Shown here: positions 1 to 64,000 of the stretch, piece after piece | Layout of the letters: each line of letters begins with the position of its first letter | How positions within the stretch are numbered: the first letter of the stretch is position 1 | Source: Macrostomum hystrix | Lineage: Eukaryota > Animalia > Platyhelminthes | Length of the DNA stretch: 64,000 nucleotides | Assembly: GCA_950097015.1 (NCBI GenBank) | Contig: CATNEN010000001.1 | Location: 1,612,001-1,676,000 of the forward strand | Reading direction: 5' to 3' | Made by a program: the position numbers and the translations under genes | The notes under the pieces: model-generated | What the model was told of the DNA's origin: nothing | The model's database searches: none | Seen by the model: the letters and a program-made list of their open reading frames with translations, nothing else

Positions 1-876
1 AAATGAGAATCGACGATAAGTGAGAATCGACTGTAAATGGGAATCGACTATAAATGAAAATTGACGATAAATTGAGAATCGACGATAAGTGAGAATCGAC
101 GATAAATGAGAATCGACGATAAGTGAGAATCGACGATAAATGAGAATCGACGATAAGTGAGAATCGACTGTAAATGGGAATCGACTATAAATGAGAATCG
201 ACTGTAAATGGGAATCGACTATAAATGAGAATCGACGATAAATGAGAATCGACGATAAGTGAGAATCGACGATAAATGAGAATCGACTGTAAATGAGAAT
301 CGACTATAAATGAGAATCGACGATAAATTGAGAATTGACGATAAGTGAGAATCGACGATAAATGAGATCGACTATAAATGAGAATCGACTATCAATGAAA
401 ATTGACGATAAATTGAGAATCGACGATAAGTGAGAATCGACGATAAATGAGAATCGACGATAAATTGAGAATTGACGATAAGTGAGAATCGACGATAAAT
501 GAGATCGACTATAAATGAGAATCGACTATAAATGAAAATTGACGATAAATTGAGAATCGACGATAAGTGAGAATCAACTATAAATGAAAATTGACGATAA
601 ATTGAGAATCGACGATAAATTGAGAATCGACGATTAATGAGAATAGACGATAAATGAGAATGGACGATAAGTGAGAATCGACTATAAATGAAAATTGACG
701 ATAAATTGAGAATCGACGATAAATTGAGAATCGACGATTAATGAGAATAGACGATAAATGAGAATGGACGATAAGTGAGAATCGACTGTAAATGGGAATC
801 GACTATAAATGAGAATCGACGATAAATGAGAATCGAATATAATTGAGAATCGACGATGAGTGAGAATCGACGATAA
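1..876. repeat. Minisatellite, ~18-20 bp unit (AAATGAGAATCGACGAT-like), truncated by window start
   Basis: Directly visible tandem units with variants (gacgat/gactat/gactgt). Confidence 0.95.
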
Positions 877-1544
877 AAGAGAGTCTAAAAAATAGGAAAA
901 GTCTAAACAGGAGTAGAACTGAAATTCCTTTGAAAGCAAGCACAAAATTCTTTGCACAATTATGGCTTCTCTGAATTATGATTTACAGAGCTCGATTCTC
1001 GATAATTTTTACAGCCCGCAAACTATTTCGTAGAAAACAAATTGTGAGAACAACCGGAGGGATAAAGTTCGCTGACGTTCGCTAAAAGAGAAAAGAAGAA
1101 ACCTGCTTCTAATTGTCTAATGCAACATCAACCTGCTGGTTATTGAACAAGCAGTCAAGATTAATTGATTAAAGTTTTTAGTCTGTGTGAAACAAAATTA
1201 CTAGACTAACCTGCTACATTAAGTGCATTTTTGTTAATTACATTATAGGCTTTGCTTGTACAACCATTGCTAATGACGCTAAATGACGCTTAAAGATAAT
1301 TTACTGCAGGTTTGCTTTGAAGATAGTGCCATTAAGCGTTAGTTGTGACCCGGATCACTCACTCGTGTCTGATCAATAATTACAGTGTGTCAACGCTTGC
1401 AGACTTTTAAAGGCAGCACGGAGAGAAAAGCATATTGAGGATAAAAAAGAGCAGAGTAAAGCTAAACAAAGGAAAATGCAGCCAGGAAAAAGTGAGAGCA
1501 AAGGTAGCGATTGGTGAGGAGATAAGAAACAATGAAAGAGGGAG

Positions 1545-1848
1545 GCTGGGGGATCATTCTCAACTGGGGGATCATTGTCAACTGGGGGATCATTTTCAAC
1601 TGGGGGATCATCATCAACTGGGGGATCATCATCAACTGGGGGATCATTGTGAACTGGGGGATCTTTGTCAACTGGGGGATCATTGTCAACTGTGGGATCA
1701 TTGTCAACTAGGGGATCATTATCAAATGGGGGATCATTGTCAACTGGGGGATCGTTGTCAACTGGGGGTTCATTGTCAACTGGGGGTTCATTGTCAACTG
1801 GGGGATCATTGTCAACTGGGGGATCATTGTCAACTGGGGGTTCATTGT
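1545..1848. repeat. 18-bp minisatellite (CAACTGGGGGATCATTGT)
   Basis: Tandem units visible; explains ORFs 1435-1866, 1462-1707 and 1665-1850. Confidence 0.95.
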
Positions 1849-1941
1849 AGCTTTAAAGAGCTGTAAATTCAGCTGCTAAAAAGTATACACTAGACGAATT
1901 TAAAGTATTTCTGCTCCCCGAAGGGGGGCAAAACTTGCTAG

Positions 1942-2258
1942 TTTGGTGACACTAGACCCGCAGCCAGCGAGGAGGCAATTCTGCCCATTTCGCTGACTCC
2001 TGAGCACACACGCACACAGATACTGTACGCAGGCACACGCTCACACAGGTGTGTACATCCACTCTGACTTTCTCATCGTCAGGCAGTGTACACTTCCACT
2101 GTGCCTTGGAGGTTGGCCCGCAAGGGCGTAAATTGCACGACAAGCCCTCAAGCCTTCTCTCCGCGGCTGCGCCCCAAAATAAATTTAGCCTCGAAGCGGA
2201 ATCGAACTTAGGGACCTTGGCGCGAGAGGCAAACGCGTTAACCGCTCTGCCACCGACC
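1942..2258 (-). mobile_element. tRNA-derived SINE, family A (apparently full length)
   Basis: Minus strand begins GGTCGGTGGCAGAGCGGTTAACGCG...AAGTTCGATTCCGC (Pol III A- and B-box-like). The body matches the copy at 18200-18484; 5' heads recur at ~26865 and ~35129. Confidence 0.8.
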
Positions 2259-2263
2259 TCCCG

Positions 2264-2962
2264 AGTGGAGAGAGATGGGGGGAGAGGAGAGGAATGTGGG
2301 AGAGAGAAAAGAGAATGGGGAGAGGAGGGAAGATAACGGAGAGGAACAAGAGAGAAGGGAAAGCGGAGAGAGATTAGGAGCGGAGATAAGGAATAGGGGA
2401 GAGAGATAGGAAGAGGGGGGAGAGAGAAGGTAGAGGGGAGAGAGATAGGGAAGAGGGGGGAGAGAGATAGGAAGAGGAGGAGATAAGGAAGAGGGGAGAG
2501 AGAAGGTAGAGGGGAGAGAGATAAGGAAGAGGGGAGAGAGATAGGAAGAGGGGGGAGTGATAAGGAAGAGGGGAGAGAGAAGAGAAGGTAGAGGGGAGAG
2601 AGATAAGGAAGAGGGGAGAGAGATAGGAAGAGGGGGGAGTGATAAGGAAGAGGGGAGAGAGAAGAGAAGGTAGAGGGGAGAGAGATAGGAAGAGGGGGGA
2701 GATATAAGGAAGATGGGGGAGAGATAGGAAGAGGGGGGAGAGAGAAGGTAGAGGGGAGAGGGGAGAGAGATAGGGAAGAGGGGGGAGAGAGATAGGAAGA
2801 GGGGGGAGAGATAATGAAGAGGGGAGAGAGAAGGTAGAGGGAAGAGAGATAAGGAAGAGGGGGGAGATAAGGAAGAGGGGGGAGAGATAAGGAAGAGGGG
2901 GGAGAGATCAGGGTGGGGAGAGGGAGATAGGGAAGAGACGAAGGGGGAGAGTTGATAGGGAT
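2264..2962. repeat. Polypurine low-complexity/degenerate tandem repeat (GAGAGATAGGAAGAGGGG-like)
   Basis: Almost pure A/G tract with recurring ~18-22 bp units. Confidence 0.9.
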
Positions 2963-3437
2963 AAATAAATAAGAGGGGAGGTAATCTAGGGCAGTGATGA
3001 AAAATAAATGCTAAGCATAGTAAGCAGACTAAATTATTTAGTTTCTGAAAGGGTTATAATTAAGCATTGAAACAAGTTTTAGCATATTCGAATACAATAG
3101 CCCTCACTTTAGTCAGTCAAAAACACAGAATAGTAAACACAGCTGTTATATACACGCAAAATTCAGTTTTTTAAAGCAGAGCCGCATGAGAAACTCTAAT
3201 CACCTGTTTTGACTCTAGAAGTAAACGAGAGTCGAGAAAAAGTACAAATTATAATCTAGGCCACCCTGTTGCTGTAGTAAAATTGAATCTGTCTAGCGTG
3301 GTTAGTTGCAATTTTTGTGGGATTGTTACGAGCTACTTCAACATTTTCCACTGATCGGATGGCTCAAAGTTATCGACAGAATCAGAATTCGACAACTTGC
3401 CGTGAGTCACGCATATTTTGCCATCTCGGTTGAATAA

Positions 3438-4115
3438 CAGCTGACGCACTGAAGGGTATTGACTGAGGGAACAACTGAGGCACTGAAGGGTATTGACTGA
3501 AGGAACAGCTGAGGCACTGAAGGGTATTGACTGAGGGAACAACTGAGGCACTGAAGGGTATTGACTGAGGGAACAACTGAGGCATTGAAGGGTATTGACT
3601 GAGGGAACAGCTGAGGCACTAAAGGGTATTGACTGAAGGAACAGCTGAGGCACTGAAGGGTATTGACTGAAGGAACAGCTGAGGCAGAGAAGGGAATGGA
3701 CTGAAGGAACAGCTGAGGCACTGAAGGGAATGGACTGAAGGAACAGCTGAGGCACTGAAGGTTATTGACTGAAGGAACAGCTGAGGCACTGAAGGGAATG
3801 GACTGAAGGAATAGCTGAGGCACTGAAGGGTATTGACTGAAGGAACAGCTGAGGCACTGAAGGGAATGGACTGAAGGAACAGCTGAGGCACTGAAGGGTT
3901 TTGACTGAAGGAACAGCTGAGGCACTGAAGGGAATGGACTGAAGGAACAGCTGAGGCACTGAAGGGTATTGACTGAGGGAACAGCTGAGGCACTGAAGGG
4001 TATTGACTGAAAGAACAGCTGAGGTACTGAAGGGAATTGACTGAAGGAATAGCTGAGGCACTGAAGGGTATTGACTGAAGTAAAATCTGAGGCACTGAAG
4101 GGAATGGACTGAAGG
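3438..4115. repeat. 34-bp minisatellite (GCTGAGGCACTGAAGGGTATTGACTGAAGGAACA)
   Basis: Tandem units visible; source of the periodic minus-strand ORFs 3333-4157. Confidence 0.95.
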
Positions 4116-5614
4116 ATCAATATAAAGTTTAAACGCTAAACAGCTATGTGAGTGCACATGTAGTGCACCTGTCTAGACAAAGCCAATCTCTTAGCAGAAT
4201 TTTATTAGGAAGCAGCACTTATTGATTTAACCTGTCAGGAAAAATGGGGCAGATGTTTCTTCAAAAATAAAATAATTCAATAAAATTTGATAAGCCGAGA
4301 ATGAAAAGATAAGTCTGTTTTATGCAAGTCGGCTTCATAATACCCATAATGAATTGAGAGTCAAATTCTACTCGTGAATCGTATTGCCAGCAGAGGTTAT
4401 AAAATTCAATGCCAATCACTTCAAGCTACGAATATATCTTATTTTGACAGAACTAAATGTGCACGACTTCATTCAGTATAACAAACCCCATAGGAACTCA
4501 CGAAAACTGCTCATCAAATATTATCTCTCGAGTCTCTCGATTTGCAATGCGAATATATATTATATTTATCTTAGGCTATAACAGTATTAGTTGAGTAGGA
4601 GATATTGAACTGAAATACTACTATGATTTTTCGATCGAACGAAATAAGCTAGCTAAAGTACGTTTATATAAAAAATCTTTGCAGCTTTTGAATAATGAAT
4701 AAAGAATAAACTCTATTGATTGTAACAGAAATATTTATTTGTTAGAAACAAACTTTTGATAACGGTGTAATTCAAAGATTTAGAAACTTACGAAAACCCG
4801 GAAATTCGAAAGATTTAGAAACTTACGAAAACCCGGAATTTTTTTATTCGAAAAAACTCTCATTTTAGGGTATTCCTAACAAGTCTATCACAGGTTTCGC
4901 AATCAATATTTACTATGACGTCAATAGTATTTTTTAAGAATTTCATATAGCCCCTCGATCTCGTAAATTTGATGAGTTCAGTTTTACATCAAGCAAGAAA
5001 ATCTAGGCCACGAATATCTTGTCAGCTGCAGCTCTGTTGTAGAAAATTTCTGGAGTATTTAAAAAATCCCAGACGCGCAGAAAATGTCCAGAACCTCATT
5101 ATAAAAAACATATAGATACAAAATCGTATTTTAATCCACAAAAGAAAAAATCTCTGTTTTACTATGTCAAGGAATAGAATGGATTGCTAGTCTAGCCTCT
5201 AACAATAGAAGAGTGAAGAATTAATTGCGAGTCTGCAAATACATACTTTACAAAACAATACGAGACCTGGCAATCGACCAATAATGAATTAGTTTTTAGT
5301 CCGAGGCTCTAATAAGCTAAATTTAATTTTCTGATCATTGTTGCAAGCAATATTCCATTGTAATCTTTCCTGATACTGATGCAATTGAGTCGGAATGGCA
5401 TGGTAATAACTGACTGCAGTCTGAAATTTCATTTTATCTTGAATCAACAATTTGTTTTATTTATAATGCAAAATGAAAAGCAGAATTTTTTGTTTGCGAT
5501 GCAACTGCAGGTGTATCTGCTCAGATTTTTATTAAAAGAGACGACATTCGCCAGTTTAACTTCAGCCTTGGATTTAAATGATTTAGGATTGGGGATAAGA
5601 GAACCAAAACCAAA

Positions 5615-8003
5615 AACTGGGGATTAGAAAGTTTAGGGATCATACAGAACTGGGGATTAGAAAGTTTAGGGATCATACAGAACTGGGGATTAGAAAGTTT
5701 ATGGATCATACAGAACTGGGGATTAGAAAGTTTAGGGATCATACAGAACTGGGGATTAGAAAGTTTAGGGATTCTACAGAACTTGGGATTAGAAAGTTTG
5801 ATGGGATCATACAGAACTGGGGATTAGAAAGTTCAGGGATTCTACAGAACTGGGGATTAGAAAGTTTAGGGATCATACAGAACTGGGGATTAGAAAGTTT
5901 AGGGATTCTACAGAACTTGGGATTAGAAAGTTTGATGGGATCATACAGAACTGGGGATTAGAAAGTTCAGGGATTCTACAGAACTGGGGATTAGAAAGTT
6001 TGAAGGGATTCTACAGAACTGGGGATTAGAAAGTTTGAAGGGATTCTACAGAACTGGGGATTAGAAAGTTTGAAGGGATTCTACAGAACTGGGGATTAGA
6101 AAGTTTAGGGATTATACAGAACTGGGGGTTAGAAAGTTTAGGGATTATACAGAACTGGGGGTTAGAAAGTTTAGGGATTATACAGAACTGGGGGTTAGAA
6201 AGTTTGAAGGGATTCTACAGAACTGGGGATTAGAAAGTTCAGGGATTATACAGAACTAGGGATTAGAAAGTTTGAAGGGATTATACAGAACTGGGGATTA
6301 GAAAGTTCAGGGATCATACAGAACTGGGGGTTAGAAAGTTTAGGGATTATACAGAACTGGGGATTAGAAAGTTCAGGGATTATACAGAACTGGGGATTAG
6401 AAAGTTTGAAGGGATTCTACAGAACTGGGGATTAGAAAGTTCAGGGATTATACAGAACTAGGGATTAGAAAGTTTGAAGGGATTATACAGAACTGGGGAT
6501 TAGAAAGTTCAGGGATCATACAGAACTGGGGGTTAGAAAATTTAGGGATTCTACAGAACTGGGGATTAGAAAGTTTGAAGGGATTCTACAGAACTGGGGA
6601 TTAGAAAGTTTAGGGATTCTACAGAACTTGGGGATTAGAAAGTTTGAAGGGATTCTACAGAACTGGGGATTAGAAAGATTTGGGATTGTACAGAACTGGG
6701 GATTAGAAAGTTCAGGGATTCTAAAAAACAGGGGATTAGAAAGTTTGGGGATTCTACAGAACTGGGGATTAGAAAGATTTGGGATTATACAGAACTGGGG
6801 ATTAGAAAGATTTGGGATCATACAGAACTGGGGATTATAAAGTTTAGGGATCATACAGAACTGGGGATTATAAAGTTTAGGGATCATACAGAACTGGGGA
6901 TTATAAAGTTTAGGGATCATACAGAACTGGGGATTAGAAAGTTTATGGATCATACAGAACTGGGGATTAGAAAGTTTAGGGATCATACAGAACTGGGGAT
7001 TAGAAAGTTTGAAGGGATTCTACAGAACTGGGGATTAGAAAGTTTAGGGATCATACAGAACTGGGGATTAGAAAGTTTAGGGATCATGCAGAACTGGGGA
7101 TTAGAAAGTTTAGGGATCATACAGAACTGGGGATTATAAAGTTTAGGGATCATACAGAACTGGGGATTATAAAGTTTAGGGATCATACAGAACTGGGGAT
7201 TAGAAAGTTTAGGGATCATGCAGAACTGGGGATTAGAAAGTTTAGGGATCATGCAGAACTGGGGATTAGAAAGTTTAGGGATCATGCAGAACTGGGGATT
7301 ATAAAGTTTAGGGATCATACAGAACTGGGGATTAGAAAGTTTAGGGATCATACAGAACTGGGGATTATAAAGTTTAGGGATCATACAGAACTGGGGATTA
7401 GAAAGTTTAGGGATCATACAGAACTGGGGATTAGAAAGTTTAGGGATCATGCAGAACTGGGGATTAGAAAGTTTAGGGATCATACAGAACTGGGGATTAT
7501 AAAGTTTAGGGATCATACAGAACTGGGGATTATAAAGTTTAGGGATCATACAGAACTGGGGATTATAAAGTTTAGGGATCATACAGAACTGGGGGTTAGA
7601 AAGTTTAGGGATCATACAGAACTGGGGATTAGAAAGTTTAGGGATTATACAGAACTGGGGATTAGAAAGATTTGGGATTATACAGAACTGGGGATTAGAA
7701 AGTTTAGGGATCATACAGAACTGGGGATTAGAAAGATTTGGGATCATACAGAACTTGGGATTAGAAAGTTTAGGGATCATACAGAACTGGGGATTAGAAA
7801 GATTAGGGATCATACAGAACTGGGGATTAGAAAGATTAGGGATCATACAGAACTTGGGATTAGAAAGTTTAGGGATCATACTGAACTGGGGATTAGAAAG
7901 TTTAGGGATCATACAGAACTGGGGATTAGAAAGTTTAGGGATTATACAGAGCTTGGGATTAGAAAGTTTAGGGATCATACAGAACTGGGGATTAGAAAGT
8001 TTG
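5615..8003. repeat. 33/34-bp minisatellite (CAGAACTGGGGATTAGAAAGTTTAGGGATCATA), ~2.4 kb
   Basis: Tandem units visible; source of the MIPKLSNPQFC repeat ORFs. Confidence 0.97.
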
Positions 8004-8390
8004 AAAAACTAAAGTTTTTGTAAAACAAACTCAAGTCAATGTATGAATAAAACAACTGGCTGGGATAACACAGTCTCTGAGAAACCGGTCCAAATTTTGG
8101 CAATAGGATAAAATTTAGTTATCAAAATTTATTTCGACATCATCTGAGGCAAAGGTTAATTTTCTGTGTAAAAAAATTCTTAAATTACTTGGCTGATAAC
8201 ATTAAAAGAAATTTGAGCAAGTCGAGAGGAAAAAGCAGATTACTACAAATAAAGCGCGATTTTTCACAGAGACAAAGAAAATTGTAGCTAAACAACAGAT
8301 AATTTTATTTATAACAGCAACTCAATAAGAAAAACTGAACGCAAGAAACTGTAAGATTTTATTTCTTCTATTTTAATTAAATTTCTATTT

Positions 8391-8678
8391 GGCAGGTTGT
8401 AGCCTTGTGGTTAGAGCGTCGGACTGACGAATTGAAGGTCGGGGGTTCGATTCCCGACTCCATTGGAACAATTTGTGTACTTTAGAAAGACAATTAACTC
8501 TACAGTTCACCCAGCTGTTAAATGAGTACCAGCATTAGATGGGCTTATAGAGCGTGGGTGTGGCGGCCCCACAGTCCATGGACTGAACATCTGTACGCAG
8601 CCTTCAGATGCGCTGCACAATAACTGCGGCAGTGCTGTCGGCTACACGTCTGTCCCATTTGGGGCTGGTGTAATAAAT
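8391..8678 (+). mobile_element. tRNA-derived SINE, family B
   Basis: Head GGCAGGTTGTAGCCTTGTGGTTAGAGCGTCGGACT...GGTTCGATTCCC (A/B boxes), central CACCCAGCTGTTAAATGAGTACC, palindrome CAGTCCATGGACTG and short TAA/A-rich tail. Homologous copies at ~29151 and ~58125. Confidence 0.8.
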
Positions 8679-9769
8679 ACACTTGTAATTTTTATTATTG
8701 ATTAAAAGACACTAGCAACAATGCGAATAGCAAAAAACAGGACTAAATATGGAAACACGCTGCACTACAATTCTTTTCATACATGTATTGGCGCACAAAT
8801 AATTTGCTACTTTTTTAATAAAGTTGTTTACTACAATAACAATACGTTCGTTCGACAGAAAAGAACGTATTACATAGTTAAATCTTAGACTTCTGATTCT
8901 AAGATTCTGCACTTTTCGATACATATCGGAAGGGTGAAAACCTGCCCAGGAATCGCTTTTTGTTATATAACATAAATAACTCAAGAGAGCACTCAAAATA
9001 TTCGATACTGTAAACGATTTTGCATCACAAATACAATATATAACAACAAAAATAGTCGAAAAGGCAGCAATAAATACGGTATCAAATAACAAAAATGAAT
9101 ACCTCAGATTTGGCATTTTTCGACACATATCGGATCAAATCAAATTCTGCTAAAAGAAAATTCAAGTTCTTGCTACAAATCGATTCAGCTTAAAATCGGA
9201 ATAAATAATCATTACTTTATATCCTACTTTCTCGGGACATCGGATTGGGTTGTATTTACATTAACACATGAGTTTTTCGACACATATCGTCGTATAAAAA
9301 TACTTCAGATTTGACCTATTTCTGAATACAAATTCGGCCAAAATCTGGTCTTGGATATAAAAAATCGAATTATATCAGTTTATATTCAAAGAAACGCATA
9401 CCATTTTTCGATACATATCGGATCATTGTTAAGGTATATCTCCCGTTTTTTCAAAACATATCGCCGTATCTAGAAAGAATGATACTAAAGAGGCAGTTTT
9501 TTTCTATACCAAATTTAATATTAAGAACAAGTCCGAGCCATATTAAATCATGTGTAAATCCACTGCAAATGTTTTTTCGATACATATCGGATTGAGTTAG
9601 GATATAATTTTAGAGTTTTTCGAAGTAAATCAGATAAAGTCTAAGTCTCCGCATTTGATCCTAATATATTCTAAATATACTAGTCTACTAGTCAATTACC
9701 CGCGATGTTCCCATTTCGAGCCGTTAAATTTCTCCTCCCAATCAAACCGTAATCCCAAGCCTGTCAATG

Positions 9770-12700
9770 TCAGACGGTGACGCTAGCGCCAGGATTTACA
9801 GTGACGAAGCAGTTTTTAGATAGGCCGGCGTTCATCAGCGCCGCGTCTAGATCGTCTGGCGGCTGCAGCAGAGCCTGCGATAGGAGGTTATCAGGGGTTG
9901 GGGGTGCGAAATATGCAGCTTTAAATAATCCCTCCTAGCTGCCACCGAAATTGTTGACTTGGGGAGGGGAGACCTCTGCGATTAGAGACTAATAATGCAG
10001 TCGTGCCAAATGTCAGACTGGGGTTTATAGAAGTAAATAATGCCAGACGTGACAGGACAGGTAAATTTCCGATGCGGCTGAGTGAATGATGCTTTCTGAG
10101 AACTGATTGTGTCTATACATTGGTGTGCCTGCTTTCTTACTCGTCTGCTTTGCCAACTCTCTCCTTTACATCCCACTCTACTTCTCTCCTTTACATCCCA
10201 CTCTACTTCTCTCCTTTACATCCCACTCTACTTCTCTCCTTTACATCCCACTCTACTTCTCTCCTTTACATCCCACTCTACTTCTCTCCTTTACATCCCA
10301 CTCTACTTCTCTCCTTTACATCCCACTCTACTTCTCTCCTTTACATCCCACTCTACTTCTCTCCTTTACATCCCACTCTACTTCTCTCCTTTACATCCCA
10401 CTCTACTTCTCTCCTTTACATCCCACTCTACTTCTCTCCTTTACATCCCACTCTACTTCTCTCCCTCTCATCCCACTCTACTTCTCTCCTTTACATCCCA
10501 CTCTACTTCTCTCCTTTACATCCCACTCTACTTCTCTCCCTCTCATCCCACTCTACTTCTCTCCTTTACATCCCACTCTACTTCTCTCCTTTACATCCCA
10601 CTCTACTTCTCTCCTTTACATCCCACTCTACTTCTCTCCTTTACATCCCACTCTACTTCTCTCCTTTACATCCCACTCTACTTCTCTCCTTTACATCCCA
10701 CTCTACTTCTCTCCTTTACATCCCACTCTACTTCTCTCCTTTACATCCCACTCTACTTCTCTCCCTCACATCCCACTCTACTTCTCTCCTTTACATCCCA
10801 CTCTACTTCTCTCCTTTACATCCCACTCTACTTCTCTCCTTTACATCCCACTCTACTTCTCTCCCTCACATCCCACTCTACTTCTCTCCTTTACATCCCA
10901 CTCTACTTCTCTCCTTTACATCCCACTCTACTTCTCTCCTTTACATCCCACTCTACTTCTCTCCCTCACATCCCACTCTACTTCTCTCCTTTACATCCCA
11001 CTCTACTTCTCTCCTTTACATCCCACTCTACTTCTCTCCCTCACATCCCAATCTACTTCTCTCCCTCACATCCCAATCTACTTCTCTCCCTCACATCTCA
11101 ATCTACTTCTCTCCCTCTCATCCCACTCTACTTTTCTCCCACTCATCCCACTCCACTTCTAACCATTTCAACTGCTCAGCTTCTTACCCCTCACCTGATA
11201 CTTTCTCATAACCTATTCAACACAAACGTGACTAAAATTTGTATAAAAGTTAACAGCGGGGGTAACTAAAGCTAGGAATCAGACATGCGGATGACTCGTC
11301 ATCTACTTAGCTGTCCAATCTGTCCGGCTTCCTGGCTTTCGTCACAAATTTCACAGTCAGATTCCAGAAAAACTTGGGAATGAGAAAAAATTAAGATCAA
11401 TTCCAAAAATCTAAAGTTTTCAAAAGTTTTCCCATCGCGAGAAGCCAGAATCTGTACGCGTCTTCAAAGAAATTGTGGGATTAAAAAACAGAGTTCCCAT
11501 AATTAGTTGTCGCCAATATCGGCAGAAAAAATCTACTGAAGGATTAACCGTCCCGTGTTGATTGACCATCAAAGACAGCTAATAGTGACGCAGCAAGCTA
11601 GAAAGTTAATCTCCCAGATAAGCCTGGCTCAATCAGCGATTGATTAATCAATTTAACCACCTGAAACTATTGAACTGATGCAAAAACTTTCATTAAGTAT
11701 TTGCCTGGCTTTTGCAGGTCTTCGCTCACTGAAAATTTACCTTTCAGTGATTTTTGAATAGTAAATATAAACTAACACAGTAATTATTCACTGTCACAGC
11801 TTGTGACAGCCATTAACAGCCACATCTACTGGCCGGTCACTAAGGCAAACAATGCTCCACTTACCTCCGTTGTAGACAGGCAAAATGTGCCCCAGTGAAT
11901 GCCAACAGATTTTTCACTTTTGATATCCTGGTGAATCTTAACCGTTTCAATTGGCGATACGTGCTGCGCTTGGAAGATGTCTCTGTTAAATAATAATAAT
12001 AAATAGTTATATTCAAACTACACTACTGAAAAAAGTGACAAGTAGTATTCAAAGAAAAAAAATATTTATAACAATAAATAAAACATTTCCGTTACCTCGG
12101 CTGATAGGCTCCGATAGGCAGAGCGGCTAGTTTGATTGGGCCATAGACAGTGCCGATTTGTTTAAACACAGTATCATTATAGCCTGTGTCCCCTCCGAAA
12201 AAGACTCTCGTATTATTTAGTTTCAATACGTAGCTGCCCCACAAGCTGCGATTCTTATCCCACAGATAGCGCCCGCTCCAGTGACTGCTCGGAGTAAATA
12301 TGATCTCCAATTTTGAGCTGGCCAGAAATACTGAGTCCCACCAGGACAGCTCGTGAACCTGCAAACAATTGGCAATAGCATTGTAAACAATAGCTCAGAC
12401 TGTGAAGGAAGGAGATGGGAGGGAAGGGGGAGATAAGCGTGGAAGGGAGAAATGAAAGGCGAAAGGGCGAGATGAGAGGGAATGGAGTTTATAGATTAAA
12501 GGTGAGACTGGAGGTGAAGGGTGAGACTGGAGGTGAAGGGTGAGACTGGAGGTGAGGGGTGAGACTGGAGGTGAAATATGAGACTGGAGGTGAAGGGTGA
12601 GACTGGAGGTGAAGGGTGAAACTGGAGGTGAAGGGTGAGACTGGAGGTGAAGGGTGAGACTGGATGTGAAGGATGAGACTGGAGTTAAAAGACGAGAGAC

Positions 12701-13557
12701 TGGAGTTAAAAGAAGAGAGACTGGAGTTAAAAGATCAGAGACTGGAGTGAAGGGTGAGACTGGAGGTGAACGATGAGACTGGAAGGTGAGAGATGAGACT
12801 GGAGGTAAGAGATGAGACTGGAAGGTGAGAGATGAGACTGGAAGGTGAGAGATGAGACTGGAAGGTGAGAGATGAGACTGGAAGGTGAGAGATGAGACTG
12901 GAGGTAAGAGATGAGACTGGAAGGTGAGAGATGAGACTGGGGGTGAAAGGTGAGAGTGATCAGCCTCACCAGGTAGGCAGGCACACCGCAGTGTCGGATT
13001 ATCCACCAGGCGTCGCCCGTAGGTACAAAGAATTCCAAATTCGGCTGGAGTTCGTGCAGTCTTCTCAAAGTCTGCCGGTCCATATGATCGAAGTGATTGT
13101 GGCTGATGCAGACTGCGGTGAGGCGTGGCAGCTGCTCGGCTGCGCATGGCGCTGGTCGGTGACGCCTCGGGCCGAGCCAAGACAGGGGCGAAGCGCGACT
13201 GCTGAGCACTGGGTCGCAAAGCACTCTGACCTGATTGGGAAATGTGAAGAGACAACTGGCATGTCCCAGCCAGGTGAGCGAGACTGACGAATCTTCGATT
13301 GGCGAAGAGAAAATCGGTCGAGTCACAGGGAGGCGCTGGTCAAGTTCAGTTGGGTCTGGCACGGGTGGTCGGTGGCGATGTCTCGGACCCAGCAGGTAGA
13401 GCAGGTAGGATAGCACATTGGGCAGCTTAAAGTCCCACGGATTGCTAAAGCGAGAGATCAGGTTCCAGCCGAACAATGTCAATTTCCAGATCTTCGGACG
13501 AATAAGATGATCTAGTGGCTTTGTGTCATTTTCATTGTCAGACTGCGAGGATGGCAT
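9770..13557 (-). CDS. NAPEPLD: N-acyl-phosphatidylethanolamine phospholipase D (metallo-beta-lactamase fold). Exons 13557-12970, 12358-12096, 11982-11865, 9874-9770
   Basis: Motifs TWLGHAS, DPVLSSRASP, ISHNHFDHMD (HxHxDH), HWSGR, LWGSY, FFGGDTGY, LPIGAYQPR and IHWGTF. GT-AG introns have consistent phases; last exon ALLQPPDDL...TV*. The start Met is the most likely candidate, not proven. Confidence 0.93.
10157..11155. repeat. 25-bp pyrimidine-rich minisatellite (CTCTCCTTTACATCCCACTCTACTT) in NAPEPLD intron 3
   Basis: Near-perfect tandem units; explains three overlapping ~350-390 aa ORFs. Confidence 0.97.
12500..12955. repeat. 19-22 bp minisatellite (GAGACTGGAGGTGAAGGGT / GAGACTGGAAGGTGAGAGAT) in NAPEPLD intron 1
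   Basis: Tandem units start just inside the splice donor at 12969. Confidence 0.9.
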
Positions 13558-15364
13558 TGTAACTTTGCTGTTTCTGAATGGGACTGAAAAAAGGTTTGGG
13601 TTTGAATTTCGCACAATTTCGCATAATTTGAAACTAATTTTTTTGCTTACTAGTGACACTAGAATGAATCTATATTTTGCTGTTATGTTAATGTTTAAGT
13701 GTGTTTTCGAGTTTCCTTCTTAAAATGTAAATATTTGACATGAAATATATCACATATATCAATTTTTAGAAAATAAAAAATATGCTAGCCAATATAGGAA
13801 GTAAATAATGTACAAAAATAAAAATTAAATATTCAACTTATAATGCGATCAAAGATTTACTCATGCAGAGTACTGCTTTAGCTACTGACTAATACTCAAT
13901 AGGTTTGAATTAGGTATGATATAATAACATATGTACATATATAATAGAGAATATACAATAACATATTGTACAAAAAAGCTTGAAACTTGTCATTTGGGCC
14001 CCTTGCCAAATCTTTAGGCTCACGATATACTATAACAGAATTAATTGTTCGACATAATTATTAGCTGCATGGAAGCACAAATGTATAAGAGGCTCATGTC
14101 ATGTCATATGAATAAATTAATTTCAAGAATAAATGAAAGATTTCACTGTCTTTTGTATTATACGAAATCTGAGTCAAGTTCACTTTACCTGGGATCAGTT
14201 GTTTTTTTTTTAATTGGGTTCGGAATCCATTCATATACTAGATAAAGGTTATGATCCTGTAATGGTCTTAACATAGAACAATAAAGCAAAAAACTTCTCA
14301 GTTAATTACTTAAGTGAACCTTTTCTGCCAAAAAAGTGCAGCTTTTCCAGAGTTTTTAATATCAGCGATGGCAATCTAGCTTTTAACTATCGATGTCGGA
14401 TTACGATAACAGCTAAAAACAAAACAATAGGACTTAGTAGGACTTTTTGTAAAACAAACATTTAATTAATGATTGAAGAAACAATCTGTTCGTGGAAACA
14501 GGTGCACTTCAAATATTGTCTACGAGTTTAGTCAAACAAATATTTTCTGATTGATTTTCACACGTTAAGCGTATTGTTAGGTCAATCTAAAATGCAGAAA
14601 AATATGCAAAATAAGTCACAATCTTGAGCTTTTCTTTCTAAGATTTCGAATCATTATTCAGTTCTTTTTCGAAACGATGTTTAAATACACACACAACTCA
14701 ATAAGTCTCAATTGGATGAATGTTCAGGTTTTGACTGGAACAGTACTAGTCACTTTTGGTTCACAAATTCCCCTTTTACGTCCTGCATTATCGGCAGGAC
14801 GAAGTTTACGCTTACGTATAGATAACTTATGCCGAAGCGAGAGTGAAACATCGTTTGAAATTAATATGGCTTACGTATGTGTACATTTAGAATTATAGAC
14901 AGTGACTGTTCAAACGGTTTACACAAAGCCCAAAGCCACTTCAACACATAATTTGATCTTAAGGATTGCCGTGAATGTGTAGGGAAAGCACGGGATTCAG
15001 CCAACGAAAGTTTTTCGAACGAACTGCGGTGTACATCTAGCGGTTCTCGTTATCTAGAATTGTATTAAATTTCTACATTACATTTTTATATAAAAACCTT
15101 ACAACACGCAGTCCTGTGCTGCTGTGCTTATCTGGGGGCACTAATTTGCGCAGTACAATGCAAGTTATAGCTGTGCCGTTGCTTATTTATACTGATCATA
15201 ATAAATTCAATTCAAGCCAGTTCATTAGTTTGACTTAAGTTATTTCACTCACAGTCTGTTTAAAAAAGAAAGTTTTATTTTAATTTATTCTGCATGATTC
15301 ATTTAAATAGTCAATTTTGGCATTTAAACTGATCTGCTTTGATATACTGATTGATCAGTGAAAA

Positions 15365-18300
15365 ATGAGTAAACGTAACTGTCTGACACAATGCCTGAGT
15401 CGAGACAATGTGATTTCAGTTGAATCCGAAACTAAAAATGGCAGCGATGGCAAAGTTGTGAGCATTGGCGCCGAAGAAGCAGAAGATGCTAGATCACAGG
15501 TAAGTTTTTATCAAAAAATGCACAGTTCACATCGATCTACTCAAATATCCTCTACTTCCTTTCGATCGACTTAAACAATCTCAGCATTTTATCGATCTTA
15601 AAAAACTATCGTCATTCTCATCGTTCTCATCATTTGATCGATCAGCGTTTTTATCTATCAAATAGAAAACTATAGTCGTTGTTCTCATCGATCTACTCCA
15701 ACGTTGCCACCTTCTCATCGATCTACTCAAACATTCTCACCTTCTCATCGATCTACTCAAACATTCTCACCTTCTCATCGATCTACTCAAACATTCTCAC
15801 CTTCTCATCGATCTACTCAAACATTCTCACCTTCGCATCGATCTACTCAAACATTCTCACCTTCTCATCGATCTACTCAAACATTCTCACCTTCTCATCG
15901 ATCTACTCAAACATTCTCACCTTCTCATCGATCTACTCAAACATTCTCACCTTCTCATCGATCTACTCAAACATTCTCACCTTCGCATCGATCTACTCAA
16001 ACATTCTCATCGAACTCATGGATCTCATTAATCGACTCAAACGTGCTCAATCTCTCCCACTCGCAGCTGGTGAAGCTGCTCAGCAGGTACTGGCCACTGC
16101 TAGTCCTGAGCTGGTGCATGGAGCTGAGTCTAGGCGCGGCAATCTCAATGCCAGGCCCAACCCTGCCCTACCTGGCCTTGAAAATTCGAGAGCCACTCGA
16201 TCGTTTGGGATTTGTCTTCACTGGCAGCTCGCTGACTTCCTGCCTGGCCGCTTGGCTAACGGGTCTAGCCCTTGACAGACTGGCTGGCAACAATAGAGCC
16301 AAGCTGATTGGTCTGTTGCTAGGCAACGCTCTGCTGGTAGCGGCACTGATTTCAACTCCGCAAAGCAACTCGCTGGCTGGTCTCATTGCTGCTCAGTGCA
16401 CAATGGGAGCTGGTGTCGCTGTTATATCAACGGGTGAGTCTTGATGGGATCCTCAACTTGGGATCATTTGAGGATCTGATGTCTCCGAAATTAGCAGAAG
16501 TGAGGGATGGTTGAGCCGTTCGGGAGAAAATCAATTACAACCAAGCAACCAACCTAGCATTTCATTTTTAGTATATAAGATGTTGAACGAAATGTAATCT
16601 AACTCCAGAAAAAGAATTTTAATAGAGAATGAGATTTTGGTAGTGCAATGGATCATAATCGAGAATAGGATCTTAATTGAGAATGGAATTGCAATTGACT
16701 TTGGGATTTCAATCAAGATTTAAGATCTTTAAAGAGAATGGTATATATTTAAATCGAAAATGGGATTCTAATCGAGAATAGTATCTTAATCAAGAATGGG
16801 ATCTTAGTCGAGAATGGGATTTTAATCGAGAATGGGATATTAATCGAGAATGGGATATTAATCGAGAATGGCATATTAATCGATAATGGTTTTTAATCGA
16901 GAATGGAATCATAAACTAGAATGTGATTCTAATCCAGAATGGGATATTATTCGAGAATGGGATATTAATCGAGAATGGGATATTAATCGAGAATGGGATA
17001 TTAATCGAGAATGGCATATTAATCGATAATGGTTTTTAATCGAGAATGGAATCATAAACTAGAATGTGATTCTAATCCAGAATGGGATATTATTCGAGAA
17101 TGGGATATTAATCGATAATGGTTTTTAATCGAGAATGGGATTCTAATCGAGAATGGGATTCTAATCGAGAATGGGATTCTAATCGAGAATGGGATTCTAA
17201 TCGAGAATGGGATTCTAATCGAGAATGGGATTCTAATCGAGAATGGGATTCTAATCGAGAATGGGATCTTAGTCGAGAATGGGATTCTAATCGAGAATGG
17301 GATCTTAATCAAGAATGGTATTTTAGTCGAGAATGGGATTTTAGTCTAGAATGGGATTTTAGTCGAGAATGGGATCTTAGTCGAGAATGGGATCTTAGTC
17401 GAGAATGGGATTTTAATCGAGAATGGGATTTTAATCGAGAATGGGATTTTAATCGAGAATGGGATTTTAATCGAGAATGGGATTTTAATCGAGTATGGGA
17501 TTTTAATCGAGAATGGATATTAATCGAGAATGGGATATTAATCAAGAATGGGATATTAATCGATAATGGTTTTTAATCGAGAATGGGATTCTGATCGAGA
17601 ATGGGATTCGAATCGAGAATGGGATTCTAATCGAGAATGGGATTCTGATCGAGAATGGGATTCTAATCGAGAATGGGATCTTAGTCGAGAATGGGATCTT
17701 AGTCGAGAATGGGATCTTAGTCGAGAATGGGATCTTAGTCGAGAATGGGACCTCAGACGAGAATGAGAAGTTGAGAATGCAATGATTGCTCGAACATCTT
17801 ACCCCCCTATGACCAGTTGACAACATGCTGGTGATATTTCTATTCGGTCCGATCCTGTCCCGGTCACTCTCCCATTCGCTACACTTCTGCATCGGGGTTG
17901 GCGGCTTCTTGGCTCCCCTGCTGGCCAGACCGTTTCTCATCAGCATGGGAGACATTGGCAGCGGCGGAGATGTCTGCGGACCGGCTAGCAGAGACTACTG
18001 CTCAAGGATCAATGATTCTTTGGCCAATGCGGCGACAGTTGCTGTTAAAAGTGCATCCGAACCGGATCTCCAACCGTTGCACTGGCCGTTTGTGATTGTA
18101 GCCTGCCTGCACGGCGTCTGTTTTTGCGGCTACGGCCTATTGCTGTTGGTGAAATTTCAGTTTGATAGGTGCGTATTGAATGTGCAACACTAACCTGAAT
18201 GCCATAGCGGTCTAACGCATTCGCCTCTCTCACCAATGGTTCCTAAGTTCGATTCCGCGGCAAGGCCACATTTATTTGGGGTGCAGCCGAGGAGAGAAGG

Positions 18301-19568
18301 CTTGGAGTCTTGTCGGCACAGTGAAGTTGTACACTGCCTGACGAAGAGAAAAGTCAGAGCGGATGTACACACCTGTGTGAGCGTGTGCCTGCGTACAGTA
18401 TCAGTGTGTGTGTGTGTGTGCTCAGGAGTCAGCGAAACTAGCTGAATTGTCTCGTCGCTGGCTACGGGTCTAGCGTCACTAAATACGGGTCTAAGCCTTT
18501 GACTGCAGCCCTCCTGCAAATTATTTTAAGTTCCAACATTATTCGCATCACCCTACTAGTTAGTACTATCCGCAGTATGTTATTGTCCAATGTATAATTT
18601 TTTTACGGGAAAAATGTAAAGCTAAATCCAATTATTTTCAAGGTACCAAGAATTTGACTATACAGATGCTTCATCAGCTGCCGTTGCTGTCAAAGACAAC
18701 CCGGAGTCTACTTCAGTGGCAAACGCCGTCAACGAGACCGCAGTGCCCAGCAGACAAAAGTGGATCGTCGTGTCACTGTTTGTCTTCTTCTACGTGTTGC
18801 ACGCCGGTCAGGAATCAGGATTTTGGAGCTACCTGTACTCTTTCGGTGTGTGCTCACGCCTCTGCCTCAGCCCCGATCAGGTAAACTGTTACTGACACTC
18901 CCCACCTGTCTGACAGCTGACACTCCCCACCTGTCTGACAGCTGACACTCCCCACCTGTCTGACAGCTGACACTCCCCACCTGCCTGACAGCTGACACTC
19001 CCCACCTGTCTGACAGCTGACACTCCCCACCTGTCTGACAGCTGACACTCCCCACCTGTCTGACAGCTGACACTCCCCACCCGTCTAACCTAATTGCCAG
19101 GCCTCTCTACTAAACACGGTATTTTTTGTTGGCTATCTACTCAGTCGCGGTACTGGAGTTCTAGTGTCGCGCCTAGTTCGACCAACCGTGATGCTGATCA
19201 TACAGCTCGCTGGATGCTTAATGGCAACCAGTTTATTAGCTGGCTGGGGCGATACCCATCTATCCGCAGCTTACATCGGTGTCGCCATGTACGGCCTGTG
19301 CATAGCAATGGTATTTCCAACTGGCATTACTTGGCTAGCTGAGAGGATAGATGTTACAGGTGCTTTAGCCAGCACCTGGTCTATTGGCACCTACATAGGT
19401 GCGAGCACCTACCCATTGTCAACTGGATTTCTGATTGGCGTTCAAAACACTGGCGCCATCGCTATGATGTACTTGGCTGCGGCTGTCTCGGCAGCCTACC
19501 TTCTGGTTGCCTTGGCAATGATGCTGGCGGCTAGAGGGATCAAACATCAGTTCTTGAATTCTTTGTAA
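15365..19568 (+). CDS. Major facilitator superfamily transporter, MFSD4/NaGLT1 (sodium-dependent glucose transporter 1)-like. Exons 15365-15499, 16067-16433, 17817-18168, 18643-18880, 19101-19568
   Basis: Multiple TM helices; motifs MPGPTLPYLA, LHFCIGVGGFLAPLL, FFYVLHAGQESGFWSYLYSF, SRGTGVLVSRLVRP and MVFPTGITW. All introns are GT-AG with matching phases (0,1,2,0). Confidence 0.88.
15680..16012. repeat. 30-bp minisatellite (ATCTACTCAAACATTCTCACCTTCTCATCG) in MFS intron 1
   Basis: About 11 near-perfect units. Confidence 0.95.
16755..17765. repeat. 18-bp minisatellite (GAGAATGGGATTYTAATC) in MFS intron 2
   Basis: Tandem units with an internal ~140-bp re-duplication; related to the large GAGAATGGGATCTTCATT arrays. 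Confidence 0.93.
18200..18484 (+). mobile_element. SINE family A copy in MFS intron 3
   Basis: B-box AAGTTCGATTCC; body GTACACTGCCTGACGA...GGATGTACACACCTGTGTGAGCGTGTGCCTGCGTACAGTATC matches the reverse complement of 1942-2258. Confidence 0.8.
18891..19082. repeat. 25-bp minisatellite (CTGACACTCCCCACCTGTCTGACAG) filling MFS intron 4
   Basis: About 7-8 units occupy nearly the whole intron 18881-19100. Confidence 0.95.
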
Positions 19569-19574
19569 CTCCGA

Positions 19575-21462
19575 AAATAGGATCTTCATTGAGAATGGGA
19601 TCTTCATTGAGAATGGGATCTTCATTAAGAATGGGATCTTCATTGAGAATGGGATCTTCATTAAGAATAGGATCTTCATTGAGAATGGGATCTTCATTGA
19701 GAATGGGATCTTCATTGAGAATGGGATCTTCATTGAGAATGGGATCTTCATTGAGAATGGGATCTTCATTGAGAATGGGATCTTCATTGAGAATGGGATC
19801 TTCATTGAGAATGGGATCTTCATTGAGAATGGGATCTTCATTGAGAATGGGATCTTCATTGAGAATGGGATCTTCATTGAGAATGGGATATTCATTGAGA
19901 ATGGGATCTTCATTGAGAATGGGATCTTCATTGAGAATGGGATCTTCATTGAGAATACCAAAATTCATTGAGAATGTTCATTGAAAATTCATTGATTCAT
20001 TGAAAATTCATTGAAATTCATTGGGATCTTCATTGAGAATGGGATCTTCATTGAGAATGGGATCTTTATTGAGAATGGGATCTTCATTGAGAATAGGAGC
20101 TTCATTGAGAATGGGATCTTCATTGAGAATGGGATCTTCATTGAGAATGGGATCTTCATTGAGAATGGGATCTTCATTGAGAATGGGATCTTCATTGAGA
20201 ATGGGATCTTCATTGAGAATGGGATCTTCATTGAGAATTGGATCTTCATTGAGAATGGGATCTTCATTGAGAATGGGATCTTCATTGAGAATGGGATCTT
20301 CATTGAGAATGGGATCTTCATTGAGAATGGGATCTTCATTGAGAATGGGATCTTCATTGAGAATGGGATCTTCATTGAGAATGGGATCTTCATTGAGAAT
20401 GGGATCTTCATTGAGAATGGGATCTTCATTGAGAATGGGATCTTCATTGAGAATGGGATCTTCATTGAGAATGGGATCTTCATTGAGAATGGGATCTTCA
20501 TTGAGAATGGGATCTTCATTGAGAATGGGATCTTCATTGAGAATGGGATCTTCATTGAGAATGGGATCTTCATTGAGAATGGGATCTTCATTGAGAATGG
20601 GATCTTCATTCAGAATGGGATCTTCATTGAGAATGGGATCTTCATTGAGAATGGGATCTTCATTGAGAATGGGATCTTCATTGAGAATGGGATCTTCATT
20701 GAGAATGGGATCTTCATTGAGAATGGGATCTTCATTGAGAATTGGATCTTCATTGAGAATGGGATCTTCATTGAGAATGGGATCTTCATTGAGAATGGGA
20801 TCTTCATTGAGAATGGGATCTTCATTGAGAATGGGATCTTCATTGAGAATGGGATCTTCATTGAGAATGGGATCTTCATTGAGAATGGGATCTTCATTGA
20901 GAATGGGATCTTCATTGAGAATGGGATCTTCATTGAGAATGGGATCTTCATTGAGAATGGGATTTTCATTGAGAATGGGATCTTCATTGAGAATGGGATC
21001 TTCATTGAGAATGGGATCTTCATTGAGAATGGGATCTTCATTGAGAATGGGATCTTCATTGAGAATGGGATCTTCATTGAGAATGGGATCTTCATTGAGA
21101 ATGGGATCTTCATTCAGAATGGGATCTTCATTGAGAATGGGATCTTCATTGAGAATGGGATCTTCATTGAGAAGAGGATCTTCATTGAGAATGGGATCTT
21201 CATTGAGAATAGGATCTTCATTGAGAATGGGATCTTCATTGAGAATGGGATCTTCATTGAGAATGGGATCTTCATTGAGAATGGGATCTTCATTGAGAAT
21301 GGGATCTTCATTCAGAATGGGATCTTCATTGAGAATGGGATCTTCATTGAGAATGGGATCTTCATTGAGAATGGGATCTTCATTGAGAATGGGATCTTCA
21401 TTGAGAATAGGATCTTCATTGAGAATAGGATCTTCATTGAGGATGGGATCTTCATTGAGAAT
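19575..21462. repeat. 18-bp minisatellite array A (GAGAATGGGATCTTCATT)
   Basis: Starts a few bases after the MFS stop codon; source of the MKIPFS/IENGIF/RMGSSL ORFs. Confidence 0.98.
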
Positions 21463-22263
21463 ATGATAAGCAGTTATTGCTTGATTTTGAATTAAAATTA
21501 TACCTTATTATAAAATATCAATTCCTAAAATTGATGTTCAAATATTTCAAATTGGTAAAAATTGGTATGGGTGTGACGGACACACAATACTAATTTCGAT
21601 AAAATAGCTCTACATTACAGTAAATGGCATCAATTATTAAAGTTTTGATGAATTGAGAATATATAAATATTTGTAAATCGGAATTCTTGATATAAATAAA
21701 TAAATAAATATATATATATTCTCAATACATATATCGCATTGTTTCATATAATTGTTTTTATGAGCTCATTTCTAAAGACTTTGTTTGTAGTTTATGTTTA
21801 TTAATTTGAATATGCTATTTATTAATTATTTATTCCAATTATTAAAAGGTAGCAAAGTAACTAAAATAAAAATACATAACCACCATTTTTTGTGACGAGC
21901 CACCAAAGTTGCATCTCTTTGCAATAAACGCTCATACTGAGAACATGTGCTCTTTAAAACTTCGTCGACTTAAAAGATTAACTTTCAAAATGGTGCGATG
22001 ACGTGCTGGCGGTCACGCGTAGAACGCGCGTAATAATGCGCGATAATTTACTCGTGTACGAATTGCGTACTAATAAACGCATTTTACGAGCGTCACCAAT
22101 TGGGTAAAAAACGCGAGTATTACATGTGTTTCAGCTACGTAAAAACAACACGCGTACATGCATTCGGCAGTTAAATGCGTTTTATGTGCATGATCAGAGA
22201 TTGGGGTTGATTGGATCAGACCTTTTCCCGAATACAGGTGGATCTGTTTCACTGGATTGAGGG

Positions 22264-22298
22264 CCGATTAAGTGAGCAATTAATCTCCAGAGTATAAA
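22264..22298 (+). promoter_or_regulatory. Putative core promoter of ILP copy 1: GATTAA-N8-TTAATC inverted element plus TATAAA (22293-22298)
   Basis: Conserved at the same position in all three ILP copies (TATAAA 28590, TATATA 35781), ~85-110 bp upstream of the exon-1 donor. Function inferred. Confidence 0.5.
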
Positions 22299-22376
22299 TT
22301 ATACTGACTTTTGAAGTGCTTTTTAACACACTCCCTTTCTGTTTTCAAGGCCAGTCTGTTAGACCTCTGCGTTGAA

Positions 22377-23823
22377 ATGTAAGTTCAATAGTTTATGGAC
22401 TATTTGGCAGAATTGCATTGCGCCGTGACAAATTTTGTATCGATGAAGGCTCCCTGAAGTTTCAGGCTTCCTAAAGTTTCAGGCTTCCTGAAGTTTCAGG
22501 CTTCCTGAAGTTTCAGGCTTCCTGAAGTTTCAGGTTCCCTGAAGCCAGGTAACTTGGTAAACGACACAAATTGTTATAGTTATAATTGATTAAAAAATCG
22601 CACGCAATCTTCAGTACTCTGCCTGCGGCCTCACCCAGCAAGAATAAGTAGTTTAGAATCCCTTTCAATCCATTGTTATCGAAGGTCATCGGATCCATCG
22701 TGCAAGCGCAGCTTGACCTGGCTCACAACCAGTGTTGTCCTCATCCTGATGCTGATGACGCCAAGAACTTCGACGGTCGTAGGCGCCGCAACTAGCGGCA
22801 GTTTTAATCCGGTTTTGATAAGGCGTCAGCCATCATATCATGTCTGCTCATTTGGCCTGGTGAACAGGTACAAGTTGCTCTGCAGCTCGAGGTTTCTTGA
22901 ACTGTTCAAAGAATTTTGCACCAGGTACTGCCACTTCTATCGCCAGCAACCCGAATACATCCAGACTCCTAGAGGTGAGACGATTTTTCACCGCTGTCTC
23001 CTATCGATCAACAGAAAAAATCTTGCTTTTCAGAAGCTTACCCGCTTGACAAAGGCACGTGATTTTCTCGTTGACAACTCACAAAAGTGGTGACTAAATT
23101 ATGCACCACAATACCAGAAATGTTACTTCCACACTGGAAAAAAACTTTACTACCCCATTAGAAACACCAATCCCACACTAAAAAGTCAGATCCAACACTA
23201 AATCCCACACCAAATCAGAAACATCACTCCCCAATCAGAGACGTCACTAGTACTACCAAACCAGAAACGTCACTACACCATCAGAAACGTCAGTACCAAA
23301 TCAAAATTGTCCCTATCGAATCAGCTACGTCAAAATCCAATCAGAAACGTCACTTCTCGATCAGAGATGTCACTATACCTCACCAGAAACGACGTCACTA
23401 CCCAATCATATACGTCACTACCACACCAGAAACGACGTCACATTAACCACACCAGAAACATCACTACCACACCAGAAACATCACTACCACACCAGAAACG
23501 ACGTCACAACCACACCAGAAACATCACTACCACACCAGAAACGTCACTATCCAATCAGAAACGTCACTATCCAATCTTAAACGTCACTACCACACGATAA
23601 ACGTCACTACCACACGATAAACGTCACTACCACACCAGAAACGTCACTACCCAGTCAGAAATGTCACTGCCCAATAAGAAACTGAACGAAATTCCGTGTC
23701 AAACTATTCAATTTCACAGATCGAAGAAAGTCTAAAATTGACGATGTTGACGGACTGTTATGTACTTGCTGCGCTAAAAAATGCGACATACGCACCTTGT
23801 TGTCATTCTGCCCTTGTACCTGA
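22377..23823 (+). CDS. Insulin-like peptide precursor, copy 1 (131 aa). Coding exons 22377-22378 (AT), 22685-22974, 23720-23823
   Basis: Spliced product MSSDPSCKRSLTWLTTSVVLILMLMTPRTSTVVGAATSGSFNPVLIRRQPSYHVCSFGLVNRYKLLCSSRFLELFKEFCTRYCHFYRQQPEYIQTPRDRRKSKIDDVDGLLCTCCAKKCDIRTLLSFCPCT*. Signal-like N-terminus, B-chain C-x11-C, RxRR site, A-chain CC-x3-C-x8-C, and a phase-1 intron between B and A. Confidence 0.88.
22453..22545. repeat. 17-bp quasi-palindromic repeat (CCTGAAGTTTCAGGCTT) in ILP intron 1; also at ~28785-28920 and ~35965-36215
   Basis: Tandem units; CCTGAA/TTCAGG arms are complementary. Confidence 0.85.
23210..23680. repeat. 21-bp degenerate minisatellite (CCAGAAACGTCACTACCACAC) in ILP intron 2; also at ~29910-30160 and ~37360-37590
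   Basis: Tandem units, copy number differing between paralogues. Confidence 0.88.
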
Positions 23824-24193
23824 TTCTGTCCCGGCTACAAACAACGGTTTAATTCCAGTGATCGGACAACTGAAGATATCGGAAGAATTATTGACTATAT
23901 TAAATATTGAAACAAAGTTAAGATCAGTAAAACAACTAAACGAAAATAATGTTTGGAACTTCCCAATTAGTTCTACGATATCAGAATGAAAAGCAACAAA
24001 AAAGAAATTCATTGCTTGATAATTCTTTGCTTTCGTTTTTGTTTATTTTTCATCGATAAAATATCAAACAATTATATTCAGTACTAAGCTTCAAAAAAAC
24101 TTCGTGGGCCGCTGCCTAAAGGTGCAGCAGGTGGAATCCCCTGGTTACGTTCTGCTGCTAGTCTTATGGCAATTAATAAGAAAAAATGTACCT

Positions 24194-24263
24194 CCGGTGA
24201 GGCGGATTTGAACCACCGACCTAAGGATCGATGCACAATTTCAGTCCACAGCCTCTACCAACT
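24194..24263 (-). pseudogene. tRNA-Tyr pseudogene, 5'-truncated at the duplication junction
   Basis: Matches the 3' half of the tRNA-Tyr genes (GAGGCGGATTTGAACCACCGACCTAAGGAT). Anticodon arm is damaged and the match ends at TACCAACT. Confidence 0.8.
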
Positions 24264-24514
24264 CATCGTCCTATCATTTCTTTGAATTCTTTGTAAATCC
24301 GAAAACGTTATAAGAATTAGACTAATTTTGAGAAATATAGCAAATATTTTTAACTGGAAATCAAATGCTTGTTTATTTTGATTGAGTCCTTGATAAGGTG
24401 GACCTTGCAGCGAATAAATAAAATCAGGAGCTACATACTGTCACACGAATCTAGACTTTTTACTTAAAGGTTGAATGCTTAACAACTACCCCTAATTCAT
24501 AGCTCCATACTTAA

Positions 24515-26856
24515 ATGAGAACGGGATCTTCATTGAGAATGGGATCTTCATTGAGAACGGGATCTTCATTGAGAATGGGATCTTCATTGAGAATGGGATC
24601 TTCATTGAGAACGGGATCTTCATTGAGAATGGGATCTTCATTGAGAATGGGATCTTCATTGAGAACGGGATCTTCATTGAGAATGGGATCTTCATTGAGA
24701 ATGGGATCTTCATTGAGAATGGGATCTTCATTGAGAATGGGATCTTCATTGAGAATGGGATCTTCATTGAGAATGGGATCTTCATTGAGAATGGGATCTT
24801 CATTGAGAATGGGATCTTCATTGAGAATGGGATCTTCATTGAGAATGGGATCTTCATTGAGAATGGGATCTTCATTGAGAATGGGATCTTCATTGAGAAT
24901 GGGATCTTCATTGAGAATGGGATCTTCATTGAGAATGGGATCTTCATTGAGAATGGGATCTTCATTCAGAATGGGATCTTCATTGAGAATGGGATCTTCA
25001 TTGAGAATGGGATCTTCATTGAGAAGAGGATCTTCATTGAGAATGGGATCTTCATTGAGAATAGGATCTTCATTGAGAATGGGATCTTCATTGAGAATGG
25101 GATCTTAATTGAGAACGGGATCTTCATTGAGAATGGGATCTTCATTGAGAATGGGATCTTCATTCAGAATGGGATCTTCATTGAGAATGGGATCTTCATT
25201 GAGAATGGGATCTTCATTGAGAATGGGATCTTCATTGAGAATGGGATCTTCATTGAGAATAGGATCTTCATTGAGAATAGGATCTTAATTGAGAACGGGA
25301 TATTCATTGAGAATGGGATCTTCATTGAGAATGGGATCTTCATTGAGAACGGGATCTTCATTGAGAATGGGATCTTCATTGAGAATGGGATCTTCATTGA
25401 GAATGGGATCTTCATTGAGAATGGGATCTTCATTGAGAATGGGATCTTCATTGAGAATGGGATCTTCATTGAGAATGGGATCTTCATTGAGAATGAGATC
25501 TTAATTGAGAACGGGATATTCATTGAGAATGGGATCTTCATTGAGAATGGGATCTTCATTGAGAACAGGATCTTCATTGAGAATGGGATCTTCATTGAGA
25601 ATGGGATCTTCATTGAGAATGGGATCTTCATTGAGAATGGGATCTTCATTGAGAATGGGATCTTCATTGAGAATGGGATATTCATTGAGAATGGGATCTT
25701 CATTGAGAATGGGATCTTCATTGAGAATAGGATCTTCATTGAGAATGGGATCTTCATTGAGAACGGGATCTTCATTGAGAATAGGATCTTCATTGAGAAT
25801 GGGATCTTCATTGAGAATAGGATCTTCATTGAGAATGGGATCTTCATTGAGAACGGGATCTGAGAATGGGATCTTCATTGAGAATGGGATCTTCATTGAG
25901 AATGGGATCTTCATTGAGAATGGGATCTTCATTGAGAATGGGATCTTCATTGAGAACGGGATCTTCATTGAGAATGGGATCTTCATTGAGAATGGGATCT
26001 TCATTGAGAACGGGATCTTCATTGAGAATGGGATCTTCATTGAGAATGGGATCTTCATTGAGAACGGGATCTTCATTGAGAATGGGATCTTCATTGAGAA
26101 TGGGATCTTCATTGAGAATGGGATCTTCATTGAGAATGGGATCTTCATTGAGAATGGGATCTTCATTGAGAATGGGATCTTCATTGAGAATGGGATCTTC
26201 ATTGAGAATGGGATCTTCATTGAGAATGGGATCTTCATTGAGAATGGGATCTTCATTGAGAATGGGATCTTCATTGAGAATGGGATCTTCATTGAGAATG
26301 GGATCTTCATTGAGAATGGGATCTTCATTGAGAATGGGATCTTCATTGAGAATGGGATCTTCATTCAGAATGGGATCTTCATTGAGAATGGGATCTTCAT
26401 TGAGAATGGGATCTTCATTGAGAAGAGGATCTTCATTGAGAATGGGATCTTCATTGAGAATAGGATCTTCATTGAGAATGGGATCTTCATTGAGAATGGG
26501 ATCTTAATTGAGAACGGGATCTTCATTGAGAATGGGATCTTCATTGAGAATGGGATCTTCATTGAGAATGGGATCTTCATTGAGAATGGGATCTTCATTG
26601 AGAACGGGATCTTCATTGAGAATGGGATCTTCATTGAGAATGGGATCTTCATTGAGAATGGGATCTTCATTGAGAATGGGATCTTCATTGATAATGGGAT
26701 CTTCATTGAGAATGGGATCTTCATTGAGAATCGGATCTGAGAATGGGATCTTCATTGAGAATGGGATCTAAGAATCGGATCTGAGAATGGGATCTTCATT
26801 GATAATGGGATCTTCATTGAGAATGGGATCTTCATTGAGAATTGGATCTGAGAATC
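24515..26856. repeat. 18-bp minisatellite array B (GAGAATGGGATCTTCATT)
   Basis: Tandem units, with occasional 13-bp deletion units that shift the ORF frames. Confidence 0.98.
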
Positions 26857-26864
26857 GGAGCTCC

Positions 26865-26977
26865 CAAGCCGTAAAGCCTTCTCACCGTGACTGCGCCCCA
26901 AATGAATGTGGCCTCGCCGCGGAATCGAGCTCAGGGACCTTGGTACGAGAGGCAAGCGCGTTAGACATTCTGCCACT
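26865..26977 (-). mobile_element. SINE family A 5' head fragment
   Basis: Reverse complement GTGGCAGAATGTCTAACGCGCTTGCCTCTCG...GCTCGATTCCGCGGCGAGGCC matches the family A head. Confidence 0.7.
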
Positions 26978-28699
26978 CAACCCCTGGATGTTTTGCCATA
27001 GACTAATTGATGTTGGAACCATGGAAATGACAGTTTTTTTCTAGAAGAGATCAGATCTGAAATTCTGCTAAGAATCTCGACGCATTCAAACACTGCAAGG
27101 TTTTCTGTGTGGGTGGATGTTTTCTTAAAAAAGCGGCACTTTGACGCAAAACCAAACTGACTGTGTCAGCTTTCTGATTAATTTTCTAAGACGGAGACAG
27201 AGAAGGCCCAGTTGACTGACAGCCTAGACCTGCATGGGCTTGCTTGTTGCCATAGAGTAGGCGTTGCTGCAAATTAAAATCGGAATCAAATATTCAATCA
27301 GTGATTTCTGAAATATTCTTCCAAATCCGCATTTTCGTCTCCTAGTTAATTTTTTAGTCTGCTCCCAATCGTGTACAGGCTAAACTGATGCATTGCAGTT
27401 GCTGCTGTGGAGCTGGTTGTCATTTACTTGCTAGCGAGCAATTATTTCTAGTTAATTAATTAAATACTTAAAAAGATCAATTCTAAAAAATGATGCATAA
27501 ATATGTCTTTACATAATTAGTAAGGACTTTTTCTAATTAATTTATCACAACGGACTGCAGCTTATTGTTATAAAAATTGGTATGGATGGATAAATGACGG
27601 ACAAAATACTAATTTCATTAACATAGCTATACATGACAATAAATAGCATTAATTAAGTTATTTATGATAAAATAACTTTATGGACTTGAAAGCGCTACTT
27701 TTCAACAAATGTAACAATTGCAAAAATTCAAAAATTAAACTTTATGCAGTGTATTTAAAATTGTAGAGCTGCAAAGCTGCAAGAAAGTACAAGTATATCT
27801 ACAAAGCAGAATATCTAACTTTGAAACTTTACAGCAATACTGCTAAGTCGTAATAATCTTTGTCATTTGTAATCTTCTGGTTAATAGTTATATATTTATA
27901 TATTTATATATTTAAATATTTATATATTTATATACAGTAATACTATAGTATGTATGTATAGCATTACTGCATTCGTATCGCACTGTTACACAATATATTT
28001 TTGTGAGCTCATTTTTAAAGATTTTGCTTGTAGTTTATGTGTCATTCATTTATACATCCTGAATAATAATTAATTAATTATTTATTCCTAATCACAAGGT
28101 TGCAAACTAACAAAATAAAAACCATAACCACCATGCACTTTTATATTTGATTATGACGAGCCACCAAATGTGTAATTCTTTGCAATAAACGCTCATAATG
28201 AGAACTATGTGCTCTTTAAAACTTCCTCGACTAACAGATTAACTTTCAAAATGGTGCGATGACGTGCTCGCGGTCACGCGTAGAACGTGCGTAAAAATGC
28301 GCGTTAATTAACGCATGTACGAATTAACACGAGTACGTTGTAATACACGAATTTTACGCGCGTATGACAACTAAAAATACACGCGCGTCACAAATTGAGT
28401 AAAACAACGCGAGTATTACACGTGTTACAGCTACGTAAAACCAACACGCGGTTATTTACTCGGCAGTTACACTCGTTCTACCCGCATGATCTGAGATTGT
28501 GGTTGATTGGATCAGACCTATTCCCGGAATACAGGTGGATCTGTTTCACTGGATTGGGGGCCGATTAAGTGAGCAATTAATCTCCGGGGTATAAACTATA
28601 CTGACTTTTGAAGAGCATTTTTAACACACTCCCTTTCTGTTTCAATGCCAGTCTGTTAAATCTCTTCGTTGAAACGGATACACTCGGTAGTGTGCTGAA

Positions 28700-30304
28700 A
28701 TGTAAGTTAAAAAGATAATGAACTTTTTTAGCAGAAACGCATTGCGCCTCGATAAAATTTCTATAGCTGAATAGAAATTCAGCTTCAGGCTTCCTGAAGT
28801 TTCAGGCCCCTGAAGTTTCAGGCTTCCTGAAGTTTCCGGCTCCCTGAAGTCTTGAAATCCCTGAAGTTTCAGGCTTCCTGAAGTTTTAAGCTCCCTGAAC
28901 TTTCAGCCTCCATGAAGTTTTTCACCCGAGTTTATCTTGAAAATTGTCAGAAAATCGTTTCATCTGGTGTACTTTGAACGTATAGTTTCGTAATTCGTTT
29001 TTAGAAGAAAAAATATTAATATTTTCTAAGAAATCACGGTGGCAACAATCGCGCTACAAGCGTAACAAAACCTACCCCTTCAGGAAACTCCCATTCAGGA
29101 ACCTCCCCTTCAGGATTCTCCCCTTCAGGAACCTCTCCCTTAAAATTATTTAACTACACCTGCCCCAACTGGACCTGATCCGACAGTACAGTCGCACCTA
29201 TTGCGCGGCGCATCTGAAGGCTGCGTACGGCTATTCAGTCCATGGACTGTGGGGACGACAACACCCACCCTCAATTAAACCAGCTAATGCTGGTGTCCAT
29301 TTAACAGCTGGCTGAACTGAAGCAAAGCAGAAAAAAAGTAACTTGCTAAACGACACAAATTGGTAAAGTTATGATTGATACATATTTTCTAAATCTTCAA
29401 GAAAATCCACTTCCAATAAAAAAACCCACGCACTTCAGAATCCCTTTCAATCCATTGTTATCGAAGGTCACCGAACCCGTCGTGCAAGCGCAGCTTGACC
29501 TGGCTCACAACCAGTTTCGTCCTCATCCTGATGCTGATGGCACCAAGAACTTCGACGGTCGTAGGCGCCGCAACTAGCGGCACTTTTGATCCGGCTTCGA
29601 TAGTGCGCCAGCCGTCATATCATCGCTGCTCATTTGGCCCGGTGAACAAGAACGAGGTCACCTGCGACTCGAGGTTGATTCAACTGTTTACGAAATTTTG
29701 CGCCAGGTACTGCCACTTCTATCGCCAGCTACACCAAAACATCCAGACTCCTAGAGGTGAGACGATTTTTCACCACTGTCTCCTATCGACACAAAAAATC
29801 TTGCTTTTCAGAAGCTTACGCACCACAATACCAGAATCGCTAATTCCACACTGGAAAATAATTTACTACCCCATTAGAAACACAAATCCCACACAAAAAA
29901 GTCATTACCAAAACAGAAATATCACTACCCAATCAGAGACGTCACTACCCAATCAGAGACGTCACTACCACACAAGAAACGTCACTACCACACCAGAAAC
30001 GTCACTACACCATTAGAAACGTCATTACCCAATCAAAATTGTCCCTATAAAATCAGATACGTCACTATCCAATCGGAAATGTCACTACCACACCAGAAAC
30101 GACGTCACTACCCAATCAGAAACGTCACTACCACACCAGAATCGTCACTACCAAATCAGAAACTGAACGAAAATCCAAATTAAACGATTCAATTTCACAG
30201 TTCGAAGAAGCTATGAATTTGACAATGGTGACGGACTATTCTGCACTTGCTGCGCTAAAAAATGTAACATGCGCACCTTGTTGTCATTCTGCCCGTGTAC
30301 CTGA
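28700..30304 (+). CDS. Insulin-like peptide precursor, copy 2 (131 aa). Coding exons 28700-28701, 29467-29756, 30201-30304
   Basis: MSPNPSCKRSLTWLTTSFVLILMLMAPRTSTVVGAATSGTFDPASIVRQPSYHRCSFGPVNKNEVTCDSRLIQLFTKFCARYCHFYRQLHQNIQTPRVRRSYEFDNGDGLFCTCCAKKCNMRTLLSFCPCT*. Same exon sizes, splice sites and Cys pattern as copy 1. Confidence 0.88.
29151..29320 (-). mobile_element. SINE family B 3' fragment in ILP copy 2 intron 1
   Basis: GCGCATCTGAAGGCTGCGTAC...CAGTCCATGGACTGTGGGG...CATTTAACAGCTGG is the reverse complement of the body of 8391-8678. Absent from copies 1 and 3. Confidence 0.75.
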
Positions 30305-30586
30305 TTCTGTCCCGGCTACAAACAACGGTTTAATTCCACTGATCGGACAACTGAAGATATCGGCAAAATTATTGACTATATTAAATATTGAAACAAAGTT
30401 AAGATCAGTAAAACAACTAAACGAAAATAATGTTTGGAACTTCCCAATTAGTTCTACGATATCAGAATGAAAAGCAACAATAAATAAATTCAGTGCTTGA
30501 TAATTCTTTGCTTTCGTTTTTGTTTCTTTTTTATCGATAAAATATCAAACAATTATATTCAGTACTAAGCTTCAGAAAATCTGAAG

Positions 30587-30660
30587 CCGGTGAGGCGGAT
30601 TTGAACCACCGACCTAAGTATCGCTGCACATTTTCAGTCTACAGTCCTCCTCTACCAACT
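30587..30660 (-). pseudogene. tRNA-Tyr pseudogene, 5'-truncated
   Basis: Retains the CTGTAG anticodon and intron but has a 2-nt D-arm deletion and lacks the 5' acceptor strand. Confidence 0.8.
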
Positions 30661-31331
30661 CATCGTTCTATCATTCTCACCTTCTCATCGATCTACTCAA
30701 ACATTCTCATCGTACTCATGGATCTCATTAATCGACTCAAACGTGCTCAATGAAAACGGGATCTTCATTGAGAATAGAATTGCAATCGAGTTTGGGATTT
30801 CAATCAAGATTCGGGATCTTAATAGAGAATGGGTTTCTATTCGAGAATGGGCTTCTAAAACAGAATCGGATTTTTTCGAAAATGGGATTTTAATGGAGAA
30901 TACCCAGTCGCGGTACTGGTTTTCTAATGTCGCGCCTAGTTCGACCAACCGTGATGCTGATCATACAGCTCGCTGGATGCTTAATGGCAACCAGTTTATT
31001 AGCTGGCTGGGGCGATACCCATCTATCCGCAGCTTACATCGGTGTCGCCATGTACGGCCTGTGCATAGCAATGGTATTTCCAACTGGCATTACTTGGCTA
31101 GCTGAGAGGATAGATGTTACAGGTGCTTTAGCCAGCACCTGGTCTATTGGCACCTACATCGGTGCGAGCACCTACCCATTGTCAACTGGATTTCTGATTG
31201 GCGTTCAAAACACTGGCGCCATCGCTATGATGTACTTGGCTGCGGCTGTCTCGGCAGCCTACCTTCTGGTTGCCTTGGCAATGATGCTGGCGGCTAGAGG
31301 GATCAAACATCAGTTCTTGAATTCTTTGTAA
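30660..31331 (+). pseudogene. Partial duplicate of the MFS gene: pieces of introns 1 and 2 plus most of the last exon (30905-31331)
   Basis: ORF 30927-31331 translates identically to 19164-19568, but the splice acceptor and first ~40 nt of the exon are missing. Upstream sequence matches 15617-16050 and ~16670-16760. Confidence 0.85.
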
Positions 31332-31337
31332 CTCCGA

Positions 31338-34300
31338 AAATAGGATCTTCATTGAGAATGGGATCTTCTTAAAGAATGGGATCTTCATTGAGAATGGGAT
31401 CTTCATTGAGAATGGGATCTTCATTGAGAATGGGATCTTCATTGAGAATGGGATCTTCATTGAGAATGGGATCTTCATTGAGAATGGGATCTTCTTAAAG
31501 AATGGGATCTTCATTGAGAATGGGATCTTCATTGAGAATGGGATCTTCATTGAGAATGGGATCTTCATTGAGAATGGGATCTTCATTGAGAATGGGATCT
31601 TCATTGAGAATGGGATCTTCATTGAGAATGGGATCTTCATTGAGAATGGGATCTTCATTGATAATGGGATCTTCATTGAGAATGGGATCTTCATTGAGAA
31701 TGGGATCTTCATTGAGAATGGGATCTTCATTGAGAATGGGATCTTCATTGAGAATGGGATCTTCATTGAGAATGGGATCTTCATTGAGAATGGGATCTTC
31801 ATTGAGAATGAGATCTTCATTGAGAATGAGATCTTCATTGAGAATGGGATCTTCATTGAGAATGAGATCTTCATTGAGAATCGGATCTTCATTGAGAATG
31901 GGATCTTCATTGAGAATGGGATCTTCATTAAGAATGGGATCTTCATTGAGAATAGGATCTTCATTGAGAATGGGATCTTCATTAAGAATGGGATCTTCAT
32001 TGAGAATAGGATCTTCATTGAGAATGGGATCTTCATTGAGAATGGGATCTTCATTGAGAATGGGATATTCATTGAGAATGGGATCTTCATTGTGAATGGG
32101 ATCTTCATTGAGAATGGGATCTTCATTGAGAATGGGATCTTCATTGAGAATCGGATCTTCATTGAGAATCGGATCTGAGAATGGGATCTTCATTGAGAAT
32201 GGGATCTTCATTGAGAATGGGATCTTCATTGAGAATGGGATCTTCATTGAGAATGGGATCTTCATTGAGAATGGGATCTTCATTGAGAATGGGATCTTCA
32301 TTGAGAATGGGATCTTCATTGAGAATGGGATCTTCATTGAGAATAGGATCTTCATTGAGAATGAGATCTTCATTGAGAATGGGATCTTCATTAAGAATGG
32401 GATCTTCATTGAGAATGGGATCTTCATTGAGAATGGGATCTTCATTGAGAATGGGATCTTCATTGAGAATGGGATCTTCATTGAGAATGGGATCTTCATT
32501 AAGAATGGGATCTTCATTGAGAATGGGATCTTCATTGAGAATGGGATCTTCATTGAGAATGGGATCTTCATTGAGAATGGGATATTCATTGAGAATGGGA
32601 TCTTCATTGAGAATGGGATCTTCTTAAAGAATGGGATCTTCATTGAGAATGGGATCTTCATTGAGAATGGGATCTTCATTGAGAATGGGATCTTCATTAA
32701 GAATGGGATCTTCATTGAGAATGGGATCTTCATTAAGAATGGGATCTTCATTGAGAATAGGATCTTCATTGAGAATGGGATCTTCATTAAGAATGGGATC
32801 TTCATTGAGAATAGGATCTTCATTGAGAATGGGATCTTCATTGAGAATGGGATCTTCATTGAGAATGGGATATTCATTGAGAATGGGATCTTCATTGTGA
32901 ATGGGATCTTCATTGAGAATCGGATCTTCATTGAGAATCGGATCTTCATTGAGAATGGGATCTTCATTGAGAATGGGATCTTCATTGAGAATGGGATCTT
33001 CATTGAGAATGAGATCTTCATTGAGAATAGGATCTTCATTGAGAATGGGATCTTCATTGAGAATGGGATCTTCATTGAGAATGGGATCTTCATTGAGAAT
33101 GGGATCTTCATTGAGAATGGGATCTTCATTGAGAATGGGATCTTCATTGAGAATGGGATCTTCATTGAGAATGGGATCTTCATTGAGAATGGGATCTTCA
33201 TTGAGAATGGGATCTTCATTGAGAATGGGATCTTCATTGATAATGGGATCTTCATTGAGAATGGGATCTTCATTGAGAATGGGATATTCATTGAGAATGG
33301 GATATTCATTGAGAATGGGATCTTCATTGTGAATGGGATATTCATTGAGAATGGGATCTTCATTGATAATGGGATCTTCATTGAGAATGGGATCTTCATT
33401 GAGAATGGGATCTTCATTGAGAATGGGATATTCATTGAGAATGGGATCTTCATTGTGAATGGGATCTTCATTGAGAATCGGATCTTCATTGAGAATCGGA
33501 TCTTCATTGAGAATCGGATCTTCATTGAGAATCGGATCTTCATTGAGAATCGGATCTTCATTGAGAATCGGATCTTCATTGAGAATGGGATCTTCATTGA
33601 GAATGGGATCTTCATTGAGAATGGGATCTTCATTGAGAATGGGATCTTCATTAAGAATGGGATCTTCATTGAGAATCGGATCTTCATTGAGAATGAGATC
33701 TTCATTGAGAATGGGATCTTCATTGAGAATGGGATCTTCATTGAGAATGGGATCTTCATTGAGAATCGGATCTTCATTGAGAATGGGATCTTCATTGAGA
33801 ATGGGATCTTCATTGAGAATGGGATATTCATTCAGAATGGGATCTTCATTGAGAATCGGATCTTCATTGAGAATGGGATCTTCATTGAGAATGGGATCTT
33901 CATTGAGAATGGGATCTTCATTGAGAATCGGATCTTCATTGAGAATGGGATCTTCATTGAGAATGGGATCTTCATTGAGAATGGGATCTTCATTGAGAAT
34001 GGGATCTTCATTGAGAATGGGATATTCATTGAGAATGGGATCTTCATTGAGAATGGGATATTCATTGAGAATGGGATATTCATTGAGAATGGGATCTTCA
34101 TTGAGAATGGGATATTCATTGAGAATGGGATATTCATTGAGAATGGGATCTTCATTGAGAATGGGATATTCATTGAGAATGGGATCTTCATTGAGAATGG
34201 GATCTTCATTGAGAATGGGATCTTCATTGAGAATGGGATCTTCATTGAGAATGGGATCTTCATTGAGAATGGGATCTTCATTGAGAATGGGATCTTCATT

Positions 34301-35122
34301 GAGAATGGGATCTTCATTGAGAATGGGATCTTCATTGAGAATGGGATCTTCATTGAGAATGGGATCTTCATTAAGAATGGGATCTTCATTGAGAATCGGA
34401 TCTTCATTGAGAATGGGATCTTCATTGAGAATGGGATCTTCATTGAGAATGGGATCTTCATTAAGAATGGGATCTTCATTGAGAATGGGATCTTCATTGA
34501 GAATGGGATCTTCATTAAGAATGGGATCTTCATTGAGAATCGGATCTTCTTTGAGAATGGGATCTTCATTGAGAATGGGATCTTCATTGAGAATGGGATC
34601 TTCATTGAGAATGAGATCTTCATTGAGAATGGGATCTTCTTTGAGAATGGGATCTTCATTGAGAATGAGATCTTCATTGAGAATGGGATCTTCATTGAGA
34701 ATGGGATCTTCATTGAGAATGGGATCTTCATTGAGAATGGGATCTTCATTAAGAATGGGATCTTCTTTGAGAATGGGATCTTCATTGAGAATGGGATCTT
34801 CATTAAGAATGGGATCTTCATTGAGAATGAGATCTTCATTGAGAATGGGATCTTCATTGAGAATGGGATCTTCATTGAGAATGGGATCTTCATTGAGAAT
34901 GGGATCTTCATTGAGAATGGGATCTAAGAATCGGATCTGAGAATGGGATCTTCATTGAGAATGGGATATTCATTGAGAATGGGATCTTCATTGAGAATGG
35001 GATATTCATTGAGAATGGGATCTTCATTGAGAATGGGATATTCATTGAGAATGGGATCTTCATTGAGAATGGGATTTTCATTGAGAATGGGATCTTCATT
35101 GAGAATCGGATCTGAGAATGGG
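31338..35122. repeat. 18-bp minisatellite array C (GAGAATGGGATCTTCATT), ~3.8 kb
   Basis: Tandem units; source of the 778-aa and 943-aa pseudo-ORFs. Confidence 0.98.
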
Positions 35123-35128
35123 AGCTCC

Positions 35129-35241
35129 CAAGCCATAAAGCCTTCTCACCGTGACTGCGCCCCAAATGAATGTGGCCTCGCCGCGGAATCGAGCGCAGGG
35201 ACCTTGGTGCGAGAGGCAAGCGCGTTAGACATTCTGCCACT
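35129..35241 (-). mobile_element. SINE family A 5' head fragment (duplicate of 26865-26977)
   Basis: Near-identical to 26865-26977 together with the following ~340 bp. Confidence 0.7.
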
Positions 35242-35891
35242 CAACCCCTGGATGTTTTGCCATTGACTAACTGATGTTGGGACAATGGAAATGACAGTTT
35301 TTTCTAGAAGAGATCAGATCTGAAATTCTGCTAAGAATCTCGACGCATTCAAACACTGCAAGGTTTTCTGTGTGGGTGGATGTTTTCTTAAAAAAGCGGC
35401 ACTTTGACGCAAAACCAAACTGACTGTGTCAGCTTTCTGATTAATTTTCTAAGACGGAGACAGAGAAGGACCAGTTGACTGACAGCCTAGACCTGGGCTT
35501 GCTTGTTGCCATTGAGTAGGCGTTGCTGCAAATCAAAATCGGAATCAAATATTCAATCAGTGATTTCTGAAATATTCTTCCGAATTCGCAAATTCGGTCA
35601 AATTTCGTCGATCGAAATTTTTCTTGGTTTCGCTTTGCGATTCTGAATGCTGGCTCATTGCTGGCTCAATGTCGCTATGGCTCAAATTGCCTAGTGATTG
35701 GATCAGACCGTTTCCCAGAATCCAGGTGGATCTGTTTCACTGGATTGAGGGCAGATTAATTGTGCAATTAATCTCCAGGGTATATATTATACTGGCTTTT
35801 GAAGAGCTTTTTTAACACACTCCTCGTCTGTTGTCAAGGCCAGGCTGTTAAATCTCTTCGTTGAAACGGATACACTCGGTAGTGTGCTGAA

Positions 35892-37734
35892 ATGTAAGTT
35901 CAATGGTTGAAGGATTTTTTTGGCAGAATTGCATTGCGCCTTGACAAATTTTGTATCGCTGAAGGCTCCCTGAAGTGTCAGGCTCCTGAATTTTCAGGTT
36001 CCCTGAAGTCTCAAACTCCCTGAAGTTTCAGGCTCCCTGAAGTTTCAGCCTCCATGAAGTTTCAAGCTACCTGAAGTTTCAGGCTCCCTGAGGTTTCAAG
36101 CTACCTGAAGTTTCAGGCTCCCTGAGGTTTCAAGCTACCTGAAGTTTCAGGCTCCCTGAGGTTTCTGGCTCCCTGAAGTTTCAGGCTCCCTGAGGTTTCA
36201 GGCTCCCTGAAGTTTTTCACCCGAGTTTATCTTGAAAGTTCTCAGCATAAAAGTTTAATCCGGTGTACTTTGAGCGCATCACTTTCGTAATTAGTTTCTA
36301 GAAGAAAAAGATGAATATTTTCCAAGATATCTTGACGGCCAGAAATCGCGCTACAAACGTAACAAAACGAAACATTTTAGTGGCCCACAATTTTGATTTG
36401 ATTATCGATCGAAAACGTGCCAAAGTGGTCTCAATCAGATACAATAGCCAAGGCTGAAATCTATGCGGCGAGCACAGTTTGTGGACATTGGCGTGGGTGG
36501 AAATTCTGCCAGCTAAATTACCGCATGCGCCTACGCATATATATTCCCGGATGTAGAAGACGCCTGTGGTTTCTACTAAGCTCAATTCATTTATTTTCGC
36601 CTGAAAGTCACTCAGTGTGGCTACTAGCTAGACAGACAGCTCAGCAGAGCAGACCAGATAGTACTTGTAGCTCGATTGCGTCAATGAAAGTACAGTGAGT
36701 AGTTTAATTGATTACCTTTACGCCTCAATTAACCACGACACAGCGAATACACCAGGAGGCTTCAGTTACTTTTCAAGAACCCCCCCCTTCAGGAATCTCC
36801 CCTTCAACAAAAAAAAAATTACTGAAGTAAAAACTAGCTAAACGACACAAATTGTTATAATTGACTTTTGTTTTCTTACTCTTGAAGAAAATCCACTTCC
36901 TATTTAAAAAACCCACGCAATCTTCAGAATCCCTTTCAATCCATTGTTATCGAAGGTCATCGGATCCGTCGTGCAAGCGCAGCTTGACCTGGCTCACAAC
37001 CAGTTTCGTCCTCATCCTGATGCTGATGGCACCAAGAACTTCGACGGTCGTAGGCGCCGCAACTAGCGGCAGTTGTGATCCGGTTTCGATAATGCGTCAA
37101 ACGTCATATCATCGCTGCTCATTTGGCCCGGTGAGCAGGAACGATGGCATCTGCGGCTCGAGGTTGATTCAACTGTTCACGAAATTGTGCGTCAGGTACT
37201 GCTACTTCTATCGCCAGCTAGACCAAAACATCCAGACTCCTAGAGGTGAGAAGATTTTTCACCGCTGTATCGTATCACAATACCAGAAAAGATACGTCCA
37301 CACTGGAAAATAATTTACTAACCCATTAGAAACACCAATCCAACGCCAAAAAAGTAATTACCCAATCAGAAACATCACTACCCAATCAGAGACGTCACTA
37401 CCAAACCAGAAACTTCACTACCACACCAGAAACGTCACTACCACACCAGAAACGTCACTACCACACCAGAAACGTCACTACCACACCAGAAACGCCACTA
37501 CCACACCAGAAACGCCACTACCACACCAGAAACGTCACTACCCAGTCAGAAACGTAACTACCACACCAGAAACGTCACTACCAAATCAGAAACTGAACGA
37601 AAATCCAAATTAAACGATTCAATTTCACAGTTCGAAAAAACTATGAATTTGACAATGGTGACGGACTGTACTGCACTTGCTGCGCTAAAAAATGCGACAT
37701 ACGCACCTTGTTTACATTCTGCCCTTGTACCTGA
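35892..37734 (+). CDS. Insulin-like peptide precursor, copy 3 (131 aa). Coding exons 35892-35893, 36956-37245, 37631-37734
   Basis: MSSDPSCKRSLTWLTTSFVLILMLMAPRTSTVVGAATSGSCDPVSIMRQTSYHRCSFGPVSRNDGICGSRLIQLFTKLCVRYCYFYRQLDQNIQTPRVRKNYEFDNGDGLYCTCCAKKCDIRTLFTFCPCT*. CGSRLIQLFTKLC aligns with the insulin B-chain CGSHLVEALYLVC. Confidence 0.9.
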
Positions 37735-38125
37735 TTCTGTCCCGGCTACAAACAACGGTTTAATTCCACTGATCGGACAACTGAAGATATCGGAAGAATT
37801 ATTGACTATATTAAAAATTGAAACAAAGTTAAGATCAGTAAAACAACTAAACGAAAATAATGTTTGGAACTTCCCAATTAGTTCTTATACGATATCAGAA
37901 TGAAAAGCAACAAATAAAAAATTCATTGCTTGATAATTCTTTGCTTTCGTTTTTGTTTATTTTTCATCGATAAAATATCAAACAATTATATTCAGTACTA
38001 AGCTTCAGAAAAGCAAGACCAAATTCTAGAACTTCGTGGGCCGCTGCCTAAAGGTGCAGCAGGTGAATCCCCTGGTTACGTTCTGCTGCTATAGTCTTAT
38101 GGCAATTAATAAGAAAAAATGTACC

Positions 38126-38206
38126 TCCGGTGAGGCGGATTTGAACCACCGACCTAAGGATCGATGCACATTTTCAGTCCTCCTCTACCACCTGAGCTAT
38201 CGCCGG
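38126..38206 (-). pseudogene. tRNA-Tyr pseudogene, near full length
   Basis: Both ends present, but a 7-nt deletion removes the GTA anticodon, with a 2-nt D-arm deletion and an acceptor-stem mismatch. Confidence 0.8.
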
Positions 38207-38764
38207 ACCTGTCGGTTGTACTTTATTATATACCCGAGATCTGAAAACTAGTTTTACTCTTAAAGTAAAAAATAAAAATAAAAAGCTCAACAGCGACTAC
38301 TGACGCAGGAAAAAACATTGAGTAGTTTTAAAAGTAACATATATAATTTGCCCCTCATAATGTCTTTACATAAACACATAAGTGGATTTTAGCGACTGTG
38401 AGTTCAAAAAAATTCCTTAATTCAAATCGGCACCAATCTAATTGTTTCAACTCACTAGCTTCTGTAGGTAACACGGGCGATATACGAGTATAAACCTAAA
38501 TCAATATCTAAAGGAATCTAACCTATAAGAACAACAGCCTTATCTGCCTTATTTGATTTTCAAAGCTATTACACGATATTTCCTTTCTGTGGATAAGTTT
38601 CGTAATTTTTAGGATTTATTGTAAGCTGACCTTCTTTGAACGCTAAAATTTACGATTTAGTTATATTACAATTGCCTGTATTGTTGCTCAGGTTCAATTC
38701 TACTTATAGCTATCTAATAGCATCGACATAATATCGTTGATGTTTTGAAATGAGAAAAAATAAT

Positions 38765-38851
38765 TCCGGCGAGGCGGATTTGAACCACCGACCTAAGGAT
38801 TGCTGCGTCAATCTCTACAGTCCTCCGCTCTACCAACTGAGCTATCGCCGG
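38765..38851 (-). tRNA. tRNA-Tyr(GTA) with 14-nt intron
   Basis: CCGGCGATAGCTCAGTTGGTAGAGCGGAGGACTGTAG[agattgacgcagca]ATCCTTAGGTCGGTGGTTCAAATCCGCCTCGCCGGA. C1-G72/A73 Tyr identity; downstream oligo-T terminator. Confidence 0.95.
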
Positions 38852-39467
38852 ATAGTGAGAGATTGCACCTATCGGAAGTTATTTAATTAATTACCTTTAA
38901 TAGATTTTGAGGGGTCACGCAAAATAGTCTAAAGGTTTCACTAGCCTACTTTCACAAATAGAAAGTATGGGTTGTTTGACGCGAAAATTGCTGAATTTTG
39001 AAACTCTTTTTAATTAGCTACTCGTATATATAATGAAATGGGTTTACATCATAGGCTTTCTTGCTACAAAGACTTCAGATTATTTGTCGATTCTATTTTC
39101 TTTGACTTTGTCCAAAACTAAACTCAGTTATTTCTGGGGTAAAATTCCACAGGTACGTAAAATTAATTGACTACTAGGAGTTATCTGTTCAAGTAAAACA
39201 AATTTGTTTCTCGAAAAAATCCGCAAATATAAATTTAACCAGCCTCGGCCTAAATATACTGTATTATAATTTTTAGATTTCATAATATTTCATAATGTGC
39301 CTTTTGAGTCAAACTCTTTTTAACAGACCACTGGCGCAAGTAGAGAGTGTGGAGAGTGCAGAGCTGTATAAATTCGTTTTTATAAGTGTTATTATTCAAC
39401 AACTTTGAAGCTTTCTGGCACATATACAGGCGTCGTTTTAGGAGATATGCGACAATAAAAAAAAAAT

Positions 39468-39561
39468 TCCGGCGAGGCGGATTTGAACCACCGACCTAAG
39501 GATCGCTGCACTTTTACTTGCACTCTACAGTCCTCCGCTCTACCAACTGAGCTATCGCCGG
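39468..39561 (-). tRNA. tRNA-Tyr(GTA) with 21-nt intron
   Basis: Identical exons; intron agtgcaagtaaaagtgcagcg; oligo-T terminator. Confidence 0.95.
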
Positions 39562-39893
39562 ATTGGTGAAATGCAGGTCGTGACAAATGGTCAATAAAAT
39601 AAGTCGATCTTGAAGTGCACGGAAATTATTGAGCTCGTGAAACATTTTAGCCTATAGGCCCCACCCAGTCTATAGTATAATTTATGTGTATTCATAATTA
39701 TAGTCACGTGATTTAAATGTCATGGATAAGAAGGCTTAAGTGGCTGTGCTTAGCTCTCTCTCGCTTTAGCTTCGCTCAAGCTCTTAAAACGTCAAATAAA
39801 TTTATACAAAAGTGAAATATACATTCGCAGAAATCGATTAAAAATACATTCGAAGGTGAATTCTGGAAGAGTTTCATATAAAACAAAAATAAT

Positions 39894-39984
39894 TCCGGCG
39901 AGGCGGATTTGAACCACCGACCTAAGGATCGCTGCACTTTTACAATTCTACAGTCCTCCGCTCTACCAACTGAGCTATCGCCGG
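39894..39984 (-). tRNA. tRNA-Tyr(GTA) with 18-nt intron
   Basis: Identical exons; intron aattgtaaaagtgcagcg; oligo-T terminator. Confidence 0.95.
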
Positions 39985-41061
39985 ATCTTACTCTGTAAGG
40001 CGTGGTAGTGGTTAATTAAACTGACTAATATGTATTATTGATTTACTGACTGACAGGTCGTGTACATAGAATTCGTATTCGTATATATTAACAGGTACAT
40101 ATAGGTAAGTTTAATGGTAACCGCTGATACTCATATAAGACCATATGAATTGTTTTTTCAATATAATTATCGCAAACAATGTGTCGAACAATTTATATCG
40201 ATCTTAAAATCATGCTAGGCAGTCAGTCGATACTCATCGTTTCTTAAAAGAACGATTTATATTTATAATCGCTGGATGCCTCTACTTAAAGTAGGCCAAA
40301 CGCGTATTTCGCTACATTTCAAAACAGCTGGATCGAGTTTGCTTAGAAAGGAAAGACTACAGCATTAACCTATTTAGATTTAGCTTTTGCAAATGAACAA
40401 TATCGAAGTCAAGGCTAAGTCAGTATCAACACAATGTATGTAATACGAAATTCAACTGAAATAGATGTGAATAAATAGTGCATACAAGTTATAGAGAGTT
40501 CTGTTTACGGACAGGAAAAAAATAAACTCAAATTGAACTTGAACTTGAAATTCGAAATTCGAAATTGAAAATAAACGAGAAATTCGATTCATTTTGCCTC
40601 AAAACTTTTAATTGAGACTTTGATTGACTCTGCGAGTTTAAAACAAAATATAAGAAAAATATATAAGCTAATACACTCACACACGAACATCTGAAGTATG
40701 ATCTGAATTGTCAATTGTCAGTGCATGAACGACTCAAATTGCTGCATTTCATAGCAAAGAAAGAAGAGAAATTATTCATGCAAAAATGTACAGAAAACTG
40801 GCAACTTTCCTTCAACTAGCTAGTCAGGAAAATTTACCTGAGAAAACTCAGAAAACTAAGAAAGAAAACTTAAATCAATATAAATGAGCACTGCTCTTGT
40901 CATTCTATGTATTAAAAATCACTCGAACCCGTGCTACCGAGACTGACGGCGATGTTACACACTAACTGACACCCAGGTGCAAATCAAAAATTAATTTTAT
41001 AGGAATTACGTTGCTGCTTGGACGGATATTAGCGCATAACATACTGTTGAGAGTATCGTTT

Positions 41062-41950
41062 GGATGATTGTGGAAGGGAGAGTGGGTCTTTCAGAGGATC
41101 ATTGTGGAAGGGAGAGTGGGTCTTTCAGAGGATCATTGTGGAAGGGAGAGTTGGTCTTTCAGAGGATCATTGTAGAAGGGAGAGTTGGTCTTTCAGAGGA
41201 TCATTGTAGAAGGGAGAGTTGGTCTTTCAGAGGATCATTGTAGAAGGGAGAGTTGGTCTTTCAGAGGATCATTGTGGAAGGGGAGTGGGTCTTTCAGAGG
41301 ATCATTGTGGAAGGGGAGTGGGTCTTTCAGAGGATCATTGTGGAAGGGAGATTTGGTCTTTCAGAGGATCATTGTAGAAGGGAGAGTTGGTCTTTCAGAG
41401 GATCATTGTGGAAGGGAGAGTTGGTCTTTCAGAGGATCATTGTGGAAGGGAGAGTGGGTCTTTCAGAGGATCATTGTGGAAGGGAGAGTTGGTCTTTCAG
41501 GGAATCATTGTGGAAGGGAGAGTTGGTCTTTCAGAGGATCATTGTGGAAGGGAGAGTGGGTCTTTCAGAGGATCATTGTGGAAGGGAGAGTGGGTCTTTC
41601 AGAGGATCATTGTGGAAGGGAGCTAGGTCTTTCAGAGGATCATTGTGGAAGGGAGAGTTGGTCTTTCAGAGGATCATTGTGGAAGGAGCTAGGTCTTTCA
41701 GAGGATCATTGTAGATGGGGAGTATGTCTTTCAGAGGATCATTGTGGAAGTAAGAGTTGGTCTTTCAGAGGATCATTGTAGATGGAGAGTATGTCTTTCA
41801 GATGATCATTGTGGAAGGGAGAGTTGGTCTTTCAGAGGATCATTGTGGAAGGGGAGTGGGTCTTTCAGAGGATCATTGTAGATGGGGAGTATGTCTTTCA
41901 GAGGATCATTGTGGAAGGGAGCTAGGTCTTTCAGAGGATCATTGTGGAGG
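41062..41950. repeat. 33/34-bp minisatellite (GGTCTTTCAGAGGATCATTGTGGAAGGGAGAGTT)
   Basis: Tandem units ~120 bp downstream of the death-domain gene stop. Confidence 0.95.
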
Positions 41951-42071
41951 GCTGAGGGTTCATCCGAGATCGTTGCAAAGGATGTTGGCTGGGGTGTTTT
42001 ACAATGTCATTAAATACAAAAAATCTAAAACTGCGCCTCTTTTTAACAATCAGCATCAGTGATAAAAAGCC

Positions 42072-44900
42072 TCAAGCCTTCTTATACTTGAACTTGTGCT
42101 CAACCTGTTGTGCCAGCTCCTCGCGCTCAATTTTCCTCAGCGCCAGTAGAAGTCCTTCAGGCCGGCTCTGCGGATTCATCATGCGCCAACGTTCCAGCGA
42201 TTTAGCTGCCAGCTCCGGCTCTGGAAGGTCTCGCCGACTGCCGATGATGTCGAGTTTTTCAACGTCGCGTCGCCTAGTGGACTGAGTTCGGTCCGGTTCC
42301 ATGGGCAGGTGGGCGTACAGGTCTCGCCAGTCGGATCCGATTTGTTGCGCAACGTCGCCACAAGCAACCGCGATGGGTTTTTGCACTGCTCAAATTCAAT
42401 AGTGGATTTGAGTTGTACGCAATGAATGAGGAGTAACTGCAATCTAGGTGTTGACGCAGCCTAATCGACTAAAGTACATCTTCTCTTCTCTGTTAGCATC
42501 GAGGTGGACCTCATAGCACAATGGCGAGTCTCCTTGGCAAAGGAAAGGACTTAATGATCATAAAATGAAAACAACATCCTCTCAGGGGAAATCTTCGTTA
42601 AATTGCCGGTAAAGATAGGAGGTGGTCTGTTTGTTAAAACCTTGCACGCAATCAGACAGACTATATACAGTTGCATGGTTGCACTTATTTGACGGATTTG
42701 GAGTATAGCTACTGCCAAACTAAAAATAAAACGAGTGAGTTCACACATAGCAATCACTTTTTGGCACATTTAACAGTAATTTAAGAAGGCCTCTTAAACG
42801 CTTCATTAGCAATTTATCATGCGGGGATGGAAGAGTTTATTTTCGTTAGCGCTAGAAAGGTACAGGATACAATTCGTCTTAGTTGATATTTTTAAGCTTA
42901 TAGCTTTATTGCTCGACACTAAAATTTGGGTCTACTTAAATCTACTCATTGCATTACCATTGGCGCTATGAAGTTATGAATTTAGTCACCTTCAGTGCTG
43001 AGTGAGCACTCATTAGTTTTCAAAACCAAAATAATGTTCAAGCTTGAGAACGTCTTTCTATAATCGAGATTGAGTTGAGCTGTGAGAATCGAGCTTTGCA
43101 TTGTATCTGGTCTCCATGGCATCTGAGGTCGGAAGCACGCACTCATAGTGTAGAAAAACACACATGAGACAAGTATGTTTATATGCTTTTCTTCTAGCTC
43201 TCTTTCTCAATGCATGATCTGGGTATGAAGGCTGTTTTATTTGCATGGATCAAGTCGCACTCAATGCTACTTGGTAGCTTCAAGACCCACTTAATTACAT
43301 AGCTGGTCAGGGGTTTGACTTTCAGGTCTGAAGTTGAGCAGACTCAGAGGGCTGGAGTAGCTAGCGCTGGCTGGGAGACTCAATTGAGGTCAAGCAGAAG
43401 TGGCGCTTATTGTTGGGTCACTTCAACTGACTGACAGAGGAGAATGAAGAGTAATCAACCGAGACACCCGATCTTACCCTTTCGCGGTGAGTTGATGTGC
43501 CCGGAGGCGTGTAGCTCCTTCAGCGAGCCGGAGCTCAGTTTCTTCTCGCGCAGAACCTTCAGCTCGGCCACCTGCGGCTCAAGGATGTCCTTCTCGGACT
43601 GCAGCTTGGCGAGCTGCTCCTGAGCCTGCTCATGTCGTCGACGTGTTGAGTCCTGATTGGACCGTAGCTTAGTTAGTCGCTCATTAGTCGAACGCAGATC
43701 AGTGTCATTGGCGGTTCGCGAGGTCTCCAGATGCTTCTGATAGCGTTGCACAGAGGCGATTGTGTCCTTGTGCCTCTCCAAGTCCTGGGCCGCCTCGCGC
43801 TCCTGCAGGGTGACCCACTCCAGGTCCTGCTTCGTCTTGGATCGCGAATTGCTTTGGCCGGCTTTGTTCTGTTCCTCGAGTTTCGACCGCTGCTCTTCTA
43901 GCTTGTTCCGACGCCTAGTTTTGTCTTGTAACTCGGTGTCCAACGAGCTTAGCCGAGCGGTGTTGCTCTGCTGACTGGCGTTGTACTTGTTCAGCTTGAT
44001 TTTCAACTGCTTAGCCTTCTCTTCCAGCTTGTCAATCTCGTCCTGAGTCTTCTTCATCTGCCGCTCGTCCTGCAGATTTGATCGAGCCTTGTCCATTTCG
44101 GAGTCGATGTCCTCTAGTCTTTGTCTGCCCTCTTGTAGCTTGTCTGTTACGTCATCAATGTAGGTCCTGTCGCAATCGACCCACTCATTAACCACGTAGT
44201 ACATTTTATTGATGGCTGCCCGAATCTTCTTTAAAAGATCGTTGGACTTTTCTGGATTCTTTACAAACTTGACAAAGTTTAGCTTTTCGATTTGATTAAT
44301 TGCTCTAAATAGATCGTGCAGATCTTTGTTCAGCTCCCCGTCGAGGCGAGCATGAGTCTTCTCGTACTGTCGGACAATGTCGATTTCAGTTGCGCAAAGT
44401 TCGCCGAGCGGTAGGCAATATCTCACTAGACCGTTGATAAGGCTGTCTGTGAGCCGAACTACGGCGTTCCTGACGATTCTCGAGCAGAATTCATCGTATA
44501 GCGCGCCCAGCTGGTCGTAGAGTGGTCGCAGTTCTTGTGGCAAGCTTGACGCATTGAAAAGCGCGTTGAATTCTTTGAAACTTTTATGCCGACCCTCAAC
44601 AGTTTTTTCGGCAAGGACAGCCTGCAGCTGCTGCAGCTGTTGCGGTTGCTTGGTCAGCAGCTCCTCCCATTTGTGCTTGTCGTGCATAGTTTCAACACGA
44701 GTGTTGAGGTTGCCAATCACGGTAACGGCATTGTCCTGAACTGATTCCAGCGAATCTGGCGGACCCTTGCCTCCGCGGTGCGAGTCAGGCGTCTGCAGCT
44801 GCTGCTGACGCTGCGGTGGTTGCTTCTTAGTCGCCCGGCTGCCTCTGCCACCGCCACGCCTTGGCGAGGATGCATTGCTGCTCCTTGTTGTCGTGCTCAT
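42072..44900 (-). CDS. Coiled-coil protein with C-terminal death-domain-like region (578 aa). Exons 44900-43478 and 42385-42072
   Basis: The 481-aa ORF has a long heptad-rich E/K/Q/R region. Donor G|GTAAG (phase 1) joins in frame to CAG|TG...VAQQIGSDWRDLYAHL...AKSLERWRMMNPQSRPEGLLLALRKIEREELAQQV, a death-domain signature (IG.DW..L, L..W, L..AL..I.R..LA). Confidence 0.8.
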
Positions 44901-47900
44901 GGCTTCAGCGTGATGGTCAAAGAGGTCGACCAGTGCTCTCTAGCTGTGCGATAAGATCTGTTGATGCAGGCAGACAAACTATGGCGATATATGCTCGATT
45001 CTATAGGCCTTTCTGTTTTCGTTAGAAGTGCTTGGCTGCATTTCCTATTGAGAAAGTGAGATAACAGCCCTTCGTAGGCTTTCGGTGTGGGGTGGGGGCT
45101 TTGCCTTCTTGGAAAACGTGGCTTGCAGTGCTTGCTCGGTGAGCGCACTCTGAATGAACTGCTGGGCTGTAGGATAGGGCGACAGGATCAGAAGAATTGA
45201 CAAGCACAAAGCTAGACTTCGGTTGGTCACTCACTCAACTCGCACAGCCAATACGAGGCGAGCCTGTTGAGTAGTCAGTCTTCCGGCACTGCTGCAGGCT
45301 TTCATGCTGCAGCGCAGAGCGCTTTTAATGATGACTGCTCAAAAAGAAGTCTCAGCGCACACGAAGAGAACAATGCTGGAGTAAAGGAAATGCAGATAGG
45401 AGGGAGAGAAGCGAAATTGCGCAAACAGACAGATAGAGATTGAAGTCGGATGAGGTGTTTGCTCTGAGGGTGGGCTTGCTTGAGACAGCTATCAACAACG
45501 CTGATTAGTCGCAATCGTAAGGCTGAGGTGGACTTAGAAAATAGTTAAACATTTGGATAGGAATTTTCAGGAGCAAGGACTCAGATGAGGCTGCTGAGAT
45601 GAGGCTGCTGTTGGACGTGTCGCTGCTTGAGCGACTGCATGAAATCCACCCCCTTATGGCTTGACTCTGTCTGCGACGGTCATGCAGCCACCTCCACGCG
45701 CAAACGGTAGCGTATACCCATCCCTTTTTATCTACCTCTGCCCATTGAGCACACACGCAGGCTGCGAGCATATGTTTGCTCCTTATTCTTGACCAATCGG
45801 AAAACGCTTGGTTGCTTCAATTGCTGCTGCTGCTGCTGCTGCTGCTATCTATAGACGCTATGAACGGTATTGAAAACAGTTCTCCCGAGCCAAGGCTGCA
45901 TGGGGATGAAAGATCTCAAAAAGAGGGAGAATGGGAGCAGAGTGGTGGGAAGGGAAGAGGGGAGCGGGTAAATTGTCACTCATTTCTCTTACCTCATACC
46001 CCTCCCTAGAGGTGTCTTGTGTCCCTTTGTAGGCAAGGAAAAAAATTACCTGAACGCCAACGGGTGAAATTGCCTCCCACAACATCCCAACAATAGGCAG
46101 CTCAGCTAGAGGTCTGGCAAGGCTGCAGTTTGGGAGGTTCTCAGGACTCCCTTCAGGCACTCAAACCTCCGGCCCACCTGTCGTCTCCTTGGCATAGGCC
46201 AAGGCTGTTTCTTTCGCAGCAAAGTTTTTTAATTCTTTCGTCCTCTCAAAAAATTATAGATTTTTTCCTTCCTGCGGTTATTCTTCACTGCAAAGCTAAG
46301 TCTCCAATAGAAAACTGAGTTGAATGGGAATATATAGGAAACAGAGTAGCCAAGTAAAAGGACGTTCTCTATTAAATCGGCCGTCAAATCATTGAACATG
46401 TATCCTTAAGCTGCAGATGTTTCTACAATTTATGAAAAACAATTTGGATATTTTTTCCGGCAATTTCTCGTCTCGGCTTTGATTTTATTTATCTGCATTT
46501 ATACAGAGACATGTTCAAGAATATTAGTACACAGAATCGCGCTGCTTGTGCAAGTGAATTCATGCTTGAAAAGCATTGCAGCCATTCATTTGTGAGGCAA
46601 CAGCAGCAGGTTGGCTCTGAGGTTGGCAAAGCTCTTGTGCAAAAAATAAGACAGCAGACGGTGTACATGTAGCGAAAGACCCTTCACTGGTTGCTATGGG
46701 AAAAATAACAGGAAATATACATTTGTTTGATTTATTCAAAGCCATTTGAGTCAAATTATGTAATAAGATATAGAAGTAACCAAAAGCACTCAACTAAATA
46801 AATTTATTAAAACCTAACTAAATGAAACTAAAACCATAATTTATTGTAGTTTCATGAATTGTGACCCATGGTAAAAAGGAAATTCTTGCTTTAACTATTT
46901 ATGTACCCAAATTAAAAGAGAACATAAAATGATTAGCTGACTACTTTCAGTATGGAAGATCGCGTGTTTGTTGAAAGATATTTATTTGATGCCCCAGCTC
47001 AACCTACATAGAAACGAAGTAGATCTTTAAATTTAGGCTCGCTGCTTTCGTGCTAAATTCTAAAAGTAAGGTAAGTTGCTCATCTGGAAAAAATTTATTT
47101 GACATTCTGCTGCGTTATCCTCTTTATAATTTCAGTTTCGATAACTCTTTATTGAGCCAAAATTTTGGGACAAGAATACTGCCACGCTAAAAGCTTGAAA
47201 CTCGGCAACTGTTGCCGAAGGAACCAAATTCCATAGCAAACGTCATAGTCACCGTTTCCTCTAGCGACTGTCTCCAGACCAACACTATCGTGATCGAGGT
47301 AAACTTATATTTCAATTTCGTTTTTTTATTCATTTTCTGTTTAAGATCCATTTGTAAATTTGATGATTGGGCAATTGACAGGGGTGGTTTAAAGGATGAC
47401 CATACGTTTGTATTTAATAATCAAGGGACATCAGTCACATCACAAGCTTTTTGCACAGCACATAGCTTAGCTTATGTGTAGTTCCAATAGTCTCACCCCT
47501 GTCATATATTTTCGCTCTCAGCACGTACATATATGTAGCTATACTCTCCTTAATAGTTTATTAAGCTTCGAGTCAAGCGATTTTCCATGGAAGTAAACTG
47601 TTCTTCTCGAAAATGGGGCTACTCATCCATGACTAAGTCTATGAAATAGGCATAGTCTCAACTGGGCCTACTTTGTCTGTAGGCCTATCTATCGAGATCG
47701 AGTTAGCTAGCTAAGTCAAAGACTCAAAGGATTGACCTTTGTCTGGAAGGGCAGATGTTAGGCCCTACTGTATCCTATTAGGCCTAGGCCTATACTCGAA
47801 AATCATTACTAAGTTGGCTAGTAGAGTAGGCCCCAGCTAGTTAATGCCAAGGTATATGCCTGCAGTATAAGTCCACATTTAGTAGAGGCCTAACTGGCTT

Positions 47901-48991
47901 GTCTAGTTGTAGTTAGGCCTATTTATTTTAATTGAACTTTTAACTACCTAGGCCTAGCTTTGCTATTAGCTAGGCTATATTAATAGCATATAGTATTATA
48001 GGTAGGCTGAATTGAAAATTTGGGTTAGAATAGGCCTATTTATTTAGATATTATATGTATACTTTCATAGGGCCTATTTAGATTTAGAAGTGGCCATGTA
48101 GCAGCTTGTCTTGCAATTAAATTTTTATTTTGAAAAGTGAACCCAGACTAACAAACAATAAGAATTTTAACTAGGCTAGCAGAAGCACAAAAATACAGTT
48201 TATAATTGTTTAAACTAGTTAGAATTAATTTTATTTTGTCTATTCTGTTCTTCCTTGATAAGAAAAAATGGGCCATCCATAAAATAATGGCTCTGTAGGC
48301 CTATGTATTGTTGCAGAATAGCTGACACCATAGCCTAGGCGTAGTCATATATATCCTGACATTATTTTTGTCCTAGTGCGTTTCTCTTTTTAGTTATCAC
48401 TAAAAGATATGATTTCACCAAGGTTGTCCTACAGTCCTAGGGTTAAATTACTATGCTAACATTTTATTATCAATGCTACAAAAGTTGTTGCAGTTCTAAC
48501 TTTTTCCATGTGACTTTGATTTTAATCCTACTAATGCTACCAATGTTGTTCTAGCACAAATTTTTAATATTGTACTTCTGACACAAGTTCTTACAGGGGT
48601 AACTTAATATAGGCTTAATGTCTAGGTAATATCAATAATTTCTTAGAATTAGGCTCTGAGAATGTATTTTATAGGCCTATGCTAAATAATTTCTGGATAG
48701 TGTATTTAGTTATTCTGGCCAATTATTTTATCACACGTATGTATTTCTGAGTATAGGCTTTCCAAAGAGCATTACCAATGATCTGAAGTGTACAGCAATA
48801 CTTTATACTTCTCACTCTTTAATTCTCTTTGTATTTATCTCCATATGTTTTATAAATAATGAAAGAACACTTCTGAGTATTGTATACATACTTGGTATGA
48901 AACCACAAGTTAATTTTCTTTCATCAGTTTCAAAATATATATCTAAATATATCTAAAACTCTAATACCTAACAAAACTTATTATATTTTAG

Positions 48992-51900
48992 GCTAACAAA
49001 TCAGTGCAAGCATCAGCCACCAAGTGGCTTTGCAGTTGCTACAACTCCAAAACTCCATGGTCCAAGTTGTATAACGATAATCAATATTATAACTATCTAT
49101 CTAGTGGTTCTACAGCTGCAAATTGTCTGCCAATATGCAGACAACAATTGTGCCTTCGTCTAGTGGTCTATCCAATCCTGGTAGTGGAAATCAACAGACT
49201 ATTTCTAGTCTGGCTACACTCCAAGGAGCACCAACAGCTACTATTATACAAGTAAGTGCTTGGTCTAAATTTAGTCTATTTTTAGTTAGAATTAAAGTTT
49301 GAAAGCTATTAAATTGTACTCTAATGATTTTTAACCAGGTGGGCTCATCCAAGGTTATGCCTGGTACGCCTGGTCAGCATATTATCTCCAGTCAAAATGG
49401 CCAGTTCATTATAACTACTAGCGGTGGTAATAAAATTAGTAAGTAGCTTTTTAAATTAGGATTTTACCATTTTACCTTGAAATGCATTGTCAGCTTAATT
49501 GAGCTCAATGTCTCACCATTGTCAATGCTCAGTCACAACAGAGCACCAGACATCGTCTCAATTGAATTCGGACACTATTGCACTGCCATCTGGCAATCAG
49601 ACTGGCGGCACTAACCAGACAGCAACTGTGCAAACTATTTATCCTGTACAGTATATTGATGCCAGCGATCAACAAGTATTTGGGCCTGGATCCAATACTC
49701 AAATGTAAGTCTTTGTTTGCAGTTCTTAATTAAATAGAAAACTTTTACATAATTTCTAATTTAGATTTCTTCTTTTTCTCTCTAATATAGCGAGTACATT
49801 GAGATCAGCAATGGAAAATCGATTACAAAGCCGGTTCAAAGCTCCATTAAGACTGGGTGAGTTCTATATGAAGCATGTCTGTAAATTTACCCAGTTTTAT
49901 TAATACTTTACGATTACCTATATATTTCAGTCAGTACCAGGACTATACGTCGATGTACACCACAACACAGGTTGGCAGTGGTGCCGCCTATTACACTCAA
50001 ACGGCTAGTGGACAGGTTTGTTAGTTTGAATTTTATCATTCGTTTACTTTTGTGTATTGTCGAGTCTTTCAGTTTATTTCTCAGAAAATTTAGTTTATTT
50101 CTCGAGTCTTTCAGTCTCTTTCTCGAGTCTTTCAGTCTGTTTCTCGAGTCTTTCAGTCTGTTTCTCGAGTCTTTCAGTCTGTTTCTCGAGTCTTTCAGTC
50201 TGTTTCTCGAGTCTTTCAGTCTGTTTCTCGAGTCTTTCAGTCTCTTTCTCGAGTCTTTCAGTCTCTTTCTCGAGTCTTTCAGTCTCTTTCTCGAGTCTTT
50301 CAGTCTGTTTCTCGAGTCTTTCAGTCTGTTTCTCGAGTCTTTCAGTCTCTTTCTCGAGTCTTTCAGTCTCTTTCTCGAGTCTTTCAGTCTGTTTCTCGAG
50401 TCTTTCAGTCTGTTTCTCGAGTCTTTCAGTCTGTTTCTCGAGTCTTTCAGTTTATTTCTCTGGTCTTTCCGTTCATTTCTAGGACCTATTAGTTTGTTTC
50501 TATAGTCTTTTTAGGTTATTCCTGGCGTAATTAATTTGAATTTTCGAGTCTTTGATTTCATTTCTAATAAAAAATCCCTTTGCAAAATGCGCATACGAGA
50601 ACTCCCGTTTATTTCTTTTCAATTCAAGATCCGTGAACTGGTGCCATCTTCGCATTTGCAACTGCAGGCCCAGTTTGTAACGCAGCATGGCGCCATTGTA
50701 GTGCAGGGTATAGATGACGGATCGGCCGGCATTGGGCACACCACTAGAGCTAGTCCGGCCACTGTGAGTCACAACTCGTTAGATTTACATTCGCTTTGTA
50801 TTTTCTGTCTACTAGGATACTTATCTAGGTCGAAACTCGAATATCTATAGATTAAGTCTAATTATATATATACCAAGTCTATAAGATCTAAGTCAAATCT
50901 ACTTAAAAATCTGAGTAAGCCTAGATCCAATTTACTAAGATAAAGTTTGAGTCAATTTAGATTTAGCTTGAGTCTACTAACTTAGATCTAGGTCGAGTCT
51001 ATTTAGATCTAGGTCGAGTCTATTTAGATCTAGGTCGAGTCTATTTAGATCTAGGTCGAGTCTATTTAGATCTATTTCGAGTCTATTTAGATCTATTTCG
51101 AGTCTATTTAGATCTAGGTCGAGTCTATTTAGATCTAGGTCGAGTCTATTTAGATCTAGGTCGAGTCTATTTAGATCTAGGTCGAGTCTATTTAGATCTA
51201 GGTCGAGTCTATTTAGATCTAGGTCGAGTCTATTTAGATCTAGGTCGAGTCTATTTCGATCTAGGTCGAGTCTATTTAGATCTAGGTCGAGTCTATTTAG
51301 ATCTATTTCGAGTCTATTTAGATATATTTCGAGTCTATTTAGATCTAGGTCGAGTCTATTTAGATCTAGGTCGAGTCTATTTAGATCTATTTCGAGTCTA
51401 TTTAGATCTATTTCGAGTCTATTTAGATCTAGGTCGAGTCTATTTAGATCTAGGTCGAGTCTATTTAGATCTAGGTCGAGTCTATTTAGATCTAGGTCGA
51501 GTCTATTTAGATCTAGGTCGAGTCTACTTAGATCTAGGTCGAGTCTATTTAGATCTAGGTCGAGTCTATTTAGATCTAGGTCGAGTCTATTTCGATCTAG
51601 GTCGAGTCTATTTAGATCTAGGTCGAGTCTATTTAGATCTATTTCGAGTCTATTTAGATCTATTTCGAGTCTATTTAGATCTAGGTCGAGTCTATTTAGA
51701 TCTAGGTCGAGTCTATTTAGATCTAGGTCGAGTCTATTTAGATCTATTTCGAGTCTATTTAGATCTAGGTCGAGTCTATTTAGATCTAGGTCGAGTCTAT
51801 TTAGATCTAGGTCGAGTCTATTTCGATCTAGGTCGAGTCTACTTAGATCTAGGTCGAGTCTATTTAGATCTAGGTCGAGTCTATTTAGAGCTGTAATGAA

Positions 51901-54900
51901 ATTTACTCACAGTTTGAGCTCTCATATCAAGTGTGAGCCAAAGTGAAATCTATTTACAGTCAAGTATATTCCAATGGTCTATAACCCAACCTTTTCAATA
52001 CCATGGCAGGTTGAATGGCTCCGTGAGAACTATGAAACAGCCGACGGGGTCTCGTTGCCCCGTTCTACTCTCTACAATCACTATCTGCGCCACTGCCAGG
52101 AGCAGAAGATTGACCCAATGAATCCGGCTAGCTTTGGCAAACTGATTCGATCAGTCTTTGTCGGATTAAGAACTAGAAGATTGGGTACTAGGTAAGCTAT
52201 TCTATCCTTACCTGTTTTGAGATTTTAAATGCGAGAATAAATTAACAAATTTCATTTCTTGCTTTGTATTACACAGAGGCAACTCAAAATACCACTACTA
52301 TGGCATACGAATTAAACCCGAGTCAACTTTGAGTCAATTAACCGACGATAATAGCATGCTTCGCCGATATAGGCCAGATGCTTCCTCAATGGGCAGGTGA
52401 GACCATTTCAATTAATGTTTCTGGATATTAATGCATCAATCTAAATTATTATAATGACTAGAGTTGAGGCACTCTCACTCTCTCACACTCTCCAACACCC
52501 CTGTCTCTATCCCTTTCTCATACTCTCCCACTCTCCCACTCTCTCTCCTACTCTCCCACTCTCTCTCCTACTCTCCCACTCTCTCTCCTACTCTCCCACT
52601 CTCTCTCCTACTCTCCCACTATCTCTTCTACTTTCCCACTCTCTCTCCTACTCTCCCACTCTCTATCCTACTCTCCTACTCTCTCTCCTACTCTCTCACT
52701 CTCTCTCCTACTCTCCCACTCTCTCCTACTCTCCCACTCTCTCCTACTCTCCCACTCTCCTGCTCTCCCACTCTCTCTCTCATATTCTCCCACTCTCTCT
52801 CTCTCCCACTCTCTCTCTCCTACTCTCCCACTCTCTCTCTCATACTCTCCCACTCTCTCTCTCCTACTCTCCTACTCCTACTCTCTCTCTCCTACTCTCC
52901 CACTCTCTCCTACTCTCCTACTCTCTCTCTCCTATTCTCCCACTCTCTCTCTCATACTCTCCCACTCTCTCTCTCCCACTCTCTCTCTCCTACTCTCCCA
53001 CTCTCTCTCATACTCTCCCACTCTCTCTCTCCTACTCTCTCTCTCCTACTCTCCCACTCTCTCTCTCTCCTACTCTCCCACTCTCTCTCTCCTACTCTCC
53101 CACTCTCTCTCTCTCCTACTCTCCCACTCTCTCTCTCCTACTCTCTCTCTCTCATACTCTCCCACTCTCTCTCTCTCTCTCCTACTCTCTCTCTCCTACT
53201 CTCCCACTCTCTCTCTCCTACTCTCCCACTCTCTCTCCTACTCTCCCACTCTCTCTCTCATACTCTCCCACTCTCTCTCTCTCCCACTCTCTCTCTCATA
53301 CTCTCCCACTCTCTCTCTCCCACTCTCTCTCTCATACTCTCCCACTCTCTCTCTCCTACTCCTACTCTCTCTCCTACTCTCCCACTCTCTCCTACTCTCC
53401 TACTCTCTCTCCTATTCTCCCACTCTCTCTCTCATACTCTCCCACTATCTCTCTCTCCTACTCTCTCTCTCCTACTCTCCCACTCTTCCACTCCTGCTCT
53501 TTGTCTAATAATTCAAATCCGCGCTAAAACTGTTATCAACCTCCATTCCAATCGGTTCTAAAATTGAACAGATTCAAAGGCCCCTCCAAGATGGAGCCGG
53601 GCACTGATTACGGAGGCGGCGGAATCGGCGGCACGCAGCCAGTGGTGGACGATCCGTCTCAGCACGCCCAGTTTCTCGGTGACGCCAGCTCAGCCCTGCC
53701 CGTATTCAATCAGATCATTGTTAGCCACACACATCTGCCAGATGGTATTCGTCTCCGCGATGTGGCCGCATTTCAAGAGCTCTACGTTGAACACTGCGAA
53801 AGCATTCTAGACACCGTTGTTAATCTGCAGTTCCAAATGGTAGAAAAAGTTTGGCTACAATTCTGGCGCAAGGTTGATTACAGGTGAGATAATATTATGC
53901 TCACTAGTCTCATTCTTGAATAATGATTGGCTTTCCTAGTATTGTTCATTCGTTCTGCTACATTCTCCGAATCTCAACTTCGTCTACTAGATTCACAGAA
54001 TCTCACCTTCTTCCACTTGGTTTACAAAATCTCACCTTCGTCCACTAGATTAACAGAATCTCATATTCGTCTACTAGATTTACAAAATCTCAGATTCGTC
54101 CACTAGATTCTTAAAATCTCACCTGATAAATTCCTAAAATCTCACATGCTAGATTCTCAAAATCTCCCATTCTAGGTTCTCAAAATCTCACATTCTAGAT
54201 AATCAAAATCTCACATTCTAGGTTCTCAAAATCTCACATTCTAGATTCTCAAAATCTTACATTCTAGGTTCTCAAAATCTCACATTCTAGATTCTCAAAA
54301 TCTCACATTCTAGATTCTCAAAATTCTAGATCGTTCAACTAGACTCTCAAAATCTCGCATTAAAGCCTTTTGAGTAGAAAGTGTTCTACTGAGATATTAG
54401 AATTTTGCTAGCTCATAGGCCAGGCAATCAAGCTTTACTAGCCCTTCGCTTTATTCAATTAAATTTCCAGTCTATGGATGCCACATAGCATACGCCCAGT
54501 TAGCCTTATAGAAGTTTCCTTAATTAGTGTACAATAATATATTCAGACTGTTGACCCCCCAGTAAGCTATTGTCCATTTGGCTTCCAGCTGGGGCACTAC
54601 TTATTCTTCCCTTTAGCGATTTAAATTGACTGGCTCTCAGCTTTTCATTCTCTGATCTTTGAGTATGCACTATTCTAGATTTTATCTCAGCACTATAGCT
54701 TCAAAGATATCAGTAATATTCTATTCTAAATTTTACGGAAAAAAACTCAACTTTGCCTACTATCAGTAGTACCGTGTGCAAAATATGTAATTATTTCTCT
54801 ACAATTTACAGCTCATCCGAGGCCAAACTGCCACACCAGAAGCTGCTAACTTTATGCCAGTTAGAGTGTGTGCAGAGCTACGTTCGCGACTCGGACTACG

Positions 54901-56762
54901 CATTCTATCAGAGCCTAGTTGAAGTGCTCATTCCTAATGTTTTGAGGCCAATACCGAGTACCCTGACTCAGGCTATACGCAATTTCGCCAAATCTTTAGA
55001 CGCCTGGCTGCGTCGCGCTTTGGAAGGCGTCTGCGAGTCAATGATCGAATTGAAGCTCAACGCTTTGAACGCTTTCGCGCAAACATTGCGGCGCTATACT
55101 AGCCTGAATCATCTGGCTCAGGTAAGGTCGCTGGTTCGAGTCCAGTTGCGAGTTATTTTAGGGATCTATATATAGGGGATACGCTTAGATGCTGGCTATG
55201 GGATTTATAAAGCATTGATTTGAATGGCTAAATATCATTATCTTGATTTCAACCATCGCAGGCTGCTCGCGCTGTCCTAGGAAACGCCGGCCAGATAGCC
55301 CAAATGCTGACCGATCTCAATCGCGTAGACTTTGCCAACGTTCAAGAGCAGGCTAGCTGGGTGTGCCACTGCAGCCAGGCCGTTGTTGCTCAAGTTGAAG
55401 CTGATTTTAAAAAGATTCTGCAGGAGGGCAGCTCGCTGGAACAATGGGCGGACTGGCTGGATTCAGTTGTCACTTCTGTGCTTGGCGAGCATGAGGACTC
55501 CGACGTGCTGGTGAGTAGCTATGCGATGGGAGCCTGAGGTGAAGACTGGGTGGTCGAATGCGAACATGGGAGAGGAAATAGGGAAAATTGGTAGGGAGAG
55601 GGGAATGAGAATGGAGAGGAGAAGATGGGAAGGGAGAAGGGAAGATTAGTAGGGAGAGGTAAGGATAGGAATAGAGAGGGTAATATGGGAATAGAGAGGG
55701 GAATATGGGAATGGAGAGGCGGAATATGGGAATAGAGAGGGGAATATGGGAATGGAGAGGGGAAGATGGGAATAGAGAGGGGAAGATGGGAATAGAGAGG
55801 GAAGATGGGAATGTAGAGGGGAAGATTTGAAGAGAGATGGGAAACTGAGAGCGGGGTAATAGATAAGAATTGTAAATAAAAAAGAAGACTACAATGAAAC
55901 GAAGATAATTATCAAAAATATTCTGCCATCGCCGCAGGTTCGCGCCGCACGTCACTTCCTATTGAAATGGAGCTTCTACGCCTCTCTGGTGATTCGCGAC
56001 CTGACCCTTCGATCAGCCGCCAGCTTTGGCAGTTTCCACCTAATTCGCCTACTATTCGATGAGTACATGTTCTACCTGGTTGAGCACAAGGTGTCGGATT
56101 ATTTAGCGCTGAGCCCAGTGGCTGTCATGGCTGAATTGGGCAAGCAGCCTGACCCTACTGAGCTGCCCGACACCAGAGCCTACCGACCTAGCAGCGTCGG
56201 CATCGGCGGTGGCGGCGGCGGCTCCTCTTCGTCTTTGCCCAGCCCCGTAGGCGTCGGCAGCAAAGACGTCGCCAGGCCACCTTCATCCGGCGTCGCCTCG
56301 TCGACCGCGTCGGCATCCGCCGCGGCCAGCATTGAGCCGCCAGCGATTCGAGTGCCGCCGAAGCCGCACCTGTCCGGCAGCTTCACTTCGTCACTGTTGA
56401 ATCTGGCCGCTGAGACCGCCGGCAGTCCGCCGCCAATCGGTCCCGCAGCCGCAGCCGCCAACGCTACGGCTGGCGGTTCCTCGTCAGTGTCCGTATCGTC
56501 CGGCGGCACTCCCATTGCTATTCCGGCCCAACAGTTCACCGGAGCTTCGGTTGGCTCGGCGCCCTTCCAGGTGACTGTCTCTCTGCAGCCTGGCGGCGCC
56601 GCTCGCCTTGGCCCGCCGATGTCCGCGCCGGCTGCTGCCGTTCAGGCGACTCCTCCAGCTATCGTGCTGCATCAGCAGGGTATCGCTATACCCGCCGATC
56701 AGTTGCACCTGCAGCAACAGCAGGACGGCAATCTTGGTGCAAAACGAGCCAAACTTGAATAG
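48992..56762 (+). CDS. RFX: RFX transcription factor (RFX1/2/3, daf-19 type). Confident exons 50629-50763, 52010-52191, 52277-52396, 53572-53883, 54812-55121, 55262-55510, 55938-56762; probable small 5' exons between 48992 and 50014; start codon not located
   Basis: Winged-helix [36 protein letters not shown]...[42 protein letters not shown] domains [46 protein letters not shown] and [30 protein letters not shown]. Confidence 0.95.
50058..50460. repeat. 21-bp minisatellite (CTCGAGTCTTTCAGTCTGTTT) in an RFX intron
   Basis: Tandem units; source of the FLESFSL ORF. Confidence 0.95.
50980..51888. repeat. 21-bp minisatellite (ATTTAGATCTAGGTCGAGTCT) in the intron splitting the RFX DBD
   Basis: About 43 units, each containing the palindromes TAGATCTA and TCGA. 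Confidence 0.96.
52480..53495. repeat. CT-rich low-complexity repeat (CTACTCTCCCACTCTCTCTC) in an RFX intron
   Basis: Directly visible; explains the 357-aa and 365-aa S/L/P pseudo-ORFs. Confidence 0.93.
53965..54360. repeat. Degenerate 26-32 bp repeat (CTAGATTCTCAAAATCTCACATT) in an RFX intron
   Basis: Recurring AAAATCTCAC/CTAGATT units. Confidence 0.8.
55565..55855. repeat. Purine-rich ~20-bp repeat (GGGAATAGAGAGGGGAAGAT) in the last RFX intron
   Basis: Tandem units visible. Confidence 0.85.
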
Positions 56763-58124
56763 TTATCTTAGCGCATATACCACTGTTTTGCCTCTCAGTT
56801 GCTTCTGTTAGGTCTTTATCCAACTCTCTATCCGTCAGTTTGGCAGGTCTTTATCCGATTCGTTATCCGTCTCTTTGGTAGGTCTTTATCCAACTCTCTA
56901 CCCTACTCTTTTGTAGTCATTTTCTTTCCTCCCTAACCTAGTTTGGTCGGTCTTCAATTCGTTTTAGCTAATTGTTTTTAAAAATAGCATTATTTGACTA
57001 ATAGGTTTGTGGTCCAATAAAATATGGAATTTCATATTGTATTATTGAAAGCTTGTATCAACCATTTCCTTATCTCTGAAGCTGTTCTCAATCTTCTATC
57101 CGCTCTTACTCTTCCCTGTAGTAGTACAAGTGTTTTATAGAACTCAATGTTTGTGTACATATGCATACTACTTGCAGTAGTTGAATACATGCTGTTGCCT
57201 TAAACTGCTTCTTCATAAATTTAGTGTAAAATGTAAATTATTTGTCGACGGTTATTTATATAACATTACCAAGACTCCATCCGCACAAGACAGAAACCAA
57301 TTATGTGCCGTAGTTTGCTGTTGCATTTCCTTTATCTGAGTAGAGATTTATCACAAAGTAGGACAGCGAATTTTTTGTTATAATCTTCACCATTCTGCTT
57401 TGACTTATACTTCCTTGCTTGAGTGAATGTTTTTTGTTATTTTCTGTTTCTCTTCTTTTTCCAAGTTTATTTTCAAATTCTACTATTAGTAGTCTAAATA
57501 TTGAGCTGATCTAGTTTTTTTAGTTTCCGTCCGAAATTTGAAAAGAAGGAAAGAGGCACACGGGACTCTTTGCCTAATTACATTTGTTTGGTTTCTTATT
57601 ATTTTTTATTTGCTTTTATTTTAAGCAAAGTAGAAAGTCGGCTTGACTTGAAGGCGTTTTTTCTTCTCTAATAATTTTAAACTGCTGCGCTTAACTCGCA
57701 TTCCTACCGCTGTGCTTTTCTCTGGCTACATCCCATAACAACTGTTGCCTTGTTCTCGTTTATTATCTGTTTTCTATTATTTTATTGTCTGTTGAATTCT
57801 TTCGCTTCTCTTCGAAAAGAATAGTCGGCAACGTGTAGTTACATTCGTTAGTGACTAACCAATAGATTAGAACATCACGGATAAATTTCTAATCTTTCCT
57901 CCTTCCACTATTTATTTTACACCGTTTGTTTTCCTATTCGCAAATACATTGTTAATTTGTGCGGCGTTGATACACAAAAGTGCACTTTTTTTAATTGTAC
58001 GGACAAAGTATGAGTAGATAAAATATGACCCTCTGGCTCTTAAAAATACTAAGCAAAGTAAGATATGATATACTGTTTATTTCTATAAAAATGTTCCACA
58101 AAATAATAAAATGTAATAAAAACA

Positions 58125-58335
58125 ACACCTATACCAGTTGGGCCAGGCGCTGATGCTGTACCAGGCTGTGTACAGCTAATCAGTCCGTGGACTGAGTTTA
58201 CACCCCCAGTACCCATTTTACCCATTTGAAGCGATGACGAATGTTTTGTCTTGCTCAAATATACAAATTTCCTATTCTGGCTAAGATTCGAACTCCCGAT
58301 CCCTTAGTCAAATGTTCCATTAAGCAACCACTCTA
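58125..58335 (-). mobile_element. Degenerate SINE family B-related copy
   Basis: CAGTCCGTGGACTG hairpin, GTACCCATTTTAC and a B-box-like GAGTTCGAATC on the minus strand. Confidence 0.5.
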
Positions 58336-59456
58336 ACTTTCAGGCAACAAAGACTACCAATGGCGTATTGGCACTAGCGCAAGGGAGCGCAATAAGTGCA
58401 GATGCAAAGGCTAAGATAAATTTTAACCGGATATTTTAATGTCTGACGATAGAAATGAAAAAACGACGAAGAATGTTTACACTGTAAAAAGATCTAGTTT
58501 TTTTGAGAGAGGTAATTAGTCATGAAAATATAGAGCAACACAAGATCTAGCGAGAGGCAAATATATTGCATAAAAACGAAATGCGCATGGGGAAAGATTC
58601 GCGACGAAAAAGTCGCGAATTTATTGGCAAAGGAGAAAAAACAGACAGCTAAAAAAGAAAATAAGACGAGACAGAAAGGTGGAGAAGCAAACAAACATTT
58701 AGATTTTAGATTTGTTATAACCCGTTTCATCATTTCTTGAAAATTCACTACAAGATAGGACATTCTGCCGTACGAATAGCCACTACCTATCTCTAAAGGA
58801 ATGACAAATGCAAATATAACGACATTGGTCTGGAGTTGCAGATCTGTTGCAGAGAATACATTTAGTTAGGATACAATGGAAGAAAACTTCAGGTAGAAAA
58901 TTCAGCCCAAAGTCTACTCAAAGAAGATAGCTAGGTAGTCTACTCTTTGTTTCTAAAAAAGGGTTAATTTAAGTTAGCATGCAGTTGCCAAAATGCTTAA
59001 TGCGGTCCGAATTGCTTCTGCATGATTATCGTTTACTGTAAGAGTGAAGTATTGCTTTACTCATGTGTAAAACTGTTTAAAGATACAAATTATTCACATG
59101 CTGACTATGTAGTATGATTTTGGTTTTACTTTTTTCTCATATTTTTTGTTTAAAAAATTAACAATGCTCATACTTATTTAAAATCTGACGAAAACGAGCC
59201 GGCACCGTTTTTATACTAGTTTACTTCATAACGTTAATTTAGGGTCAACACCAATTTAAAATGGCTAATTACTAACCATAATTACTAATGAAGCTAAAAA
59301 ACTTTGACCATTTCAATCGACAGAATCTTTATGCAAGTCGTGTTTAAAAATATATACATAATGTAGAACATAATTATAGAAATTTATAGCTACACGATTT
59401 AATATTTGACACTTGTCTGTATTCAGATTTTTGTGTAATAAAGTGTATAGGTGTAG

Positions 59457-60110
59457 TAGGGTAATGTATCATCAACCAAACAAGAATGTGTATTTTTTTA
59501 ACTTCAAACTTAAGCTACAGATTTTCTATTTAAGATATGATGATAAATCAAAAGCCAAGTTATAGAAAACAGTTACATCTTTCTAAAAAGTATCTGCTTT
59601 TGCTATTTTTTCAAATAGGAAAAAGTTATTCCTGCTTTTTATCTAAAACCGAACAATGATTTTCATGTATCTTCAAACCAAACAGAGAATTTGATGTTTG
59701 GTACTTTGGTTTTATAATTTGAGTGAGTGGTTTAATATTATTTTAACGAGTGAACTATCATGAATTATGTCATTTGAAAGCATTTTTCATGTTCTATAAA
59801 TAACTACATTTATGGTCATTTAATTGGAAAGCAACCACATACAATCTTCGTCTAAAGTACATACTGAAAAAATGTTGTTAAAAAGTATGCTTTTGCAATA
59901 AAAAATTCTACTGAAACATTTATATCTTTCTTTCCTCTTAATGCTTCATTGCACATTATGCCTCAGCTTGTAGATAATTTCTTCAACTTTCAAATTAGTT
60001 GTTCTGTGAAACACAATAGCTTGTTTCTGTCTTGCACGAGACCAAGGAAGGAGTCAAAATTCTTGTTCGGTTTTGAAGATACACTGTTCGGTTGATGATA
60101 CATTACCCTA
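59457..60110. mobile_element. MITE-like non-autonomous DNA transposon
   Basis: Terminal inverted repeats TAGGGTAATGTATCATCAACC(A/G)AACA ... TGTTCGGTTGATGATACATTACCCTA, with internal repeats of TATCT..AAACCRAACA. No coding capacity. Confidence 0.75.
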
Positions 60111-60455
60111 TGACTATCCAACTGTGACCAACTGATAAAGTTAAGGCTATAAATAGTATATATGTATATTAATTTGTATATTATACAGGCTTCTTTAAAT
60201 ATAAACATATAAAACACTTTAGGTTTTTTAAATCAGCAATCAACATATACTTCACCCACTGTCGTTTGATAGGTCATAAAATGTCTTTTGTATGCCTAGC
60301 TTGCCTGTACCTTCAAATATTAATTTAATTTAGTTAGTGCAAGTCTGCAACTCCTTGTGTTGTACTTGTATATAGACATGAGTATCATCTATGTTTTATC
60401 TGGTAGCAATTATTTCGTCTGAGCTAGTATATGTTATAGACTAGCAAGTTAGTAA

Positions 60456-61091
60456 GGTACCTGGACACTTCATCATCTTACAACTTTGTCATCCAGATGA
60501 CGATCTGTCCAATTTCTCGGAGGGTGTATGAGGAAGTGACTTAAATTTGTGGACACTTTATCATCTGTAAAAATAGTTTTCAAAGTTAGAGCAGAATCAC
60601 CCCTTCCCATATTGTGTTGGCACCTATCTTTCAACTCTTATAATGAAATCAGTTTTGACACCTCTTTTTGACAATTTAGACTTCGAGTATGAAACATGTT
60701 CACATCTCTGCCCTACCATCCCACCCTCACTTTATTCCAAACAAAGCAAGCACAAAAGTATCTCCATAGGGCCTATCCATATACGAGCATTACTTTTCAA
60801 GTTTTCACACCTCTGCCCTACCATCCCACCTCAACCATACATCACTCCATACACAGTTATTTTGTATATAAGGGCAACTGGAATGAAAGGAAGAAAGGAC
60901 TTCAGCCTCATTTTTATATATACTTGTACATATATGCAGAAGCATCTGTGAATTGAGTCTACAGTCATACAGACTACAATGCTTGTTATTAGGCCTAGTA
61001 GATGACAAACTGACCAAACTTTAAAGCATGCCAATTGGCTGGATGACAAAGTGTCCTACCTTCAAAGTAGATGACAAAGTGTCTAGGATCC
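60456..61091. mobile_element. MITE-like element
   Basis: Imperfect TIRs GGTACCTGGACACTTCATCATCT / AGATGACAAAGTGTCTAGGATCC, with subterminal repeats of (GGAC)ACTTTGTCATC. Confidence 0.65.
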
Positions 61092-61168
61092 AAAAGAGAC
61101 TCATTATATTAATCCACAAAGTGTTTTAGATTAGCTATAAAATTGTATCAGATTAAGTTGGTAGCTAG

Positions 61169-61483
61169 ATCATGGGACACAGCCATACATGCGCAACACC
61201 CGGCCGACCCGGCCGAACCGGCCGGGTGAAACGAGGGCCAAGCAAGGTAAGTCGCAAAAACCAATCGACCAAGCGCCAAAAAATCAAAGGGGGGACCAAG
61301 GGACAAAAAAGGAAGGCGTGAAGAAAAGGAAAAAGGGGAGAGAAAAAGAGAGCAAATGAGAGCAAACTAAGTCGTAAATAGAGCAATGAAACAAACTAAG
61401 TCGCAAATGAGAGCAAAAACTAAGTCGCAAGGCCGGCTAAGATTTGGGAGGTTGCGCATGTATGGACACAGCTATCCCATGAT
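61169..61483. mobile_element. MITE-like element
   Basis: Inverted ends ATCATGGGA...CCATACATGCGCAAC / GTTGCGCATGTATGG...TCCCATGAT; internal CTAAGTCGCAA repeats. Confidence 0.65.
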
Positions 61484-62375
61484 ACAATACTGTAGCTGAT
61501 AACTTTATAGAGAAGGCAAGACATATTATATGACTACTGCTGTTGCTGTTTCAGTGGCTTAAGTAGTTGTAGATGCTGCAGATTCTGCTGCTACTGTAGT
61601 TGCAAGTGACAAGTGTTGCTGATATTGGTGCTAAGGCTTTTGCAAGTACTATTGATTCTCGACTACTACTATTGATGTTGCTTTGGTAGTGTAGTTGCTT
61701 AAAAAATGCTGATTTGCATAGAGTATTGCAGTACCAGCAGTTGATTTTTGCCTTTAGTTAGTTTAATTAGCAACTGACCCTTTTTCACCTAGCTGATTTT
61801 ACTAAGACCTGGGTTGGCTAGGTGTTAGGCATGTCTATTTGCTATCATGACAATCTTATATATTCTAACATTTTTTCATTCTAGGCCTACTGGAGAAAAT
61901 TTACTAGAGAAGTCTTAGCAACCTATTCTGAATGCATTATATCACCAATTAGTTTTCCTACTTTAAGTATCATTTGCTTTTTGTTACATCAACATGCTGG
62001 CAAGGGTGGAAAGCCTGCTACAGATTTGAGTATTGGTTGCTAACCTATCAAATCTAAAGGATGACAAACTATTGACAAATTTTAATAATGTTATAGGCTA
62101 CTATTTCTGAGTTTTAAAAATTTAGATCAATGAAGTTCAGTATTTAATGCTTTTATTTGATTAATTGTGACAAATTGCTAATTTATTTTTTGTTATATTT
62201 TAAAATGAATGAAGAAAAAAATGTTTTATCTTGTTTAAAATATATAACAATAAATACTTGTCAATTTTTCTAACTATTGTCCATCTACAATCATATTATG
62301 TACTAATGGAGGCAAGGTATTCACATTTTTTATTGCCAGAAACAAAATGACAAATTTACTTATTGATATTTGCAG

Positions 62376-64000
62376 ATGTTTCCACCAATTCTAATCATAT
62401 TAGCTGGTGCAGTCCTAGCTTTTCTCTTTATTCGCCTACTCATAGTAGAGTTGCAAGTATTTGGCCATCTGAACAATGTGTTTCATTCTAAAAAGGGTGC
62501 CCAACTGAGGACTATGATTGTGGCTGGATCAGGTATGTAGAGTTTATTCTTGCTTAATTTCGTTTTATTTTATTCTGGCATGTTTTAATGAGTATTTATT
62601 GTATCTGATTCAGGCGGTCACACCACTGAGATACTACGGCTAACTGGCAGTATTGGCAAGCAGTACTCGCCTCGGCTATATATTGTGGCCAGCTCAGACG
62701 CTATGAGCCCTGAGAAGATTAAAATTAGCGAGCTCAATAGCGAAGATGTAAGCAGCTTTTTGTCATTATTCTATTTTCTTATATCAAGATATTCAGATCA
62801 TTCTCCACATGTCCACAATAACCTCACCTTTCAGTTCTCCATCCACACTATACCGCGAAGCCGGGAAGTACTGCAGTCCTATTTGACCTCAGTGCTGACC
62901 ACTCTGCAATCAGCTGCTTATTGCTTTCCACTGGTGGCCTGGCACAGGCCAGACTTGGTAAGAGAGACTTTCATTTCATTTTTAAATGTGGGATTTTACT
63001 TTTAAATGTGGGATTTTACTTTTAAATGTGGGATGTTACTTTTAAATGTGGGATTTTTTACTTTTTGCAGCGAGCATTCCAATTAAAACTGGTGTGGGAT
63101 TTCCGTTCAAAATGCAGTGGGATTTTACTTGACAACGGCGTGGGATTTCCCTGGTCAACTGAGCACGTGGAATTTCCGTTAACAACGGTGTGGCATTTCC
63201 CGTGATAATGGTGTGGGATTTCCGTTGACAACATAGTGGGATATTCCTTGACAACGGTGTGGCATTCCCTTGAGAATGATGTGGGATTACCCTTGACAAC
63301 GGTGTATGATTACCCTTGACAACGGTGTATGATTACCATTGACAACGGTGTATGATTACCCTTGACAACGGTGTATGATTACCATTGACAACGGTGTATG
63401 ATTACCCTTGACAACGGTGTATGATTACCCTTGACAACGGTGTATGATTAACCTTGACAACGGTGTATGATTAACCTTGACAACGGTGTGGCATATCCGT
63501 TGACAACAGAGTGAAATATTCCTTGACAACAGTGTGGAATTCCCCTTGACAACAGTGTGGAATTCCCCTTGACAACGGTGTGGGATTACACTTTGCACGG
63601 CGTGGGATTCCCCTTGACAACGGTGTGGGATTACCAATTTCAACAGTGTGGGATTCCCCTTGACAACGGTGTGGGATTACCATTTTCAACAGTGTGTGAT
63701 TACCCTTTGCAACGGTGTGGGATTACCTTTGCAACGGTGTGGGATTACCTTTGCAACGGTGAGGAGTGTGGGATTACGCTTGTGGCGCAAAGATAAGTTG
63801 AAGCCATTTGTTTTCAGATCCTTTGCAACGGTCCTGGCACTTGCATTCCTATCTGCGCAGCCGCGTTCCTCTATCGCCTGCTGCTACTAAAAGACTGTCG
63901 CATTATATTCGTTGAAAGCATCTGTCGGGTTAACTCACTATCTCTGAGTGGGCGCCTGCTGTACTACTTTGCCGATCACGTGATTGTGCAGTGGCCCGAA
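62376..64000 (+). CDS. ALG14: UDP-N-acetylglucosamine transferase subunit ALG14 (3' end beyond window). Exons 62376-62532, 62614-62747, 62835-62957, 63818->64000
   Basis: N-terminal TM helix, then MIVAGSGGHTTEILRL, YSPRLYIVASSD, IPRSREVLQSY, RPDL|ILCNGPGTCIPIC, IIFVESICRVNSLSLSGRLLY and IVQWPE. Confidence 0.95.
62982..63780. repeat. Degenerate 21-26 bp minisatellite (GTGTGGGATTACCCTTGACAACG) in ALG14 intron 3
   Basis: Tandem units whose consensus drifts along the array. Confidence 0.9.

Follow-up and report, generated by a model that had tools for sequence, protein, structure and literature searches.

Three insulin-like genes lie in tandem in the window, by which we mean the whole 64-kb stretch of DNA analysed here. 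An RFX gene in the neighbourhood indicates Macrostomum as the likely origin of this DNA. All three are on the + strand, are intact and are built of three exons, and each encodes a precursor of 131 aa (coding length 396 nt) with GT-AG introns and no frameshift in any of the copies. Intron 1 is a phase-2 intron that interrupts the start codon after its second base, exon 1 being made up of the 5'UTR and the two bases before the break, and intron 2 is a phase-1 intron within the linker, placed between the first and second bases of codon 98, as was seen at the joints of spliced contigs. In copy 1 the promoter and exon 1 (22208..22378, +) form a block that is homologous in all three copies, and exon 2 (22685..22974, +) carries the signal to about 22787, a pro-region to 22826, the B region at 22827-22946 and linker, the signal and cleavage limits being predictions from hydropathy and basic residues only. 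Exon 3 of this copy (23720..23823, +) holds the end of the linker with an R-x-R-R site, the A region and the stop codon, its spliced joint being present in X5, X2 and X4 (X1-X8 denote contig sets), and is followed by a 3'UTR block (23824..24098, +) that has 97-98% identity among the copies. Copy 2 consists of a promoter and exon 1 (28504..28701, +), exon 2 (29467..29756, +), pieces of which occur with 0 differences in X2, X3 and X4, exon 3 (30201..30304, +), reached by a GT..AG joint that skips 444 nt, and a 3'UTR block (30305..30579, +) homologous to those of copies 1 and 3. In copy 3 the promoter and exon 1 (35695..35893, +) were recovered as a loose end in X7, and for copies 2 and 3 loose ends of X3 and X4 show the splice from exon 1 to exon 2. 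Copy 3 also has an alternative first exon inside intron 1 (36590..36694, +, the 5' limit being approximate), which supplies an in-frame ATG at 36684 and is seen as loose ends of 105 nt (X6) and 95 nt (X8), with GT donor and frame verified. Its exon 2 (36956..37245, +) encodes an additional unpaired Cys41 in the predicted pro-region, the linker site in its exon 3 (37631..37734, +) is R-x-R-K, and its 3'UTR block (37735..38193, +) includes a continuation common to copy 1, with 3/161 mismatches past the first 275 nt. No fourth copy was found within the window by tblastn and a six-frame motif scan, the latter returning the three copies and one match at 44629, antisense to another ORF. A weak tblastn match at 47480-47584 (E=0.025) was rejected as a candidate since it has no A-chain motif.

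An 18-bp minisatellite array precedes copy 1 (19576..21462), and arrays of the same type lie upstream of copy 2 (24516..26849) and copy 3 (31339..35113); the copies may have been produced by unequal crossing-over between them. The segment 30901..31360 (+), comprising the end of an upstream ORF and the start of an array, is a 98.9% copy of 19138-19597, which, judged by this identity, is a recent exchange within the cluster. The unit of copy 1 is closed by a degenerate tRNA-Tyr-like piece (24175..24263, -), and others are located at 30574-30660 and 38108-38207. A low-threshold ARAGORN run yielded noise only.

Spliced contigs were found for all three copies, and so the possibility considered in the preliminary description, that the copies are untranscribed, does not hold. 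The sets X2-X4, although labelled 'DNA?', were treated as RNA because they show zero depth over intron 2 and GT..AG joints. Copy-3-type contigs are present in X2, X3, X6, X7 and X8 and are the only type in X6, X7 and X8, although assembled contigs of this kind can show neither absence nor level. In X1, possibly the same source as the window, three exon-2 variants occur at similar depth. The X5 contig (organism B) differs from copy 1 by 5 nonsynonymous and 0 synonymous changes, a non-significant excess (P=0.27), and with a depth of 7.7 it is a possible assembly chimera. Each copy has an intact frame, a spliced transcript and constrained residues, as is expected of a functional gene. Pseudogene and haplotig explanations were rejected in view of the intact frames, the splicing of all copies and their differing flanks.

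Ten framework cysteines (residues 55, 67, 79, 83, 112, 114, 115, 119, 128 and 130) are kept in all three copies, in agreement with the preliminary description, which had pointed to their retention. Six of them (67, 79, 114, 115, 119 and 128) make up the insulin frame C-x11-C ... CC-x3-C-x8-C in 3/3 copies, a spacing that arose in 76 of 200,000 shuffles, and survival of all ten under neutral change has P=0.0036. Together with the four extra residues they are predicted to form five disulfides. Hydropathy rises to a maximum of 3.2 around residues 14-26, which on this measure only marks a candidate N-terminal signal. When the six exons were scanned one by one against Pfam, PF00049 (Insulin) matched 1/6, copy 1 exon 3 (E=0.024, 16.1 bits against a cut-off of 23), and PF03488 (Ins_beta) matched 1/6, copy 3 exon 2 (E=0.11, 13 bits against a cut-off of 21). 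The B region has an N-terminal extension, seemingly without the Trp-rich motifs of the conserved F-domain that precedes the B chain in dilp7 orthologues, and a KR site is absent from the hormone region. The position of intron 2 is that described for all insulin genes, whose C (linker) region carries a phase-1 intron as a rule (PMC8286064). Site-1 residues of insulin have been listed as A1, A2, A3, A19, B8, B11, B12 and B24 (PMC12796670). Of their equivalents, A1 Gly, A2 Leu and A19 Phe are invariant, B11, B12 and A3 are variable yet hydrophobic in all copies, B24 is His/His/Tyr, and B8, whose variability had been noted before and is borne out, is Ser in copy 1, Asp in copy 2 and Gly only in copy 3; Leu A16 and the aromatic B25-B26 are retained.

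The contrast on which the preliminary description was built, a hypervariable mature peptide behind a near-invariant signal, was reproduced in its counts, copies 1 and 2 differing at 4/39 of residues 1-39 and at 23/58 of residues 40-97. The latter stretch is indeed variable, but it is not mature peptide alone, as it includes a predicted pro-region (to Arg48) and the linker (89-100), and 'hypervariable' amounts to 57-75% identity in the B region, the signal being 89-94% identical. Likewise, the first 170 nt after the stop codon of copies 1 and 2 do differ at 3 positions, but the use of the 3'UTR as a neutral yardstick was misleading, since it is the 3'UTR, at 2-3%, that stands out from introns with 10-16% divergence. 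Mismatches in the 3'UTR number 9, 5 and 9 per 275, against 60/371, 38/294 and 59/474 in introns (P 1e-5 or less), and because of this unusual similarity the UTR is not a neutral baseline. A label-permutation test for mosaic structure, used in place of GENECONV, gave 0/20,000, and 72/20,000 once one cluster was collapsed. That the UTR identity comes from a conversion tract, a possibility already allowed for in the preliminary description, is therefore likely true, and the 3'UTR was likely homogenised by gene conversion within a mosaic array.

Selection was assessed with GY94 codon models built for this analysis, with three sequences only and with P values that are nominal over many partitions. 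For codons 36-131 dN/dS came to 1.97-2.11 when branch lengths were shared (P 0.029, 0.015; 3/173 null simulations as high) and to 1.92-2.03 when this part had branch lengths of its own (P 0.068, 0.045, 0.047), where the 95% range goes down to about 1. With introns added as a neutral reference, post-signal dN/dS was 1.44-1.78 (P 0.007-0.068), and with a poorly alignable intron block kept it was 0.96-1.06, a value that came from a misaligned part of intron 1 and is retained as a lower bound, while its removal biases the comparison towards conserved intron sequence. Residues 49-131, the predicted mature part, gave P 0.095-0.15 on their own, and dN/dS of the signal was 0.39-0.46, with a 95% range that takes in 1. 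Among site models, M8a/M8 gave P 0.017 and 0.045, while M1a/M2a (P 0.058, 0.13) and M0 (P 0.22, 0.12) were not significant with three copies, and the NEB site lists flag every variable site and are hence uninformative. The diversifying selection proposed earlier thus stands at a borderline level where post-signal dN/dS is about 1.4-2.1 by neutral reference, and falls away under the one alignment choice that gives about 1.0; positive selection on the hormone part after the signal is, by these codon comparisons, borderline.

The nonsynonymous excess sits mainly on copy 1. Its branch has a dN/dS of 3.6-3.7 against 1.2-1.3 on the others (P about 0.02, in a test chosen after data inspection), and it holds 30/52 lineage-unique nonsynonymous changes as against 13/57 noncoding ones (P=0.0004). 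The copy 1 branch could also look long if copies 2 and 3 had undergone local conversion with each other. It might also be supposed that the copies became redundant after duplication, so that signal and cysteine frame were held while the rest drifted about neutrally. Such relaxed constraint would account for the ranges and alignment choice that bring dN/dS to about 1, for the lower ratio of copies 2 and 3, and for post-signal nonsynonymous differences of 17%, 19% and 10% beside intron differences of 16%, 13% and 12%, by which the earlier suggestion that introns might match the exon in divergence holds in part (10-16% against 10-19%); relaxed selection has also been reported as frequent in some Macrostomum lineages (PMC8662610). 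However, point estimates exceed 1 in every codon-only model, and the average is near or above 1 despite ten invariant cysteines and an invariant core, so that some sites must be faster. Coding indels and stops are absent between copies, yet introns have many gaps, and the copy 1 excess (P=0.0004) also speaks against drift. We judge this explanation rather unlikely.

Action outside the animal, on mate or prey or in defence, as put forward in the preliminary description, is not directly supported by the present results. A different cause of divergence would be sexual conflict, if the peptides were seminal allohormones, made in prostate gland cells and passed to the partner, whose egg laying, growth or behaviour after mating they would alter through its insulin receptor. 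The conserved signal, fixed cysteines and dN/dS near 2 resemble cone-snail venom insulins (mean 2.30; PMC5062327), reproduction genes of Macrostomum are reported to evolve faster (PMC8662610), a male-gland-specific insulin-like peptide (ILP) is described in a cockroach (PMC12364350), and a furin-type site instead of KR would suit a gland cell. Of 76 prostate-limited transcripts reported in M. lignano, 31 are without a BLAST match (PMC5977470), and therefore a divergent insulin could sit there unannotated. Against this, the word 'insulin' is absent (0 occurrences) from that screen, in its text as in 2 supplements, and likewise from 4 supplements of the positional RNA-seq paper and 11 supplements of PMC7336406, although this absence is weak because such peptides match known families poorly; moreover, the selection signal is modest and lies mostly on one branch rather than on all copies. 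A seminal role is, on this balance, unlikely, and the fuller proposal of a five-disulfide insulin family recruited into the ejaculate, with prostate paralogues under sexual-conflict selection switching on the mate's insulin receptor as a reproductive analogue of cone-snail venom insulin, is about as unlikely. Peptides for prey capture or defence, released from head or skin glands in cone-snail style, would be consistent with the general variation pattern, and extra disulfides would be expected to stabilise an external peptide. Known Macrostomum are mostly diatom grazers and are not known to have a venom apparatus; with no hint of mimicry of another animal's insulin, this idea is highly improbable.

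We tentatively favour, as plausible though short of probable, that the tandem triplet encodes internal insulin-receptor ligands, with likely positive selection on copy 1 once the duplication had occurred, and with a 3'UTR that conversion has likely homogenised. The precursor would lose its signal peptide and a short pro-region by a cut after Arg48, would be cut again at the basic site 97-100, and would take up an insulin fold to which 55-112 and 83-130 add two disulfides. As Gly A1, Leu A2, Phe A19 and the aromatic B25-B26 are retained as site-1 equivalents, each peptide would be a receptor tyrosine kinase ligand, and its target would be the worm's own insulin receptor. Changes at B8, B12, B13, B16, B17 and A3 may retune affinity or receptor choice, and potency may therefore differ among copies, while the second first exon of copy 3 suggests that regulation might differ as well. 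Planarian ilp-1 is reported in the CNS and testes (PMC2953531), and the multinsulins and Drosophila ILPs illustrate that internal ILPs, like ordinary hormone families, also multiply and diverge (PMC8286064); typical neuroendocrine processing as outlined in the same source does not fit precursors without a KR site in the hormone region.

No paper on a Macrostomum insulin-like peptide was found among the matches listed in our literature search, as judged by titles and abstract openings. With the ten-cysteine triplet, flatworm insulins gain a further disulfide pattern, and Macrostomum, for which RNAi, in situ hybridisation and mating assays are available, gains three named candidate genes that are expressed. 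Should these prove to be prostate products, mate manipulation via insulin signalling becomes directly testable; should they be neural or gonadal, they would represent an ordinary duplication of hormone genes and a warning that conversion of a UTR inflates apparent hypervariability.

Like members of the insulin/IGF/relaxin superfamily (PF00049), the genes have C-x11-C in B and CC-x3-C-x8-C in A, the predicted order signal-B-linker-A, the phase-1 linker intron, Gly A1, Leu A16, and aromatic A19 and B25-B26. Unlike that superfamily, they have four extra cysteines, no fixed Gly at B8, Cys in place of Gly B23, just one clear dibasic site to separate B from A, and Pfam scores that stay under the cut-off. 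The extra Cys at A4 and one in the B N-terminal arm correspond to the molluscan insulin-related peptide pair, and the pair at the B and A C-termini to the C. elegans beta-type pair. The mollusc and nematode beta types have four disulfides each, and here both pairs would be combined, with five predicted. Ten-Cys ILPs are already known from the locust aIGF (PMC8220825). Flatworm ILPs, from the same phylum, share the long B region and a similar precursor length (129-152 aa in schistosomes), but those of schistosomes, as described in PMC5391603, have six strictly conserved cysteines, an A-chain CCC-x2-C-x8-C and one gene per named species, unlike the three tandem ten-Cys genes found here. Asterozoan multinsulins are reported as a clustered species-specific expansion, variable, with extra cysteines, proposed RTK ligands and possible inter-copy exon mixing, all of which recalls the present cluster, although their genes have four coding exons and their precursors KR sites and at most four disulfides (PMC8286064) where we find three exons, a hormone region without a KR site and five predicted disulfides. 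Cone-snail venom insulins likewise combine a conserved signal and fixed cysteines with variable B and A regions and dN/dS near 2, but in that system, as reported in PMC5062327, the pattern rests on 15-17 sequences (P about 6e-13), proven venom-gland expression, and B chains averaging 43% identity with variation in length and cysteines, as compared with three sequences, P 0.01-0.13, 57-75% B identity and no indels in the cluster described here.

The three tandem plus-strand insulin-like peptide (ILP) genes at about 22208-38193 (copies 1, 2 and 3) are a real and expressed ten-cysteine insulin triplet, apparently new to the literature. Each gene spreads a 396-nt coding sequence (131 aa) over three exons separated by GT-AG introns, and no stops or frameshifts were found within the coding sequences of the three copies. 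Intron 1 is in phase 2, within the start codon. Intron 2 is in phase 1, within codon 98 in the linker, and is the insulin-gene intron, described in passages of PMC8286064 as common to all insulin genes. As the preliminary description had stated, the framework cysteines are fixed, all ten being invariant across the copies (copy 3 has an additional Cys at residue 41), and the insulin spacing of the six canonical ones was matched by 76 of 200,000 shuffles. The remaining four Cys occupy B-5, B23, A4 and A22, placements which we take to match mollusc-type and nematode beta-type extra pairs, and five disulfides are predicted in the precursor. Pfam scans of the separate exons gave sub-threshold matches only (Insulin in one of six, Ins_beta in one of six, and three unrelated weak ones). 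Arg48-Gln49 occurs in all three copies and, judging from sequence, is a predicted cut site of the pro-region, while the site at 97-100 is R-x-R-K in copy 3 and R-x-R-R in copies 1 and 2, the latter fitting the furin consensus as given in part of PMC8286064.

Eight (X1-X8) of nine listed sequencing runs, which carry no tissue record, were compared with the window. X1 spanned the ILP introns and behaved like DNA. Among the spliced pieces listed, X2 and X3 held all three copy types and X4, from the same study as these two, copies 1 and 2; the runs of a different study (X6, X7 and X8) held copy 3 only, and X5, from organism B, held a copy-1-like transcript. This contrast between studies could reflect strain copy-number, tissue or assembly differences. 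An alternative first exon of copy 3 at 36590-36694, inside intron 1 and with its own in-frame ATG, was used in X6 and X8; X7 had the standard exon 1.

The same 18-bp minisatellite lies upstream of each copy, related arrays of 1.1-3.8 kb were found at 16616-17750, 19576-21462, 24516-26849 and 31339-35113, and tandem repeats make up about 22 kb of the 64 kb window. The copies may have arisen through unequal crossing-over between these arrays. Each copy is followed by a degenerate piece (24175, 30574 and 38108) of the tRNA-Tyr genes with introns that lie immediately downstream, and a 460-nt block located upstream of the triplet reappears before copy 3 (30901-31360, 98.9% identical). Pieces of an upstream gene that we take to be membrane-transporter-like (ORFs 15638-19568) recur in the interval from copy 2 to copy 3, at 30659-30751 (91%) and in that same block (99%). 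In copy 1, 24 nt present in the other two are missing beside the exon 1 donor (22355-22378), the split start codon being retained. Elsewhere, an intron-containing tRNA cluster lies on the minus strand at 38749-39986 (ARAGORN assigns two genes to Tyr and a nearly identical third to Asp), and a plus-strand multi-exon RFX transcription factor gene (49135-56762) has its highest identity with M. lignano BOX15_Mlig034263g2, its exons ranging from 53 to 95% against that protein. One RFX exon had 90% identity to the M. lignano protein, followed by another M. lignano RFX (73%) and molluscs (about 70%); its top bit score went to a barnacle protein of only 63% identity, via repeated matches. The window thus probably comes from a Macrostomum species distinct from M. 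lignano. The minus strand also carries an uninterrupted 494-aa ORF (43455-44939) which seems to us coiled-coil-rich, a 105-aa ORF (42072-42389), presumably death-domain-like, and an ORF (12092-13719) that we assume resembles a NAPE-PLD-type metallo-beta-lactamase-fold enzyme, and a plus-strand ORF (62592-63005) presumably resembles ALG14.

Earlier hand counts of the differences between copies 1 and 2 (4 of the first 39 residues, 23 of the next 58, and 3 of 170 nt after the stop) were all exact on recount, and B8 does vary, being Ser, Asp and Gly in copies 1, 2 and 3. Identity among the copies is 89-94% in the signal, 62-69% in the pro-region, 57-75% in B, 50-83% in the linker and 71-81% in A. 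Gly A1, Leu A2, Leu A16, Phe A19 and the aromatic B25-B26 are invariant and B8, B11-B13, B16-B18, B24 and A3 vary, several such positions being receptor contacts in insulin according to parts of PMC12796670. The near-invariance of the 3'UTR was confirmed (9, 5 and 9 of 275 sites differ), but as a yardstick it exaggerates the contrast with the peptide, since introns differ by 12-16%, or at 30, 24 and 32 of 240 columns under strict alignment, and it does so under conversion and purifying selection alike. Purifying selection on the 3'UTR would fit its low divergence and is the less likely cause; the odd-one-out copy changes between blocks beyond chance (0 of 20,000 permutations, or 72 of 20,000 with one cluster collapsed), other, non-UTR blocks of the cluster are 97-99% identical, and gene conversion is likelier. 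A copy 2 transcript in X4 shares two bases with copy 3, and the X5 transcript is copy-1-like in exon 2 and copy-3-like near the stop, mixed states that could be alleles, ancestral states or assembly chimeras as well as conversion.

The proposed diversifying selection is plausible from the codon comparisons, dN/dS being mostly above 1 with the Cys frame held, but significance varies by model (P values are nominal, uncorrected for multiple tests, and the tests partly post hoc). NG86 dN/dS for residues 40-97 was 1.98, 2.94 and 1.57 (Fisher P 0.088, 0.051 and 0.345). GY94 models on the three-leaf tree of copies gave an M0 dN/dS of 1.47-1.60 (P 0.22, 0.12), with P 0.058 and 0.13 for M1a/M2a and 0.017 and 0.045 for M8a/M8. 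For codons 36-131, GY94 dN/dS was 1.97-2.11 (P 0.029, 0.015), a value reached by 3 of 173 null simulations; with own branch lengths it was 1.92-2.03 there (P 0.045-0.068), 1.74-1.89 in the predicted mature part (P 0.095-0.15), 0.55-0.61 in the A core and 0.39-0.46 in the signal. With introns added as neutral sites, it was 1.44-1.78 for unambiguous columns only (P 0.007-0.068) and 0.96-1.06 for full blocks, one of them misaligned. Relaxed constraint, which we consider rather unlikely, would be consistent with this last value. Neutral survival of all ten Cys has P=0.0036. The excess is driven by copy 1, whose branch has a dN/dS of 3.6-3.7 vs 1.2-1.3 (P about 0.02) and whose unique changes number 30/52 nonsynonymous vs 13/57 noncoding (P=0.0004), its own N vs S contrast being weaker (P 0.03-0.08). 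Overall, the frame is constrained, and positive selection, mostly on copy 1, is borderline.

The best reading, which we favor tentatively, is that the copies would be duplicated internal insulin-receptor ligands, retuned following duplication. Multiplication and divergence are frequent in internal ILP families (sections of PMC8286064), and planarian ilp-1 is expressed in the CNS and testes (parts of PMC2953531). Action outside the animal had also been suggested. A seminal allohormone is rather unlikely. A cockroach male-gland ILP offers a precedent for location, transfer being unproven (PMC12364350). Insulin is unmentioned in the text passages and two supplements of the M. lignano prostate screen, but 31 of its 76 transcripts had no BLAST match (PMC5977470), and the sequence files and figures of the papers cited here may contain such genes unnamed. 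A prey or defence peptide is highly improbable. Cone-snail venom insulins have an average dN/dS like that of the triplet, but it is backed by much stronger statistics and their expression in a gland is known (PMC5062327).
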